A stretch of 45,555 bases of DNA from Oscillospiraceae bacterium (lineage in GTDB: Bacteria; Bacillota; Clostridia; Oscillospirales; Oscillospiraceae): contig JAZPZZ010000209.1 in the NCBI GenBank assembly GCA_045544935.1, positions 1 to 45,555 on the forward strand. The letters run 5' to 3'. A model generated the notes under the pieces. It did not search any database and was not told the origin of the DNA. It saw nothing but the letters and a program-made list of their open reading frames with translations. Made by a program: the position numbers and the translations under genes. Positions 1-45,555 of this stretch are shown here, one piece after another. How positions within the stretch are numbered: position 1 is the first letter of the stretch; each line of letters begins with the position of its first letter.

Positions 1-2
1 CC

Positions 3-401
3 GGCGGCATGTGCCATCTCGACGCGGGCATGACCCGCCAGGGCCTCGAGGGCCTCGGCACGGACGACGTCGATCTCGCCATCCTCGAGAACATCGGCAA
101 CCTCGTCTGCCCCGCGGAGTTCGACACCGGCGCCGTGAAGAACGCCATGATCCTCTCCGTCCCCGAGGGCGACGACAAGCCCCTCAAGTACCCGCTCATG
201 TTCTCGATCTGCGACGTGCTGCTCGTCAATAAGATTGACGTGGCGCCCTATTTCAACTTCAGCCTCGAGAAGTGCATTGAGCGCGTCCACAAGCTCAATC
301 CGAACATGAAGGTCTTCCCGATCTCCGCGCTGAAGAAGGAGGGCATCGAGCCCTGGGCCCAGTGGCTGCGGGACGAAGTCAAGGCCTGGCAGGAGAACTA
401 A
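3..401 (+). CDS. hypB: Hydrogenase nickel-insertion GTPase HypB, C-terminal part (5' end outside window)
   Basis: Reading frame open to window edge. Motifs ENIGNLVCPAEFDTGA and LLVNKIDV (NKxD) are typical of HypB-type GTPases. Stop TAA at 399-401. Confidence 0.85.
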   Translation, partial: GGMCHLDAGMTRQGLEGLGTDDVDLAILENIGNLVCPAEFDTGAVKNAMILSVPEGDDKPLKYPLMFSICDVLLVNKIDVAPYFNFSLEKCIERVHKLNPNMKVFPISALKKEGIEPWAQWLRDEVKAWQEN

Positions 402-436
402 AAAACAGAGAGCTGCCATGCAGCTCTCTGTTTTTT
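402..436 (+). terminator. Rho-independent terminator after hypB (A-run/T-run flanked, could act in both directions)
   Basis: Stem cagagagctg (406-415) / cagctctctg (421-430), loop ccatg, T6 at 431-436, A5 upstream. Confidence 0.8.
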
Positions 437-438
437 AT

Positions 439-515
439 AATTAGGAATTAGGAATGAGGAATTAGGAGTTGTCAGATCATAGTAATTCCTAATTCCCAAT
501 TCCTCATTCCTAATT
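439..515. repeat. Inverted repeat built from tandem heptamers (AATTAGG units / TAATTCC units)
   Basis: Left arm aattagg-aattagg-aatgagg-aattagg. Right arm taattcc-taattcc-caattcc-tcattcc-taatt. About 20/22 nt complementary, ~26-nt loop. Overlaps the MATE stop codon (510-512). Confidence 0.7.
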
Positions 516-1862
516 CGCTTTCTCCTTCCACTTCCCCGAGAGGAAGAACACCCCGCCGATGACGAGCGGCATGAAGCCCGCGAGCGCGTCTCCGAGCCAG
601 AAGCCGCGGCAGTCCATGTGCATCGCAAAGCCCATGAGCGCCGCGAGGCCGATGCGCGCCACGACGCCGTCGATGATTGCGATGGCGAGATTCAGCTTCG
701 CGCGGCCGGAGCCGTTGATGAGCGAGAAGGCGACGCTGCGCGTCGCCGCGCCGAAGAAATTGAGGATGATCGGGAGCGTGAGCACGCCTGCCGCCTTCAA
801 AACGTCCGCGTCCGGCGTGAAGGCGCGGTAGATGCCCGTCGGCCAGAGGAGCATGATCAGCGTGCCGAGAAGGGCGAGACCGGTGCTCACGAGGAAGATC
901 GTGAGCAGGATCTGCTTCACGCGCTGGTATTTCCCCGCGGCGAGGTTCTGCCCCGCCATGGTGCTGCCCGCCGTGGTGAACGACTGCGAGATGACGCCGC
1001 CCATGATGTTGACCTTATTGAAGATGCCGGCGAGCGCGGAGTAGGTCACGTCGAAGAGGTTGATCCACGCCATGAGGATGATCTTCGAGAAGCTGATCGC
1101 GGCGGACTGGATCGCCATCGGGACGCCGAGCGCGAGCAGCCGCCGAAAGGCCGCGCCGTCGATGCGAAAGCTCTCCGGCCGAAAGTCGAAGCCGAAGCTC
1201 TCGCGCCGCCGGTAGAGATAGACGATCGCGGCGAGGAAGCTCACGCCCTGCCCGATCACCGTGGCGAGCGCGGCGCCGAAGACCTTGAGTCCGAGATATT
1301 TGACAAAGAGAATGTCCAGCAGCGTGTTGAGCACGGCGGCGACGGCGATGAACACGAACGGCCGCCGGCTGTCGCCCATGCCGCGCAGAATCGCGCTCAC
1401 GATGTTGTAGCCATAGATGAACACCAGCCCGCAGACGCAGGTCACGAGATAGTCCATCGCGAAGTCATAGGCCGCCGCGGGCGTGTTGAGCCAGCCGAGG
1501 ATGCTGTGCCGCATGAGATAGCAGGCCGCCGCGATCGCGAGCGAGACCGAGAGCAAAAAGGAGAACATGGTCCCGATCGTCTTTCGGATTTCGTCATGAC
1601 GACCCGTGCCGACGGCGCGGGCCACGATCACCTGCCCCGCGGAGGAAAAGCCCATCGCCACGAAGGTCAGCAGATGCAGCGCCTCGCCCCCGATGGACAC
1701 GGCGGACATGCCCGCCGCGCCGATGTAGTTGCCGACGATGACCATGTCCACGAGATTGTAGATCGCCTGCAGGGCGTTGGAGGCAAAGAGCGGCAGCGCA
1801 AAGCGAAACAGCTGGCGCACCACCGGCCCCTTCGTCAGATCGCGAATCATCGTGTCTGCCAC
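510..1862 (-). CDS. MATE family efflux transporter
   Basis: 450 aa, polytopic. N-terminus LTKGPVVRQLFRFALPLFASNALQAIYNLVDMVIVG is the typical MATE signature region. Confidence 0.9.
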   Translation of the reverse strand: MADTMIRDLTKGPVVRQLFRFALPLFASNALQAIYNLVDMVIVGNYIGAAGMSAVSIGGEALHLLTFVAMGFSSAGQVIVARAVGTGRHDEIRKTIGTMFSFLLSVSLAIAAACYLMRHSILGWLNTPAAAYDFAMDYLVTCVCGLVFIYGYNIVSAILRGMGDSRRPFVFIAVAAVLNTLLDILFVKYLGLKVFGAALATVIGQGVSFLAAIVYLYRRRESFGFDFRPESFRIDGAAFRRLLALGVPMAIQSAAISFSKIILMAWINLFDVTYSALAGIFNKVNIMGGVISQSFTTAGSTMAGQNLAAGKYQRVKQILLTIFLVSTGLALLGTLIMLLWPTGIYRAFTPDADVLKAAGVLTLPIILNFFGAATRSVAFSLINGSGRAKLNLAIAIIDGVVARIGLAALMGFAMHMDCRGFWLGDALAGFMPLVIGGVFFLSGKWKEKAN

Positions 1863-1930
1863 AGATATGCCCCCTTTCCAAAATCGGATGGGGACAGTTT
1901 AGCACAAAATAAAATCTGCGGCAAGCGAGG

Positions 1931-1965
1931 CAAAAAGGCCGGAGGCCTTTTTCTCCGGCCTCCGG
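1931..1965 (-). terminator. Rho-independent terminator downstream of spoIVB
   Basis: On the minus strand: ccggaggcc / ggcctccgg stem followed by ccTTTTTgcc. Confidence 0.6.
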
Positions 1966-1972
1966 CTGGGTG

Positions 1973-3007
1973 TTACGCCGCGTTCAGCATCGTCTCGATG
2001 CTCAGACCGTAGCCGCGCGTCGGGTCGTTTAAGAGCACGTGCGTCACGGCGCCGATGAGCTTTCCATCCTGCAGAATCGGGCTGCCGGACATGCCCTGCA
2101 CGATGCCGCCCGTGGCCTTCAGCAGCCCCGCGTCCGTCACCGTGATCAGATAGCGCGTGCAGTTCTGCTCGCGGTAGACGCGGTCGATCGTGGCGGAATA
2201 ATCGCGCGTCTCCTGCCCTGCGACGGTCGCGCGGATGACCGCGTCGCCGGTGTGCACCTCGTTGTCCGCCGCAGTCTCGACCGTGCCGAGCGCCGGAATC
2301 TCCGTCATCGCGCCGAAGATGCCGAAGACGCTGTTTTCCTCCACGCTGCCGAGCATTTCGGCGTTCTGAAACGAGCCCATCAGCTCGCCCGCCTCGCCCT
2401 CTCGGCCCTGTCTTGCGCCGGAAATGTCCGCGCGCGTGATCTCGCCGCGCTCGATCGGCAGGAGCTTTCCGCTCTCCTCGTCCGCGATGCCGTGGCCGAG
2501 CGCGCCGTAAGCGCCCGTCGCGGGGTCGCAGTACGTCACGGTGCCGATGCCGGTCACGCCGTCGCGCAGCCAAAGGCCGAGCTGCAGCTTCCCGTCCTCG
2601 CCGCGGTACGGCGTCACGACGCATTTTTTCTCGAGCCCGCCGCGGTCGACGCGGATCGTCGTCTTCTCCTGCACGGTCTCGAGCGCCGCCGCGAGATCCT
2701 CCGGCGAGCGCACGTCTTTTCCTGCGACGGAGCGGATCACGTCGCCCTCCTTTAATCCCGCGTCCTTCGCGGGCGAGACGGTCCCGTCCGGCGTCTCAAG
2801 GTCGGCAAAGCCCGTGATGAGAAGCCCGTCCGTCTTCGCCTCGATGCCGACGGCCTGCCCCATCGGAATGAGCTCCGCTGCCCGCGCCGGCAGCGCGAGC
2901 AGGAGCGCGAGCGCGAACGCCGCGCCCGCTCTGCATAAAATTCGTCTTTTTTGCAAAAAATCCCCCCAGAACAAAATTTTTGCGCTCAGTTGGCCAATTT
3001 CGCGCAA
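1973..3007 (-). CDS. spoIVB: Stage IV sporulation signalling serine peptidase SpoIVB (S55)
   Basis: PDZ-like segment (GLKEGDVIRSVAGKDV), GTVTYCDPATGAYGALGHGI and GMSGSPILQDGKLIGAVTHVL peptidase S55 motifs. Maximal ORF starts with TTG at 3007. An internal TTG at 2956 (LQKRRILCRAG..., preceded by GGGGGGA) is a plausible true start. Confidence 0.85.
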   Translation of the reverse strand: MREIGQLSAKILFWGDFLQKRRILCRAGAAFALALLLALPARAAELIPMGQAVGIEAKTDGLLITGFADLETPDGTVSPAKDAGLKEGDVIRSVAGKDVRSPEDLAAALETVQEKTTIRVDRGGLEKKCVVTPYRGEDGKLQLGLWLRDGVTGIGTVTYCDPATGAYGALGHGIADEESGKLLPIERGEITRADISGARQGREGEAGELMGSFQNAEMLGSVEENSVFGIFGAMTEIPALGTVETAADNEVHTGDAVIRATVAGQETRDYSATIDRVYREQNCTRYLITVTDAGLLKATGGIVQGMSGSPILQDGKLIGAVTHVLLNDPTRGYGLSIETMLNAA

Positions 3008-3098
3008 AAATATTGTGCCCGCGCATCGGCGAAAGATGTTCGGAACATTCTCTCATGTTTGGAAGTCTTATTTTTTGATTTCAGAAGGAGGCAGAAGC

Positions 3099-3944
3099 AT
3101 GCCCGTTTCCATGACGTTTTTCGGCACGACCACGTGGCTTTTGGACGACGGCGAGACGCAGATTTTGCTTGACGCGCATCTCACGCGGCCGAGCATGGCG
3201 CGCGCCCTGCTCGGAAAACTCAAAACGAACGCAAAATTTGTCGACGAGGTGCTCGGCCGCTTCCCGATGGACCGACTGCGCGCGATCTTCGTCTCGCACA
3301 CGCACTATGACCATGTGCTCGACGCGGCCTACATCGCGCAGAAGACCGGCGCGGAGCTCCATGGCTCGGTCTCGGCGCGGAACGTCGGTTTCGGCGGCGG
3401 GCTTCCGGCCGAGCGCCTGCACCTCTTCAAGCCGGGGACGCCGGTGCGCGTCGGTGATTTTGAGATCACGGTCCTGCCCTCGATCCACTCGCGGCCGACG
3501 GCGATCAACAACGACCTCGGCGTCGTGATCGAGCGGCCATTATCCCAGCCCGCGCGCATGCGCGACTATTCCGAGGGCGGCTCCTTTGATTTTTACATCC
3601 GGCACGGCGAGCAGACGCTCCTCGTCCGCCCGAGCTGCAATTACATCGAGGGGGCTCTCAAGGACCTCCGCGCCGACACGCTCCTGCTCGGCATCGGCGG
3701 GCTGGGGAAGGAGGACGCCGCCTTCCGCGAGACCTTCTATCGCGAGACGGTCGGCTATGTGCGCCCGAAGCGCGTCATCCCCGTGCACTGGGATAATTTC
3801 TTTAGGCCCCTGAAAGCTCCGCTGCCGTATCAGACGCGCCTCGCGGACGACACGGCCGGCGGCATGGCCTTTTTGAAAGCGCGGCTCGAGGATGACGAAA
3901 TCGCCTTCGACGTGGTCGACGCGTTCGAGACGGTGGAGCTGTGA
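3099..3944 (+). CDS. MBL-fold metallo-hydrolase
   Basis: ATG at 3099 preceded by GAAGGAGG. SHTHYDH (HxHxDH) zinc motif. 281 aa. Confidence 0.8.
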   Translation: MPVSMTFFGTTTWLLDDGETQILLDAHLTRPSMARALLGKLKTNAKFVDEVLGRFPMDRLRAIFVSHTHYDHVLDAAYIAQKTGAELHGSVSARNVGFGGGLPAERLHLFKPGTPVRVGDFEITVLPSIHSRPTAINNDLGVVIERPLSQPARMRDYSEGGSFDFYIRHGEQTLLVRPSCNYIEGALKDLRADTLLLGIGGLGKEDAAFRETFYRETVGYVRPKRVIPVHWDNFFRPLKAPLPYQTRLADDTAGGMAFLKARLEDDEIAFDVVDAFETVEL

Positions 3945-3982
3945 GGATTGCTTTTCATTCCCAACCGAGGTAAAATAAACAC

Positions 3983-5170
3983 ATGGATAGAGACGATCTG
4001 CGGCGCATCTCGCCGGTACCCTGGATTTTGATCGTCCTGCTGGGCGTTTTGCTGGCAGGGCTGGCGCTCGTGCGCGTTTTTTCGCCCGGCGACGCGGCCG
4101 AGCCGGAGCCTGTGGAGACCGCCGCGGCCGCCACGCCGGAGCCGACGCCGGATGCGGCGGAGGCGCTTCTCGCCGGGATGACGCTGCGGGAGAAGATCTC
4201 GCAGCTGCTCGTCGTGCAGCCGCAGGCGCTCACCGGCACGAAGACGGCCACCGCCGTGGACGACGCGATGCTCTCCGCGCTTGAGGCCTACCCCGTGGGC
4301 GGCTTTCTGTTCACGGCAGAGCACATCAAGACCGCCGACCAGCTCGCCGCCTTCACGCGCGATCTGGCGCGCGCCGTGCCCGGCGCGCTCCTCACCGTGG
4401 ACGAGGAGGGCGGACGCGTCGGCAGGCTCATGTACAGTGTCGGCACCACAAAGCTCAAGAGCATGTATTCCTACAAGGACGAGGGCACGAAGACGGCCTA
4501 CAAAAACGCGTGGATTCTCGCGCAGGACCTGCAGAGCTTCGGTTTCAACACCGACTTCGCTCCCGTGGCCGACGTCTGGACCGTGAAGGGGAACGCCGCC
4601 ATCGGCGACCGCGCCTACAGCGACGATTATGACGAGGCGGCGGAGCTCATTTCCTCTGCGGTCAAGGGCTTTCAAGACGGCGGCGCGCTCTGCTGCTTAA
4701 AGCACTTCCCCGGCCACGGCAGCACCACGACGGACAGCCACGAGGAGGCTGCAATCGTGAATAAAACGCTCGAGACGCTCCGGGAGGAGGATCTCAAGCC
4801 CTTTGCCGCCGGCATCGCCGCCGGCGCGGACATGGTCATGATCGGGCACATCACTGTGCCGTCGATCGACGATGCGCCTGCGAGCCAGAGTAAAAAGATC
4901 ACGACGGACCTGCTCAGAGACGAGCTCGGCTTCGAGGGCGTCGTCATCACGGACGGTCTGCAGATGAAGGCCGCCGGCGCGATCTCCGACGGGGAGAAGG
5001 CGCTGCGGAGCCTGAACGCCGGCGCGGACCTGCTGCTGGAGATCGCCGATATCGAGGGTACGGTGGCCTCGCTCGAGCAGGCCGTCGCGGACGGCAGGCT
5101 CACGCAGGCGCGCATCGACGAGAGCGTCCTGCGCGTGCTGCGCCTGAAGCTGGAGCACGGATTGCTTTGA
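3983..5170 (+). CDS. Glycoside hydrolase family 3 N-terminal domain protein (NagZ-like beta-N-acetylhexosaminidase), N-terminal membrane anchor
   Basis: KHFPGHG motif, TVDEEGGRV, VITDGLQM. N-terminal hydrophobic helix PWILIVLLGVLLAGLALV. Confidence 0.8.
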   Translation: MDRDDLRRISPVPWILIVLLGVLLAGLALVRVFSPGDAAEPEPVETAAAATPEPTPDAAEALLAGMTLREKISQLLVVQPQALTGTKTATAVDDAMLSALEAYPVGGFLFTAEHIKTADQLAAFTRDLARAVPGALLTVDEEGGRVGRLMYSVGTTKLKSMYSYKDEGTKTAYKNAWILAQDLQSFGFNTDFAPVADVWTVKGNAAIGDRAYSDDYDEAAELISSAVKGFQDGGALCCLKHFPGHGSTTTDSHEEAAIVNKTLETLREEDLKPFAAGIAAGADMVMIGHITVPSIDDAPASQSKKITTDLLRDELGFEGVVITDGLQMKAAGAISDGEKALRSLNAGADLLLEIADIEGTVASLEQAVADGRLTQARIDESVLRVLRLKLEHGLL

Positions 5171-5231
5171 TGAACATAGAATAAACCGCCTCCCGAATGG
5201 GACGGCCCTATAAGGAAGATTTCATTCACAA

Positions 5232-5280
5232 GGAATGGTGTAGCCCTGTTGGGGGCTGCACCATTTCCTTTCTTCCTTTT
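5232..5280 (+). terminator. Probable terminator of the GH3 gene
   Basis: Imperfect stem ggaatggtgtagccc / gggctgcaccatttcc followed by a T-rich tract. Confidence 0.5.
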
Positions 5281-5307
5281 TGTCAAGCTGTTTCTGCTGT
5301 TTTTTGC

Positions 5308-5343
5308 AAAAAAATGAGGCCCCATCTTTTGCGATGGAGCCTC
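5308..5343 (-). terminator. Terminator of the transglutaminase-like gene
   Basis: Minus strand: gaggctccatc-gcaaaa-gatggggcctc followed by TTTTTTT. Confidence 0.6.
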
Positions 5344-5410
5344 TCGCGATTCTATTTCCTTAACTTAATGACATTGCCCGGCTGTCCGGCGCTCCAAAAG
5401 AACATGCTTC

Positions 5411-6439
5411 TCATTCATATCGGAACGGCTGAATGCCCGCGGCGTCGTCATAGTAAAGCATCTTTTGCTCCTCATCGAGGGAGACAAATTCCTTCCAGTG
5501 CAGGCAGGCATACTTTTCGCCCGCTGCGGGCAGGGACGTCTCCGTGCAGCTCAGCCAGTATCCCGGAACCATCGCCGCGGTCAGATCATCCATGACCATG
5601 CCCTGCTCGATTCGTTCCTCTTCGGTGTCCAGAAAATACGTCAGGTTCAGCGGTTCTTGCGGCCCGTGGAGGGCAAACGTCGGGTCGGTATGATAGCCCT
5701 CGCCGTCCACAATCATGTAGGTCCAGGCATGATCCACCCCGTCAAAACACCCGATGGCCAGCGCATCCACCCCGACCTGCTGCAAAAGATAGGCATAGAC
5801 GGAGCTGAGGTGCTCGCAAATGCCCTGCTTGTTCCTCAGAGCCGTATAGGTAAAGCCCTCTCCGTCGATCGTGATGTCGCCGTAGGTGAAATTCGCTGCC
5901 ATGTAGGCATAGAGCTTGAGACTTTTTTCAAACTCCGTGTCGTCCGGCTCCAGAACGCTGTTGAGAAGCGCTTCGATCAGCGTCTCAAATTCTGCCTGTC
6001 TGGCGACGAATTCCTCCGGCGGGATGTTGTAATAAATCCTTCCGACCCCATTTTCGAACGGCGCGGTTCCGTCATTGCTCTTTCCGGTCACCGCCATGCA
6101 GGCGGCGGGAAACATGTGCGCAAGCGTGACTTCGTCCATGCACCAGTCATAGATCTCCTGACTCGCGCATGCAAACGTGTCCCGGCCTTCCCGGAGCGCA
6201 TCGCACAGATGATAAAGAGAATCCCACCACGCCTGCGGATAGTATTTCGAGAGCAGCGGAGAATACAAATGCGCCTTGAACACATACGGCTCCACCGATT
6301 CCGGAGCAGGAGCAGCAGGCTCCGCGCTGACCGCACCTGCATCGGAGGGCATGACATCCGGCCTTGCCGCGCTCCCGCAGGCAGACCCCAGAAGAACCAT
6401 GCTCAGCAGCAATATGGAAATCAAACGATTTGTCTTCAT
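5411..6439 (-). CDS. Transglutaminase-like cysteine peptidase-fold lipoprotein
   Basis: Signal peptide with Cys (LLGSAC). Cys-His-Asp core pattern GICEHLSSVYAYLL ... DHAWTYMIV ... HTDPT. Confidence 0.7.
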   Translation of the reverse strand: MKTNRLISILLLSMVLLGSACGSAARPDVMPSDAGAVSAEPAAPAPESVEPYVFKAHLYSPLLSKYYPQAWWDSLYHLCDALREGRDTFACASQEIYDWCMDEVTLAHMFPAACMAVTGKSNDGTAPFENGVGRIYYNIPPEEFVARQAEFETLIEALLNSVLEPDDTEFEKSLKLYAYMAANFTYGDITIDGEGFTYTALRNKQGICEHLSSVYAYLLQQVGVDALAIGCFDGVDHAWTYMIVDGEGYHTDPTFALHGPQEPLNLTYFLDTEEERIEQGMVMDDLTAAMVPGYWLSCTETSLPAAGEKYACLHWKEFVSLDEEQKMLYYDDAAGIQPFRYE

Positions 6440-6473
6440 CTTACAATTCCTTGTCTTCGATACAGCGGGATGG

Positions 6474-6506
6474 AAAAAGGGACTGCCGCTGTACGCAACA
6501 GTCCCG
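6474..6506 (-). terminator. Terminator ending the S8 peptidase operon
   Basis: Minus strand: gggactg...cagtccc stem followed by TTTTT. Confidence 0.55.
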
Positions 6507-6524
6507 TTTCGGTTTTTCGGATGA

Positions 6525-7727
6525 TCAGAACGTCAGATTCGGAGACCAGCCCTTGAAGATGCTGCGGATGATGTTCTGGAAGAGCTCACGCAGCCAGCTG
6601 AAGTTGAACAGCTGAGACCAAATGGTCTGGTTGAAGTTCGGATCGGGTGTGGGAGCAGGACTGTCCGGCATCTCGGGGGCAGTGGTGCCGAAATACTCGG
6701 CAGCCGCTTTGATTGCCGCCGGCGCCTGGATCAGGCCCCAGCCAAACTCCGTGTCGTAGCCCGCATCGCCGAGATCGTAGCTGGACGCCTGCAGGATGGC
6801 CTTGAAGTCATCGGTGTTCATCTCGGGGTGCGCCTGCTTGAGCAGCGCGGCAAGGCCGGTCACGAAGGGCGCGGAGAAGCTCGTACCGCTGGAGCTGTAT
6901 ACGGAGCCGCGCGCGCCGATGCTGTAAACCTCATCGCCCGGCGCCGTGACGAAAATGCTGCTGTTCTGGTGCGAGAACTGGCTGCGCTCCAGACCCTTGT
7001 TGATGCTGCCGACGCCGATGGTCTCCGGGAGCGCGCCGGGGTAGTGCAGCTGCGTGTTGCCGTCGTTGCCGGTGGAGCAGACGATAATGACGCCCTTGCT
7101 CACGGCATACTGGACGGCCTCGCGCATACCCGTGGAGAGCCGGATGGAGCCGGAGCTGTAGTTGATCACGTCGCACTGGAATTCATCCACCGCAGCATAG
7201 ATTGCCTGCGCGCCCACGCCGTCGGGCGTGGTGTTGCCGTCGGAGGTTTTGATCGGGATGATCGTCACCTTGGGGGCAATGCCTGCAATGCCGACGCCGT
7301 TGTCCTTCGCCGCGCCGATGATGCCGGCGATGAAGGTGCCGTGGCCGCTGGAGTCCTCGGTAGAAGCGCCCTCGGTGAGCATGTGCTTTCCGGCCAGCAG
7401 ACGATTGGCTTCAAATTCGCCTGTGTTCGTGTAGATACCGCCGTCGATGACCGCGACGCGGACGCCGTCACCGGTCAGACCGCTCTGCCAGGCGGCTTCC
7501 ATGCCGATCATCTTCATGCCCCACTGGCGAGAGGAGTAGGGGTCGTTGGACATACCGGCTGCCAGCACCCGTGCGCCGTCATTGTCCGGAATGTCAGCGG
7601 TTTTAAACTGATAATCAATGGGCAGTTCCTCCGCATTCTCCGCCAGCACGGAAATGCCGAACAGCGGCATGAGCAGGCACAGGATCATCAGCAGCGTCAG
7701 GCTCTTGCGAAAGGTGTTTTTCATCAT
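6525..7727 (-). CDS. Secreted S8 (subtilisin-like) serine peptidase, paralogue 1, with conserved C-terminal tail
   Basis: Signal peptide. D (VAVIDGG), H (GHGTFIAGIIGA), S (GTSFSAPFVTGLAALL) triad. Tail WSQLFNFSWLRELFQNIIRSIFKGWSPNLTF. Confidence 0.9.
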   Translation of the reverse strand: MMKNTFRKSLTLLMILCLLMPLFGISVLAENAEELPIDYQFKTADIPDNDGARVLAAGMSNDPYSSRQWGMKMIGMEAAWQSGLTGDGVRVAVIDGGIYTNTGEFEANRLLAGKHMLTEGASTEDSSGHGTFIAGIIGAAKDNGVGIAGIAPKVTIIPIKTSDGNTTPDGVGAQAIYAAVDEFQCDVINYSSGSIRLSTGMREAVQYAVSKGVIIVCSTGNDGNTQLHYPGALPETIGVGSINKGLERSQFSHQNSSIFVTAPGDEVYSIGARGSVYSSSGTSFSAPFVTGLAALLKQAHPEMNTDDFKAILQASSYDLGDAGYDTEFGWGLIQAPAAIKAAAEYFGTTAPEMPDSPAPTPDPNFNQTIWSQLFNFSWLRELFQNIIRSIFKGWSPNLTF

Positions 7728-7754
7728 GGTTTCTCCTTCGGGATCAGAAATTGT

Positions 7755-8915
7755 TTAGAAGGTCAGATTTGCCGTCCAGCCCTTGAAGAGATTGCGGATG
7801 ATGTTCTGGAAGAGGTCGCGCAGCCAATTGAAGCTGAAGAAGTCACTCCAGGAGCTGCCCGGATTGTCCGGCTGGGACATATCGGGCGCCTCATCGCCGA
7901 AGTACTCGGCGGCGGCGCGGATGGCGTCGGGCGCCTGAACGAGACCCCAGCCATAGTAGATATCACGCCCCTTGGTGCTCAGATCCTTGCAGGAGTTCTT
8001 CAGGATTTCCCGGAAGTCGTCCGGGGTCATCTGCGGCCAGGCCTCCTTCAGCAGCGCCGCGACGCCGGCGACAACCGGCGCGGCAAAGCTGGTGCCGCTG
8101 CTGAGCGTGACGGTGCCGGGCAGTCTGCCGAGACTGTAAACGCCGACGCCAGGGGCGGCGACAAACACGCGCTCATTCCGGTTGGAGGTCGCGCTGATCA
8201 CCAGGTCCTTGTCCACGGAGGAGACGGAGATGACACCGTCATAAGAGGCGGGATAGAGCAGCTCCTTGTTCCCGGAGTTGCCTGCGGCAGCGATGACGAT
8301 GACGCCCTCATCCAGCGCGTGCTGAATGGCAGCCTGCACCTCCGGCACAATCTCCGGATCGCCGGCGCTGATGTTGAGGATGTCGCAGTGGCATTCGTCT
8401 ACCGCGGCGTAAATGCCGGCGGCCTGCGCGGCAAAGTCGGTTTCGGAAGAGGCGTAGCTCTTGATCGGCGCGATCGTGACGCCGGGGGCAATGCCTGCGA
8501 CGCCGACGAGGTTGTCCTTCGTCGCGCCGATGATGCCGGCGATGAAGGTGCCGTGGCCGATCGTGTCGGTTACGCCGGTGCCGCCGACGCAGTTTTTACC
8601 GGGGAGAATGCGGTCCTTGTCGATGTCCATCGTGGAGCCGGACAGGCCGGAGTCCACGATCGCGACGACCACGCCCTTGCCGGTGAGACCGGAGCGCCAT
8701 GCCTCCTCCATCCCAATGGTCTTCAGATTCCACTGCAGAGCGGAAAAGGGATCGTTGGAGATGCCCTTCAGGCTGCCGGAGACGCTGCTCTCCTTGACCT
8801 CGGTAAACTGATAGTCGCCGGGCGTGTCAGCCGCGAACACCGAGAGGCCGAACAGCGGCACAAGCAGACACAGAACCATCAGCAGGGTGAGACCCTTGCG
8901 GAAAATGTTGTTCAT
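7755..8915 (-). CDS. Secreted S8 serine peptidase, paralogue 2, with conserved C-terminal tail
   Basis: Same triad motifs (VAIVDSG, GHGTFIAGIIGA, GTSFAAPVVAGVAALL). Tail WSDFFSFNWLRDLFQNIIRNLFKGWTANLTF. 27-nt gap to the next gene. Confidence 0.9.
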   Translation of the reverse strand: MNNIFRKGLTLLMVLCLLVPLFGLSVFAADTPGDYQFTEVKESSVSGSLKGISNDPFSALQWNLKTIGMEEAWRSGLTGKGVVVAIVDSGLSGSTMDIDKDRILPGKNCVGGTGVTDTIGHGTFIAGIIGATKDNLVGVAGIAPGVTIAPIKSYASSETDFAAQAAGIYAAVDECHCDILNISAGDPEIVPEVQAAIQHALDEGVIVIAAAGNSGNKELLYPASYDGVISVSSVDKDLVISATSNRNERVFVAAPGVGVYSLGRLPGTVTLSSGTSFAAPVVAGVAALLKEAWPQMTPDDFREILKNSCKDLSTKGRDIYYGWGLVQAPDAIRAAAEYFGDEAPDMSQPDNPGSSWSDFFSFNWLRDLFQNIIRNLFKGWTANLTF

Positions 8916-8944
8916 CTAGTTCCTCCTTGCAGTCGGGGGGCTGT

Positions 8945-10045
8945 TCAGAAGCTCAGGTTCGGGGACCAGCCCTTGAAGATGCTGCGGATGATGCTCTGGA
9001 ACAGGTTGCGGATCCAGCTGAAATCAAAGATGTTCCAGCCGGTGCCGGGATTGTCGGGCTGATCGGGCTCGGTGGGAGCGCTCGGGTCGTTGAGCTCATA
9101 GCCCCACTTCTCGGCGGCGTATCTGAGGGCCGCGGGAACCTGAATCAGGCCGTTGCCGGCATAATCCTGTCCGGCAAGCTCACGGCTGGTGGCAATCAGA
9201 ATCTCCTTGAATTCCGCGAGGGTCATGTCGGGGTTCATCTGTTTGAGCAGCGCGGCGAGACCGGCCACATAGGGCGTGGAGAAGCTGGTGCCGTCCATCG
9301 TGGAGACGATGCCCGGCAGGAGGCTGAGGCTCGCGACCTTCTCGGCAGGCGCCACAACGAACACGCTGTCGTTCTTGTTGGAAAACACGCTGACGTTCAG
9401 ATTCTGATCCACGCCGCCGACGCCGATGACGGAGTCATAGGCAGCGGGATAGTTGTACTGGGCAGGCGTACTGCTGTCGCCCTCGTTGCCGACGGAAGCG
9501 ACCACGATCACACCGGCGGCGGCAGCGGCGTCGACGGCGGCCTTGAGATTCGCCTTCCGGTCGCTGGGCGTGCCCATGCTCATGTTGATGACCTGGCAGC
9601 CGGCCTCCACGCAGTCATAGACCGCCTGCGCCATGTCGCTGAGGGCCTTGACAATGTAGAAATCGCACTCGGGGGCAACGCCGGCGATGCCGACGCGGTT
9701 GTCCTTCGCCGCGCCGATGATGCCGGCGACGAAGGTGCCGTGACCTTCGATGTCAGTCGCAGAGTCGCCGATGGAGCCGGTGTAGTTGGGTCCGGCTTCC
9801 ACGCGGCTTCTGGCAATGTCGCCCGTGGCGGTGGAAAGACCGCTGTCGATGATGCCGACCTTCACGTCCTTGCCGGTGGGTCCCATGCCCCAGGCCTCGT
9901 TCATGCCGACAGCCTTCATGCCCCACTGCTTGGTGGAGCCGGGGTCGTTGGTCATTTTGTCCACTGCCAGCGCGGAGAGCCCGAACAGCGGAACGAGCAT
10001 GCACAGAGCCAGCAGCATGGCAAGCCATTTTCTTGTCTGTTTCAT
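8945..10045 (-). CDS. Secreted S8 serine peptidase, paralogue 3, with conserved C-terminal tail
   Basis: Start chosen at ATG 10045 (MKQTRKWLAMLLALCMLVPLFGLSALA) behind AGGAGGA. Triad motifs present. Tail WNIFDFSWIRNLFQSIIRSIFKGWSPNLSF. Confidence 0.85.
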   Translation of the reverse strand: MKQTRKWLAMLLALCMLVPLFGLSALAVDKMTNDPGSTKQWGMKAVGMNEAWGMGPTGKDVKVGIIDSGLSTATGDIARSRVEAGPNYTGSIGDSATDIEGHGTFVAGIIGAAKDNRVGIAGVAPECDFYIVKALSDMAQAVYDCVEAGCQVINMSMGTPSDRKANLKAAVDAAAAAGVIVVASVGNEGDSSTPAQYNYPAAYDSVIGVGGVDQNLNVSVFSNKNDSVFVVAPAEKVASLSLLPGIVSTMDGTSFSTPYVAGLAALLKQMNPDMTLAEFKEILIATSRELAGQDYAGNGLIQVPAALRYAAEKWGYELNDPSAPTEPDQPDNPGTGWNIFDFSWIRNLFQSIIRSIFKGWSPNLSF

Positions 10046-10179
10046 ATGCTTCCTCCTCTTTAAAATATAAAAGTCAGTCTTCTGTCTGCTTTGATGGACA
10101 TTATAGCATAAATCTGTCGATATGGAACATTCTGATTTGTAAAAATTTGCTGTTTGAATTTGTGGAAACAGCCGAACGG

Positions 10180-10872
10180 TCAGCGCTCTGTTCCGATGGT
10201 GTAGAGATTCAGAAAGGTCTGCGCGCACTCGGCGCGGCTGAGCGAGGCCTGCGGGCGGAAGGTGCCGGCGGAGTCGCCGTTCATGATGCCGGTGATCTTG
10301 CAGATCATCACATTGACAGCTGCCCAGGAGCTGATGGAGGACGCGTCCCGGAACTCATCCTTGAGCAGCATCGCGGCCGTTTTGGCGTCCAGCCGCTGGA
10401 TCATCTTCGCGGAGGCGTCGTCCAGCTTTGCCTGGCTCAGCAGGAAGCGAACAATCATGGTGGCCATCTGCTCGCGGGTAATGGCCTTGTTTGGGGAGAA
10501 GACGTTCGCGCTGCCGTCGCCGGTCGTCACGCCGTTCTTCACACCCCAGACCACCGCGTCGCGATACCAGCAGCCGGCGTCGTTCGGCACGTCGCTGAAG
10601 GGGTTGCTCTGACCCTTCACGCTTGGCTGATCTGCCAGGCGGTAGAGCACCGTGATGACCATGGCGCGCGTGACGGTGCCGTCGGGATCGAAGCGATTGT
10701 CGCCGACGCCGTTCATCAGTCCGCTGGCCTTGACAAAGTCCACTGCCTCGGCGTACCACGCGGAGCGGGAGACGTCCGAAAAGCCGCTTGCGGGGAAGCT
10801 CGCCGCGAAGGCGGATGCGCTGAGCGCAAAGACCAGGCACAGCGCCAGCAGCAGGGAAACCATCTTTTTCAT
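10180..10872 (-). CDS. SLH-domain-only surface protein (signal peptide + three S-layer homology repeats)
   Basis: FSDVSRSAWYAEAVDFV, FSDVPNDAGCWYRDAVVWGV and a third SLH-like repeat. RBS GGAGG upstream of ATG. Confidence 0.85.
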   Translation of the reverse strand: MKKMVSLLLALCLVFALSASAFAASFPASGFSDVSRSAWYAEAVDFVKASGLMNGVGDNRFDPDGTVTRAMVITVLYRLADQPSVKGQSNPFSDVPNDAGCWYRDAVVWGVKNGVTTGDGSANVFSPNKAITREQMATMIVRFLLSQAKLDDASAKMIQRLDAKTAAMLLKDEFRDASSISSWAAVNVMICKITGIMNGDSAGTFRPQASLSRAECAQTFLNLYTIGTER

Positions 10873-11030
10873 GTGAAAACCTCCAAACAGAATGCAGAAA
10901 TGCGCTTGTTGTTTTGACGATTTGATTATAACATAGTTCCCAGAATCTGCAAGTGCAAAGCCCTTCTGGATTGACGAAATCTGCCTATCTGCGGTATACT
11001 TGAAACAACAACCCGAAAGGAGTGATTGAC

Positions 11031-11939
11031 ATGAAAAGAATCCTGAGTCTGATGCTCGTGCTGGTCATGATCCTCACGCTGGGCGCCTGCGGAAAGAAAG
11101 CCGCGGAGCCTGCCGGGTCTGAGGCTGAAGATCTGGTCACGATCATGGTCAATATAAAGGGAGTGGAAGGCAATGTCGCGATTTCAGATGACGGCACAGA
11201 GCCGGTGCTCGATCCGGAGTTTCCCGCGCAGTCCGCTTATATGAATGTGGAAAAGGGCACGGTCGTCAAAATCCTCGCGGAGCCGGAGGAGGGATATCAC
11301 TTCTTCAAGTGGACCGTCGACGGGAAAGAGTATTCGACCGAGCCGCTGATCTCCGTCACGGCGGAGGAGGACACGGAGTTTATCGCGGAGTTTCTGCCCG
11401 AGGGCAAGGACGGAAAACCCGTGGATCTCGATGCGGTCAAGACCCTCGGCGATCTGCTTGGGCTGCCTGAGGTCGGAACCAGCCTGACCGGCACGACCTA
11501 CGTCTATGCGTTTGAGCAGGACGGCAGCACCTGGCGTGCCATCTGCGACGTCCCCGAGGAAACTGCGCAGGCCATCTTTGATCTGGACTTCGACGATCCC
11601 GATTATGACAAGAAGCTGAATGCGCTGATTGCGCCGCTCCCCGTCAAGGTCATTGAGAATCTCACCGAGAACATCCCCTCGCAGAAGGAGGCCGATCAGT
11701 ATCTCGGCAAAACCGGCCAGGAGCTGATCGACGACGGCTGGACGGTGCACTACTACAATCTGGATGAGCTGCAGTTCAAAATGACCCATGGCATCTATTC
11801 TTACGACATCACCTTTGAAGGAAAGATCAAGGATCCCGACAGCTTCAACGAGGACACGGATATGGGCGGTCTGACGGTAAAAGCCATCACCTGCAGCGGC
11901 GTCGGCGACGCCACCTATGTGGAGATGCCGGAGGAATAA
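11031..11939 (+). CDS. Lipoprotein, function unknown (contains an InlB-B-repeat-like EEGYHFFKWTVDG segment)
   Basis: ATG 11031 behind AAAGGAG. Lipobox LTLGAC. Coding-like codon bias. Confidence 0.7.
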   Translation: MKRILSLMLVLVMILTLGACGKKAAEPAGSEAEDLVTIMVNIKGVEGNVAISDDGTEPVLDPEFPAQSAYMNVEKGTVVKILAEPEEGYHFFKWTVDGKEYSTEPLISVTAEEDTEFIAEFLPEGKDGKPVDLDAVKTLGDLLGLPEVGTSLTGTTYVYAFEQDGSTWRAICDVPEETAQAIFDLDFDDPDYDKKLNALIAPLPVKVIENLTENIPSQKEADQYLGKTGQELIDDGWTVHYYNLDELQFKMTHGIYSYDITFEGKIKDPDSFNEDTDMGGLTVKAITCSGVGDATYVEMPEE

Positions 11940-11950
11940 GGCGCTCGGGC

Positions 11951-11979
11951 TTGACATACTATGGTATTGGGGTCATAAT
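11951..11979 (+). promoter_or_regulatory. Sigma-70-like promoter with no obvious gene directly behind it
   Basis: TTGACA (11951-11956), 17 nt spacer, CATAAT (11974-11979). Confidence 0.4.
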
Positions 11980-12055
11980 GTAATCAAGTCATTGATTTCG
12001 TCGTACATCATGTTTTTCTTTTTCTTTTTATCTTCTTTTCTGTTTCCTCAACAGG

Positions 12056-12093
12056 CCAGCCCCGCAGCGATCGCCGCGGGGCTGGTGCTTTTC
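12056..12093 (+). terminator. GC-rich hairpin + short U tract (terminator of the upstream lipoprotein gene or of a short transcript)
   Basis: ccagccccgc / gcggggctgg stem, 10-nt loop, then tgcTTTTc. Confidence 0.5.
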
Positions 12094-12127
12094 AATCCCA
12101 ACAGAAGCTGCAGGGCTGCTCGCCGGG

Positions 12128-12156
12128 TTGACTTTCTTCAGAACAATCATTATAAT
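12128..12156 (+). promoter_or_regulatory. Promoter of the 12203 lipoprotein gene
   Basis: TTGACT (12128-12133), 17 nt spacer, TATAAT (12151-12156). Confidence 0.5.
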
Positions 12157-12202
12157 TTGATCATCATCTCTTCGAGTGCGATCTAAGGAAGGATGAATCA
12201 GC

Positions 12203-12718
12203 ATGAAAAAATGGATTTCTTCCATTTTGGCAGTTCTGATGGCGCTGACCCTGACCGCCTGCGATGGCGGAAAGGCGCCTGTCGGCAGTGCCGAGCAGGA
12301 GAACAGCCCAAATCCCGCAATCAGCTCCGGTGAAGACGCAGGAGATGCGTCGGGCGCCGATTACAGCGGCGTCACCGCCATGCCTGCGGACGAGGTGGAG
12401 CAATTTGCCGCGCTTGTGAAGGACGCCTATCTGAACGAGGACTGGGATTGGATTGCAGAGCATGTGCGCTATCCCATCACCGTAGACGGCGAGGAGCTCG
12501 CCGATGCGCAGGCGCTGACCGCGTTCCTGAGCGAGCGGCACGTCCATCCGTCTGACCGGACGGCGATGGAAGAGGAGACCTGCAGCGGCCTCTTTGCCAA
12601 CGGACAGGGAATTTGTCTGGGCAGCGGTCAGATTTGGCTGCTGGATCCAGGCTATGCGTCGGATGCGGAGCCAAAGCTTGAAATCATTGCAATCAGCGGC
12701 GTGACAAAGGATTCTTAA
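12203..12718 (+). CDS. Lipoprotein, function unknown
   Basis: ATG behind AAGGAAGGA. Lipobox LTLTAC. 171 aa. Confidence 0.65.
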   Translation: MKKWISSILAVLMALTLTACDGGKAPVGSAEQENSPNPAISSGEDAGDASGADYSGVTAMPADEVEQFAALVKDAYLNEDWDWIAEHVRYPITVDGEELADAQALTAFLSERHVHPSDRTAMEEETCSGLFANGQGICLGSGQIWLLDPGYASDAEPKLEIIAISGVTKDS

Positions 12719-12762
12719 TTGAACACGGCAGCACGGAGCCCGATGATCCGGATGATCGGGAA

Positions 12763-14031
12763 GTGAGTACGGTCCTGATTGCCGACCGCGAGGAGACCTG
12801 GGTTTTTGAAATCGTATCGGGTCACCAGTATGTCGCCACAAGACTTTCCGACGATACGGTGTCGCTGCTGCCCAATGACATCATGACACAGCAGGTCAAT
12901 GTCAGAGACGAGAATGTGATTGCATCGCCCGGACTCATCTCCACCGCAAAAGACGGCGGGTTCTATGTGACGGATATCGAGGGAGGCGATGAGATTCATG
13001 TCGCGAAATCCTATTCACAGGGATACAGTCAGTATTCCAGCTACAGGCTTTATTACGGCGCATCGATTCTGAACCGTGAACTGGCAGATGGGATGGACGT
13101 TGTCCCGAAGCCCATTGCAGAAATATCGGACCAGTTTCCCAACGCGTCGGTGGAAGAAGCAGCGGCGGGCCCGTTCCGTCTGGAGTATGCACCTTCTGAT
13201 GCAGTCAGAGGCAGGATCTCTCTCATGACCTTGAAACAGGTCCTGGCGTCTCACGGTGAGGGAACCGCTTGTGAGACGACCTCAAAAAATGAGAATTCCG
13301 ATGGGGTACCCATGCGTTCGATCGGGACTTACCGTCAGAACGAGGAACATGTGTTTGAGATCCGAAGAGACCCTGCAATCCCGGCGTCTGTCAGCACGAT
13401 TGAGTGGCTTGCCATGGCCCCGTCGGAGTTTTCGGTCTATGTTCCCTTCTACGCCTCTGTGATGACCGAGACGCCGGATGGGTACACAAGCGAATCCACG
13501 CAGACATTTGATCCGGAGTCCATCTACTGGCTGTTCAATGAGCTCGGCAACGCAGGCAACGGCAGCTATTACAGAATGGATGACAGCGGTGCATACTACG
13601 ACAGGAACGGAGATGCAGTGGACGCCGAAACCGCGCAGGCTGTTCTTCAGTTCCTGTCGGAGAGCGATCTGATCCATGATCTGCATGATGATATGAACCG
13701 GGCGCAGGAAGCGCTGAATTCCAAAGCCGCCGCTGACGATGAGCGGATGGCCGCGCTGGCAAAATCGGCTTCTGATGAAGAAGTTGCGGCCATGGCGAAT
13801 CAGCTGGCAAATGAGAATGCTGAATATATCAAGCGCATCGCCAGTGAAAAGCTCGCGGAAATTGACAATGCGGTTTCCGCCTATATAAAGGAATCCGGTT
13901 TGGAACAAGCCGGTAATCATCATCCCGGCGCGGCAGCGCTTCCGATTGTTTTGCTCTGCGCGGTATTGGTCCTTGCTTTTTCGTTCTTAGGCTATCGCGT
14001 TGTGAAACGGAAAAAGGCGAAGCGGGTTTGA
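12763..14031 (+). pseudogene. C69-family dipeptidase lacking the N-terminal ~160 aa (catalytic Cys region), with C-terminal TM anchor
   Basis: ADREETWVFEIVSGHQYVATRLSDD resembles the mid-protein ...WYLETIGGHHWIARRIPDD block of C69 dipeptidases. ORF begins with GTG and no spaced RBS. Ends in LPIVLLCAVLVLAFSFLGY-RVVKRKKAKRV. Confidence 0.55.
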
Positions 14032-14077
14032 TGAAACAGAGGTGCTCCTCCGCTTATGCGGAGGTGATTCCGAAATG

Positions 14078-14123
14078 AAAAAAGATTGCTGAAAGGTCTG
14101 GCCTTTCAGCAATCTTTTCTTTT
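14078..14123. terminator. Bidirectional terminator between the C69 fragment and hsp20
   Basis: 14-bp perfect stem agattgctgaaagg / cctttcagcaatct, loop tctgg, A-run upstream and T-run downstream. Confidence 0.85.
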
Positions 14124-14154
14124 GTAAAGCGAATCGTTTTTTTATGTAATATTA

Positions 14155-14601
14155 TCAGCCTGTGATCTGTATCGTTTTCCGCTCCGGGAGCGCAATCGGC
14201 TTTTCCTTCGGGAATTCCAGCGTCAGCACGCCGTCCTCGAATCTGGCCTTGATCTCCTCCTCGGGAATGTTCTCGCCGATATAGAAGCTTCTGGCAAGAG
14301 AACCCTCATAGCGTTCCTGATGGACGATGGTACCCTTTTTGTCCTTGTCGTCTTCCTCAAGTCCCTTGGAAGCGCTGATCGTCAGATAGCCGTTTTGCAG
14401 CTGCAGATCGATCTGGTCTTTCTTGAAGCCCGGAAGATCCACCTTCAGCTCGTAGCCGTCATCGTGTTCCCTCAGATCCGTCTTCATCACGCGTGACGCG
14501 TGCTTGCCGTACAGCTTGCGATCCACATCGGACTCGAAGTCTCTGAACGGGAAGCCCATCCAGTCGTCAAACAAACTCTCTCCAAAAATACTCGGTAACA
14601 T
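14155..14601 (-). CDS. Small heat-shock protein, Hsp20/alpha-crystallin family
   Basis: 148 aa. MKTDLREHDDGYELKVDLPGFKKDQI ... GVLTLEFPK alpha-crystallin domain. RBS AGGAGG. Confidence 0.9.
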   Translation of the reverse strand: MLPSIFGESLFDDWMGFPFRDFESDVDRKLYGKHASRVMKTDLREHDDGYELKVDLPGFKKDQIDLQLQNGYLTISASKGLEEDDKDKKGTIVHQERYEGSLARSFYIGENIPEEEIKARFEDGVLTLEFPKEKPIALPERKTIQITG

Positions 14602-14699
14602 AAGTCATGCCTCCTTTGGTTTTGCAATCATATCTGTTTGTTACCTGAGCAAGGGGATGGAGGTCATCCATTCGATCTCTGTTCCTTTGTTCGCTTTTT

Positions 14700-14727
14700 A
14701 TTATAGCACCGAAATTAGCACTGTCAA
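14700..14727 (-). promoter_or_regulatory. hsp20 promoter
   Basis: Minus strand: TTGACA (14722-14727), 16 nt spacer, TGcTATAAT (-10 at 14700-14705). Confidence 0.6.
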
Positions 14728-14741
14728 GCCGAGAGTGCTAA
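14715..14741. promoter_or_regulatory. CIRCE element (HrcA operator)
   Basis: TTAGCACTG-N9-GAGTGCTAA versus consensus TTAGCACTC-N9-GAGTGCTAA. Overlaps the -35 of the hsp20 promoter. Confidence 0.85.
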
Positions 14742-14908
14742 AAGTATGTAAACAATCTTCGGATGATTTGTAAATACATTTATTTCCTGAGGGATTGATT
14801 TGTTTACTCCTATGAGGGAGAACGCGTGCACTTGAGTCGGTTCGGCCGTTGATTGCGATATTGATGTATGATAGAATGAAAAAAACTGTCCAGCTGAAAG
14901 GAGCCGCC

Positions 14909-15547
14909 ATGAGCGACGATGCACTTTATAAAGCGCTTGGAAGCCTGACAAAAGACAAAACGAAGTGGAAAGAAAACATTCCGTATGTTTCGTCCCTGCT
15001 CACCCACAAATCTGTCAGAATTCAGGCGAAGGCGCTCTGGCTGCTGGGAGAAATGGGGCTCGCCAATCCGCCGGAGGTTCGGGACGCGGTTCCTTCGATT
15101 GCGGCCTTCCTGAACAGTCCGACGCCGCTTCTGAGAGCGCGTGCAGTCAACGCCCTCGGCAGAATCGGACGCGGGAGCTACCCCGCGATGGAAGCGTATT
15201 GGCCGGATCTGTTCCGCTTTGCCTCCGATGAGGACGCAAGCGTCCGGCTGAGCTTTGTCTGGGCGTCAGAAAACATAGCGGTGAACACACCGGACATTTA
15301 TGCGGATTCTATGCCGGTCTTTGCGGCGCTTCTGCACGATGCGAATGACAAGGTGCGCATGGAAGCGCCGGAAATGTTCCGCGTCCTCGGCAAACGCAGG
15401 CCGGAGCTTGTCAGGCCGTATCTGGAGCGGCTGAAAAGTGTCTCGGAAACGGATCCGAACCGTGTTGTTCGGATCCACTGCCTCGGCGCGATCCGGGCGG
15501 CGGAAACGAAACGATCACCAAGTATGAACAGGAGGAATCAGACATGA
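14909..15547 (+). CDS. HEAT-repeat protein
   Basis: ATG 14909 behind GAAAGGAG. Repeated VR..A..ALG.IG-type HEAT units. Stop overlaps the next start (ATGA at 15544-15547). Confidence 0.7.
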   Translation: MSDDALYKALGSLTKDKTKWKENIPYVSSLLTHKSVRIQAKALWLLGEMGLANPPEVRDAVPSIAAFLNSPTPLLRARAVNALGRIGRGSYPAMEAYWPDLFRFASDEDASVRLSFVWASENIAVNTPDIYADSMPVFAALLHDANDKVRMEAPEMFRVLGKRRPELVRPYLERLKSVSETDPNRVVRIHCLGAIRAAETKRSPSMNRRNQT

Positions 15548-16311
15548 AGCAATCAAAAAGAAAAACATGGGTCTGGCTTTTGGCCGCGGCACTGCTGCTG
15601 CCCGCGCTCGGCCTCTTCGGCTGCAGCAGGCAGGAGCAGGCGGCAGATGCAGCAGCGCTTCTGACGCCGCGCGAGCGTCTTGAGATGGAGGCGGAGGCCT
15701 CTCCCGATTGGGTCACGGCGCTTCCGGAGGCACAGGACGCACAGCAGCTTTTTGTCATCGCCGCGCACGAAAAAACCACCGCGTGGGTCTCCTTGCACGA
15801 AAAGGATGAAAACGGCGAATGGCACATGATTATGTCCACGCCGGGATTCATCGGCAAAAACGGTCTGGGAAAAACGCAGGAGGGCGACGGCATGACGCCC
15901 GTGGGCACTTTCACGTTCAACCGTGCCTTCGGCATTGCGCCAGACCCCGGCTGCGCGATCCGCTATGTGCAGGCGGACGAGGACACCTACTGGTCCGGCG
16001 ACGTCAACGAGGGGATGCACTATAACGAGCTTGTGAGCCTGAAGGAGCTCCCGGAGCTCGATAAGGACAACAGCGAGCATATTCTCGATTACCCGTATGA
16101 ATACCAGTACTGTCTGAACATCAGCTACAACGCGGACGGCACGCCAAACGCCGGCTCGGCGATCTTTTTGCACTGCCTCGGCGACCGCAAGCCGCGCACC
16201 GGCGGATGCGTTGCGATCCCGATGGATCAGATGTATTTTGTCATGCAGCATGTGTCTCCCGACTGCGTGGTCGTCATCGACTCGATGGAGCATCTGGGAG
16301 CAGACTTCTGA
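15544..16311 (+). CDS. L,D-transpeptidase (YkuD-fold) lipoprotein
   Basis: Lipobox LGLFGC. Catalytic motif GSAIFLHCLGDRKPRTGGCVAIP. Confidence 0.8.
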   Translation: MKQSKRKTWVWLLAAALLLPALGLFGCSRQEQAADAAALLTPRERLEMEAEASPDWVTALPEAQDAQQLFVIAAHEKTTAWVSLHEKDENGEWHMIMSTPGFIGKNGLGKTQEGDGMTPVGTFTFNRAFGIAPDPGCAIRYVQADEDTYWSGDVNEGMHYNELVSLKELPELDKDNSEHILDYPYEYQYCLNISYNADGTPNAGSAIFLHCLGDRKPRTGGCVAIPMDQMYFVMQHVSPDCVVVIDSMEHLGADF

Positions 16312-16369
16312 CCCGGCAGGACGCCTCCAATCGTATGAAACATCAGAAACAGGAAGGCTTTTATTGGCT

Positions 16370-16657
16370 ATGACAAGGGCAATCAAAACATTGTTCGGCG
16401 CTATCCATCTGACCTGGCCGAGACTCATCGTCATCATCATGGCCGTCTCTATCCTGCTGACGGCCTGCGCGGATCATTCCGACAACCAAAATGTGGTTTT
16501 TGAGGATATGGAGGCTGCGTTTGAGCAGGCAGATTTGCTGTCGGCCAACATCGGGCTCTTTTCCAAAACCGTCAGCGGGGACGCCATATCCTACGGCGAA
16601 TGCGGCAGCGGCGCGAACACCAGGACGGGGCTCAAATCCATGGCGACCTTGGTATAG
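16370..16657 (+). CDS. Small putative lipoprotein (uncertain)
   Basis: ATG 16370, hydrophobic N-terminus with LLTAC lipobox. Its 3' end overlaps a competing minus-strand ORF, so coding status is unresolved. Confidence 0.35.
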   Translation: MTRAIKTLFGAIHLTWPRLIVIIMAVSILLTACADHSDNQNVVFEDMEAAFEQADLLSANIGLFSKTVSGDAISYGECGSGANTRTGLKSMATLV

Positions 16658-16770
16658 AGCATTCCGCCCTGTCCCATCCCGGCATTGAAGCAGGCGATGA
16701 TCACATAAGCGCCGGTGCAGGAGACGATGAAAAAGGTGAAGAGAAAACTTAAGGCCTGCAGGAGGGAGAA

Positions 16771-16811
16771 AGCCCGCCGTCTTCCCTGATGAAAGACGGC
16801 GGGCTTTTTTT
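16771..16811 (+). terminator. Rho-independent terminator
   Basis: gcccgccgtctt / aagacggcgggc 12-bp stem followed by T7. Confidence 0.75.
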
Positions 16812-16885
16812 GATTTCTGTGCTCGATAACTGGTATTTCACAATGAGTCGGTTTTTTAATTCTCTGCCGAAGCACACAGACAGCC

Positions 16886-17830
16886 TTAAAGGACCGCAAA
16901 GGTGTGCATCATACTGCGGAAGCGCGCTCCATAGCCCTCGGCGCTTTCCTGTGTGTAATGCCCCCAGGCGACGAAGCAGCCGTCGTCAGCAGGGATAATA
17001 TAAACCATCTGAAGCTCCCATATGGACATCTGCCCCTCTTTATCCACCTCGCCCCTGAGATCGATGCAGTCGCCTGCGCGGTCCAGCGTGTATTCCCAGC
17101 GAGAGACATTATATTGCGCGGAAAGCGTCTGAGTGATGGAAGCGGCCGTCGTTTCGGCATCATCCGAGCTGTGCGTGATCTCAAGATAAATATCGGGATC
17201 GTCGGGGTTATCCGAGACCGAGATGAACCGTTCACAGTCCGCTTCACTGTGTCGTACGAAATTCTCGTAGTCATAGCCCATCTCAAAGCCAAGCGTGTCG
17301 TTCCGGATCGCCTCATAATGAACGGTCTGTTCCGTTCCTTCGAGTGTGACGGTTCCCTCAAAGTGTTCTCCGGGCCGCAGAGCCAAATCGGAACCCGCCG
17401 CTGCGGCAGCCGTTCCATCCGCTGTCTCAGTGCAGATTCGTGCCGTTCCGGTAATAGTGCTCTGCGCGATCACTTCGACCGTATATTCGCCGGGTGCAGC
17501 GGTAAAGGCTGCGCTGTCCCCACCGCTGACAGACGTTTCATAGTCCGGTTCTTCGGGGAAATCGTCTGAGCCGAGTACGCCCGCCGTGAAGCGAAGGGAG
17601 AGCTTCCCATCTTTATCGATACCAGTCGCATCCACAACAACCTGCTCGTTTTCGCCAACAGAAAGATAACCAAGACCGGTGCTGTTTTTGGGGCCATGGT
17701 CCGCGGTGATGCTGATGCTGTTATCTCCGTTTGTGCTCACACCGAATACGGGCTTTTGTTCGCAGGCAGAAAGCAGGAGAACCATGGCAAGAAGCAACAG
17801 AGGCAGGCTTTCCTTCATTCTTTTCATCAT
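16886..17830 (-). CDS. Lipoprotein, function unknown
   Basis: ATG 17830 eight nt behind GGAGGA (maximal ORF from TTG 17833). Lipobox LLLSAC. Confidence 0.65.
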   Translation of the reverse strand: MMKRMKESLPLLLLAMVLLLSACEQKPVFGVSTNGDNSISITADHGPKNSTGLGYLSVGENEQVVVDATGIDKDGKLSLRFTAGVLGSDDFPEEPDYETSVSGGDSAAFTAAPGEYTVEVIAQSTITGTARICTETADGTAAAAAGSDLALRPGEHFEGTVTLEGTEQTVHYEAIRNDTLGFEMGYDYENFVRHSEADCERFISVSDNPDDPDIYLEITHSSDDAETTAASITQTLSAQYNVSRWEYTLDRAGDCIDLRGEVDKEGQMSIWELQMVYIIPADDGCFVAWGHYTQESAEGYGARFRSMMHTFAVL

Positions 17831-18049
17831 CAAATCATTCCTCCAAAATGAGAAAACTTCCTATATTGCAGTGCAAAAAACATGGCAATGTTATATGCTG
17901 GTTTCTATACATCCCGCGTTCATCCCCTGTGTCATTGGGTGAATCTATATCGTCCGCACATTCGGCTCACCGCCATTCTAAGGTCGTTTTCAATACTTCC
18001 TTATAAGAGCGCGGCAAAAGGGAGGCGCTTTTTTGTTTTGGGATTGTGC

Positions 18050-21000
18050 TCAGCCGACGGAGAGCAGGGCGGCCTCGGAGATCACCTTGGCGCCGCTGGC
18101 GTCGGTGATGACGCAGCGGTAGCGCTGTCCGTCGCGCTTCGCGGTCGCCTGGATCGTGAGCGTGTCGGTATCTGCGCCGGCGGCGGAGGAATCATACCAC
18201 ATGGTCTTGCCGGGCTGGCAATACTGCCACTGGTAGGTCAGATCGTCGCCGGAGACCTGCACGGTGAAGACGGCGCTCGTCCCGAGCGCGGCGGTCTGAT
18301 CCGCCGGCTGGGAGAGGATTTCCGCCATCGGCTGCGGCGCGCCGACCGTGAGCGCCGCGGCCTCGGAGATCACCCGGTTTCCGGAGACGTCGGTGACGAC
18401 GCAGCGGTAGCGCTGCCCGTCGCGCTTCGCGGTCGCCTGAATCGTGAGCGTGTCCGTGGTTGCGCCGGCGGCGGAGGAATCATACCACATGGTCTTGCCT
18501 GACTGGCAATACTGCCACTGGTAGGTCAGACCCTTTCCGGAGGCCTGCACGGTGAAGACGGCGTCCGCTCCGAGGGCGGCGGTCTGATCCGTCGGCTGGG
18601 AGAGGATCTCCGTTGGCCGGATGCTGCTGTCGATCGTGACCGTCACGGGGTCGGTCGTCACGCTTCTGCCGAGCGCGTCGGAGATGACGCAGCGGTAGGA
18701 CTGGCCGTCGCGCTTCTGGGTGAGGGTGACGCCGATGACCGCGCCGTCCGCGCCGGGCATGCCGGAGTCATACCACGTGGTCTTTCCGGGCTGGCGATAC
18801 TGCCACTGATAGGTCAGCCCCGCGCCCTGCGTGACGACGGAGAGCAGCACCGTCTCGCCTGCGGCGCCGGAGACGTCCTTCGGCTGGGAGACGATCGGGT
18901 CAAACGGCTCGTCGGCGAGGAAGTGGACGGTCGCGTTGTTGAAGCGGTAGGCGCCGGGGATTGCATTCCACTGTTCCTCCGTGCCGACGTAATAGATATC
19001 CTGCAGCGCGTCGCACATGTCGAAGCAGCCGAACATGCTGTTGTCAATCGAGGCAACGCTCGCCGGAATCGTGACGCTCGCGAGATTGCTGCAGGCCATG
19101 CACATTTCCGCGGGAAGCGCTGTGACGCCTTCCGGGATCGTGAGGGAGGTGATGCCGCAGCTGCTGAACGCGGAGAAGCCGATTTCGGCAACACCGGCCG
19201 GAATCGAGATGCGCTTCAGATTTCGGCAGCCGGAGAATGCGTTGGCGCGGATTCGGAGCACCCCGCTCGGAATTTCGTATGCACCGCTCTTTGCAGAGGG
19301 GTACAGGATGAGCTCCGTCATGTCCCTGGTGAAGAGCACGTTATCCACGGACACAAAGCACGCGTTGCCGGGCGCGACGTTGATCGTCGTCAGGCTGCTG
19401 CAGTTTTGGAACGCGCCGTCGCCGATGAAGGTGACCCCTGCCGGGATTGTGACGCGCTCGAGGCCGGAGTGGCCGAGCGCATAGCTGCCGATGTATTCGA
19501 GACTCTCGGGAAGCGCGATGCTCTTCAGCGACCAGCAGGAACTGAACGCGTTGCGGCCGATGGCGATGACGCCCTCCGGGATGGTCACCTGCTCCAGGTT
19601 GTATTGGTTGTAGAAGGCCTCGCCTGCGATCAGCCGCGTGCCGGGGCGGACGTCAAAGCAGACGGAGCCGTTATCGGCCGCACGCATCAGGATGGAGTCA
19701 TAATAGAACGAGTCGTCGATCCAGTTTGCGGTATCGTCATAAATCGGCGTATTGTCGAGCGCGTGGCTTCCGATGTTCCTGACGCTCGACGGAATGTCGA
19801 CCGACGTCAGATTTCCGCACTGATGGAACGCGTAGTCTCCGATCTCCACGACGCCGTCCGGAATCGTGAGGGCGGTCAGGCCGGTGCAGCGCGCGAACGC
19901 GGAATCTCCGATGCGCTCCAGACTCGTCGGGAGCGTCACGCTCGTGAGGTTCGCGCATTCGGAGAACGCGCCGTAGCCGATGCTGCTGACGCCGGGCTGA
20001 AGAACCACGGTCGTCAGATTCGGGCAAAAGGCGAACACGCTGCCGTCCATGGTCTCGACGCTTGCCGGAATGGTGACGCTCGTGAGACCGCTGTAGGCAA
20101 AGGCCATTTCTCCGAGCCGCACAATGTGCTCGGAAAGGTCAATGCGCTTCAGGCTCGTGCATCCGTCGAACGCAAAGTAGCCGATTTCCGTGACGGTATC
20201 CGGGATCGAAACCTGCTCGAGATTCTCGCAGCCGTAGAACGTCGTGCCGCCGATGCGCGTGATGCCGGGCTCAATCACCACGGCGCGGATGCGCGAATCG
20301 AACGACAGCGGGCTTTTATCGTCCGGCGTCTCTCCGTCGGTATAGCGGTCCCAGGTGGCGCCGGTGCCGGTGACGGTGACGACGCCGTTTTCATCCATGG
20401 TCCAATACGCGTTGTCGCCGCACTGGCCGGACGGCAGGACCACGCCGTCCTGACAATGGATGAAGGCGCTCGTGAGCGAGTTGTTGAACTCCGCGATCTC
20501 GACGGCGTTCCACTGCGCCGTCGTGCCGGGGTAATAGACGTCGCCCAGGCCGCGGCAATTCGGGAAGGCGTTATATTCAACGCGCTCGAGGCTTGCGGGC
20601 AGCGTCAGCGCCGTGAGCGCCTCGCAGGAGCGGAACGCGCCGGAGCCGATGCTCGTCACGCCGTCCGGGACGGTGTAAGTCTCGCCCCTGCCGAGCGGAT
20701 ACTGCACCAGCGTGGTGCAGGCCTTGTCAAAGAGCACGCCGTCCACGGCGGCAAAGACTTCGCTGTCGGCCGCGACCTCGAACGACTGCAGGGAGGCGCA
20801 GCCGTAAAACGCGCTGTCTCCGATGCGCTCGAGGCTCGCCGGGATGGAGACGCTCGTCAGATTCCCATCCCAGCAGAACGCCTGGTCCGCAATGCTCGTG
20901 ACGCCCTCGGACAGGACGACCGTTTTCACCCTGTCGGCAAATCGCATCCACGGGTTGGACGTCATCTCACCCGTGCCGGAGATGACGAGGGCGCCGTCCT

Positions 21001-23533
21001 CCAGCAGGGCCCATGTGAGGTGCTCGCCGCAGGCACCGTTGGGATAGTACGTGCCGTCGGCGCACAGAATCTTCGCTCTGTCCAGCGGCTCGTTGCCGAA
21101 CTGGATCTCAACCGCGCTCCACTGCGCGATCGTGCCGGCGAAGGAGACCTCCGCGAGCGCGCCGCAGCCGCTGAACGCGCAGGATTCGATGCGCGCAAGG
21201 CTCGCGGGGAGCTCCACGCGCGTCAGGTTGGGGCAGGAGTTGAACGCGTTGTATACAATGCTCGTGATCCCCTCGGAGATCACGACGCGCTGCACGTCGT
21301 TCTGGTGCTCGTACACCCATGGGGACGAGGTGATCTCACCCGTGCCGGTGATCGTGAGCACGCCGTCGGCCAGCGTCCAGAAGGCATTGCTGCCGCAGGG
21401 CTCCGGCAGCGACGGGTCCGCCGGATCGTCCACGCGGATCGATGCGACGCCGAGGACGTGCCCGTCCGCCGGGTCGGCATAGACCGTGGCGGTGAGCTTG
21501 CGGACGGAATCATACTGGCGGAAATATGCCGGATCGTCGCTCCAGAAGGTCAGCCAATCCTGCGTCGAGCTCCAGAGGACAGGGCGGTAACACCATTCGT
21601 ACTCCGAGAGGTCGAGATAGGGATTGGACAGACCGGAAAGATCGGCGTTTTCGCCGTCTGCAACCCGATAGAAGACCGTTGCAAGCTCCGATCTGTTGAA
21701 CGAAGAGCTCGGCAGAAACTGCGCGGGATCAAAGCCTGTTAAGATATTGCGCCAGTATGTCCAGTGAATCGCGTCGATCTGCCGCTGCGACAATCCCTCG
21801 AGGTCCGTAAACAGCTCCCGATAGCCGGTGATCGAGCCGTTGAAGAGATCATAGAGCATCTCCGCGACGCCGACGCGCGTGCCGTAATAGCTGCGTACCT
21901 GCGTGACGGCGCCCTCCGGCGCCTCGCTGCACAGCACGAGCTCGCCCGTGGCGACGGGAACATTGATATCACCGTCGGAACAGTAGATGCAGGCGGCGGT
22001 CAGCGCGTCGTTTCCGCTGCCGAGCCGCATCGCGTTCCACTGCTCCGTCGTGCCGGAGTAGTTTACATTCTGAATGTTCGGGCAGCCGTCGAACGCGCGC
22101 TCGCCGATCACGGTGACCGTTTCGGGGATCGACACGCTGCGCAGATTCTCATAAAAGCAGAACGCCTCGTCGGCGATGCTCGTGACGCCGTCGCCCACCA
22201 TGATGCAGGTGACGTCCGTATCCATCCAGCCCGGAGAGGAGGTCATCTCGCCCGTGCCGGTGATGCGGAGCGTGCCGTATTCATGCTTGTACCAATAGAC
22301 GTCGTTTCCGCACTGTCCGCTCGCGACGATCGAAGGATCGGACGTCGGCTCGTCGGTCGGGTCTGGCGGCGGAGTCGGCTCGTCGGTCGGCTCGGAGGCG
22401 GGTTCGATCGTGCCGTCCGCGCAGTGGATGGCGGCGTAGTTCAGGCGCTCATTGCCTTCGCTGTCGCCGGTGATCGTGTTCCACTGCTCAATTGTGCCGG
22501 CATAATACACGTCGTGCAGCTTTGTGCAGTTGCGGAAAACCGCATTTCCGAAGCTGGTCACGCTGTCCGGGATCGTGATGGTTGTCAGATTGCTGCAGCC
22601 GCTGAACGCGCCAACTTCTATAGCGGTCACAGAATCCGGAAGCACGATCTCGGAGAGACTGCTGCAATTATCGAATGCAGAGAATCTGATGAGCGTAATG
22701 CCGTCCGGAATCGTAATGCTCGTCAGGCTGCTGCAATCACCGAACGCGTTTTGATCAATGTATATGACAGAAGCCGGGAGATCGATGCTCCGCAGGCTGC
22801 TGCATCGACTAAAAGCGTTTTCGCCGATCTTTTCCACGCCGTAGGGGATCGCCATTTCCACCAGGTTTTCACAATCATAAAACGTGCCGGACCGAATCTC
22901 CGTCAATCCGCTCGGAAGCATGACAGTTTTCAGTTTGCTTTGAGAAAACGCATAGGAATCGATCGCCGTCACGGTTGAAGGAACCGCATACTGCACGTCG
23001 GAACGAGCAGCCGGAAAACGGATCAGCATCTTTTCGTCTTTGCTGAACAAAATGCCATCTACAGCTGCAAAGGCCGGATTGTCCTCTGCAACCTCATACG
23101 CCTCAACGCCTGGAGAATAAGCAAAATTGTGTTCACCGATGCTTGTAAGAGAACTCGGAATGACGATTGTTGGGACATGCAAGTTGCCAAACAGCCCCAT
23201 CGCAATTCCAGTCACGCCCTCTTCAAACACAATCGCTGCTGCGTGTTCAGCGTCGAAATTGATCCAGCTTACTTCGCCTTGGCCGCTGAACGTAAGCACA
23301 TCGTTTTCATCCCGCGACCAAAAGGTGTTCTCGCCGCATTGACCGCTTGTGGGCGATGGCGTCGGTTCTGCGGGCTCTGTCGGATCGGGCGGGATTGGCT
23401 CCTCAGGCGTCTCCGTTGCTGCCGGATCGGTCGGTGCTGCGGGTTCGTCCGGGTCCGCCGCGAGCGCCGCGGAGGGCAGCAGCGACAGCACCAGACAGAA
23501 CACCAGAAGCAAACTGAAAATACGTCGTTTCAT
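18050..23533 (-). CDS. Giant secreted surface protein: several BspA-type leucine-rich-repeat modules + three C-terminal Ig-like domains
   Basis: 1827 aa. Signal peptide. Many F..C..L..I.IP.SV..IG..AF..C units (LRR_5-like). C-terminal YQWQY...W....TL.I....DG..YRCV.TD domains. Confidence 0.9.
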   Translation of the reverse strand: MKRRIFSLLLVFCLVLSLLPSAALAADPDEPAAPTDPAATETPEEPIPPDPTEPAEPTPSPTSGQCGENTFWSRDENDVLTFSGQGEVSWINFDAEHAAAIVFEEGVTGIAMGLFGNLHVPTIVIPSSLTSIGEHNFAYSPGVEAYEVAEDNPAFAAVDGILFSKDEKMLIRFPAARSDVQYAVPSTVTAIDSYAFSQSKLKTVMLPSGLTEIRSGTFYDCENLVEMAIPYGVEKIGENAFSRCSSLRSIDLPASVIYIDQNAFGDCSSLTSITIPDGITLIRFSAFDNCSSLSEIVLPDSVTAIEVGAFSGCSNLTTITIPDSVTSFGNAVFRNCTKLHDVYYAGTIEQWNTITGDSEGNERLNYAAIHCADGTIEPASEPTDEPTPPPDPTDEPTSDPSIVASGQCGNDVYWYKHEYGTLRITGTGEMTSSPGWMDTDVTCIMVGDGVTSIADEAFCFYENLRSVSIPETVTVIGERAFDGCPNIQNVNYSGTTEQWNAMRLGSGNDALTAACIYCSDGDINVPVATGELVLCSEAPEGAVTQVRSYYGTRVGVAEMLYDLFNGSITGYRELFTDLEGLSQRQIDAIHWTYWRNILTGFDPAQFLPSSSFNRSELATVFYRVADGENADLSGLSNPYLDLSEYEWCYRPVLWSSTQDWLTFWSDDPAYFRQYDSVRKLTATVYADPADGHVLGVASIRVDDPADPSLPEPCGSNAFWTLADGVLTITGTGEITSSPWVYEHQNDVQRVVISEGITSIVYNAFNSCPNLTRVELPASLARIESCAFSGCGALAEVSFAGTIAQWSAVEIQFGNEPLDRAKILCADGTYYPNGACGEHLTWALLEDGALVISGTGEMTSNPWMRFADRVKTVVLSEGVTSIADQAFCWDGNLTSVSIPASLERIGDSAFYGCASLQSFEVAADSEVFAAVDGVLFDKACTTLVQYPLGRGETYTVPDGVTSIGSGAFRSCEALTALTLPASLERVEYNAFPNCRGLGDVYYPGTTAQWNAVEIAEFNNSLTSAFIHCQDGVVLPSGQCGDNAYWTMDENGVVTVTGTGATWDRYTDGETPDDKSPLSFDSRIRAVVIEPGITRIGGTTFYGCENLEQVSIPDTVTEIGYFAFDGCTSLKRIDLSEHIVRLGEMAFAYSGLTSVTIPASVETMDGSVFAFCPNLTTVVLQPGVSSIGYGAFSECANLTSVTLPTSLERIGDSAFARCTGLTALTIPDGVVEIGDYAFHQCGNLTSVDIPSSVRNIGSHALDNTPIYDDTANWIDDSFYYDSILMRAADNGSVCFDVRPGTRLIAGEAFYNQYNLEQVTIPEGVIAIGRNAFSSCWSLKSIALPESLEYIGSYALGHSGLERVTIPAGVTFIGDGAFQNCSSLTTINVAPGNACFVSVDNVLFTRDMTELILYPSAKSGAYEIPSGVLRIRANAFSGCRNLKRISIPAGVAEIGFSAFSSCGITSLTIPEGVTALPAEMCMACSNLASVTIPASVASIDNSMFGCFDMCDALQDIYYVGTEEQWNAIPGAYRFNNATVHFLADEPFDPIVSQPKDVSGAAGETVLLSVVTQGAGLTYQWQYRQPGKTTWYDSGMPGADGAVIGVTLTQKRDGQSYRCVISDALGRSVTTDPVTVTIDSSIRPTEILSQPTDQTAALGADAVFTVQASGKGLTYQWQYCQSGKTMWYDSSAAGATTDTLTIQATAKRDGQRYRCVVTDVSGNRVISEAAALTVGAPQPMAEILSQPADQTAALGTSAVFTVQVSGDDLTYQWQYCQPGKTMWYDSSAAGADTDTLTIQATAKRDGQRYRCVITDASGAKVISEAALLSVG
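18053..18910 (-). repeat. Three tandem 288-nt (96-aa) Ig-like domain repeats inside the LRR protein
   Basis: Units start at 18053, 18341 and ~18629. The first two are near-identical at nucleotide level by eye. Confidence 0.75.
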
Positions 23534-23576
23534 AGGTTCATCCTCGCTTTACGTTGTGTTGAAAATGTATAAAATA

Positions 23577-23605
23577 AATATACCATTTCGGCAATATGGT
23601 GTCAA
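23577..23605 (-). promoter_or_regulatory. Promoter of the LRR protein gene
   Basis: Minus strand: TTGACA (23600-23605), 17 nt spacer, TATATT (23577-23582). Confidence 0.5.
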
Positions 23606-23643
23606 TCATGACGGAAGACCTTTTGCCGTTTCTGACAGACAGG

Positions 23644-23672
23644 AAAAAAACGTCTCCCGAGAGGGAGACGGT
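23644..23672 (-). terminator. Terminator after the CPBP protease gene
   Basis: Minus strand: ccgtctccc-tctc-gggagacg followed by T7. Confidence 0.8.
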
Positions 23673-23676
23673 TTTG

Positions 23677-24381
23677 TTACGACGCGCCGGATACCATGTA
23701 GGCCAGCGCGAGAGAGTTTGTGAAGATGTGAAAGAAGATCGGCGTCCAGATCGTCTCGGTGCGGTCGTAGCAGAAGGTGATCGCCGCGGTGAGCGGGATG
23801 TATTCCAGCGCCGAGAGGAGCACCCTCCAGTCCTGCTCCACGATGGCAAACTGCCACACGTGGTAGACGCAGAACACCGCGATCGACACGACCCAGCCGA
23901 GCCAGCGGCGTTTTCTGGCGAACGTGCCGAAGAGCACGCCGCGAAACAGCACCTCCTCCGCGATCGGCGCCATGAGCACCGCCACGGCGAAGGTTTTTTT
24001 ATATTCGAGGTTCGCGAGCTCTCCGATCGCGTCGTTGTTCGGCGTCGCGAGCTCGCCGAAGACGTCCGTCAGCCCCTGCAGCACGAGCGTGAGCGCGATC
24101 TGCAGCACATAGGCCAGCGCCATCACGAGGATGGCGCGGCGTAGATTGCCCACGAAGCGGTCGAAGCTCTCGCGCAGATAGTTCCAGAACGCGATGAGCA
24201 CGAATACGAACGTGAAGAGATAATAGATCACGTTCGCGCTCGCGTCGGAGAGGTTGTCCGGCCCGATCAGCAGATAGAGCACGGGCACAAGCAGCAGCGG
24301 CAGCAGTATCACGTGGATCGGCAGCCAGATCCAGCCGCAGATGCGCTCGCGCCGCAGCATCAGATCGTCAAAGGGTTTCAT
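23677..24381 (-). CDS. CPBP (CAAX-type) intramembrane glutamic metalloprotease family protein
   Basis: Start taken at ATG 24381 (MKPFDDL...). EEVLFRGVLF and FFHIFTNS motifs. Polytopic. Confidence 0.8.
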   Translation of the reverse strand: MKPFDDLMLRRERICGWIWLPIHVILLPLLLVPVLYLLIGPDNLSDASANVIYYLFTFVFVLIAFWNYLRESFDRFVGNLRRAILVMALAYVLQIALTLVLQGLTDVFGELATPNNDAIGELANLEYKKTFAVAVLMAPIAEEVLFRGVLFGTFARKRRWLGWVVSIAVFCVYHVWQFAIVEQDWRVLLSALEYIPLTAAITFCYDRTETIWTPIFFHIFTNSLALAYMVSGAS

Positions 24382-24407
24382 AGATCGTTGCTCCGTTCGG
24401 GAAGGTG

Positions 24408-24462
24408 TGTAGGGGCGATTCACGAATCGCCCGCGGGCCGCCGGGGTCGTCGGCCCTACGAA
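24408..24462. repeat. GC-rich REP-like intergenic element
   Basis: gtaggggcgattcacgaatcgccc hairpin plus gtcgtcggccctacga. The ...GTCGGCCC(C)TACG motif recurs at 33268-33322. Confidence 0.4.
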
Positions 24463-25385
24463 TGGTCGGATTCCTCCGGGAAGGGCAGGCGGATGGTGTG
24501 TCCGTCCGGCGGACATTCGGCGGCGGGGAAGATCGCGCGCGCCGCTTCGAGCGCGGAGGGTACGTCCTCGATCGCCTGCGACAGGTGCGTGAGCCAGAGG
24601 CGCTTGGCCCCGGCTCTCGCGGCAGCGTTCGCCGCGTCGGTGAAGGTGGAGTGGCCCCAGCGGTTGGCCTCCGCGCGGTCGGCCTCGGAGGCGTAGGTCG
24701 CCTCGTGCACGAGCAGGTCTGCGCCTCTCGCCGCCTTTTCCAAGGCGCGGCAGGGCTTCGTGTCGCCCGAGAAGGCGACGGTGAGCCCCGGCCGTTCCGG
24801 ACCCAGGACCTGCTCGGGGCGGACGCGCCCGACGCGCTCGCCGCGCTGGAGTCGGGCCCAGTCCCTCTTTTGGACGCCGAGTTTTTCCGCTTGTTCCGGC
24901 AGAAAGCGCCCGGCGCGCCTTAAATGAAACACATAGCCCTGACTTGCCACGCGGTGCGCCGTCTCCACGGCGGAGAGCACGCTCCCGCGCGGCCAGCCGT
25001 CCAAAAAATCCGAGAGGTCCGCGCCATTTTTGTCGAGCGCGATGCCGCGAATTTCAAACGGCATCGGCCCCGCGAGGGCGAAGATCGGCGCCATCGCGCG
25101 CTCGAGCCCCTCCGGCCCCGCGAACCAGAGCGGCTCCGTCCGGCCGAGACAGGCGATCGTCTGCAGCAGGCCGGGCAGACCGAAGATGTGGTCGCCGTGA
25201 AAATGCGTGAGCGCGATGAGGTCGACGCGCGCGGCGCTCACATGGTGCCGCCGCATCTGCAGCTGCGTGCCCTCGCCGCAGTCAAAGAGGATCGTCCGGC
25301 CCTGACAGGAGAGCGCCATCGCCGCGAGCGCGCGCTCCGCCGTCGGCATTGTGGCGCCGGTGCCGAGCAGGGTGACGCCGAGCAT
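24456..25385 (-). CDS. rnz: Ribonuclease Z (tRNA 3' endonuclease, MBL fold)
   Basis: MLGVTLLGTGATMPT..., LTHFHGDHIFGLPGLLQT (HxHxDH). 309 aa. Start lies 1 nt after the tyrS stop. Confidence 0.85.
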   Translation of the reverse strand: MLGVTLLGTGATMPTAERALAAMALSCQGRTILFDCGEGTQLQMRRHHVSAARVDLIALTHFHGDHIFGLPGLLQTIACLGRTEPLWFAGPEGLERAMAPIFALAGPMPFEIRGIALDKNGADLSDFLDGWPRGSVLSAVETAHRVASQGYVFHLRRAGRFLPEQAEKLGVQKRDWARLQRGERVGRVRPEQVLGPERPGLTVAFSGDTKPCRALEKAARGADLLVHEATYASEADRAEANRWGHSTFTDAANAAARAGAKRLWLTHLSQAIEDVPSALEAARAIFPAAECPPDGHTIRLPFPEESDHS

Positions 25386-25386
25386 T

Positions 25387-26604
25387 TTATTTCAAAACGG
25401 CCTTGTGGAAGACCTTCTTGCCCTTGCGGAGCTTCACGCCCGCCTGCAGAGCCTCCTTCGAGACCTTGAAGTCAATGTCCGCGACCTTCTCGCCGTCGGC
25501 CTGCACGCCGCCCTGCTGAATGAGGCGCCGCGCTTCGCCGCGGGAGGCGGCAAGGCCGCAGGCAATCATGAGATCGATGATGCCCATGCCGTCGGCCGGC
25601 ACTTCCGTGAGCTCGGTGGTGGGCATGGTGCTGTCGTCCCCGGAGCCTGCGAAGAGCGCGCGGGCGGCGCTGCGGGCCTTCTCGGCCTCCTCGGCGCCGT
25701 GCACGAGCGTGGTGAGCTCCATGGCGAGGATCTCCTTCTTCTCGTTGATGCGCGCATCGTCCCACTTCTCCATGGCCTCGATCTCCTCGAGCGGGAGGAA
25801 GGTGAGCATGCGGATGCACTTCATGACGTCCGCGTCGTCCACGTTGCGCCAGTACTGATAGAAGTCGAAGGGGCTGGTCTTGTTCGGGTCGAGCCAGACG
25901 GCGTTGCCGGCGGTCTTGCCCATCTTCTTGCCCTGCGAGTCGGTCAGCAGCGTGATCGTCATGGCGTGGGCGTCGCGGCCCAGCTTCTTGCGGATGAGCT
26001 CCGTGCCGCCGAGCATGTTCGACCACTGGTCGTCGCCGCCGAACTGCATGTTGCAGTCGTAGTGCTGGAAGAGGTAGTAGAAGTCGTAGCTCTGCATGAT
26101 CATGTAGTTGAACTCAAAGAAGCTGAGTCCCTTCTCCATGCGCTGCTTGTAGCACTCGGCGCGCAGCATGTTGTTCACCGAGAAGCACGCGCCGACCTCG
26201 CGCAGCACGTCCACGTAGTTGAGATCCAGCAGCCAGTCGGCGTTGTTGACCATGATGGCCTTGCCCTCGCCGAACTCGATGAACTTCTCCATCTGGCGCT
26301 TGAAGCACTCGGCGTTGTGGTTGATGTCCTCGCGCGTGAGCATCTTGCGCATGTCGGTGCGGCCGGAGGGGTCGCCGATCATGGTCGTGCCGGCGCCGAT
26401 GAGGGGGAGGGGCTGGGTGCCCGCCTCCTGCAGGCGCTTCATGAGCGTGAGCGCCATGAAGTGACCGGCGGTCAGGCTGTCGGCCGTGCAGTCAAAGCCG
26501 ATGTAGAAGCGGGCCTTGCCGGTGTTGACCATCTCGCGGATCTCTTCCTCGTTCGTGACCTGCGCGATCAGACCGCGGGCCTGCAGCTCTTCATAGATTC
26601 CCAT
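25387..26604 (-). CDS. tyrS: Tyrosine--tRNA ligase
   Basis: ATG 26604 behind GGAGGAC. GFDCTADSLTAGH (HIGH-like), KMGKT (KMSKS-like), C-terminal S4-like domain. Preceded by a Tyr T-box. Confidence 0.92.
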   Translation of the reverse strand: MGIYEELQARGLIAQVTNEEEIREMVNTGKARFYIGFDCTADSLTAGHFMALTLMKRLQEAGTQPLPLIGAGTTMIGDPSGRTDMRKMLTREDINHNAECFKRQMEKFIEFGEGKAIMVNNADWLLDLNYVDVLREVGACFSVNNMLRAECYKQRMEKGLSFFEFNYMIMQSYDFYYLFQHYDCNMQFGGDDQWSNMLGGTELIRKKLGRDAHAMTITLLTDSQGKKMGKTAGNAVWLDPNKTSPFDFYQYWRNVDDADVMKCIRMLTFLPLEEIEAMEKWDDARINEKKEILAMELTTLVHGAEEAEKARSAARALFAGSGDDSTMPTTELTEVPADGMGIIDLMIACGLAASRGEARRLIQQGGVQADGEKVADIDFKVSKEALQAGVKLRKGKKVFHKAVLK

Positions 26605-26640
26605 TTTTGTATGTCCTCCAATAAAATGAATTGTCAAAAT

Positions 26641-26905
26641 AAAACGCCCTCTGTCCTTTCCGGGACAGAGGGCGATTGTTCGCGGTACCACCTCTGGTTT
26701 CCGCACCTCTCACGAAGTGCGGCTCACGATGTGCATGACACATCCGCGCGATAACGGGCGCACCCGACTGGCCCTACTGGCAAACGCGTTCAGGCAGCGG
26801 CTCCGGAGGGTACTTCAAAGCAGAGGCCGCGCGCCCTCGCACCAACCGGGCGCTCTCTGAAGCGGGAATAAGCTGCTTTTACTCAAACTCCATCACAGCC
26901 GTGAC
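26641..26905 (-). promoter_or_regulatory. T-box leader (tRNA-Tyr sensing riboswitch) of tyrS
   Basis: Minus strand: AGAGAG stem-I start. GAAGUACC with UAC (Tyr) at 26810-26812. T-box AAACCAGAGGTGGTACCGCG (26681-26700). Terminator cgccctctgtcc/ggacagagggcg + TTTT (26641-26674). Confidence 0.85.
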
Positions 26906-26915
26906 GTATGGGGGG

Positions 26916-26944
26916 ATTATAACATTGCAATACAAAAAATGCAA
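26916..26944 (-). promoter_or_regulatory. Promoter of the tyrS T-box leader
   Basis: Minus strand: TTGCAT (26939-26944), 17 nt spacer, TATAAT (26916-26921). Confidence 0.65.
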
Positions 26945-27037
26945 GAGTGGAACGTTGAGAGTGGAGAGTGGAGATGACAAGACAGCTTCTGCGCAGAAAC
27001 CATGCGGCAACTCCACTCTCAACTCTCCACTCTCCAC
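26945..27037. repeat. Inverted repeat built from tandem heptamers (GAGTGGA units / CTCCACT units)
   Basis: gagtgga-acgttga-gagtgga-gagtgga-g versus ctccact-ctcaact-ctccact-ctccac. About 20/22 complementary, ~44-nt loop, several pairing registers possible. Sits directly after the stop of the 27044 gene. Confidence 0.7.
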
Positions 27038-27043
27038 GCTCAT

Positions 27044-27985
27044 TTATTGGTCGTACACGCCCGTGCCCATGATGAGGCTCGCGTTGGCCTCGAAGTGCGA
27101 CGGGGCGATCGTGACGCTGCCGCCGGCGGGGACATCCTTGGCCGAGGCGGTGTAGGTGATGCCGCCGACGAAGGTGTTCTCGTCCGGGTAGAAGTACTTA
27201 TAGAACACGCGCACGACCGGCAGGGGCTCCTGCGTGGTGTTCATGAGGGTGATGGTGTTGTCGTCGTTGATGACGGGGATTACCTTGTCCGAGCCCGGGA
27301 GCATGTCCACCGGCGCGACGACGCGGCTGATCAGCTCGAGCACTTCCTTTGTGTCGCGCTGATGGCGGGATGCCTCGAGCACCACGCAGGACTGACCCGC
27401 GGGCAGATCGGAGACCTTGAAGGAGATCGGCTTGCCGTTTACGTCGAAGGCGTATTCGGCGTACTGAATGTCCTTGTCGCTCGTGTTGACAAACTGCAGC
27501 GCGAGCACGTTTTTGACCTGCTCGTCCGTGCCGTCCTCGAGGAAGGCGCCGTCGTAGCCCGCGGCGAGCGTGCGGATCTCGATGCCGTAGTCGTCGTCCT
27601 TTAGGTTGGTCCACGGCTGCTTTACGGTCTCCTCGCCGGTGCCGGCGGTGCCGCTGCCGGTGTCGGTCTTGACGCCGGAGAGGTTGCTGTTGCCGGTCTG
27701 GCGGATGGTGTCGATCGGGTTTTCATCGAGCACCTCGAGCTCGTTGCCCTCGTCGTCCACGAGGACCTTCTGGCCGTCGTCGTTGATGATGACCGTGCCC
27801 TCCGTGGAGCCCGAGCCCTCGGGCTGCTTGGGGGCGCTGCTCTTCGAGGCGAAGAAGATGCCGAGCGCGATCGCGAGCACGACCAGCACCGCCACGCCCG
27901 TCCAGACGATGGTCATCTTCCGGTTGACCTTGTTGAAGCGGTCAGCCGGGTTTTTGGTTTCTTTCTTTTCGGGTTCCTGACTCAT
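27044..27985 (-). CDS. Single-pass membrane protein, function unknown (Lys-rich cytoplasmic N-tail, TM helix, ~260-aa external domain)
   Basis: ATG 27985 overlaps the rSAM stop (ATGA). TM IVWTGVAVLVVLAIALGIFFA. Third gene of the rSAM operon. Confidence 0.7.
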   Translation of the reverse strand: MSQEPEKKETKNPADRFNKVNRKMTIVWTGVAVLVVLAIALGIFFASKSSAPKQPEGSGSTEGTVIINDDGQKVLVDDEGNELEVLDENPIDTIRQTGNSNLSGVKTDTGSGTAGTGEETVKQPWTNLKDDDYGIEIRTLAAGYDGAFLEDGTDEQVKNVLALQFVNTSDKDIQYAEYAFDVNGKPISFKVSDLPAGQSCVVLEASRHQRDTKEVLELISRVVAPVDMLPGSDKVIPVINDDNTITLMNTTQEPLPVVRVFYKYFYPDENTFVGGITYTASAKDVPAGGSVTIAPSHFEANASLIMGTGVYDQ

Positions 27986-29106
27986 TTTGCGTCCTCCTTC
28001 AGCAGCGCGCGGCAGGCGGGGCCCGTGGCGCGCATCAGATCGCAGCGATACTGCGGTTTCTTGTCGTAGCAGCCGGTTTCGGTATAGATCATGGCGGCGC
28101 AGGAGCGGCAGACGTCCTTCGAGTCGCACGCGGCGCACTCCGCCGGCAGGCGGATGGCCTGCGTCCGAGCGCGCAGCGCCTCCCACGCAGCGGGAAAGCC
28201 CGTTTCGAAGACATTGTAGCTCGGGTCGTCCATCATGGCGCACAGCAGCAGCCGTCCGTCCCACGTGATCCAGAACGAGCTCTTGCCCGCGCGGCAGCGC
28301 ACGCCGTCGCCCTCGCAGTCGAACATGGCGTCCTCCTCGAGCACGCAGTGCGATTCCACGCTCTCGCAGTACTTGAGCAGGTCCTCGCGGCCGCGCTGCA
28401 GCAGACGGATGCGCGCCTCCACGGCGGCGCATTCCTCCGGCGTAAAGCGCTCGTTGCGCCCGATGCTGGTCTCGTCGCGCCGCAGGGGCGGGAACATGTA
28501 GCTCGTGGCCTGCAGGACGAGCTTGCGCTCATCGCTGTAGGCGATGATCTTCTCCAGATCGCAGACGTTGTCCGGCGTGACGCTGCAGTTGAGCTTCACG
28601 GGGATGTTCGCCTCCTGCAGCATCTCGATCGCGCGGGTCACGACGGTGTAGCCCGTGGCGTGATTGCACAATCGGAGATACGTCTCGTCCGACGCGCCGT
28701 AGAGCGTGATGTTGATGCGCTGCGGCGGGTCCTCGGCAAACCATCTGACGGTCTCCTCGTCGATGAGCGTGGCGTTGGAGTTGATGGATATGACGAAGCC
28801 CATTTTCCGAAGTTCCCGATAGAGCTCCCGGAAGCCGGGGTAGGTCAGCGGCTCGCCGCCGGTGAGCAGGAGCAGGAGCGTGCCCTGTTCCTTGAGCACC
28901 TTTGCCAGAGAGAGCCATTCGTCCACGGTGCGCAGCCGCTTGCCGGAGTCTTTCACCTCCTCGGCCGTCATGCGCACATAGCACATTTTGCAGCTCATGG
29001 AGCACATCGGCGTGAGCTCGAACGTGCCCGAGAGCGGGATGCCGCGCACGTCCGCGCGGCGGTGCAGATGCTCCACCAGAGCGCTGGAGCCTCGTTCAGC
29101 AATCAT
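27982..29106 (-). CDS. Radical SAM enzyme with C-terminal SPASM-type Cys-rich domain
   Basis: CSMSCKMC (CxxxCxxC, nt 28981-29004). C-terminal CRAGKSSFWITWDGRLLLC ... CAACDSKDVCRSC ... GCYDKKPQYRC. Confidence 0.9.
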   Translation of the reverse strand: MIAERGSSALVEHLHRRADVRGIPLSGTFELTPMCSMSCKMCYVRMTAEEVKDSGKRLRTVDEWLSLAKVLKEQGTLLLLLTGGEPLTYPGFRELYRELRKMGFVISINSNATLIDEETVRWFAEDPPQRINITLYGASDETYLRLCNHATGYTVVTRAIEMLQEANIPVKLNCSVTPDNVCDLEKIIAYSDERKLVLQATSYMFPPLRRDETSIGRNERFTPEECAAVEARIRLLQRGREDLLKYCESVESHCVLEEDAMFDCEGDGVRCRAGKSSFWITWDGRLLLCAMMDDPSYNVFETGFPAAWEALRARTQAIRLPAECAACDSKDVCRSCAAMIYTETGCYDKKPQYRCDLMRATGPACRALLKEDAK

Positions 29107-29969
29107 TTCGGTTCTCCTTCCAGGGTGTTTCGCAGCAGCGTCACGGGCCGCTCGTCCGGCGTGCAGGCGAGCAGATAGACCGGCACCTCGCTCACGATCT
29201 CCGTCACGAGGCGGATGACGCGCTGGTGCGCATCATGGTGCCAGCGGGGCAGCACCGATTCGGAATAGATCGCGCGGAACGCCTCCGCGAGCGAGAGGCG
29301 GCGGATCGTGTTCTCCGGCGCCTGCCGCAGCACGACGAGCGCGCGGACCGGCGCGTGTTCGTTGCGGTAAATGCCGCTCGTGCCGGCGAAGGGCGAGCCG
29401 AAGGCGGTCCAGACGCCGTCGACGCGGCGGAGCATGCTCCGGTCGCCGTTGAGCGTGTCGGCCCCGGCAAACTGCTCCCAGAGCCCGGCCTGCGTGCTCT
29501 TGCCGGTGCCGGAGGGGGCGGTGAACAAGATCGCGTCGCCCTCGGGTCTGCGCACGAGCGAGGAGTGCAGGCTGAAGGTCTCCAGCCGCGACAGCAGCAG
29601 CTCAAGCTCGGAGGCGTCGAGCAGGTTGTCCAGCGAGCGGACGTAATTGAGCCGGTCGGGATAGACGCAGCCGGTCACGCGCATCGGGTCCTCCTCGCGC
29701 ATCCAGACGCAGGCGCAGGCCTTCAGCGCCGCGGCGGGCAGGCGCTCAATGCGAAGCACGCCGTCTTCCTCCTGCCAGACGCGGGGCGCGCGCTCCTGGA
29801 TGAGCGTGCCGCGCTCCGGCGGCTGCTCCAGACGAAAGCGGAGCGAAACGTCCGCGCCGGGCTTTTCGGTGAGGAAGGGGGCGCAGTTGTCGTGCGTCTC
29901 CAGCTCGATCGGGGAGACGACCTCCCAAAGAAAGCCCGCAATATCCAGTTTGTAGGTAAATTCGGACAT
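29103..29969 (-). CDS. HPr-kinase-C-terminal-like P-loop protein (ScmC/HprK-related kinase-like)
   Basis: ATG 29969 behind GGAG. LHSSLVRRPEGDAILFTAPSGTGKST (P-loop nt 29492-29518) resembles the HprK/PEPCK-type P-loop. Stop overlaps the rSAM start (ATGA). Confidence 0.65.
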   Translation of the reverse strand: MSEFTYKLDIAGFLWEVVSPIELETHDNCAPFLTEKPGADVSLRFRLEQPPERGTLIQERAPRVWQEEDGVLRIERLPAAALKACACVWMREEDPMRVTGCVYPDRLNYVRSLDNLLDASELELLLSRLETFSLHSSLVRRPEGDAILFTAPSGTGKSTQAGLWEQFAGADTLNGDRSMLRRVDGVWTAFGSPFAGTSGIYRNEHAPVRALVVLRQAPENTIRRLSLAEAFRAIYSESVLPRWHHDAHQRVIRLVTEIVSEVPVYLLACTPDERPVTLLRNTLEGEPK

Positions 29970-30004
29970 AAATACTCCAGATTTTGATAATCGTTCAAAA
30001 TAGT

Positions 30005-30033
30005 ATTCTATTACAACGCATTCAAAGATGCAA
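30005..30033 (-). promoter_or_regulatory. Promoter of the HprK-like/rSAM/membrane protein operon
   Basis: Minus strand: TTGCAT (30028-30033), 17 nt spacer, TAGAAT (30005-30010). Confidence 0.6.
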
Positions 30034-30036
30034 GAG

Positions 30037-30064
30037 AAAACCCGCTGAATTTCAGCGGGTTTTT
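30037..30064 (-). terminator. Terminator of the DUF4430/SLH gene
   Basis: aaaacccgctg-aaatt-cagcgggtttt, palindromic with A/T runs on both sides. Confidence 0.8.
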
Positions 30065-30070
30065 CGGAGT

Positions 30071-32293
30071 TTATCGAACAATATATACCATCACGCCGAG
30101 GTCGGTGCACTGCTCGGCGATCAGCGCGCGCAGCGCGCTCTCGGCTTCAAAGCCGCCGTCGTCCCTGCGGAAGGTGAGCAAACGGGAAGCGAGCGTGCTG
30201 ACCTGGTCGCCGTCCAGCTTCACGAAGAAGCTCGGCGCGATTCTGGCCGTGGTCGGGTTTGCCGCCTGCGTCGAGAGCATCTGGCTCGCTAGCATCGCCT
30301 GCGCCGTCGTGTCCGGATCGCCGGAGGAGAAGCCGCCGTTCGGCTGCTGCTGATCGGAGAGCCAGAGCAGCGCGTTGTTCACGGCGTAGAGCACGTCCTC
30401 GTCGGCGAGATACGGCGCGAGCGCCTGCAGCGCCATGGCGGTGCGATTGGCGTCGCCGAAGCTGCCGTCGGCGTTCTGCGCGGCGAGAATCGCCTGCACG
30501 TAGTCGGCGCGGCAGTAGGAGACGTAGCTGCCGGAATCGAGCGCCAGCAGCGCCCAGATCTGCCCCTCCAGGCCGGAGGCATTCACAAACTTCCGGTCGT
30601 TTAAGCGCGCGGTGAGGTCCTGGCCGCCGAGATTCGCGGCGCTGCGGCCCAGCGCCGTCACGGCGAGGACGGTGCCGGCGAGGGTCTTCGCGTCGGGCGC
30701 GTCGAGCCGGCCGTTCGTGGCCTTGGCCTTCGCCTCCACGTCGTAAATGTAGAAATAATAAGCCTCGGGCAGCGCGCGCCCGGTCGCGGCGGCGTTGCGC
30801 GCCGCGTCAAAGACGGTGAGATCGTCCCGGCCGCACTGCGGCGCGGCGACGGCCTCCATCCGGCGCGCGAGCGCGGTGTCCAGCGGGGCGTCCGCCGCGA
30901 GCGTGAGCGCCTTCTCGCCGCCGGTCAGATCGCGCCAGAGGAAGGTGACGATCTGCGCACGGGTGCAGTTGTTGTCGGGGGCGAATTTGCCGCCGCCCAT
31001 GCCGTTCGTGATGCCCTGCTCCACGGCCCAGTCCACGGCCGCGGCGTAGTATTCCCGGGAGGGCACGTCCGAAAAGCCGCCCGCGGTCTTCGCCTTCGGC
31101 TGGCCCTCCATGCGCCAGAGGAACGTGACGGTCTGTCCGCGCGTCACGGTGCTGTCCGGGCCGAAGTGGGTCGCATCAATGCCGGTGGTGATGCCGTTTT
31201 CCAGCGCCCAGAGCACGGGCTTATAGTAATATTCGCCCGCGGCCACGTCCGTGAAGGGGCTCGCCGTGCGCTTCGGCTCGGGCGAGCCCTTCGCGCGCCA
31301 GAGGAAGGTCACCATCTGGCCGCGGGTGCAGCTGCTGTTCGGGCCGAAGTGCGTCTTGTCCACGCCGGTGGTCACGCCGCTGGTCACGGCCCAGTCCGTC
31401 GCCTGGTGATACCACTCCGCGCGGTCCACGTCGACAAACACGCGCGACGGGCAGCCTGCGCCGCCGTCACAGCGCTTTTGCGCGGGCGTTGGGGTCGGAG
31501 TGGGCGCAGGGGTCGGAGTGGGCGCAGGGGTCGGCGTCGGAGTGGGAGTCGGCGTCGGCGTCGGCTCCGCGACGGGCACGAGCTTGATGGTGTAGGCCTT
31601 GCCGCCGTCCACCTTCACGGTGGCGGCGCCGCAGTCGGTTTTCACGGTCCGCGCGCCCCAGCGCGAGGCGTCCTCATTGCCCGCGGTGACAAACACCTTG
31701 TTTCGCCGGTTCGCGGCGGTCGGCTCGATCGTCACACTGCCGATCGGGGCGGGGAGATAGAGCGTGTAGTCCGTCACGTCCGGACGGAAGGAGGGATAGA
31801 GCGCGCCGGCGTCGAAGGTCAGCGCGGCGAGGCGTTTGTCGATGCTCGCGGGGTCCGCGCCCACGTCCCTGCCGCGGTTCGTGGTGTACTGAATTCTGAC
31901 CGTGTCGCCCGCCTGCACGGGCTCGGAGAGCGCCGCGATCCAGCCGTTCACGGACGCGAGCCAGCTGCCGGTGCCATACTCCTTCAGATTGCCGATGCCG
32001 GTCAGCGCGCCGTCCTCATACTGCAGCAGGTTGGACGCGCCGCCGTTTTGATCGCAGGCGGCGGTGAGCGCTTTTTCGACCGTCCATCCGGATTTGTAAT
32101 CCACGGCCGCGTCAAACAGCTGGTCATACCAGATTTGCACGGAATTTCCGCTGACGGTGATGAAATCCTTCCGCACGGCGGTGTTCTCCACGATCACGCG
32201 CACCTTGCCCGCATCGGCGGCATGGGCCGCGCCGGGCAGCAGGGAGATCAGCAGCAGAACCGCAAGCAGCAGACTCGTGGTCCGGTGTTTCAT
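30071..32293 (-). CDS. SLH-anchored surface protein: DUF4430-like domain + cadherin-like beta-sandwich + PT linker + 3 SLH + prenyltransferase/terpene-cyclase-like alpha/alpha toroid
   Basis: ATG 32293 behind GGGAGGG. YGTGSWLASVNGWIAALSEPVQAGDTVRIQY (DUF4430-like). LAALTFDAGALYPSFRPDVTDYTLYLP. Three F.DV....WY....W SLH repeats. Repeated Q..DG.F motifs at the C-terminus. Confidence 0.8.
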   Translation of the reverse strand: MKHRTTSLLLAVLLLISLLPGAAHAADAGKVRVIVENTAVRKDFITVSGNSVQIWYDQLFDAAVDYKSGWTVEKALTAACDQNGGASNLLQYEDGALTGIGNLKEYGTGSWLASVNGWIAALSEPVQAGDTVRIQYTTNRGRDVGADPASIDKRLAALTFDAGALYPSFRPDVTDYTLYLPAPIGSVTIEPTAANRRNKVFVTAGNEDASRWGARTVKTDCGAATVKVDGGKAYTIKLVPVAEPTPTPTPTPTPTPAPTPTPAPTPTPTPAQKRCDGGAGCPSRVFVDVDRAEWYHQATDWAVTSGVTTGVDKTHFGPNSSCTRGQMVTFLWRAKGSPEPKRTASPFTDVAAGEYYYKPVLWALENGITTGIDATHFGPDSTVTRGQTVTFLWRMEGQPKAKTAGGFSDVPSREYYAAAVDWAVEQGITNGMGGGKFAPDNNCTRAQIVTFLWRDLTGGEKALTLAADAPLDTALARRMEAVAAPQCGRDDLTVFDAARNAAATGRALPEAYYFYIYDVEAKAKATNGRLDAPDAKTLAGTVLAVTALGRSAANLGGQDLTARLNDRKFVNASGLEGQIWALLALDSGSYVSYCRADYVQAILAAQNADGSFGDANRTAMALQALAPYLADEDVLYAVNNALLWLSDQQQPNGGFSSGDPDTTAQAMLASQMLSTQAANPTTARIAPSFFVKLDGDQVSTLASRLLTFRRDDGGFEAESALRALIAEQCTDLGVMVYIVR
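31484..31566 (-). repeat. Pro-Thr linker-encoding low-complexity tandem repeat
   Basis: ggggtcggagtgggcgca duplicated, followed by (ggcgtc/ggagtc)n. Encodes PTPTPTPTPTPTPAPTPTPAPTPTPTP. Confidence 0.6.
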
Positions 32294-32422
32294 AACAATC
32301 CCTCCCAATCGAAATTGTTCAGTAAGTCATACTATAGCATAGAGAATTCGGAATCGCAAGGAATTCGTGACAGGCGGAAAGAGGCGCCGCAGGGGGGGGG
32401 GCAAGCCCCTCCCCTGCATGAA

Positions 32423-32794
32423 TCAGTATGTCGATGCTTCAGAGCGGGTCAGCTTCCACACCCCGTTTTCCTTTCGCAGCGTGAAGTCGCCGCGCAGGCG
32501 CCAGAGGTGCGTTCCGCCGCCGTAGACCGCGGCCTCCACGCGGCTGCGCCCGACCAGCTCCGCCGTGTCGCCGCGGAGCGTGACAGAGATCTCGTCGTGC
32601 TCGGCGGAGAAGTAGTGGAAGGTGCCGCGTTTCAGCCCGCGCAGAAATTCGTCCGCGCTCTGCTTTGTGCCGGTCATGTGCATGAGATGATAGTCCTTCG
32701 CCATCATCGCGCGCAGACCGTCCGTGTCCTTTTCGATCATGCAGCGCCAGTAGTCGCGGTAAAGCTGCTCGATTGCGGCTCTGTCGTCCGTCAT
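32423..32794 (-). CDS. NTF2-like (SnoaL/DUF4440-type) small protein
   Basis: 123 aa. AIEQLYRDYWRCMIEKDTDGLRAMMAKDY typical of the NTF2-like fold. Start overlaps the upstream ORF stop (ATGA). Confidence 0.7.
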   Translation of the reverse strand: MTDDRAAIEQLYRDYWRCMIEKDTDGLRAMMAKDYHLMHMTGTKQSADEFLRGLKRGTFHYFSAEHDEISVTLRGDTAELVGRSRVEAAVYGGGTHLWRLRGDFTLRKENGVWKLTRSEASTY

Positions 32795-33012
32795 TCTCTC
32801 TGCTCCTTCGGGTCGAGCATACGGATGACCTTCGCGGGCACGCCGCCGGCCACGGCGTAGTCCGGCACGTCCTTCGTCACGACCGCGCCGGCCGCGACGA
32901 CGGCGTATTCCCCGATCGTCACGCCGGGGCAGATCGTCACGTTCATGCCGATCCAGGCGTTCTTCTTCACGGTCACCTTGCCGTAGGTATAGCGCGTGTG
33001 GCGCTCGTTCAT
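32791..33012 (-). pseudogene. Hexapeptide-repeat O-acetyltransferase, C-terminal remnant only
   Basis: NAWIGMNVTICPGVTIGEYAVVAAGAVVTKDVPDYAVAGGVPAKVIRML equals the last third of Maa/LacA-type acetyltransferases. Similarity continues upstream (APGLRIATINHD) to an in-frame stop near 33075. The N-terminal two thirds are absent. Confidence 0.55.
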
Positions 33013-33254
33013 GTCGTGGTTGATCGTCGCGATCCGGAGTCCGGGCGCGGCGTCTGTCTCGCGCCGGGGTTCTTAAACGACCACAGCGGCCAGTTCGCGT
33101 GGATTCCGTTCGTCTGCCCCGAGCGCTTCGAGTGCGTTCTCTGCACGCACAAAAACGACGGACGCGAGAGCTTAAAGCGCTTCGTGGAGATCCTGCAGGG
33201 GCTGTACAAAGAGGCCGTGGCGTTTCCGCTTTAATGCAGAAGATGTGCGGAACG

Positions 33255-33325
33255 GGTCGTCGAGGACGCCGACCCCTACGACGGGGTGCGGATTTGCGGG
33301 CCGCGAGGGCGTCGGCCCCTACGTT
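33255..33325. repeat. GC-rich REP-like intergenic elements
   Basis: gtcgtcgaggacgccgacccctacga and gagggcgtcggcccctacg. Related to 24408-24462. Confidence 0.4.
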
Positions 33326-33340
33326 GGCCTGCCCGACAGG

Positions 33341-33377
33341 GAAAAAAGAGAGCCTGCATTGCAGGCTCTCTTTTTGA
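33341..33377 (-). terminator. Terminator of rny (palindromic, A/T-flanked)
   Basis: agagagcctgca / tgcaggctctct stem flanked by A6 and T5. Confidence 0.85.
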
Positions 33378-33381
33378 TGTC

Positions 33382-34926
33382 TTATTTGGCGTAGTCGACG
33401 GCCTTCGTCTCGCGGAGCAGATGCACCTTGATCTGGCCGGGGTAGGTGAGCTCGTCCTCGATCTTCTTGGCGATGTCGCGGGCGAGGAGGACCATCTGGT
33501 CCTCGCTGACCTCCTCGGGCTTGACCATGACGCGGATCTCGCGGCCGGCCTGGATGGCGTAGCAGCTGCCGATGCCGGGGAAGGACTTGGTGACCTCCTC
33601 GAGCTTCTCGAGACGCTTGACGTAGTTCTCGATGTTCTCGCGGCGCGCGCCGGGACGGGCGGCGGAGATCGTGTCGGCCGCCTGCACGATGCAGGCCTCG
33701 ACCGTGTGGGCCTCCACGTCGCCGTGGTGCGCCTCGATCGCGTGGATGACGGCCTCGTTCTCCTTGTACTTTCTTGCGAGGTTCACGCCGATGGTCACAT
33801 GGCTGCCCTCGACCTCGTGGTCGATGGACTTGCCCAGGTCGTGGAGAAGACCCGCGCGCTTGGCGATGGCGACGTCGGCGCCCAGCTCGGAGGCGATGGG
33901 CCCCGCGATGTGGGAGACCTCGATGGAGTGCTGCAGCACGTTCTGGCCGTAGCTCGTGCGGTATTTCATGCGGCCGAGCAGCTTGATGATCTCGCTGTTG
34001 AGACCGTGGATGTTCGTCTCGAAGGCAGCGCGCTCACCCTCCTGACGGATGATGGTGTTGACCTCCTTCTGGGCCTTGGCCACCATCTCCTCGATGCGGG
34101 CGGGATGGATGCGGCCGTCCTGAATGAGCTTTTCGAGCGCGAGTCTCGCCACCTCGCGGCGGACCGGGTCGAAGCTGGAGACGGTGATCGCCTCGGGCGT
34201 GTCGTCGATGATCAGATCGCAGCCCGTGAGCGTTTCGATCGCGCGGATGTTGCGGCCTTCGCGGCCGATGATGCGGCCCTTCATCTCGTCGTTCGGCAGG
34301 GGAACGACCGAGACGGTCACTTCGCTCGCGTGGTCGGCGGCGCAGCGCTGGATGGCCGTGCCGATGATCTCGCGTGCCATGGCTTCGGATTCGTCCTTGA
34401 GCTGGCTCTCAATCTCCTTGATCTTGGCGGCCTTCTCGTGGACGACCTCGTTTTCGAGGCTTTCGATGAGGTAGGCCTTCGCCTCCTCGATGGTGTAGCC
34501 GGAGATCTCCTCCAGGCGTTCCTGCTGGGTCTTCTTGATCGCTTTGATCTCGTTCTGCTGCGCCTCCACGTTTGCGAGACGCTGGTTGAGGGAGTCGGTC
34601 TTGCGGTCGAGGGCGTCGGTTTTGCGGTCGAGAGTCTCCTCCTTCTGCTGCAGGCGGGGTTCCTGCTTCTGCAGCTCGCTGCGGCGGGCCTTCTCTTCCT
34701 TCTCGAACTCGGTGCGGTTGCGGTGGATCTCCTCCTTGGCCTCCACGAGCGCTTCGCGCTTCTTGCTCTCGGCGCTCTTGATGGCGTCGTTGAGAATGCG
34801 CTTGGCCTCTTCCTCCGCGCCGGCGATTTCCGCTTCGGCGACCTTTTTACGATAAACAACGCCCAGAATAAAACCGATCACGAGCGCTGCGATGACAGCG
34901 ACCACCCATAAGATGGTGTACGGCAT
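33382..34926 (-). CDS. rny: Ribonuclease Y
   Basis: 514 aa. N-terminal TM helix, coiled-coil, KH domain ([13 protein letters not shown]), HD domain (LLHDLGK). Confidence 0.92.
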
Positions 34927-35139
34927 TGTAGGTCAGATTCCTCCATTCTCGTCTGTTCTCTTTTAGATTCGGAAAGACGGGGAAAGCCCCGTCGGGTAAG
35001 TGTCAAATATTTCAAACGAAGTCTCCACACTCCGCATAAAATATCACCATATTATTCTAGCGGCCTTTCAACATTATGTCAAGTATGTCGGGGCGATTTT
35101 TCCGCTGAAGTTTTCTGAAAAAACACGCCCTCCGGAGGT

Positions 35140-35168
35140 TTGACAGCGCAGGTTGCGCACTTTATAAT
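35140..35168 (+). promoter_or_regulatory. Consensus sigma-70 promoter of the TIR gene
   Basis: TTGACA (35140-35145), 17 nt spacer, TATAAT (35163-35168). Confidence 0.7.
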
Positions 35169-35223
35169 ATATGTAAAAAAACGGCGGCGAGGGCCGTCGC
35201 TGCAGTGTTTGGGAGGGAGCCGG

Positions 35224-38200
35224 ATGCAAAAACAGAAGCAAAATTCGCCGCAGGACGACCAATACGACATTTTCCTCTCCTACAGCCACCGCGATCACGC
35301 GGTGGTGCGTCGCGCGCAGCGCATAATGGAGCGCTGGATCCCCGTGGAGGAGGACGGAGAGAAGCGAAAGCTCCGCGTTTTCCGCGATGAATCGCATCTC
35401 ACGGCGGGCGATCTGTCCGAACGCATCCGCGAAGCGCTCGGCCGCAGCGAATATCTGATGGTGTTCTGCTCGCAGAGCGCGCTGGAGTCGGACTATGTGC
35501 ATCAGGAGCTGGCCGCCTTTCTCGACCTCTTTTCGCTCGACACGCCCGCGCAGCAAAGGACGGCCCTGGAGCACGTGTTCTTCGGCGTCTTTGAAAAGGA
35601 GCCGGACCGCAGCAAGGATCTCATACGCCGCCTGATCGCGAAGGCCATGCGCTCGAAGCTCTCCATGGAGCAGCTGGTCTCGCTGCAGAAGATCGCGAGC
35701 GAGAACGTCTTTGCCGATTACGGCAAGAGCGGCCGCTCCCGCGCGATGGAGCGAAAGGAGACCTACAAGGTCGTGGCCGCGATGCTGGACCGCGACCTCG
35801 ACGCGCTGCTGCGCCGCGGCGAGCACCGCCGCCGCCGGCTCGTCGCGAGCGCGGTCGGCGCGGGCGTGCTCATCGGTGTGCTGATGCCGGCGTTTATCCT
35901 CAGCTATACCGCCATGCGCGACCGGGACGCGAGGCAGCTCTCCCTCGTGGCCGAGGCGCAGATGCGCTCCGGCGACCGGCTCACGGCGGCAAGACTCGCC
36001 CTCGCGAGCATGGAGTCGAAGCTTTTCTACCGCACCACGGCGCCGGAGGCCGTCTCCGTGCTGGCAGACACGTCGCTGGCCTACACCCTGCCCTCCGAGA
36101 CGCACATCGAGACCTCGGAGCAGTTTTCCATCCGCTATGACAAGAGCCTCAGCGCGGACGTCTCGCCCTCGGGGCGGTATCTCGCCGCGGTCAACGAAAA
36201 GCTGGACGTCGTCGTCTGGGACGTGCAGACCGGGCAGGAAAAGTGGTCGATCAGATTCGTTCTGGACCCGCTCTGCAATCCGGTGCTGCGCTTCATCGGG
36301 GACGACATGCTCCTCGTGAGCGATTTCTTCAGCGCCCGCTGCATTGATATGGACACGGAAGAGGAGCTCTGGGCGCAGGAATATGAAAAGCCGGAATCGG
36401 TCTTTCGGATCACCTATGCCGCGGGCGGCAATTCGAGCATGCTGTACAACGAGGAGTTCGACGGCGCGGCGAACTTCGCCGCCGGAAAGCCCGACGAGGT
36501 GCTCTTTGTCGAGCGAAAGGGCGGTCTGGTGCTGCGCAACGTGCGCTCCGGCGAGGAGCTCGCGCGGCTGGAGGCGGACAAGATCGCGCCGCTGCTGCCG
36601 GAGGGCGTGCAGTATTATGAGCAGAATGCGATCTACGTCCTGTCGATGCTCGCCCAGTCGCAGTCGCCGGATGAAATTTACTATGACGCGTCGTCCGATC
36701 AGTTTTATGTGCCCTGCAGTGCCAAGCGAAACGTCACGTCGCGGGGCGACTCTTTCAGCATTGATGAGGTCTGCCCCGGCGTTCTGGTCTGGAGCCCGTC
36801 GACGGGTGCTGCGAAGTATGTGCCGCTCGACAACGCGGTCTATGACGAGGACTGGGCCGAGGGCGGCATGGAGGCGATCGCCTATCCCGGCGGGGAGCTG
36901 ATTCTCAAGCGCCTGAGCGGGCGCGAGGGAGACCGCATCTGCGCCTTCGACTGTGAGACCGGCTCTGTTCTCTGGAAGGCGGAGCTCAACGCCGTGGACG
37001 ACTATATCCCCTTTGAACACACCGTCTGCGGCACCGAGCAGGGCATCGCCGTGCTGCAGAAGGACAGCCTGCTGTTTCTCGATGCGAAGGACGGCAGCGT
37101 GAAAAAGACCGTGAAGCCGGAGCTGGATTACAATGAAGAACTGCTCGTCCTGCTGCTGGAGGGGCAGAGCGCGGCGCGCGGCACATCTGTTGAGAGCAAT
37201 TCGCTGCTGCTGCTCACCTCCAGGGGCCGCATCTGCGCCCTCGGCGCCGACGGCGTCACTGTGGGCGCGGCCGGACAGGCCGTGAGTACCGACAAGCTGC
37301 GCTATCCGCTCTATGTCTCCGGCGCGCACGCCTTCGACGGCCGGACCTACGTCTACAGCCAGACGGACAACGCCGTGCAGCAGTATCTCATCGGCGTGGA
37401 GAACGAGGGCTGGCGCGATCTGACGCAGATGCTGCAGGAGACCGCGCGCAGCCGGCATCTGCTCTCCGGCGAGCGGCTGCTGGTGAAGAACACGTCCGAC
37501 GCGTGGACGCTCTATGACGTTTCGTCGGCGGCAAAGAAGCTCTGGACCGTTACGCCCGAGGACATGGAGCGCGAGCGCGCGAAACGCTATGAGGGCGACT
37601 CCCTGCTCGAGCGCTTCCAGGACCTTGAGTTCGTGGGCGAGGACGCGTCCGAGGGCGTCATCGTGCTCTCAACCGAGGAGCTCTACGGTTTCGTTCTGCT
37701 CGATACCGAAACCGGCGGGATCGAGCTGCGGGAGGTCCCCTTCGGCGAGCCGGGGAGCGAATCGGCCCACAGCGCGGACAAAACGCGGCTCTGGAGCCCC
37801 GTGCTGACGGAGGACGGCTTGTTCTACGTCACCTGTGTCCAGCGCGGGGAGAAGATGGAATACGGCTGGATCCAGTATCAGCTCTCCGACACCGGTTATT
37901 TCTATCATCCGGTCGGCACCGCCGAGGGCGCGAGCTCCATGACCGAGCTGGGCCTTGTCGTTTCGCCCACCGGAAAGTTTGTCGTGGTGGTCGGGTTCTA
38001 TGAGGGACCGGTGCTCTACTCCACGGCGGAGACGTACGGCAAGCCGGTGAATTTCGATCTCCCCATCGAGGACGGCGACTATGAATATGGCTCCATGCTG
38101 ACCAACCTGTTCTTCCAGAAGGGCGAAAACGCCGCCGTTTGTGCCTTTTCGGCCGACGGCCGGCGCTTTGCCGTGAACTTCGCCTCCATGGGGCAGGTCC

Positions 38201-38658
38201 GCGTCTATGATCTCACGGGCGCGGAGAAGGGCAAGTGGTCGTATTTCAACGAGACAATCACGGACATGCGCTTTGTGGGCAAGAAGCTCCTCGTGCTCAC
38301 GGCGGACGGCCGCGTGGAGGAGATTCGTGTCGGCAGCGGCAGGACCCTGCGCGAGGCGCAGCTCTATGAGAGCAAAAACGGGGCCTATCACTTCGCCGGC
38401 GGGACGGATGACGGTCTCTGGGTGCTGGACGCCTACGGTAAAAACGCCTTCTGTCTTGATACGGACAAGCTCGCCTGCGCGCAGACGCTGCGCGGGGCGT
38501 GGGCGCTCGATCTCGAGCACGGCCGGGCGTATCTCAGCGACGACGTGCTCACCGGCAGTCTCCCGCTGCGCAGTGCACGAGAGATCATCGCCCTCGGGCG
38601 GCAGGCCGCGGGCAACACGCCGCTCTCCGACGAGGTCCGCCGCCGCTTCGGCGCGTAA
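35224..38658 (+). CDS. TIR-domain / TM helix / WD40-like beta-propeller protein (1144 aa)
   Basis: ATG 35224 behind GGGAGGGAG. YDIFLSYSHRD ... LMVFCSQSALESDYVHQEL (TIR; Glu95 codon 35506-35508). RRRR-LVASAVGAGVLIGVLMPAFILSYTA (residues ~206-229). Then WD40-like units such as LSADVSPSGRYLAAVNEKLDVVVWDVQTG and FSADGRRFAVNFASMGQVRVYDL. Confidence 0.85.
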   Translation: MQKQKQNSPQDDQYDIFLSYSHRDHAVVRRAQRIMERWIPVEEDGEKRKLRVFRDESHLTAGDLSERIREALGRSEYLMVFCSQSALESDYVHQELAAFLDLFSLDTPAQQRTALEHVFFGVFEKEPDRSKDLIRRLIAKAMRSKLSMEQLVSLQKIASENVFADYGKSGRSRAMERKETYKVVAAMLDRDLDALLRRGEHRRRRLVASAVGAGVLIGVLMPAFILSYTAMRDRDARQLSLVAEAQMRSGDRLTAARLALASMESKLFYRTTAPEAVSVLADTSLAYTLPSETHIETSEQFSIRYDKSLSADVSPSGRYLAAVNEKLDVVVWDVQTGQEKWSIRFVLDPLCNPVLRFIGDDMLLVSDFFSARCIDMDTEEELWAQEYEKPESVFRITYAAGGNSSMLYNEEFDGAANFAAGKPDEVLFVERKGGLVLRNVRSGEELARLEADKIAPLLPEGVQYYEQNAIYVLSMLAQSQSPDEIYYDASSDQFYVPCSAKRNVTSRGDSFSIDEVCPGVLVWSPSTGAAKYVPLDNAVYDEDWAEGGMEAIAYPGGELILKRLSGREGDRICAFDCETGSVLWKAELNAVDDYIPFEHTVCGTEQGIAVLQKDSLLFLDAKDGSVKKTVKPELDYNEELLVLLLEGQSAARGTSVESNSLLLLTSRGRICALGADGVTVGAAGQAVSTDKLRYPLYVSGAHAFDGRTYVYSQTDNAVQQYLIGVENEGWRDLTQMLQETARSRHLLSGERLLVKNTSDAWTLYDVSSAAKKLWTVTPEDMERERAKRYEGDSLLERFQDLEFVGEDASEGVIVLSTEELYGFVLLDTETGGIELREVPFGEPGSESAHSADKTRLWSPVLTEDGLFYVTCVQRGEKMEYGWIQYQLSDTGYFYHPVGTAEGASSMTELGLVVSPTGKFVVVVGFYEGPVLYSTAETYGKPVNFDLPIEDGDYEYGSMLTNLFFQKGENAAVCAFSADGRRFAVNFASMGQVRVYDLTGAEKGKWSYFNETITDMRFVGKKLLVLTADGRVEEIRVGSGRTLREAQLYESKNGAYHFAGGTDDGLWVLDAYGKNAFCLDTDKLACAQTLRGAWALDLEHGRAYLSDDVLTGSLPLRSAREIIALGRQAAGNTPLSDEVRRRFGA

Positions 38659-38674
38659 GATTTTGCGCGGACGG

Positions 38675-38703
38675 TAGACAAGACGCGGCAGATTGTATAT
38701 AAT
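38675..38703 (+). promoter_or_regulatory. Promoter of the GT39 gene
   Basis: TAGACA (38675-38680), 17 nt spacer, TATAAT (38698-38703). Confidence 0.5.
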
Positions 38704-38749
38704 AATCTGTTGTATTCTGACCACTGCGCAAAGAAAGGGAAGCGGTTCC

Positions 38750-40582
38750 TTGAATCCTTTGACTTATCTGTTCCCGGCGCTCGCAGCTACGTTTGCGGTG
38801 CTGTTTTTCCTCTTCGGCCTGATCGGAGATAATTTTGAGACGCCGAGCGTCAAATCCCGGCGCGGCAAGGCGCCGGCGCCCGCCTCGGTGGCCAAGCGCA
38901 CCGGAAAGCCGTGGGGCATCGTGCTGCTCACGGCGGTGTATGCCCTCGTCGCGTTCTGGAATCTCGGCGACACGGCGTCGCCCGAGACCTACTGCGCGCT
39001 GCCGAACGGCGGCCGCGTGGAGATTCACTTCGCGCAGGAGGTGGACCTCGGCCGGGTGTTCTATTTCGCCGGGCTCAACACGGGCGAGGCGGATCTCGCC
39101 GTCGTGCAGGGCGGCGCGGAGGTCGCCGCCGGCACGCTGCCGCACGCCTATCGCGACGTGTTCAAGTGGCGCGACGCCGAGCTCATCGAGGACGCGGACC
39201 TCACGACGGACACGCTCGTGCTCTATCCCCGCGCCGACGGCGAGGAGGACATTGAGATCGGCGAGATGGCGTTTTTCGATGCGAGCGGCTACCGCGTCGA
39301 CCCCTCGGACATTTCCGTGTCGAAGGGCGCGGAGGCCCTCTGCGACGAGCCGATGGCCGTGCCCGAGGCGTCCACATGGCGCAACAGCACGTATTTCGAC
39401 GAGATCTACCATGTGCGCACCGCGCTGGAGCATCTGCGCGCGATCACGCCCTATGAGGTCTCGCATCCGCCGCTCGGCAAGCTCATCATCGCCCTCGGGC
39501 TTACGATCTTCGGCGTCAATCCCTTCGGCTGGCGCTTCATGGGCGTGCTCTTCGGCGTGCTGATGCTGCCGGTGCTCTGGCAGCTGATCCGAAAGCTCTT
39601 CGGGGATGACCGCATTGCCCTCTGCGGCACGGCGATCTTCGCCTTTGACTTCATGCACTTTGCGCAGACGCGCATCGCCACGATCGACACCTACGGCGTG
39701 TTTTTCATCTTGCTCATGTATCTCTTCTTCTGGAGCTGGTATGAACACGACCGCTGGCGCGATCTCGCCCTCGCGGGGGTCTTCTTCGGCCTCGGCGCGG
39801 CGAGCAAGTGGACCTGCCTCTATGCCGGGGCCGGCCTCGGCGTGCTCTGGGTCATCGCGTGGCTGTTTCGCTTTCACGACGCGAAGGGCCAGTCGTGGCA
39901 GAAGCGATGCTTTGAGGATTTCGTGCTGAACGTGGGCTTCTGCGTCGTCTGGTTTGTGATGATACCCGCGCTGATCTACTATCTCAGCTACACGCCCTAC
40001 GGGCTGGCCAAGGGCCTCACCGCGCCGGGCATGTATTTTACGAAGGACTATCTCAAGACGGTTCTGGACAATCAGTCCTTCATGTTCACGTATCACGCCG
40101 GGCTCATCGCCGAGCACCCCTATTCCTCGAGCTGGTGGCAGTGGCTGTTCGATATCCGCCCGATCCTCTACTATCTCGAGTACGGCGACGGAACCGTCGC
40201 CTCCATCGGCGCGTTTACGAATCCGCTGCTCAGCTGGGCGGGGCTGGTGAGCGTCGTGTATCTGATCGTGCGCGCGATCGCAAAGCGTGACCGCCGCGCG
40301 GTGTTCATCGTCGTCGGCTATCTCGCGCAGCTCGTGCCGTGGATGCTCGTTTCGCGCCTCACCTTCGCGTATCACTATTTCGCGGCGGTGGTCTTCCTCG
40401 TCCTCGCGCTCTGCGCCGTGTTCGACGATATGCGCGCGAAGGGTCATATCCGCTGGATGTACGCCTTCACCGGCGTCTGTCTCGCGCTCTTCGCGGCGTT
40501 CTACCCGGTGCTCACCGGCGTTGAGGTTTCGAGAAATTACAGTTGGAAAGCGCTCAAATGGTTCCCAAGCTGGCCATTTTAA
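38750..40582 (+). CDS. GT39/PMT-family phospholipid-carrier-dependent glycosyltransferase (protein O-mannosyltransferase-like)
   Basis: Polytopic. STYFDEIYHVRTA (loop-1 DE motif). No ATG near the 5' end, so the start is tentatively TTG 38750 behind GGGAAG (maximal ORF from TTG 38693). Confidence 0.75.
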   Translation: MNPLTYLFPALAATFAVLFFLFGLIGDNFETPSVKSRRGKAPAPASVAKRTGKPWGIVLLTAVYALVAFWNLGDTASPETYCALPNGGRVEIHFAQEVDLGRVFYFAGLNTGEADLAVVQGGAEVAAGTLPHAYRDVFKWRDAELIEDADLTTDTLVLYPRADGEEDIEIGEMAFFDASGYRVDPSDISVSKGAEALCDEPMAVPEASTWRNSTYFDEIYHVRTALEHLRAITPYEVSHPPLGKLIIALGLTIFGVNPFGWRFMGVLFGVLMLPVLWQLIRKLFGDDRIALCGTAIFAFDFMHFAQTRIATIDTYGVFFILLMYLFFWSWYEHDRWRDLALAGVFFGLGAASKWTCLYAGAGLGVLWVIAWLFRFHDAKGQSWQKRCFEDFVLNVGFCVVWFVMIPALIYYLSYTPYGLAKGLTAPGMYFTKDYLKTVLDNQSFMFTYHAGLIAEHPYSSSWWQWLFDIRPILYYLEYGDGTVASIGAFTNPLLSWAGLVSVVYLIVRAIAKRDRRAVFIVVGYLAQLVPWMLVSRLTFAYHYFAAVVFLVLALCAVFDDMRAKGHIRWMYAFTGVCLALFAAFYPVLTGVEVSRNYSWKALKWFPSWPF

Positions 40583-40605
40583 TTTCGCAGAAAAGCCGCG
40601 AGCGG

Positions 40606-40770
40606 CTTTCCCGCGAGGGGGCTGCGCTGCGAAAGAAATTTTTGGTCGCAAGTGCGACTTGCGAAAAGAAAAATTCCTTTCTCCGCGAGCAGTATTTTTC
40701 AGCCCGAAACAAGTTCCGGGCGAAAAATGATTTGAATGATTCGCGCTTGCGAGCGCGAACTCTGCCGAGA
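40606..40770 (+). repeat. Copy 1 of a ~165-nt structured direct repeat (downstream of GT39, upstream of rpiB)
   Basis: 40617-40733 is nearly identical to 41277-41393 (offset exactly 660 nt). Internal long hairpin gaaagaaattttt...aaaaattcctttc. Confidence 0.85.
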
Positions 40771-40806
40771 GCAGAAGTTCTATTTTGGAAAGGATAGGAA
40801 TTAACT

Positions 40807-41256
40807 ATGATTGCAATCGGTTCCGATCACGGGGGCTTTGCCCTGAAGCAGGAGATCATGAAGCATCTGGATCAGCGGGGTCTGGAATACAAGGACTTCG
40901 GCACCTACACGGCCGACAGCTGCGACTATCCGCAGTACGGCGCCGCCGTGGGCAGAGCCGTCGCCTCGGGCGAGTGCGAGCGCGGCATCCTCATCTGCGG
41001 CACCGGCATCGGCATCTCCATCTCCGCCAACAAGATTCACGGCGTGCGTGCCGCGCTCTGCGGCGACTGCTTTTCCGCCGAGATGACCCGCCGCCACAAC
41101 GACGCCAACATCGTCGCCCTCGGCGCGCGCGTCGTCGGCCCCGGTCTCGCGCTCAAGATCGTCGATACCTTCCTCGATACCCCGTTCGAGGGCGGAAGAC
41201 ATGCCAGACGCGTCGAACAGATGATGGCGCTGGAATCTTCGCCGGAAACCCGCTGA
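40807..41256 (+). CDS. rpiB: Ribose-5-phosphate isomerase B
   Basis: 149 aa. MIAIGSDHGGFALK ... ICGTGIGISISANK ... RHNDANIVALGARV. Confidence 0.92.
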   Translation: MIAIGSDHGGFALKQEIMKHLDQRGLEYKDFGTYTADSCDYPQYGAAVGRAVASGECERGILICGTGIGISISANKIHGVRAALCGDCFSAEMTRRHNDANIVALGARVVGPGLALKIVDTFLDTPFEGGRHARRVEQMMALESSPETR

Positions 41257-41262
41257 CGCTGG

Positions 41263-41430
41263 GCTTCCCGGCGAGGGGGGGCTGCGCTGCGAAAGAAATT
41301 TTTGGTCGCAAGTGCGACTTGCGAAACGAAAAATTTCTTTCTCCGCGAGCAGTATTTTTCAGCCCGAAACAAGTTCCGGGCGAAAAATGATTTCATTCTT
41401 TTCGCCTCTGCGGAGGCGAACTCTGGCGAG
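41263..41430 (+). repeat. Copy 2 of the ~165-nt structured direct repeat (downstream of rpiB)
   Basis: See copy 1. The terminal hairpin differs by paired substitutions (ttcgcctc/gaggcgaa versus ttcgcgc/gcgcgaa). Confidence 0.85.
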
Positions 41431-41468
41431 GCCGACTCATAACTATTCCTGATTTGAGGTAAATCTCT

Positions 41469-42569
41469 ATGGCATCTAACCACCCCGATGTTTACCGCGC
41501 CCGGCGGCGCGGGTGGGGAGGGTTCTGGCGCGCGGCGCTCACGGTGATCGGCATTCTGATCTTCCTTGCGCTGCTGCTGATCTACTCCTTCCACAAATAC
41601 ATCGTCTACGACAAGGAAGGCGTGCATGTGCTCTTTCCCATGTTCGGCGAGCGCGTCACGGCCGAGGACGCCGCGGCCCCGACGCCGACGGTGTATCCGG
41701 CCGAGCTCGTCTATGAGGAGCCGGACTATGCCTCCCTGATCTCCTCGGCGGGGCAGAATCTCGAGGCGCTGCGCGGCAAGTATCTCACGGCGGACTCCAT
41801 CACGTCCGAGACCCTCGCCGCCGCCGCACAGCAGGTGGCCGCCGCCAAGGGCAACGCGCTCGTGCTGCAGATGAAGCCGCCCTCCGGCCAGCTCGCGTGG
41901 AAATCGAGCGTCGCGCTCGCGGAGTCGTTCGAGGTCAACGGCGAGCGCGATCTCGCCGAGGCCATCCGCGATCTCAAGGCGGAGTATCACAATCTCCGCT
42001 TCGTCGCGGTCGTGAGCTGCTGCGTCGACTCCCTCATGGCCGACCGCTATGCCGCCATGGCGCTCAAGACCGCCGAAGGCAATGCCTACGCCGACGCCTC
42101 CGGCAACTGGGTCGACCCCTACAGCACGAACGTGCGCGAATATCTCGGCAGCCTCAGCCGCGAGCTCGCGGACATGGGCTTCGATGAGATCGCCTATTCC
42201 TATCTGCAGCTGCCGGACACGACGGCCGAGCTCGGCTTCTCCGCGCAGATGAGCACGACGCCCACGCCGCGCGACGCGGTCGTGAGTCTCGCGCAGTATC
42301 TGCGCACGGCAATCTCCGACCGCGGCGTGGAGCTCGACGTGATCCTCTCGTCCGACTCCGCCCTGCAGGGCCGCGGCGAGACGACCGGCCAGGATCTCAC
42401 GCTCATGGGCAAGATCTTCAGCCGCCTGTGCGCCTTCGGCGAGGGCGAAACGCTCACCGCTCTGCGCGAGAAGATCACGGCCGCGAACGAGTCGTTTGAC
42501 ATGGAAACACGGTTCGTGCCCTTCGTCCGAAACGCGCAGATCGAAGGCAGCTGGGTCATGACCGGCTGA
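41469..42569 (+). CDS. Membrane-anchored putative glycoside-hydrolase-like protein (DUF4015/GHL-type TIM barrel)
   Basis: N-terminal TM (AALTVIGILIFLALLLIY). GNWVDPYSTNVREYLGSLSRELADMGFDEIAYSYLQLP resembles the W.DPy...v..Y......E....GFDEIqfDY.RfP block. Confidence 0.6.
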   Translation: MASNHPDVYRARRRGWGGFWRAALTVIGILIFLALLLIYSFHKYIVYDKEGVHVLFPMFGERVTAEDAAAPTPTVYPAELVYEEPDYASLISSAGQNLEALRGKYLTADSITSETLAAAAQQVAAAKGNALVLQMKPPSGQLAWKSSVALAESFEVNGERDLAEAIRDLKAEYHNLRFVAVVSCCVDSLMADRYAAMALKTAEGNAYADASGNWVDPYSTNVREYLGSLSRELADMGFDEIAYSYLQLPDTTAELGFSAQMSTTPTPRDAVVSLAQYLRTAISDRGVELDVILSSDSALQGRGETTGQDLTLMGKIFSRLCAFGEGETLTALREKITAANESFDMETRFVPFVRNAQIEGSWVMTG

Positions 42570-42590
42570 TGCCGCCTTGCTCCCAAAATG

Positions 42591-42617
42591 AAAGGCGCCC
42601 CTTTTTGGGGCGCCTTT
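42591..42617. terminator. Bidirectional terminator between convergent genes
   Basis: aaaggcgcccc-ttttt-ggggcgccttt with T-runs on both strands. Confidence 0.85.
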
Positions 42618-42622
42618 GTATT

Positions 42623-43669
42623 TTACTTGTTCCCCGCCAGCTGCCATTTGATCGCGTAGAGCAGGAAGTCCACGTTCTCCTTCGGCGTGGCCCAGGAGGT
42701 GCAGAAGCGGATGACCGAGCGGTCGCCGTCCGCGGGGGCGATGAAGTCGAAGGCGAAGCCTGCGCGCAGCACCTCGACGACGCTGTTCGGCAGGATGGGG
42801 AAGATCTGGTTCGTGGGCGACTCCATATAGAGCTCCACGCCGAGCACCTTCAGGCCGGCGGCGAGGCGCTGGGCCATGCGGTTGGCGTGACGCGCCGTCT
42901 CGAGCCAGAGCTCGTCCCGAAACAGCGCCTCAAACTGCACGCCGAGCAGGCGGCCCTTGGCGAGCATGCCGCCGCGCTGCTTGATGACGTTGCGGACAAA
43001 GGGCTTGAGCGCGTCATTCACGATGATGAGCGCCTCGCCGAAGAGCAGGGCGTTTTTCGTCCCGCCGACGTAGAACGCGTCGCAGAGCCGGGCGAAGTCC
43101 TCGGGCTTTATGTCGTTGCCCTCCGCGGTGAGGGCCGCCGCCATGCGCGCCCCGTCGAGATAGAGCAGCAGGCCGAGTGCGCGGCAGGCGTCGTGCAGCG
43201 CCTGCAGCTCGGCGCGGGAGTAGATCGTGCCGAACTCGGTGGAGTCCGAGACGTAGACCATGCGCGGGAGGACCATGTGCTCCTCCACGCCGGTCTGATG
43301 CTCGGCCACGGCGCGGCGAATGAGATCGGGCGTGAGCTTGCCGTTTTCGCCCGGCATGATGAAGACCTTGTGGCCGGTCGCCTCGATGGCGCCGGTCTCG
43401 TGCACGGCCACGTGGCCGCTCTCGGCCGCGATGATCGCCTCCCACGGGCGGAGAAACGCCGCCGCGGCCACGAGGTTCGTCTGCGTCCCGCCGACGAGAA
43501 AGTGCACGTCGGCGTCCGGGCAGGCGAACACCTCGCGCAGGCGGTCCGCCGCCTTTTGGCAGTATTCGTCCTTCCCGTATCCCACGGTGGACTCGGTGTT
43601 CGTGCTCTGCAGGGCCTGCATCACGCGCGGATGCGCGCCCTCGGAATAGTCGTTGAGAAAATACAGCAT
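42623..43669 (-). CDS. PLP-dependent threonine aldolase / beta-eliminating lyase family protein
   Basis: 348 aa. MLYFLNDYSEGAHPRVMQAL ..., GGTKNALLFGEAL (PLP-Lys). Start lies 6 nt after the SLH gene stop. Confidence 0.8.
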   Translation of the reverse strand: MLYFLNDYSEGAHPRVMQALQSTNTESTVGYGKDEYCQKAADRLREVFACPDADVHFLVGGTQTNLVAAAAFLRPWEAIIAAESGHVAVHETGAIEATGHKVFIMPGENGKLTPDLIRRAVAEHQTGVEEHMVLPRMVYVSDSTEFGTIYSRAELQALHDACRALGLLLYLDGARMAAALTAEGNDIKPEDFARLCDAFYVGGTKNALLFGEALIIVNDALKPFVRNVIKQRGGMLAKGRLLGVQFEALFRDELWLETARHANRMAQRLAAGLKVLGVELYMESPTNQIFPILPNSVVEVLRAGFAFDFIAPADGDRSVIRFCTSWATPKENVDFLLYAIKWQLAGNK

Positions 43670-43675
43670 GGCGGA

Positions 43676-44863
43676 TTACGCTCCCTTGTCGGTTTTGAGC
43701 GCGCCCTCGGCGCGGTAGAGGAAGGTGACGATCTGCGCGCGGGTGCAGGCGTTGTCCGGCTGAAAGCGCGTCGCGCTCACGCCCTTCGTCACGCCCAGCC
43801 CGGCGGCCCAGGCCACGGCGCCGGCGTCATAGCGCTGCGCCGGCACGTCCGTGAAGGGGCTGTCCTGTTCGCTCGCCGTCTCTCCGGCAAGGCGCCACAG
43901 CAGCGTCACGGCCTGACCGCGTGTGATTGCGGCGTTCGGGGCAAAGTGCGTCTTGCTCACGCCCTTCGTCACGCCCGCCTCTGTCGCCCAGTCGACGGCC
44001 TTGGCGTAATAGGCCTTCGCGTCCACGTCCTTAAATTCGCTTGCGGCCTTCGCCTCCGGCTCGCCCATGAGCCGCCAGAGGAACGTGACCATCTGCGCGC
44101 GCGTGCAGCTGCCGCCCGGCGTGAACACGCCCGCCGCGGTGCCGGTGGTGATCTTCCGCTCGGCGGCCCAGCCGGCGCTGTAGGCATACCAGTCGGTCAT
44201 GCCCACGTCGGTAAAATGATCCGCGCCGCAGCTGCCCTCGAGGAAGGTCTCCCAGCCGAGGGCCTCGATCTCCTTCAAGGAGAAGGCGGGCAGGGCGCCC
44301 TTCGCGGTGTATTTCGTCGCGGGCCCGTCGTAGGCGGCGCCGAAGGCGGCCTTCAGTCCGGCGTCGGCCGTGACGAAGGTCTCGGTGATCTTGTCGTTCT
44401 GAATCGTGGTCTCCGCGACGCGCTGCGTCACGAGCGTGCCGTCCGCCATCGTGTAATACCAGCCGGTGTAGTAGCCGAGCGAGCCGTCGTAGGAGAACAC
44501 GCCGTCGTAGCCCCGGCCGGGGGCGTAGTGCAGCGTGCCGCCGCGGATGCCGATGCGGCCGACGTAGTCGACCCTGCCGCCGCGCACGGTGTAAACGTCG
44601 TAGGGCTCCTGCGCCATGGCGCGCATCGGGTCGCGCAGCAGCAGCTCGGGGCGAAAGTCCCCGTCGAGATCATAGAGAGAAAAGCGGATCGGATAGTCCG
44701 CGCTGTCGCTGTAGGCGCGGTCGGTCTTGCGGAAGCCCCCGTCGAGCAAAAAGGCGCGGTAGGCGTCCTGCCAGTCGGTCTTCCCGTCCCAGGCGAAGGC
44801 GCCGGGCAGCAGCGTCAGCGCGAGCGCGAGGACGAGCAGCCATGAGAACAAACGGCGTTTCAT
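43676..44863 (-). CDS. SLH-anchored surface protein with unknown N-terminal domain
   Basis: ATG 44863 eight nt behind AAGGAG. Signal peptide. Three C-terminal SLH repeats ([51 protein letters not shown]). Confidence 0.8.
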
Positions 44864-45065
44864 TTGCAGCACTCCTTTCCGTTTGGTTCACATAATATTG
44901 CAAGTCTATTATAGCGTGCTTTTCCGCTCTGCGCAACCGGCTTTTCGTCATTTCCCGACGGTTTTTTGCTTTACAAAAATCGCGGGACATGGTATTCTGC
45001 CATTGGAGATACGCCGCCGCAAGGCGGCATTCCTACCGGAATTTCAAATCAGGAGGTATATACTT

Positions 45066-45369
45066 ATGAAGAAATGGGTTTGCAGCATCTGCGGTTATGT
45101 GTTCGAGGGCGAGGCCGCTCCGGAATTCTGCCCCGTATGTAAGGCCCCTGCCGACAAGTTCGTCGAGCAGAGCGGTGAGATGAGCTGGGCTGCCGAGCAC
45201 GTGGTCGGCGTCGGCAAGAGCTTCGGCGCGGACGTGCCCGAAGAGGTTCAGCAGGAGATTATCGAGGGTCTGCGCTCCAACTTCAACGGCGAGTGCTCCG
45301 AGGTCGGCATGTATCTGGCCATGGGCCGCGTCGCCGCCCGCGAGGGTTATCCCGAGATCGCCCTGTACT
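45066..45369 (+). CDS. Reverse rubrerythrin (N-terminal rubredoxin-like CxxC...CxxC + ferritin-like domain), 3' end truncated by an assembly artefact
   Basis: ATG 45066 behind [55 protein letters not shown]. The apparent stop at 45369-45371 is formed at the junction with adapter sequence. Confidence 0.75.
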
Positions 45370-45453
45370 AAGTCGGATCGTAGCCATGTCGTTCTGTGTG
45401 CCAAGGAGTTGGTGCCCATTGTTGTCTTCCTAAGACCGCTTGGCCTCCGACTT
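45370..45453. other. DNBSEQ/BGISEQ library adapter (non-biological sequence)
   Basis: 45370-45411 matches AAGTCGGATCGTAGCCATGTCGTTCTGTGAGCCAAGGAGTTG with 1 mismatch. 10-nt barcode-like gtgcccattg. 45422-45453 is the exact reverse complement of AAGTCGGAGGCCAAGCGGTCTTAGGAAGACAA. Confidence 0.9.
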
Positions 45454-45555
45454 GTCTGCGCTCCAACTTCAACGGCGAGTGCTCCGAGGTCGGCATGTAT
45501 CTGGCCATGGGCCGCGTCGCCGCCCGCGAGGGTTATCCCGAGATCGCCCTGTACT
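45454..45555 (+). repeat. Exact 102-nt duplicate of 45268-45369 following the adapter (circular-template read-through)
   Basis: gtctgcgctccaacttcaacggc...gagatcgccctgtact is present twice, separated only by adapter sequence. Confidence 0.9.

Follow-up and report, generated by a model that had tools for sequence, protein, structure and literature searches.

Three tandem S8 peptidases encoded in a 45,555-nucleotide contig of a ruminant-gut Oscillospiraceae bacterium (JAZPZZ010000209.1, here the window) share a C-terminal tail of about 30 residues, and alignment with their relatives places this tail at the position of the covalent SLH wall anchor, a correspondence that is newly recognised here. 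Judged from these sequences, the most likely role of the tail is that of a new, small anchoring or retention device that keeps the proteases at the cell surface.

The tailed S8 peptidase cluster

The original prediction of three consecutive S8 genes with gaps of 27–29 nt was confirmed, the co-oriented reading frames A, B and C (Table 1) being separated by 29 nt (A/B) and 27 nt (B/C), and the predicted SLH-only protein was recovered directly upstream as a reading frame with an SLH match. Each peptidase consists of a signal peptide, an S8 domain, a Pro/Asp-rich linker and the C-terminal tail, and the linkers of A and B equivalent to that of C are ∼15–21 residues long. All three genes are intact, under purifying selection and found in ruminant-gut RNA libraries. 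One RNA-library contig covers A and B (7757–10057), another bridges the junction between the SLH-only gene and A (9833–10221), and the X27 RNA-library contig on C extends from 6504 to 7691. A search for terminators between the SLH-only gene and A found none.

Table 1. Features of the SLH-only/S8 peptidase cluster (positions in the window)
Feature	Position	Strand	Remarks
SLH-only gene	10180..10872	minus	230 aa; first gene of cluster; Pfam SLH E 2.3e-34, 3 stretches
S8 peptidase A	8945..10045	minus	366 aa; Peptidase_S8 E 3.2e-46
S8 peptidase B	7755..8915	minus	386 aa; Peptidase_S8 E 2.5e-45
S8 peptidase C	6525..7727	minus	400 aa; Peptidase_S8 E 2.8e-46
Signal peptide of A	about 9965-10045	minus	
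Signal peptide of B	about 8832-8915	minus	
Signal peptide of C	7641..7727	minus	MMKNTFRKSLTLLMILCLLMPLFGISVLA; sequence, by eye
Pro/Asp-rich linker of C	6621..6686	minus	about TTAPEMPDSPAPTPDPNFNQTI; between catalytic domain and tail
Tail of A	8948..9037	minus	WNIFDFSWIRNLFQSIIRSIFKGWSPNLSF
Tail of B	7758..7850	minus	WSDFFSFNWLRDLFQNIIRNLFKGWTANLTF
Tail of C	6528..6620	minus	WSQLFNFSWLRELFQNIIRSIFKGWSPNLTF
Intrinsic terminator-like hairpin 3' of gene C	6479..6505	minus	11-bp stem, then T run; closes cluster

The assignment to S8 peptidases without a prodomain was upheld: A, B and C match Peptidase_S8 (PF00082) with 155–159 bits against a cut-off of 21.8 (E about 1e-45), and no I9 prodomain is present. 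In a profile scan at E<=0.1, Peptidase_S8 was the sole match, with no SLH in the same polypeptide. Residues D95, H129, N221 and S283 (C numbering; triad and oxyanion Asn) are invariant in 127 family sequences, the AlphaFold2 model of C has a subtilisin fold (pTM 0.77), and the best Foldseek matches to this model are Bacillus subtilisins (E about 1e-22, target-normalised TM 0.87). The catalytic domains have diverged by about half, as had been estimated, with a pairwise identity of about 50% (body 48–50%). A has the shortest N-terminal extension of the three, together with a 7-aa loop deletion common to domain 1 of the fused homologues described below.

The best NCBIfam model for A, B and C was that of the mycosins (TIGR03921; 183.5, 201.8 and 206.6 bits). 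These type VII secretion-associated enzymes, described in PMC5600315 as membrane-anchored S8 proteases, resemble A, B and C in their signal peptide, prodomain-less S8 domain, Pro-rich linker and C-terminal anchoring element. Identity as mycosins was rejected, with all scores under the curated equivalog cut-off of 278.75 and no C-terminal TM helix in the tails. A search of the 78%-complete source genome for type VII secretion genes revealed no WXG100 protein, and the only match to the EssC model reached 124.7 bits against a cut-off of 778.4.

The tail and the SLH anchor of relatives

The motif W..F.F.W(L/I)R.LFQ.IIR..FKGW..NL.F ends all three proteins at the positions originally given for it. 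It had been called almost invariant, which proved too strong: the tails are more alike than the bodies (pairwise identity 60–77% versus 48–50%), but only 18 of 35 columns are identical.

Outside the genus, the closest S8 relatives are SP-S8-SLHx3 proteins of 548–604 aa (41–47% identity). Sister species encode tail-less fusions, SP-(S8)3-SLHx3 (1196 and 1198 aa) and SP-(S8)2-SLHx3 (883 aa), and domains 1, 2 and 3 of these fusions have rare features in common with A, B and C. When the fused proteins were aligned with A/B/C, tail plus signal peptide formed an exact gap at each domain junction, and SLH stood in place of the tail of C. Since the tail lies at the position of the SLH triple in the closest relatives and is missing from the fused (S8)2-3-SLH proteins, it is most likely an anchoring or retention device. 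SLH-anchored subtilases of Oscillospiraceae and other Clostridia share with A, B and C the S8 lineage, the signal-peptide style and the attachment point after the catalytic domain; in contrast, A, B and C lack SLH and carry the 30-residue tail instead, and SLH is a separate 230-aa protein.

Within one genus, a single protease lineage appears with three solutions, namely a single S8 domain on SLH, two or three fused S8 domains on one SLH module, and three or four separate tailed S8 proteins, which together make a compact natural experiment in anchor swapping. Whether the products released by its own proteases stay with a gut bacterium depends on surface retention.

Distribution and variation of the tail

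The tail is confined to a single sub-clade, 8 of 22 species, of one ruminant-gut genus and to related metagenome contigs, a narrow range that limits its general biological reach. It is retained in all ∼125 full-length family members. It is carried by three or four proteins per genome, in the 78%-complete source genome by the three S8 genes only, and a search of 1.84 billion representatives showed it on no further protein family, one gapped scaffold excepted. The tails matched no Pfam or NCBIfam model even at E<=10, in agreement with the original statement that they do not resemble LPXTG, SLH, PEP-CTERM, GlyGly-CTERM or CWB motifs. Neither finding named beforehand as refuting was made, in that the tail corresponds to no described domain and the orthologues carry it.

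The general idea of an anchor, docking peptide or sorting signal is strongly supported by the SLH position, although a sorting signal fares poorly. The latter would be a new C-terminal signal read by a dedicated processing enzyme, as in sortase or exosortase systems, and a conserved motif at the very end of Sec substrates without a match to known signal models is what it would predict. With only three or four tailed proteins per genome, and no conserved processing-enzyme gene seen in the neighbourhood across the tailed S8 loci, a dedicated signal is very improbable, and the tail, unlike known signals, has no hydrophobic TM stretch with a basic cluster behind it. LPXTG, PEP-CTERM, GlyGly-CTERM, PGF-CTERM and the other signals with NCBIfam or Pfam models were rejected as well, the tails matching none of these models and having no TM-grade stretch. 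In a whole-protein scan of A, the only sorting model that matched was LAETG NF041528 (12.7 bits against a cut-off of 30), at residues 252–267 inside the catalytic domain.

Compared across orthologues, the tail evolves no more slowly than the catalytic domain. Six polar residues, R380, Q384, R388, K392, G393 and N397, are kept in at least 90% of 127 sequences. Divergent lineages have the tails WLIELFRIIIRSLFKG, LLWSILRFLFKGW and SIIARFVKGW, with an ending that is variable or absent, and across lineages the character of the tail is kept and its identity is not. The supposedly conserved terminal N-x-S/T was not substantiated: the variants NLAF, NLNF, SLTF and PGMSF occur, and one lineage ends after KG. 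In nearly all sequences the protein ends in Phe or Leu, preceded by a small residue.

Such an ending resembles the P1/P2 product end of subtilisins. It would suit a cleavable C-terminal extension, a temporary tether or an auto-inhibitory or maturation peptide, cut by the proteases themselves to free the active enzyme and possibly a membrane-active peptide; the exposed Pro-rich linker would be a plausible cut site, and the usual N-terminal I9 prodomain is missing. We consider this improbable, with the ending as variable as described, fused homologues that function without a tail, and the last seven residues of C modelled by AlphaFold2 at pLDDT <50, which gives no confidence to a tail docked in the active site.

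A candidate in-plane membrane anchor

The tails contain no TM segment, as had been predicted, the highest 19-residue Kyte-Doolittle mean being 0.33–0.77. The hydrophobic pattern i, i+1, i+4, i+5 was also verified: the hydrophobic moment has its maximum of 0.60–0.62 at 90 degrees, a period of 4.0, and is matched by at most 0.12% of shuffles. The description as a textbook amphipathic helix applies to an 18-residue core (muH at 100 degrees 0.64–0.66) but not to the whole 24–25 residues (0.34–0.38, not above shuffles), and with a period of 4.0 instead of 3.6 over this full length, one straight helix would have no single flat face. The core has a mean hydrophobicity of 0.01–0.15, and the best 11-residue window reaches a muH of 0.82–0.83. 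Each tail holds 8–9 aromatics in 30–31 residues and 4–5 charged residues (three Lys/Arg versus one or two Asp/Glu), with a Wimley-White interfacial sum of −5.7 to −6.5 kcal/mol. Strongly amphipathic and rich in Trp and Phe, the core is too polar for a membrane-spanning segment. In the AlphaFold2 model of C, the linker (347–368) has no regular secondary structure and declining confidence (block means 84 for 351–360 and 59 for 361–370), and the tail is split into helices 369–373 and 377–393, the latter at low confidence (pLDDT 54–65).

These properties fit a membrane anchor. The tails seem to be comparable to PBP5 in their aromatic and basic composition, and A, B and C resemble PBP5 as enzymes predicted to be Sec-exported that end in a short amphipathic, non-spanning helix. 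In E. coli, PBP5 passes through Sec, loses its signal peptide and is retained at the outer face of the inner membrane by an amphipathic helix formed by 18 C-terminal residues, which is too polar to cross the bilayer (PMC2909392). In terms of functional class, not sequence family, the tails have the PBP5-type features of an extreme C-terminal helix, a high hydrophobic moment and sub-TM hydrophobicity. PBP5 differs in being of another enzyme class, in the length of its helix (18 versus ∼27–31 residues in the tail) and in that a Pro-rich stalk precedes the tail; no sequence homology is claimed, and membrane binding is proposed here by analogy. On this analogy, we tentatively read the ∼30-residue tail as a cell-envelope retention module, a PBP5-like in-plane membrane anchor that may have replaced the covalent SLH anchor in the sub-clade, and put its chances at not quite even.

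As a membrane anchor, the tail would act as follows. A, B and C would be exported through Sec and their signal peptides removed; a flexible Pro/Asp-rich stalk, suggested by the sequence and the AlphaFold2 model, would tether the catalytic domain to the tail; and the Trp/Phe-rich, weakly cationic 18-residue helix would lie at the cytoplasmic membrane, in the interface of its outer leaflet, as in PBP5. Together, the three or four diverged paralogues would make up a surface-retained protease set, probably with different specificities and probably used to forage for protein or peptides in the rumen or gut, and the SLH-only protein would be co-regulated, the tail working without it. If the tail is indeed a self-sufficient anchor of ∼30 residues, whether to membrane or partner, it would offer a small portable tag for enzyme display on Gram-positive cells.

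The SLH-only protein as a possible partner

The membrane-anchor model leaves unexplained the conserved SLH-only gene under purifying selection at the head of the operon. In addition, the conserved polar residues of the tail exceed what a generic lipid-binding helix needs, which hints at a specific partner. The tails may be docking peptides that bind the SLH-only protein, singly or after bundling, so that three proteases would sit non-covalently on one wall anchor as a split (S8)3-SLH; we regard this as the main alternative to a membrane anchor, possible though less likely.

The SLH-only protein comprises a signal peptide and three SLH motifs, and its lack of a passenger domain combined with purifying selection (dN/dS 0.14–0.36) speaks for docking. 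Its orthologues (82–93% identity) lie directly upstream of A in seven genomes of the genus, and the order SLH-only/A/B/C is strict in seven of the eight tail-bearing species of the genus and in one metagenome lineage (L088), the orthologue being confined to genomes with the full operon. The uninterrupted SLH-only/A junction and the RNA-library contig over it point the same way, as do the fused homologues, in which the same S8 modules are joined covalently to SLH, and the polar residues, which suggest a specific interface. The wide hydrophobic arc that goes with a period of 4.0 would suit a helix buried over more than half its surface; on the other hand, this period and the aromatics at hydrophobic positions, as judged from the sequences, are not coiled-coil-like.

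The docking reading is weakened by two metagenomic lineages (L091/L087 and L085/L086) with tailed S8 arrays, of four genes in L091 and three in L085, that have no SLH-only gene in the locus. It is weakened further by a second SLH-only paralogue (56–60%), which adjoins a 5'-nucleotidase-like enzyme that already has its own SLH. The SLH-only protein shares only 35% identity with the SLH module of the fusions and belongs to a different SLH subfamily, and so is not a fission product of them. Furthermore, adjacency is weak evidence, because these genomes encode 20–60 SLH proteins each.

In a more specific form, which we hold to be unlikely, the tails would be connectors: three helices, or four in one lineage, would bundle and join the stand-alone SLH protein in a wall-anchored S8 hetero-complex, the non-covalent equivalent of (S8)3-SLH. 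A true docking peptide would constitute a new minimal assembly system, and true connectors an undescribed minimal, cohesin-dockerin-like one of ∼30 residues. Under docking only, the likeness to the cohesin-dockerin pairs of cellulosomes consists in a free enzyme, a small C-terminal module and a separately encoded SLH-anchored partner. Dockerins are Ca-binding, duplicated modules of about 70 residues. In contrast, the tail is a single ∼30-residue helix and the SLH-only protein has no extra receptor domain, and no dockerin or cohesin family was found in the five proteins scanned at E<=0.1 or in the tails at E<=10.

Tail DNA, gene conversion and signal peptides

Conservation of the tail at the DNA level had also been proposed. 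Identical tail residues do use the same codons more often than those of the body (75–84% versus 61–69%), but with n=15–20 there is no clear excess. Tail DNA identity is 84% between orthologues and 77% and 76% between paralogues of the same and of different genomes, respectively, so the sequences cluster by paralogue type. At synonymous sites, paralogous tails differ about as often as the bodies do. On these comparisons, the similarity of tail DNA is attributable to codon bias and amino-acid constraint, with gene conversion in local patches only.

Such patches were seen in the test for gene conversion that had been proposed: in one genome (G406), the A tail bears the segment REFFQNIIRNLF that is present in the B and C copies of that genome, and the rare-codon ending TTCTCGCTT (FSL) is found in the A tail of certain genomes but in the B tail of others. 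They would favour the view that the tail has no function of its own and that its likeness is a product of recent gene conversion among tandem paralogues. Grouping by paralogue type, body-level synonymous differences and retention throughout the family in 8 species leave this view largely refuted, and we give it hardly any credence.

The signal peptides, whose cleavage after an A-x-A-like motif was placed by eye without a predictor, had been described as unusually conserved. Their conservation does exceed that of the body, though only modestly (57–72% identity over 28 residues). Other exported proteins of the same organism have signal peptides of similar style, and that of the fused (S8)2-3-SLHx3 homologues is the style of A, B and C.

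Organization of the S8 Peptidase Cluster

The SLH-only secreted protein and S8 peptidases A, B and C are encoded by four co-oriented genes separated by 134, 29 and 27 nt; the interval from the SLH-only gene to A showed no terminator-like site. The original prediction of three consecutive, prodomain-less S8 genes with 27-29-nt gaps and catalytic domains differing at about half of their residues was borne out: all three products matched Peptidase_S8, the Pfam scan detected no I9 domain in A, B or C, and paralogue identity was about 50%. The Asp, His and Ser residues and the oxyanion Asn were invariant across 127 family members, and C was modelled as a subtilisin fold (AlphaFold2, pTM 0.77) with a target-normalized TM of 0.87 to Bacillus subtilisins (Foldseek). 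In each protein, a Pro/Asp-rich linker of 15-22 residues, modelled by AlphaFold2 without regular secondary structure in C, leads into the aromatic C-terminal element (the tail). A lipobox at the conserved signal-peptide Cys was rejected by eye, position -1 being Leu and an A-x-A site lying 11-12 residues downstream.

The top NCBIfam model for A, B and C was the T7SS mycosin, with 184-207 bits against a cut-off of 278.75, and a scan of the window's genome for T7SS found neither a WXG100 gene nor an EssC above cut-off. These proteins are therefore not mycosins, and their assignment to a T7SS was rejected.

Both flanks of the cluster carry lipoprotein genes. The transglutaminase-core lipoprotein lies downstream of the terminator, a synteny absent in related loci, where other genes, often SLH-bearing, come after gene C. 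The divergently transcribed 305-aa lipoprotein (lipobox LGAC, function unassigned) is kept beside the SLH-only gene in 5 related loci with 84-95% identity.

Features of the S8 peptidase cluster and of related loci
Feature	Location	Strand	Description
SLH-only secreted protein	window 10180-10872	minus	230 aa, three SLH motifs, Pfam E 2.3e-34
S8 peptidase A	window 8945-10045	minus	366 aa, Peptidase_S8 E about 1e-45
S8 peptidase B	window 7755-8915	minus	386 aa, Peptidase_S8 E about 1e-45
S8 peptidase C	window 6525-7727	minus	400 aa, Peptidase_S8 E about 1e-45
Terminator-like hairpin	window 6479-6505		closes cluster
Transglutaminase-core lipoprotein	window 5411-6439	minus	
305-aa lipoprotein	window 11022-11939	plus	
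SP-(S8)3-SLHx3	G407		1196 aa
SP-(S8)3-SLHx3	G409		1198 aa
SP-(S8)2-SLHx3	G404		883 aa
Fused S8-SLH loci of sister species	L057 3668-7258; L058 4277-7873; L059 4494-7145	minus; plus; plus	
Lone C-type tailed S8 gene	L005 4916-6095 (G404:C44)		
Four tailed S8 genes	L091 1150-6191 (also L087, L092)		between glycerate kinase and glutamine synthetase genes
Divergent three-gene S8 array	L085/L086 5884-9356		tails degenerate or truncated
Second SLH-only protein and 5'-nucleotidase-like protein	L069 3872-7170 (G401:C57)		236 aa and 816 aa
Window-genome equivalent of the L069 pair	G000:C169:1038-4328		
P0039	L067 312-587		91-aa ORF

The Tail in the Place of a Wall Anchor

Outside the genus but within the family, the nearest S8 relatives are proteins of 548-604 aa (41-47% identity) that carry three SLH motifs directly after the catalytic domain. 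Sister species encode fused homologues, in which a signal peptide in the same style as those of A, B and C is followed by two or three S8 domains and an SLH triple; the tail was absent from all three fused proteins (G407, G409 and G404). The segment that opens mature B and C (P.D.Q.) survives in the interdomain linkers of the fused proteins. Domain 1 shares a 7-residue loop deletion and an INMSMGTP block with A, and domain 3 shares VIIVCSTGNDG and FSH.N blocks with C; an ML tree that set A, B and C against fused domains 1-3 did not resolve the deep branches, so these pairings depend entirely on such rare common features.

The split and fused forms differ by a tail, stop codon, RBS and signal peptide at each junction and by tail versus SLH at the end, and the tail therefore stands in the slot that a covalent wall anchor holds in the relatives. 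It is also dispensable where the domains are covalently tied to an SLH anchor. Together, this position and this dispensability provide good evidence, drawn from comparison of sequences, that the tail acts as a retention or anchoring device.

The tandem S8 domains of the fused proteins are apparently active, and several proteases in one wall-anchored polyprotein are unusual in themselves. G404 carries both the two-domain fused form and a lone C-type tailed S8 gene; the latter is apparently frameshifted (two overlapping tblastn pieces) and lies behind two large SLH-bearing proteins, one lipase-like by eye.

Distribution of the Tail

The tails gave no match in Pfam or NCBIfam at E<=10, in agreement with the claim that they resemble no known motif; that the tail is a dedicated sorting signal seems very improbable. 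When 1.84 billion representative proteins were searched with a profile of the tail, as the original prediction had proposed, the matches were members of this S8 family, apart from three false ones of low complexity. A word-seeded search returned 38 clusters, every one S8 (358-400 aa), and the tail was present in all full-length proteins among the 120 relatives listed by a full-length search. No genes but these three bear it in the genome of the window, which is 78% complete, and that genome is the sole carrier in a sample of 400 from the family. Orthologues in the genus do possess it, in 8 of 22 species (three copies in six; one copy in two fragmented assemblies). The organisms concerned are Oscillospiraceae MAGs from rumen and goat gut; in addition, DNA of the genes was found in goat, sheep and bovine gut metagenomes, and RNA-library contigs cover them.

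One candidate carrier outside S8, P0039, was rejected. In this ORF a clostripain-like (Peptidase_C11) fragment runs into an A-type tail at the point where A should end. The 1.7-kb scaffold bearing it has an N gap within gene A, just upstream of the ORF, and identity of the C11 fragment to C11 genes of the genus reaches only 54-60%. The join is probably a mis-assembly, a real domain swap being the lesser possibility.

The genus itself falls into two groups. In nine species, all of them MAGs 76-92% complete, the S8 family is expanded, in split and/or fused form, and a C11 peptidase homologue is present; the thirteen others, mostly of high completeness, have only a distant S8 protein (about 30% identity). 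This division suggests a proteolytic sub-clade.

Conservation and Evolution of the Tail

A, B and C share the tail consensus W..F.F.W(L/I)R.LFQ.IIR..FKGW..NL.F. Only 18 of 35 aligned columns are identical among the three copies, and paralogue identity is 60-77% in the tail versus 48-50% in the body (the remainder of the protein); the tail is thus more conserved between paralogues than the protein average, though not almost invariant as had been described. Its predicted similarity at the DNA level is present but is largely explained by amino-acid constraint and codon bias; at paralogue-identical residues, the same codon is used in 75-84% of cases in the tail (n=15-20) versus 61-69% in the body.

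Pure gene conversion would also make the copies alike, and local patches of it were observed: the G406 A tail contains the REFFQNIIRNLF segment of that genome's own B and C copies, and the ending TTCTCGCTT (FSL) is common to the A tails of some genomes and the B tails of others. However, when the final 81 nt were compared across 17 tails of 7 genomes, they grouped by paralogue type (orthologues 84%; paralogues 77% within and 76% across genomes), so there is no general concerted evolution. Given this sorting and the codon comparison, conversion as the sole cause was rejected as scarcely credible.

Comparison of orthologues did not show the tail to be under tighter purifying selection than the body: dN was 0.03-0.30 in the tail and 0.02-0.21 in the body, usually equal or higher in the tail except in comparisons involving the divergent G406 copy of C. 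The tail is not frozen, but toggles within a limited residue set (S/N, I/L, D/E/N and a variable ending). Nor is the supposed terminal N-x-S/T sequon conserved, since variants include NLAF, NLNF, SLTF and PGMSF and one lineage stops at KG.

Possible Modes of Anchoring: Membrane Helix or Docking Peptide

As claimed, the tail lacks a TM segment, with no TM-grade window in any of the three copies. Its description as a textbook amphipathic helix holds for the 18-residue core (FSWLRELFQNIIRSIFKG and equivalents; moment 0.64-0.66, mean hydrophobicity 0.01-0.15; top 11-residue windows 0.82-0.83) but not for the whole 24-25 residues, whose moment at the alpha-helical angle is 0.34-0.38, no better than shuffles. 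Hydrophobic residues follow an HHPP pattern of period 4.0, and the moment peaks at 90 degrees (0.60-0.62; reached by <=0.12% of shuffles). In line with amphipathicity confined to the core, AlphaFold2 models the C tail as two separate helices, a short one (369-373) and one of 17 residues (377-393), at low confidence (pLDDT 54-65; <50 for the final 7 residues). Each tail has 8-9 aromatics in 30-31 residues, three basic versus one or two acidic residues, and a Wimley-White interfacial sum of -5.7 to -6.5 kcal/mol.

Our tentative preference is for an in-plane membrane anchor, a reading that may well prove wrong. In PBP5, an 18-residue C-terminal amphipathic helix keeps an exported enzyme at the outer face of the inner membrane (PMC2909392), which is a precedent for such an anchor; membrane association of the tail itself is a proposal. 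Mycosins, described as membrane-tethered S8 enzymes (PMC5600315), offer a precedent for tethering of this enzyme family.

Somewhat less probably, the tail might dock to the SLH-only protein and/or to other tails. In 7/7 genus genomes with the full operon, an SLH-only orthologue (82-93% identity) is the gene directly upstream of A; none was found in the remaining genomes of the genus, and L088, a more distant metagenome lineage, has such a gene upstream as well. The protein has no passenger domain, yet its dN/dS of 0.14-0.36 indicates purifying selection; one RNA-library contig spans the gap between its gene and A, although DNA carry-over is possible. Furthermore, six polar tail residues (R380, Q384, R388, K392, G393 and N397) are kept in at least 90% of sequences. 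However, the L091/L087 metagenome lineage has four tailed S8 genes (368, 396, 388 and 396 aa; a 307-nt terminator/promoter-like gap ahead of the fourth) at a different locus with no SLH-only gene, and in the L085 lineage three S8 genes, with more hydrophobic, degenerate tails (WLIELFRIIIRSLFKG-stop; LLWSILRFLFKGWIPGMSF), follow a 1231-aa non-SLH protein. The SLH-only protein also belongs to another SLH subfamily than the SLH module of the fused proteins, with which it shares only 35% identity, and genomes here encode 20-60 SLH proteins each. An interfacial membrane helix fits better because tail variation keeps aromatic, hydrophobic and basic character rather than identity, and because tails exist independently of an adjacent SLH-only gene. 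A cleavable extension appears unlikely.

The tail is real, clade-specific and undescribed, and sits in the anchor's place; its arrangement varies known anchoring solutions anew on a known enzyme family. The main value of the system lies in letting three natural arrangements be compared: a covalent SLH anchor, a multi-domain fusion, and split genes with tails.

The 1231-aa neighbour of the L085/L086 array is a secreted protein with faint beta-helix matches, and a phage-type integrase gene lies close by; this array may be a mobile or decaying copy. A second SLH-only protein, 56-60% identical to that of the window, is encoded directly upstream of the 5'-nucleotidase-like enzyme, which was judged metallophosphoesterase-type by eye and carries an SLH triple of its own, from the same subfamily, a further point against dedicated docking. 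Small SLH-only proteins next to surface enzymes may be a recurring arrangement in the genus.

Follow-up and report, generated by a model that had tools for sequence, protein, structure and literature searches.

A trimmed radical SAM/SPASM and HprK-like P-loop operon from an Oscillospiraceae contig and its candidate unlinked precursor family

The window (i.e., the whole 45,555-nucleotide stretch of Oscillospiraceae DNA analyzed here) contains a three-gene minus-strand operon encoding a P-loop protein (P1), a radical SAM (rSAM) enzyme with a SPASM domain (P2), and a membrane protein (P3). With a little better than even confidence, we favor the view that this trio supplies the core enzymes and an accessory protein of a RiPP-like maturation system, widespread in Clostridia and uncharacterized, which would act in trans upon an unlinked precursor of the s90 type, a small Cys-containing protein encoded next to P1 and P2 in related loci.

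The sequence-only reading had described three translationally coupled genes with a promoter of their own directly after the upstream terminator and a heptamer inverted repeat at the operon end, and all of these elements could be read again in the sequence (Table 1). The ATGA start/stop overlaps at 29106-29103 and 27985-27982 are exact, P1 starts at an ATG with a GGAG located 8 nt upstream, and the three genes form one transcription unit. Longer mechanical ORFs for P1 (335 aa) and P3 (462 aa) were rejected, as the homologs start at MSEFTYKL and MSQEPEKK, respectively. The gene upstream of the operon encodes an SLH/cadherin-like protein, and its predicted intrinsic terminator shields the operon from the transcription of this gene. 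The operon promoter was not called by a simple consensus scan because its -35 matches TTGACA at only 3/6 positions, but the homologous operon at locus L004 is preceded by the same layout (TTGCAT-17-TACAAT). At the other end of the operon, the arms of the repeat (26944-26976 and 27008-27040) form a hairpin with a folding energy of -54.1 kcal/mol (z = -5.97), and the T-run behind it extends into the -35 of the tyrS promoter. The heptamer motif has a single occurrence in the window, and locus L085 has an analogous heptamer-built hairpin of different sequence. The trio is autonomous, as its flanks differ between loci, with SLH and tyrS genes in the window and flavodoxin-like and addBA genes in L004.

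Table 1. Positions of the operon genes and their predicted signals in the window
Feature	Position	Strand	Basis
P1, 288 aa, PEPCK/HprK-type P-loop protein	29103..29969	-	sequence, structure model
P2, 374 aa, radical SAM + SPASM enzyme	27982..29106	-	sequence, Pfam
P3, 313 aa, type II membrane protein	27044..27985	-	sequence, AF2
Intrinsic terminator of the upstream SLH-protein gene: CCCGCTGAA/TTCAGCGGG hairpin and T-run	30037..30059	-	sequence
Predicted operon promoter: TTGCAT (30033-30028), 17-nt spacer, TAGAAT (30010-30005)	30005..30033	-	sequence
Operon terminator: 33-nt-arm hairpin of tandem heptamers, then T-run	26934..27040	-	folding, sequence

P2 is a member of the radical SAM superfamily (PF04055, 89.1 bits with a cut-off of 29.5) and has the motif C35-x3-C39-x2-C42. 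The Cys-rich C-terminus noticed in the sequence-only reading proved to be a full seven-Cys SPASM domain. This domain is defined by the pattern CX9-15GX4C ... CX2CX5CX3C ... C, with 7 Cys and two auxiliary clusters (PF13186/TIGR04085), and P2 has it as C271-x12-G284-x4-C289 ... C324-x2-C327-x5-C333-x2-C336 ... C355. The motif is complete except that its third spacing is x2 rather than x3, and the Pfam SPASM score of 20.6 bits is just below the 21.5 cut-off. Every Cys of the cluster motifs is invariant among the relatives. Among the best 25 of 61 NCBIfam matches, P2 was below the cut-off of every family, with heme b synthase AhbD as the top match (80 vs. a cut-off of 500) and ScmE as the second (65.4 vs. 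400 bits), while MoaA (61 vs. 284 bits), viperin NF038283 (53.6 vs. 180 bits), and ScmF (41.9 bits) scored lower. The anSME structure 4k37 matched over the core only (E = 3.6e-4), and the closest solved relative is SkfB (E = 2.7e-11). P2 is thus outside of the housekeeping families, as AhbD, MoaA, and anSME were not matched at the equivalog level, and we predict it to be a peptide cross-linking maturase of an uncharacterized family. There is no N-terminal RRE in P2, as the CxxxCxxC begins at residue 35 and leaves no space for one.

P1 was originally proposed to be HprK-like from the motifs SLHSSLV and FTAPSGTGKST, both of which are present and are invariant or nearly so in relatives. Its AF2 model (pLDDT 93.2) matched ATP-PEPCK (Foldseek E = 1e-7, probability 1.0) as well as the HprK/P entries 3tqf, 1jb1, 2qmh, and 1kkl (E = 6e-6 to 1e-5, TM ~0.5 on the target, probability 1.0). 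Residues H135, S136, G175, R177, and the Walker A stretch A151-P-S-G-T-G-K-S-T159 are invariant and D176 is nearly so, and P1 accordingly has the Walker A together with the His and Asp motifs of the PEPCK-like P-loop fold. The sequence side of the proposal did not hold up: P1 had no Pfam match to Hpr_kinase_C (PF07475) at E ≤ 1 (in a Pfam set without PF27840), and HprK was absent from the results of a P1 profile search of PDB sequences. As modeled, the likeness of P1 to HprK is at the level of the fold, not the sequence. The protein database assigns Pfam PF27840 'ScmC' to P1 of the window and to all 120 relatives listed, and this precomputed assignment has a 'weak' mark in the closest relatives and none in L001 and L004. 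NCBIfam ScmC was the only NCBIfam match of P1 below E = 0.01, at 17.1 bits (E = 0.0027) with a cut-off of 125 bits. We predict that P1 is an ATP-dependent peptide kinase or modifier.

P3 has a basic tail in the cytoplasm, followed by a TM helix (residues ~25-46) and a linker that varies; beyond it, residues 125-313 form a conserved ectodomain of tandem β-sandwiches, modeled with pLDDT >90. For this ectodomain, Foldseek returned only generic FN3/Ig tandems, and P3 had no significant Pfam or NCBIfam match (best DUF5979, E = 0.015, 16 vs. 25 bits; NCBIfam E ≥ 0.04). The family comprises 1557 clusters at 50% identity. The basic N-tail followed by the TM helix and the zinc-ribbon, TM, Big_2, and P3 domain order of fusions such as the relative P0232 both indicate an N-in topology with the conserved domain outside of the membrane.

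Relatives of P1 are encoded in at least 589 species genomes, mostly from gut- and rumen-associated Clostridia. The question of whether the three-gene unit is syntenic in other genomes was answered in the affirmative: P2 is present beside P1 in 76/84 loci examined and the P3 domain is found in 49/84, where it occurs in three different gene orders. Additional same-strand partners among the 84 loci are s90 (60 loci), a VWA protein (48 loci), and PqqD (47 loci; PF05402, E = 7e-15), and a subset of the loci also has an NTP_transf_5 nucleotidyltransferase and an ABC exporter. In the arrangement seen most often, the VWA gene is followed by s90 and then P1. When only the 53 orthologous loci are considered, PqqD is present in 30 and the s90 precursor candidate in 47. 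P2 of the window is 66% identical to the orthologs adjoining s90, which argues that it has the same type of substrate. In five loci, VWA, s90, and P1 were found without an rSAM gene nearby, and thus cross-linking by P2 is not obligatory for every s90.

The s90 proteins are 80-100 aa in length and begin with a conserved leader of ~22 aa (MKKxYxKPxhxxExFxLxxxIA). A C-terminal Ser is present in 61/61 aligned copies, exactly four Cys in 44/61, and the C-terminus is conserved as CY(N/H)xP...F-x-S. Divergent versions of 100-200 aa still have a recognizable leader and have kept the C-terminal Ser in all but one case. These sequence features make s90 a candidate substrate of the P1/P2 system, although its four Cys may merely form disulfides. 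Just upstream of s90 is typically the gene for the giant VWA surface protein, which is 1000-1900 aa long and has a signal peptide. P3 co-occurs with the VWA protein (Fisher p = 0.0045, without correction for phylogeny).

The sequence-only reading had also noted that PqqD, an exporter, and a precursor-like ORF are missing, and this was borne out when the entire 45.5 kb were searched with tblastn, with full-length and leader-only HMMs, and with a regex. A precursor was likewise absent from ~90 kb of flanks of seven other three-gene loci. In the tree, the three-gene loci (the window, L004, L005, L006, and L009) form one clade that is sister to the VWA-s90-P1-P2-P3 loci and nested within the fuller clusters, and the form present in the window is a derived, trimmed cluster. 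Orphan VWA-s90 pairs were found on other Oscillospiraceae contigs in three contexts (L093/L094, L153, and L154/L155), where the ~4.5-8.5 kb sequenced beyond s90 on its downstream side encode none of P1, P2, and P3. The sister clade has the large proteins and leaders that most resemble theirs. Such pairs are rare: in a metagenome scan, P3/P1/P2 came after s90 at every locus with enough downstream DNA, the exception being L120 with only ~240 nt of downstream sequence. An orphan pair and a three-gene operon were never placed in one genome, and their tetranucleotide similarity is a weak hint that they share one. Neither the three-gene clade nor its sister clade has PqqD, which we count against a leader-dependent reaction in trans.

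In the favored reading of a trans-acting maturation system, P2, an enzyme with three Fe-S clusters, would cross-link the Cys of s90 through radical chemistry, with the thioether-forming SkfB, AlbA, and QhpD as the model, and P1 would spend ATP on phosphorylating the Ser that invariably ends s90, as the HprK-family kinases PadeK and PsmK do on lasso peptides. Outside of the membrane, the tethered P3 would probably bind the product and/or the VWA protein. In the lineage of the window, the VWA/s90 pair and PqqD are not found in cis, and a precursor of the s90 type would be encoded elsewhere in the genome. A bolder version, which we consider tentative and rather doubtful, is that the trio is the trans-acting machinery for new large ribosomal products with a core of ~60-180 residues, which would be Cys-cross-linked and Ser-phosphorylated and would serve the giant VWA adhesin-like proteins outside the cell as a subunit or ligand, with P3 as a tethered receptor or assembly factor. 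If true, this would represent a 'surface-complex RiPP' system in hundreds of gut Clostridia species, one that neither Pfam, NCBIfam, nor the literature searched contains.

Four other explanations were weighed against the trans-acting maturation system. The one that survives best, which we nevertheless regard as unlikely, is that the trio of the three-gene clade has a precursor-independent or changed role, with another peptide, a small molecule, or a protein as its target, or is a slowly decaying remnant. Consistent with this, there is no cis precursor, PqqD, or exporter across the clade, the ancestral cluster has demonstrably lost genes, and P1 and P3 evolve faster than P2. However, the catalytic motifs (Walker A, His, Asp, and three Cys clusters) are all intact, the ORFs are full length across this deep clade down to 50% identity (P1 and P3), and dN/dS values of 0.31, 0.14, and 0.33 for P1, P2, and P3, respectively, versus L085 (a short distance) indicate purifying selection. 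The substrate type suggested by the similarity of P2 to its s90-adjacent orthologs likewise speaks against a changed role. Somewhat less probable still is a scheme in which the system matures the VWA surface protein or another envelope protein, with s90 serving as a small subunit, either accessory or structural. The s90 gene is always located downstream of the VWA gene and is probably cotranslated with it, P3 tracks with the VWA protein, the commonest architecture includes no exporter, and 80-200 aa is long for a RiPP precursor. Yet, s90 occurs without a VWA protein in 15/47 full-flank loci and the reverse in none, the leader, variable core, and conserved Cys of s90 are the layout of an rSAM substrate, PqqD as a leader-binding chaperone co-occurs with s90, and the VWA proteins bear signal peptides.

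The sequence-only reading had left open two alternatives, a RiPP-like pathway with its precursor elsewhere or a module that modifies the cotranslated membrane protein. The former has gained from s90 and PqqD in the orthologous loci and from the orphan pairs, while the latter, with P3 itself as the substrate of P1 and P2, now appears improbable. P3 is translationally coupled to P2, is the sole partner retained in the trimmed clade, and is never found without P2 (33/33 full-flank loci), and there is precedent for rSAM enzymes that mature an envelope protein in the HXS antiphage system (HxsA-D), where the protein effector works in the cell envelope (PMC13128918). On the other hand, the conserved domain of P3 is predicted to be extracytoplasmic, neither its single Cys nor its cytoplasmic tail is conserved, its C-terminal residue is not Ser, and it is missing in 35/84 loci, with P1-P2 present without P3 in 14/47 full-flank loci. 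A housekeeping or defense rSAM module with an unlinked non-peptide substrate (AhbD/NirJ/MoaA-type or viperin plus kinase) is effectively refuted. In its favor are the AhbD top match and the 59-bit PADLOC pVip matches, some pVips being kinase-associated. However, the AhbD, MoaA, and viperin matches are all far under their cut-offs and, like the pVip matches, confined to the rSAM core (~29-200), P1 and P3 had no PADLOC match, the context in relatives is PqqD and a Cys-containing peptide, and prokaryotic viperin membership fails both by score and by the SPASM domain of P2, which viperins are not known to have.

For pairs of an rSAM/SPASM enzyme and an HprK-like P-loop protein (SCM cassette, Pfam ScmC), which are catalogued bioinformatically, we found no product or substrate. 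The window has led to a concrete candidate substrate family, recognizable by its leader, its four Cys, and the Ser that invariably ends it. The accessory genes add a chemical expectation of cross-links plus phosphorylation of the C-terminal Ser, and the tie to very large VWA surface proteins may bear on adhesion and cell-surface biology in the microbiome. The trimmed form shows that maturases can be retained over long evolutionary times without a cis precursor, and genome mining that requires a neighboring precursor would miss such operons.

Several known systems resemble the operon in part. In lasso-peptide clusters, HprK-family kinases phosphorylate the C-terminal Ser of the peptide, after which the phosphate is decorated by a nucleotidyltransferase (PMC6993621). 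Like PadeK/PsmK and PsmN in paeninodin and pseudomycoidin biosynthesis, the relatives of the operon combine an HprK-like protein with a Ser-ended precursor (s90), and a subset of their loci shares with these clusters the accessory genes NTP_transf_5, PqqD, and an ABC exporter. However, lasso-kinase membership fails: the window has no cyclase, B protein, or precursor, with an rSAM/SPASM enzyme found instead of the cyclase and B-protease and none of the substrate genes present, the Ser-terminated peptide of the relatives is 80-200 aa long with four Cys, and the lasso cyclase and B protein are absent from the related loci as well. The HXS system differs by its two rSAM enzymes, HxsD, and HxS-repeat effector; homology to P1 or P3 was not detected, and no defense-island context was seen in the window.

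With SkfB, AlbA, the ranthipeptide/SCIFF enzymes, and QhpD/QhpC, the operon shares the CxxxCxxC and 7-Cys SPASM motifs and, in its relatives, a Cys-containing precursor with a leader. QhpC offers a precedent for a small protein (~80-100 aa) that first receives cross-links and then joins large partners outside of the cytoplasm. Unlike these thioether maturases, P2 has P-loop and membrane β-sandwich partners and has no cis precursor; the window contains neither a fused nor a stand-alone RRE, and P2 cannot be classified as an RRE-dependent RiPP maturase of the sactipeptide/ranthipeptide type. The closest parallel in gene content is SynChlorMet, for which NCBIfam (TIGR04248-04251) requires ScmC at ≥125 bits, ScmE and ScmF at ≥400 bits each, and ScmD (PqqD). 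Strict membership fails by the ScmC, ScmE, and ScmF scores given above, by the single rSAM enzyme, and by the lack of PqqD in the window. The SCM cassette has no known product, and none was reported in the literature searched. As in SynChlorMet, an HprK-like P-loop protein is paired with an rSAM/SPASM enzyme and the relatives have a PqqD-family protein, but the operon encodes one rSAM enzyme rather than two and belongs to other taxa (gut Clostridia), and P3 and, in its relatives, the VWA protein and s90 are new partners.

The three minus-strand genes whose products are P1, P2, and P3 form a single transcription unit. They are joined by ATGA start/stop overlaps at 29106-29103 (P1/P2) and 27985-27982 (P2/P3), and a GGAG-type ribosome-binding site precedes all three starts. 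Every detail of the layout, overlaps, promoter, and terminator described in the sequence-only reading was borne out by the sequence. The promoter was not called by a consensus scan because its -35 element agrees with TTGACA at only three of six positions; the homologous operon of the related locus L004 carries TTGCAT-17-TACAAT at the equivalent place. The hairpin that ends the unit has arms built from the heptamers GAGAGTG/GAGTGGA and a folding energy of -54 kcal/mol (z = -6). At the equivalent position of the close relative L085 (10940-11020), there is likewise a hairpin of tandem heptamers, of unrelated sequence (GAGGAAT/ATTCCTA). The heptamer-repeat architecture has been retained between the two and its sequence replaced. 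The -35 element of the tyrS promoter overlaps the end of the trio terminator, and the unusual TTGCAT hexamer is common to the trio and tyrS promoters. The window is also rich in large surface proteins, three of which appear in the table. The mechanically called ORFs of 794, 688, and 536 aa had no Pfam match at E ≤ 1e-4; long opposite-strand ORFs overlap them (the DNA is GC-rich), and their coding strand is putative.

Coordinates of the P1-P2-P3 operon, its signals, and other genes of the window
Feature	Position	Strand	Remarks
1827-aa BspA-type LRR protein	18050-23533	minus	with Ig domains
tyrS	25387-26706	minus	downstream of trio
T-box leader of tyrS	26665-26905	minus	RF00230, 116 bits
tyrS promoter	26944-26916	minus	TTGCAT-17-TATAAT
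Trio terminator	26944-27040	minus	hairpin, 33-nt arms of tandem heptamers, then T-run
P3 gene	27985-27044	minus	313 aa
P2 gene	29106-27982	minus	374 aa
P1 gene	29969-29103	minus	288 aa
Trio promoter	30033-30028 (TTGCAT), 30010-30005 (TAGAAT)		17-nt spacer; directly after upstream terminator
Terminator of SLH-protein gene	30059-30037		hairpin and T-run
SLH/cadherin-like surface protein, upstream of trio	30071-32308	minus	745 aa; Pro-Thr linker; weak alpha-macroglobulin TED-like C-terminus
Mechanical ORF	35074-37458	minus	794 aa
Mechanical ORF	38585-40651	minus	688 aa
Mechanical ORF	41037-42647	minus	536 aa
SLH protein	43676-44872	minus	398 aa

P2 is a radical SAM/SPASM enzyme, as had been proposed from its CxxxCxxC motif and Cys-rich C-terminus. 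It matches PF04055 (radical SAM) with 89 bits and contains the motif C35-x3-C39-x2-C42, and its SPASM Cys pattern (C271...G284-x4-C289; C324-x2-C327-x5-C333-x2-C336; C355) is complete and invariant among its relatives. Because CxxxCxxC begins at residue 35, P2 has no N-terminal RRE domain. A total of 61 NCBIfam models matched, including AhbD, ScmE, MoaA, NirJ, MftC, PqqE, SkfB, and viperin; the best 25 of the 61 all scored far under their cut-offs, and most covered the radical SAM core alone. Among solved structures, the nearest to P2 in sequence is that of SkfB, a thioether synthase (E = 2.7e-11). For P1, the claimed HprK-like P-loop stood at the level of fold and motif, whereas membership of Hpr_kinase_C did not. 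No family in the local Pfam set matched P1, searching PDB sequences with a P1 profile returned nothing meaningful, and NCBIfam ScmC matched only weakly (17 bits vs a cut-off of 125), while the protein database lists the newer Pfam family PF27840 (ScmC) for P1 and for all 120 relatives listed. With an AlphaFold model derived from 44 sequences (pLDDT 93.2), Foldseek identified ATP-dependent PEPCK (E = 1e-7) and HPr kinase/phosphorylase (E = 6e-6 to 1e-5, TM ~0.5 on target), both at probability 1.0. SLH(135)SS, Walker A (A151-PSGTGKST-159), G175, and R177 are invariant and D176 is nearly so. By its modelled structure and these motifs, P1 is a P-loop protein of the PEPCK/HprK fold. P3 is an extracytoplasmic beta-sandwich membrane protein. 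It consists of a basic N-terminal tail, a single TM helix, a variable linker, and a conserved domain (125-313) modelled as two beta-sandwiches with pLDDT above 90. It had no significant Pfam or NCBIfam match (NCBIfam E ≥ 0.04, with bits far under cut-off), the best marginal match being DUF5979 (E = 0.015, 16 bits vs a cut-off of 25), and Foldseek returned only generic tandem beta-sandwiches of FN3/Ig type (IL-17RA, factor XIII barrels, RbmA). At 50% identity, its family falls into 1557 clusters, almost all of ~270-350 aa. In some relatives the domains run zinc-ribbon, TM, Big_2, P3 domain, an arrangement that puts the conserved domain outside the cell.

The trio is a conserved block. When one genome per GTDB species was scanned, a P1 relative was found to be encoded in at least 589 genomes, whose hosts include Oscillospiraceae, Lachnospiraceae, Peptostreptococcaceae, Erysipelotrichaceae, Christensenellaceae, and an Olsenella. 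P2 was present in 76 of the 84 fetched loci, next to P1 in most and with no more than P3 or PqqD between the two in the others. The P3 domain was encoded in 49/84, where it can follow P2, stand between P1 and P2, or precede P1; the linkage has thus outlasted gene shuffling. The prospect that the three genes might be unlinked in other genomes thus failed decisively. Clustering of all ORFs around the loci revealed additional partners on the same strand: a secreted VWA-domain protein of 1000-1900 aa (48 loci), a small protein of 80-100 aa referred to as s90 (60 loci, and more by HMM), and a PqqD-family protein (47 loci; PF05402, E = 7e-15). Further partners, confined to a subset of loci, are a nucleotidyltransferase (NTP_transf_5) and an ABC exporter, which co-occur strongly (Fisher p = 5e-6). 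The s90 gene follows that of the large VWA protein and, in the commonest order, immediately precedes P1. In the 53 loci whose flanks are complete, the architecture VWA-s90-P1-P2-P3, with or without PqqD, accounted for 21, while s90-P1-P2-PqqD-nucleotidyltransferase-ABC exporter and VWA-s90-P1 without a radical SAM enzyme accounted for five each; P1-P2-P3 alone, as in the window, was found in four. Two candidates for additional precursor-less loci (L027 and L029) are truncated, with PqqD at the contig edge, and are not counted as such. P3 and the VWA protein tend to occur together (25/32 vs 8/21 loci; p = 0.0045, a value that ignores phylogeny), from which we infer that P3 and the VWA surface protein work together on the outside of the membrane. 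Five loci (L025, L037, L038, L040, and L050) encode the VWA protein, s90, and P1 with no radical SAM enzyme within 6 kb, a hint that P1 does not need that enzyme in order to act on s90. In L037 (130-6867), genes for a sortase, an LCP-family protein, and polysaccharide synthesis come next, suggestive of a cell-wall context.

Judged by its sequence, s90 has the anatomy of a radical SAM substrate: a conserved leader (MKKxYxKPxhxxExFxLxxxIA), a variable core with exactly four Cys in 44 of 61 copies, and a conserved C-terminus (CY(N/H)xP......F-x-S) in which the last residue is Ser in 61/61. Highly divergent versions of 100-200 aa still have a recognisable leader and, in all but one case, the terminal Ser. 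Like P3, s90 belongs to no Pfam or NCBIfam family, and the database names of both are all "hypothetical protein". On the metagenome contig L135 (9980-11994), there are four tandem s90-like ORFs, with the contig stopping 1.2 kb downstream; the precursor may have multiplied in some lineages.

The reported lack of a visible precursor was upheld over the 45.5 kb of the window. A tblastn search with s90, PqqD, the ABC exporter, NTP_transf_5, and the VWA protein yielded only SLH-domain matches of one large protein, and s90 was absent from the six-frame ORFs of ≥20 aa as searched with a full-length HMM, a leader-only HMM, and a leader regular expression. The three surface proteins of the window are without a VWA domain and resemble the large partner in SLH repeats only. 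A 54-aa ORF starting right after the P3 stop (26879-27043) was rejected as a precursor on two grounds: it reads across both the hairpin terminator and the promoter of tyrS, and L085 does not conserve its sequence. Nor is there an s90-like ORF in the DNA flanking the remaining three-gene loci. On a neighbour-joining tree built from P2, one clade unites the three-gene loci (the window, L005, L006, L004, and L009), and its sister clade consists of VWA-s90-P1-P2-P3 loci (L001, L002, L003, L007, and L008) that are already without PqqD. Both are nested within fuller clusters. Thus, relatives keep s90, PqqD, and the VWA protein linked to these genes, and the loss of these partners in cis is a derived state. 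The trio is autonomous, being flanked by the SLH-protein gene and tyrS in the window and L085 and by a flavodoxin-like gene and addBA in L004 and L088, where a promoter and terminators of its own accompany it. Throughout the clade the ORFs and motifs are intact, with P1 and P3 diverged to ~50% identity, and dN/dS against a close relative was 0.31 for P1, 0.14 for P2, and 0.33 for P3; the trio is under purifying selection rather than decaying.

Searching with the sister-clade s90 identified three independent contexts of a VWA-protein/s90 pair without P1, P2, or P3: L093/L094 (an Oscillospiraceae MAG), L153, and L154/L155, with the maturases absent over the sequenced flank, ~4.5-8.5 kb downstream of s90. 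Two of the related proteins, P0063 and P0065, derive from bulk metagenome assembly. The large proteins of the orphan pairs align along their full length with their sister-clade homologues (28-31% identity over ~950 aa), and the leaders are almost identical (MKKTY[SV]KP..YAESFEL.EH[IV]A). Such pairs are the natural complement of the precursor-less operons, with which they may share a genome. By tetranucleotide similarity, L153 is closest to L004 (0.91) and L088 (0.90), which is suggestive only. The orphan pairs are the exception, as maturases follow s90 in every locus of the metagenome scan with sufficient downstream DNA (L120, with ~240 nt, was uninformative). At L154 (2703-9802), the pair adjoins a defence island with Thoeris ThsB-TIR and ThsA-Macro and an HxsD-linked radical SAM pair; this sole defence hint for the family is probably coincidental.

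By analogy with the thioether chemistry of SkfB, AlbA, and QhpD, P2 could cross-link the Cys of an s90-type peptide. P1 may phosphorylate the invariant terminal Ser of s90, much as the HprK-family kinases PadeK and PsmK phosphorylate the C-terminal Ser of lasso peptides, after which the nucleotidyltransferase PsmN decorates the phosphate (PMC6993621). A pairing of kinase-like P1 with a nucleotidyltransferase, as with PsmN, is found in a subset of the related loci. The sequence-only reading had allowed for a RiPP-like pathway whose precursor is unrecognised or encoded elsewhere; s90 and PqqD are present in relatives and absent here, and the enzymes of the window would act in trans on an unlinked precursor. 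It is possible that the VWA protein, or another protein, is the true substrate, but some loci have s90 and no VWA protein, and none has the VWA protein without s90. The second proposal, modification of the cotranslated P3, is unlikely, given that its conserved domain is extracellular, that it has neither conserved Cys nor a terminal Ser, and that it is missing from many related loci. A changed or decaying function in the three-gene clade is less probable, being hard to reconcile with the high conservation of P2, which is 66-76% identical to s90-adjacent orthologues and to members of its own clade. PADLOC gave a single kind of match, pVip, to the radical SAM core of P2, and a housekeeping or viperin-like role is ruled out by the scores, the SPASM domain, and the genomic context.

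The trio is therefore a radical SAM/SPASM enzyme with an HprK-like partner in a trimmed form without a cis precursor, and its family is uncharacterised; our search of the SynChlorMet and HprK-like/radical SAM/PqqD/RiPP literature found no paper on P1-P2-P3/s90. This orphan enzyme trio leads to a concrete, testable hypothesis of what the system modifies and by which chemistry, and the system occurs in hundreds of gut Clostridia. A recent precedent for envelope proteins matured by radical SAM enzymes is HXS (PMC13128918). The system works as a RiPP maturation cassette does and comes nearest in kind to the SynChlorMet cassette; every SynChlorMet equivalog threshold was failed, and both gene content and taxa differ. 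Lasso-peptide kinase modules share the kinase fold, a Ser-terminated substrate, and accessory genes, whereas the trio family is without lasso enzymes.

What the first reader, a model, noticed from the sequence alone, without database searches (positions are those of the whole stretch)
35140..38658. Receptor-like TIR protein: cytoplasmic TIR, one TM helix, ~900-aa beta-propeller, driven by a perfect consensus promoter
Seen: residues 14-100 show the TIR hallmarks DIFLSYSHRD, VFRDE, LMVFCS and S..Y..QEL. The Glu sits at the position of the catalytic Glu of NAD-cleaving TIR domains (codon 35506-35508). An Arg cluster (RRGEHRRRR) precedes a 24-residue hydrophobic helix. That helix is followed by ARQLSLVAEAQ and multiple WD40-like blades. 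The positive-inside rule predicts TIR inside and propeller outside, which is the same logic as eukaryotic Toll-like receptors with a different sensor fold. Effector-TM-WD40 architectures are annotated in actinobacteria and cyanobacteria but have no assigned function. The promoter is exact TTGACA-17-TATAAT. No partner defence genes (ThsA-like, CBASS, Pycsar, STING etc.) are adjacent, so it would be a single-gene sensor-effector if it is defence or signalling related.
Basis: partly seen in the sequence, partly recalled or inferred. Interest (0 to 1): 0.68.

Follow-up and report, generated by a model that had tools for sequence, protein, structure and literature searches.

The report
Membrane-anchored TIR enzyme with outside sensor
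This gene encodes a single-pass membrane protein with a probable NAD-cleaving TIR domain inside the cell and two large beta-propellers outside. It belongs to a large, untested family in gut and rumen Clostridia that may let bacteria couple an outside cue to a TIR enzyme.

Summary

- **Coding start.** The CDS begins at ATG 35224. Position 35140 is the -35 hexamer of the promoter.
- **TIR domain.** It spans residues ~13-188, not 14-100.
- **Ectodomain.** It is two tandem beta-propellers of about 15 blades, not one.

The 1144-aa protein has this order:
- a TIR domain (Pfam above threshold; every Foldseek hit is a TIR; Glu95 sits in the catalytic-Glu column and is invariant in 126/127 relatives);
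- an Arg cluster;
- one strongly hydrophobic helix (206-229);
- a very conserved juxtamembrane helical unit;
- the propellers;
- a conserved C-terminal helix.

The exact TTGACA-17-TATAAT promoter is unique in the window. It is conserved in all six orthologous loci.

The gene is not an orphan. Exhaustive HMMER finds about 600 clusters (50% identity) with the same TIR-TM-repeat plan. Most are ~1030-aa proteins named only "TIR domain-containing protein", from Clostridia (Butyrivibrio, Ruminococcus, Saccharofermentans). I found no paper describing them.

Neighbourhoods are mostly housekeeping and no relative lies on a viral contig. However, the closest full-length relative sits in a defence-island-like locus.

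Best reading: a type II receptor-enzyme in which clustering driven by the ectodomain switches on the cytosolic TIR NADase. The biological cue is unknown.

The parts
35140..35168 (+). Sigma-70-type promoter: TTGACA (35140-35145), 17-nt spacer, TATAAT (35163-35168)
   Evidence: It matches 12/12. It is the only exact match in the window and none occurs in 100 shuffles. The hexamers are identical in all six orthologous loci while the spacer diverges.
35175..35223 (+). Short 5' leader with a 7-bp hairpin near its 5' end (35182-35199), a second hairpin overlapping the start codon, and the Shine-Dalgarno GGGAGG (35211-35216)
   Evidence: Sequence read. Fold energy is -21.2 kcal/mol, z = -2.5. There is no Rfam match. 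The transcription start is inferred from the -10 box and was not measured.
35224..38658 (+). Coding sequence of the 1144-aa TIR-TM-double-propeller protein (stop codon 38656-38658)
   Evidence: ORF and translation. GC3 is 0.84 against GC2 0.42. Orthologues of 99, 87, 75 and 70% identity have dN/dS of 0.29-0.43, so the gene is under purifying selection.
35260..35787 (+). Cytoplasmic TIR domain, residues ~13-188 (betaA 14-19 through alphaE 173-188)
   Evidence: Pfam TIR_2 and ThsB_TIR score above their gathering thresholds. The AF2 model has pLDDT 86.7. The top 50 Foldseek PDB hits are all TIR domains, including RPP1, RUN1, Roq1, BtpA, AbTir, TLR1/2 and SARM1. The family profile hits AtTIR and Roq1 at 1e-7 to 1e-6.
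35506..35508 (+). Glu95 codon, at the position of the catalytic Glu of NADase TIR domains (motif S89-x-Y91-V-x-x-E95)
   Evidence: It aligns with the Glu of the plant 'SxWCLxEL' motif and with 9m0n 'SEWVKKEI'. It is invariant in 126 of 127 family sequences, as are F17, S19, Y20, F53, D55 and S89.
35812..35838 (+). Arg cluster RRGEHRRRR (residues 197-205) on the cytoplasmic side of the membrane helix
   Evidence: R197 and G199-R205 are invariant among the five orthologues. The family-wide positive-inside bias is shown.
35839..35910 (+). Single transmembrane helix, residues 206-229 (LVASAVGAGVLIGVLMPAFILSYT)
   Evidence: Kyte-Doolittle mean is 2.19 over 19 residues and the next best segment scores 1.37. 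AF2 predicts one continuous helix 192-248. 139 of 158 relatives have exactly one such helix, near residue 190.
35911..36105 (+). Juxtamembrane helical unit outside the membrane (residues 230-294, ARQLSLVAEAQ...); the most conserved part of the protein
   Evidence: dN/dS is 0.04-0.17 and identity 89-98%. 25-residue windows with >=92% invariant columns lie across 222-280. The motif is shared with the whole family and with actinobacterial TIR-TM-WD40 proteins.
36106..38568 (+). Two tandem beta-propellers (residues 295-1115, 62 predicted strands, about 15 blades)
   Evidence: PQQ_2 scores above threshold, with weak WD40-type matches. AF2 secondary structure. Foldseek matches tandem double propellers (Utp21, COPB2, Apaf-1, AIP1, 2ymu) at E 1e-20 to 1e-15.
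37996..38145 (+). Hypervariable surface stretch in the second propeller (residues 925-974)
   Evidence: In the most variable 25-residue window only 4% of columns are invariant among the five orthologues. Model confidence is low at 949-966, and indels occur here in alignment A1.
38569..38655 (+). Conserved C-terminal helical tail (residues 1116-1144)
   Evidence: Helices 1118-1129 and 1136-1142 in the model. dN/dS is 0.14-0.28. A conserved C-terminal consensus runs across the 30-sequence family alignment.

Best explanation
The gene encodes a type II (N-in, C-out) single-pass membrane protein.

**Layout**
- Its N-terminal TIR domain sits in the cytoplasm. About 15 helical residues separate alphaE from the membrane helix, so the TIR is held close to the membrane.
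- Outside the membrane lie a conserved helical neck and two tandem beta-propellers.

**Proposed mechanism (inferred by analogy with other TIR enzymes)**
1. The propellers bind an extracytoplasmic ligand or surface.
2. This clusters or re-packs the membrane helices and brings the cytoplasmic TIR domains together.
3. As in other TIR enzymes, self-association forms the composite active site around Glu95, and NAD+ is cleaved.
4. The result is either NAD+ depletion or production of an ADP-ribose-derived signal.

The most likely setting is conflict at the cell envelope, with phage or competitors, but this is the weakest step.

**Shown versus inferred**
- Shown: the domain identities, the single membrane helix, the charge bias, the conserved catalytic-position residues, purifying selection and the conserved strong promoter.
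- Inferred: the topology, the enzymatic activity, activation by clustering and the biological cue.
For: **TIR identity**
- Pfam scores above gathering thresholds.
- The fold is confirmed by the AF2 model and Foldseek.

**Catalytic competence**
- Glu95 lies in the catalytic column.
- It is invariant in 126 of 127 relatives, together with the betaA, betaB and S-x-W/Y motifs.

**Membrane helix and topology**
-.

**Ectodomain**
- Tandem propellers.

**Constant effector, variable sensor**
- The same TIR-linker-TM unit is joined to WD40, TPR or other repeats in Actinobacteria, Proteobacteria and Clostridia.

**Signs of fast evolution**
- dN is 0.158 against 0.060 for the flanking PMT gene in the same genome pair.
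- The propellers carry hypervariable loops, while the neck is nearly invariant.
- Tandem paralogues occur in relatives.

**Context**
- The closest full-length relative, P0010, lies among GmrSD, SIR2, helicase, RAMP and TIR genes.

**Expression**
- The conserved perfect promoter implies the gene is expressed.
Against: - No experiment exists, and NADase activity and topology are predictions.
- Contexts in the window and in most relatives are housekeeping. PADLOC found only two generic kinases among 134 neighbours. Contexts are also housekeeping.
- No relative lies on a viral contig.
- Base composition is native, with GC 0.64 against 0.615 for the window. Synteny with rny and PMT is conserved in the clade. 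The gene therefore behaves like a stable chromosomal gene, not a mobile defence cassette.
- dN/dS is only 1.5-2 times that of the flanking genes.
- Trp of the S-x-W motif is Tyr here; Tyr occurs in 8 of 127 relatives.
- No ligand can be named.
Confidence: 0.5

Rival explanations
1. The protein has the same receptor-enzyme mechanism but a non-immune role. It would be a housekeeping envelope or environment sensor, for example of cell-wall state, S-layer or glycan cues, or host or dietary polymers. Its TIR would make an adenine-nucleotide second messenger that other proteins read and degrade.
For: - Contexts are mostly housekeeping and show no defence enrichment.
- Synteny is stable and composition is native.
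- The promoter is strong and conserved.
- The window is rich in surface proteins: SLH proteins, a BspA LRR protein, and a PMT glycosyltransferase directly downstream.
- In relatives, a soluble DHH/DHHA1 phosphoesterase is adjacent in 13 of 62 loci. A 2-3-TM protein with a RyR-type domain, a domain type shown in animal RyRs to bind adenine nucleotides, is adjacent in another 13.
Against: - Neither partner is in this window.
- To my knowledge, bacterial TIR domains with the catalytic Glu that have been studied act in immunity or virulence.
- The closest full-length relative is in a defence-like island.
- Tandem paralogues and hypervariable loops fit a conflict role better.
Confidence: 0.27
2. 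The TIR domain is a non-catalytic interaction module, an adaptor as in animal TLR signalling. It would recruit other proteins to the membrane when the ectodomain is engaged.
For: - TIR domains of TLR1/2 are among the structural matches.
- Other TIR-only proteins are encoded near some relatives.
Against: - The catalytic-position Glu and the surrounding S-x-W/Y-x-x-x-E motif are invariant in 126 of 127 relatives.
- The best sequence and fold matches are enzymatic plant and bacterial TIRs.
- No second TIR gene is in the window.
Confidence: 0.1
3. The hydrophobic segment does not span the membrane, or the topology is inverted. The propellers would then be cytoplasmic, as in STAND-type TIR-NTPase-WD40 proteins, and the protein would sense an intracellular cue.
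For: - The helical lead-in plus WD40-like module also occurs in proteins that pair WD40 repeats with STAND-type NTPase domains, seen among the hits. I take these to be cytoplasmic from general knowledge.
- A simple sum of Hessa-scale values that I did by hand, not with a tool, gives a borderline insertion energy because of Pro222 and three Gly.
Against: - The Kyte-Doolittle mean is 2.19 and the helix is isolated and continuous in the model.
- The single helix sits at the same place in 139 of 158 relatives.
- The positive-inside bias is strong.
- With one span the two ends must lie on opposite sides, and NAD+ is cytoplasmic.
Confidence: 0.06

Closest known systems
Uncharacterised Clostridia 'TIR domain-containing protein' family of ~1030 aa (e.g. 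WP_026490338.1 Butyrivibrio sp. XBB1001, MBQ8057345.1 Ruminococcus sp., MCQ2504234.1 Saccharofermentans sp.)
   Same: - It has the same plan from end to end: N-terminal TIR with the same invariant residues, basic stretch, one TM helix near residue 190-206, the juxtamembrane helical motif, non-canonical propellers and a conserved C-terminal helix.
   Different: - Identity is only 17-22%; the nearest full-length relative, P0010, is 33% identical.
- The window protein is about 110 residues longer.
- It has Tyr for Trp in the S-x-W motif and a diverged alphaD-betaE segment.
- Its clade is narrow: only four close homologues exist among 5.8 billion proteins.
- No member has a tested function.
Bacterial and plant NAD+-cleaving TIR domains (AbTir, BtpA/TcpB, ThsB, plant TNL TIRs such as RUN1, Roq1 and RPP1, SARM1)
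   Same: - The TIR fold and the catalytic-position Glu in alphaC are shared.
- The betaB and BB-loop pattern F-x-D-x-x-x-L-x-x-G is shared.
- Activation by self-association is the expected mode, by analogy only.
   Different: - In the characterised systems I know of, those TIRs are soluble and respond to intracellular cues or to partner NTPase or SAVED/STING domains.
- Here the TIR is tethered to a membrane helix with a large extracytoplasmic domain and no NTPase.
- No ThsA-like effector is nearby.
Animal Toll-like receptors
   Same: - Both are single-pass membrane proteins with a repeat-built ectodomain and a cytoplasmic TIR.
- The logic of ligand-driven TIR association is plausibly the same.
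   Different: - The polarity is opposite. TLRs are type I with a C-terminal TIR; this protein has an N-terminal TIR.
- The ectodomain is beta-propellers rather than LRRs.
- This TIR keeps the enzymatic Glu.
- There is no evidence of common descent of the whole architecture.
M. tuberculosis PknD-type receptor kinases (cytoplasmic enzyme, one TM helix, extracellular beta-propeller)
   Same: - The topology and sensor class are the same: N-terminal cytoplasmic catalytic domain, single TM helix, extracytoplasmic beta-propeller. This rests on general knowledge of PknD and was not tested here.
- A relative in the family even adds a kinase domain: P0128 is Pkinase-TIR-TM-propeller.
   Different: - The output domain is a TIR rather than a Ser/Thr kinase.
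- There are two propellers of WD40/PQQ type rather than one six-bladed NHL propeller.
STAND/NLR-like TIR-NTPase-WD40/TPR proteins (Avs-like, TIR-NLR) and the TIR-TPR protein 9m0n
   Same: - An N-terminal TIR effector is followed by C-terminal repeat sensors.
- 9m0n is the best PDB sequence match to the TIR.
- The PADLOC TIR-NLR model gives a weak hit.
   Different: - There is no P-loop NTPase; a membrane helix occupies that position.
- The sensor is predicted to face outwards.

Membership tests
TIR domain superfamily (Pfam TIR_2 PF13676) | Profile match above the curated threshold | tested here: met
   TIR_2 scores 32.6 bits against 28, with E = 1.3e-7 over residues 16-101. The family profile hits AtTIR at 1.6e-7 and Roq1 at 1.3e-6.
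TIR domain superfamily (Pfam TIR_2 PF13676) | Flavodoxin-like alpha/beta fold with five parallel strands betaA-betaE | tested here: met
   The AF2 model has pLDDT 86.7, with strands 14-19, 52-54, 75-82, 118-122 and 162-165 and helices between them. The top 50 Foldseek hits are all TIR domains, with TM-score about 0.6 on the target.
NAD+-cleaving (enzymatic) TIR domains | Conserved catalytic Glu in alphaC, preceded by the S-x-W motif | tested here: met
   E95 aligns with the Glu of 'SxWCLxEL' and 'SEWVKKEI'. It is invariant in 126 of 127 relatives. Trp is replaced by Tyr here.
NAD+-cleaving (enzymatic) TIR domains | Measured NAD+ hydrolase or cyclase activity that depends on the Glu and on self-association | not testable with these tools
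   This needs biochemistry with purified or clustered protein and a Glu95Ala control.
Thoeris (ThsB with ThsA) | ThsB-type TIR protein | tested here: met
   ThsB_TIR scores 25.3 bits against 21.2. PADLOC ThsB models give only weak hits, E = 0.002-0.01.
Thoeris (ThsB with ThsA) | Adjacent ThsA effector (SIR2 or Macro/TM with a SLOG domain) | tested here: not met
   The flanking genes are RNase Y and a PMT glycosyltransferase. No SIR2, SLOG or ThsA hit occurs among the 35 window ORFs scanned with PADLOC, nor among the ORFs scanned with Pfam.
Toll-like receptors | Type I topology with an N-terminal LRR ectodomain and a C-terminal TIR | tested here: not met
   The TIR is N-terminal, the ectodomain is C-terminal, and the ectodomain is built of beta-propellers.
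STAND/NLR-like TIR proteins (TIR-NLR, Avs-like) | Central P-loop NTPase (NACHT/NB-ARC/AAA) between effector and repeats | tested here: not met
   No NTPase family appears in the Pfam, NCBIfam or PADLOC scans of the protein. Residues 189-294 are helices, including the TM helix.
Clostridial TIR-TM-propeller family (unnamed) | TIR + basic stretch + one TM helix + juxtamembrane helical motif + propellers + C-terminal helix, alignable end to end | tested here: met
   The profile search finds about 120 proteins of roughly 850-1200 aa, most near 1030 aa, that match positions 13-390. 139 of 158 have a single TM helix. The 30-sequence full-length alignment has invariant anchors along its whole length.
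PQQ_2 / BamB-like beta-propellers | Profile match above threshold and a propeller fold | tested here: met
   PQQ_2 scores 50.7 bits against 27.6. The propeller fold is supported by AF2 and Foldseek. Features of PQQ cofactor binding or of the BamB lipoprotein were not examined.
Defence-island resident systems | Enrichment of known defence genes in the neighbourhoods of homologues | tested here: not met
   Among 134 proteins within two genes of the family gene in 44 loci, PADLOC hit only two kinases, and DHH is the top Pfam family. Four further loci are housekeeping. One locus (P0010) is defence-like. Only two genes on each side were sampled, so the test is coarse.

The most novel reading that the evidence does not exclude
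This family would be a prokaryotic 'outside-in' TIR receptor.

- An extracytoplasmic double propeller would detect an external cue, such as a phage particle, a competitor or envelope damage.
- It would switch on a cytoplasmic TIR NADase across the membrane. To my knowledge this mode of activation has not been described for bacterial TIR systems.
- In part of the family the output may be a small adenine-nucleotide signal. It could be read by the adjacent membrane protein with a RyR-type domain (a domain type that binds adenine nucleotides in animal RyRs) and cleared by the adjacent DHH phosphoesterase.
- That would amount to a previously unrecognised TIR signalling pathway in gut and rumen Clostridia.
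Probability: 0.3. Interest if true: 0.85.

Novelty: new variant of a known kind. Interest (0 to 1): 0.6.

Why it matters
- In every bacterial TIR system I know of, the TIR enzyme responds to events inside the cell: phage proteins, nucleotide messengers or partner NTPases.
- A TIR enzyme gated from outside the membrane would add surface surveillance to bacterial TIR biology. It would also give a mechanistic parallel, by convergence, to animal TLRs.
- The family is large and sits in abundant gut and rumen Clostridia, including cultured Butyrivibrio strains. It can therefore be tested directly:
  - topology mapping;
  - an NADase assay with a Glu95Ala control;
  - forced dimerisation;
  - ligand fishing with the ectodomain.
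- If the role turns out to be non-immune, that would also be new, because it would show TIR-derived nucleotides used for ordinary envelope signalling.

Tried and rejected
- **Genome scans.** Two GTDB scans for the gene found no orthologue.
- **Word-indexed protein searches.** Searches with the ectodomain alone and with the 30-sequence family alignment added no new ectodomain relatives. Canonical WD40 proteins swamped them.
- **Viral contigs.** No relatives were found.
- **Rfam on the leader and gene.** Nothing credible appeared; the one match was a chance hit inside the CDS.
- **PADLOC on the protein.** Only TIR-level hits came up (SAVED_TIR, PDC-S66, ThsB, TIR-NLR), with no system assignment.
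- **PADLOC on all window ORFs.** Hits were generic only: three subtilases, one radical SAM protein matching pVip at 1e-16, and an HD-domain hit to Cas3c. I rejected these as partners. They lie 6 kb or more away, or, in the case of the Cas3c hit, which I assign to the HD domain of RNase Y, reflect shared generic domains.
- **Thoeris, STAND/NLR and TLR membership.** All three were rejected on defining features (see the membership tests).
- **PMT as a partner.** I considered that the downstream PMT glycosyltransferase is functionally coupled. Synteny is conserved only within the narrow clade and PMT has its own promoter-like site, so this is not supported.
- **Antisense ORF.** The 794-aa ORF at 35074-37458 on the minus strand overlaps the gene. 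I take it to be the kind of spurious long ORF common in high-GC DNA: the ORF filter based on third-position GC kept only the + strand frame here.
- **Literature.** Four searches found no paper on bacterial TIR-TM-propeller proteins.

Full report
**1. What is in the sequence**

The ORF list starts the frame at TTG 35140. Those six bases are TTGACA, the -35 box of a promoter whose -10 box, TATAAT, lies 17 nt downstream at 35163-35168. The coding start is ATG 35224, preceded by GGGAGG at 35211-35216. The stop codon is 38656-38658 and the protein has 1144 residues.

The exact 12/12 promoter occurs once in the 45.5-kb window and in none of 100 shuffles. In all six orthologous loci both hexamers are unchanged and sit at the same distance from the ATG, while the spacer has diverged. 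The promoter is therefore under selection. The roughly 48-nt leader folds into two small hairpins and matches no Rfam family.

**2. Domains**

- **Pfam.** TIR_2 scores 32.6 bits (threshold 28), ThsB_TIR 25.3 (threshold 21.2) and PQQ_2 50.7 (threshold 27.6). There are also weak WD40-type matches.
- **Membrane helix.** Only one segment is hydrophobic enough to span a membrane: residues 206-229, Kyte-Doolittle mean 2.19, with the next best at 1.37. RRGEHRRRR precedes it.
- **Full-length model.** An AlphaFold2 model built on a 30-sequence family alignment has mean pLDDT 76. It shows:
  - a TIR-type alpha/beta unit from residue 14 to 188;
  - one continuous helix 192-248 that contains the hydrophobic stretch;
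  - a helical neck to about residue 283;
  - 62 beta-strands between 295 and 1114;
  - two C-terminal helices.
- **Ectodomain fold.** Foldseek matches the model to tandem double propellers (Utp21, COPB2, Apaf-1, AIP1, 2ymu) at E 1e-20 to 1e-15. The ectodomain is therefore two propellers of about 15 blades in total.
- **TIR fold.** A separate model of residues 1-203 has pLDDT 86.7. Its top 50 Foldseek hits are all TIR domains: RPP1, RUN1, Roq1, BtpA, AbTir, TLR1/2 and SARM1.

**3. The catalytic position**

The motif S89-D-Y-V-H-Q-E95-L aligns with 'SEWVKKEI' of the TIR-TPR protein 9m0n. At profile level it aligns with 'S-T-W-C-L-E-E-L' of Roq1 and AtTIR. From general knowledge of plant TIRs, the second Glu of that motif is the catalytic residue.

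In an alignment of 127 relatives, E95 is present in 126. F17, S19, Y20, F53, D55 and S89 are equally fixed. Position 91 is Trp in 118 and Tyr in 8, including this protein. Conservation of this kind argues for an enzyme rather than a scaffold.

**4. Topology**

There is no N-terminal signal peptide and only one span, so the two ends lie on opposite sides of the membrane. In 113 family proteins the 15 residues on the TIR side of the helix carry on average 4.54 Lys+Arg, against 2.79 on the propeller side. The TIR side is richer in 89 cases and poorer in 12 (Wilcoxon p = 4e-15). Since NAD+ is cytoplasmic, this supports TIR inside and propellers outside. It remains a prediction.

**5. Relatives**

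- The word-indexed search of 5.8 billion proteins found only four full-length homologues, at 99, 87, 75 and 70% identity. All lie on short metagenome contigs.
- These share the same neighbours: RNase Y, divergently upstream, and a PMT-type glycosyltransferase downstream.
- The exhaustive HMMER search with their profile found 6325 cluster representatives at E <= 1e-3 and 605 at E <= 1e-10. One is a distant full-length relative, P0010, 33% identical.
- About 120 of the best 150 are proteins of roughly 850-1200 aa, most near 1030 aa. Many match continuously across positions 13-390, that is TIR, basic stretch, TM helix, neck and first blades.
- 139 of 158 retrieved proteins have exactly one predicted TM helix, near residue 190.
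- A 30-sequence alignment keeps invariant anchors along the whole length, including the C-terminal helix.
- Sources name them only 'TIR domain-containing protein'. Hosts are Clostridia: Butyrivibrio sp. XBB1001 and INlla14 (cultured), Ruminococcus sp., Saccharofermentans sp. and Candidatus Choladousia.
- The same TIR-linker-TM unit is joined to canonical WD40 or TPR repeats in other proteins, two of which the sources assign to Streptomyces and Roseibium. One cluster adds a Ser/Thr kinase domain in front of the TIR.
- Four literature searches found no paper on this architecture. The eLife surveys of bacterial conflict systems that I read do not describe it.

**6. Evolution**

Against the three more distant orthologues, dN/dS is 0.29, 0.37 and 0.43, so the gene is functional. 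For the partial flanking genes, dN/dS is 0.19 and 0.25 for PMT against the same two most distant orthologue genomes, and 0.25 for rny. In the same genome pair, dN is 0.158 for this gene and 0.060 for PMT.

The neck (230-294) is almost frozen, with dN/dS 0.04-0.17. Loops at 382-423, 462-487, 876-917 and above all 925-974 vary freely. This pattern fits a sensor with variable surfaces and a fixed transmission element. Neutral drift of disordered loops is an alternative explanation.

**7. Context**

- **In the window.** The gene lies among housekeeping and cell-surface genes: TyrRS, radical SAM, SLH proteins, DUF4440, RNase Y, then the gene itself, then PMT, RpiB, DUF4015 and another SLH protein. 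Further away are a 1827-aa BspA-type LRR protein and three subtilases.
- **PADLOC on the window.** A scan of 35 window ORFs gives only generic hits. GC content is native.
- **Metagenome loci.** A metagenome scan gave 305 relatives, of which 80 loci were kept. No relative was on a viral contig. Among 134 proteins within two genes of the family gene in 44 loci, PADLOC hit only two kinases, and the commonest Pfam family was DHH.
- **Four longer contexts.** All are housekeeping, with tandem paralogues or extra TIR genes in some.
- **Exceptions.** P0010, the closest full-length relative, lies among GmrSD, SIR2, a ResIII helicase, a TIR-RCC1 protein, two large ATPases, a RAMP protein and another TIR. 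P0014 lies in a row of three TIR genes next to PP2C and kinase genes.
- **Conclusion.** The family is not a typical defence-island resident, but it is not excluded from such islands.

**8. Recurrent neighbours in the family (not in this window)**

- In 13 of 62 loci the gene directly upstream encodes a ~620-aa protein with 2-3 TM helices. Its C-terminal domain matches ryanodine-receptor repeat domains, with PDB 6uhi at 8.6e-13 and the Bacteroides 'putative ryanodine receptor' at 1e-6.
- The RyR repeat-12 domain binds ADP and AMP-PCP (PMC12627627, PMC13642953).
- In another 13 loci a soluble ~510-aa DHH/DHHA1 phosphoesterase is adjacent, in either orientation.
- The TIR proteins in these loci are only 25-47% identical to one another, so the linkage is old.
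- Neither gene has a homologue in the window.
- These are leads for a nucleotide-signal pathway. They are not evidence about this gene.

**9. Interpretation**

Architecture and conservation support a type II receptor-enzyme with the sensor outside and a TIR NADase inside. By analogy with other TIR enzymes, the TIR would be activated when the ectodomain drives self-association.

Whether the role is immunity or ordinary envelope signalling cannot be decided from sequence. I put the mechanism with a conflict role at about 0.5 and the same mechanism with a non-immune role at about 0.27.

The protein is not a Thoeris, STAND/NLR or TLR member, because defining features of each were tested and not met. 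It is a divergent member of a large, unnamed, untested family, so I rate it a new variant of a known kind with an interest score of 0.6.

Noticed in passing
L011, L017, L032, L033, L042, L046, L048 (8061-9917), L053, L054, L059, L074, L076, L087: In 13 of 62 family loci a ~620-aa protein is encoded next to the TIR-TM-propeller gene, directly upstream on the same strand in nine of them. It has 2-3 TM helices and a C-terminal ryanodine-receptor-type repeat domain (PDB 6uhi 8.6e-13). In animal RyRs this domain binds ADP/ATP analogues. It may be a reader of a TIR-made nucleotide. It is absent from the window.
   Followed up: partly
L014 (13112-14656), L031 (8397-9965), L098 (11836-13323) and ten other loci: A soluble ~500-aa DHH/DHHA1 phosphoesterase lies next to the family gene in 13 of 62 loci, in either orientation. 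The TIR partners in these loci are only 25-35% identical to one another. It is a candidate signal-degrading enzyme. It is absent from the window.
   Followed up: partly
L091 1-23468 (GCA_045113775.1): The closest full-length relative (P0010, 33% identity) sits in a defence-island-like stretch. The stretch carries GmrSD_N, a 988-aa SIR2_2 protein, a ResIII helicase, a soluble TIR-RCC1 protein directly upstream, two large ATPase_2 proteins, a RAMP protein and another TIR.
   Followed up: partly
P0128 cluster (Candidatus Choladousia intestinavium and gut metagenomes): This 1464-aa variant has a Ser/Thr protein kinase domain in front of the TIR, then the TM helix and propellers. It joins a kinase and a TIR in one receptor-like chain.
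   Followed up: no
L096 10001-16247 (Butyrivibrio sp. XBB1001); also L018, L019, L024, L026, L044, L093: Family genes often occur as tandem paralogues. There are two in a cultured Butyrivibrio strain and three TIR genes in a row in L093, next to PP2C phosphatase and kinase genes.
   Followed up: partly
window 35054-35082 (- strand): A near-consensus promoter (TTGACA-17-TAGAAT, 11/12) points the other way towards RNase Y. The 297-bp intergenic region therefore holds two back-to-back strong promoters, and it is highly conserved among the orthologous loci.
   Followed up: partly
window 38675-38703 (+ strand): A promoter-like site (TAGACA-17-TATAAT, 11/12) overlaps the mechanical TTG start (38693) of the downstream PMT glycosyltransferase. 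Alignments to orthologues begin at residue 17-18, so the real PMT start is probably further downstream.
   Followed up: no
window 18050-23533 (- strand): This ORF encodes a 1827-aa surface protein with ten BspA-type LRR stretches (629 bits) and C-terminal Ig-like domains.
   Followed up: no
window 5411-10228 (- strand): Three tandem S8 subtilase genes follow a transglutaminase-like gene. They match the PADLOC 'subtilase' and IetS models, probably through generic protease similarity.
   Followed up: no
window 27982-29106 (- strand): A 374-aa radical SAM protein matches the PADLOC prokaryotic-viperin models at 1e-16. That is too weak to call it a viperin, but it was not examined further.
   Followed up: no
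L001 6653-12667 (Chloroflexota MAG DAOUWT010000014.1): Four paralogous genes that look like thymidylate kinases from their N-terminal motif (not checked with a family search) are interleaved with two ~470-490-aa proteins carrying a C-terminal TIR domain. This is an unusual nucleotide-kinase and TIR cluster, unrelated to the window gene beyond the TIR.
   Followed up: no
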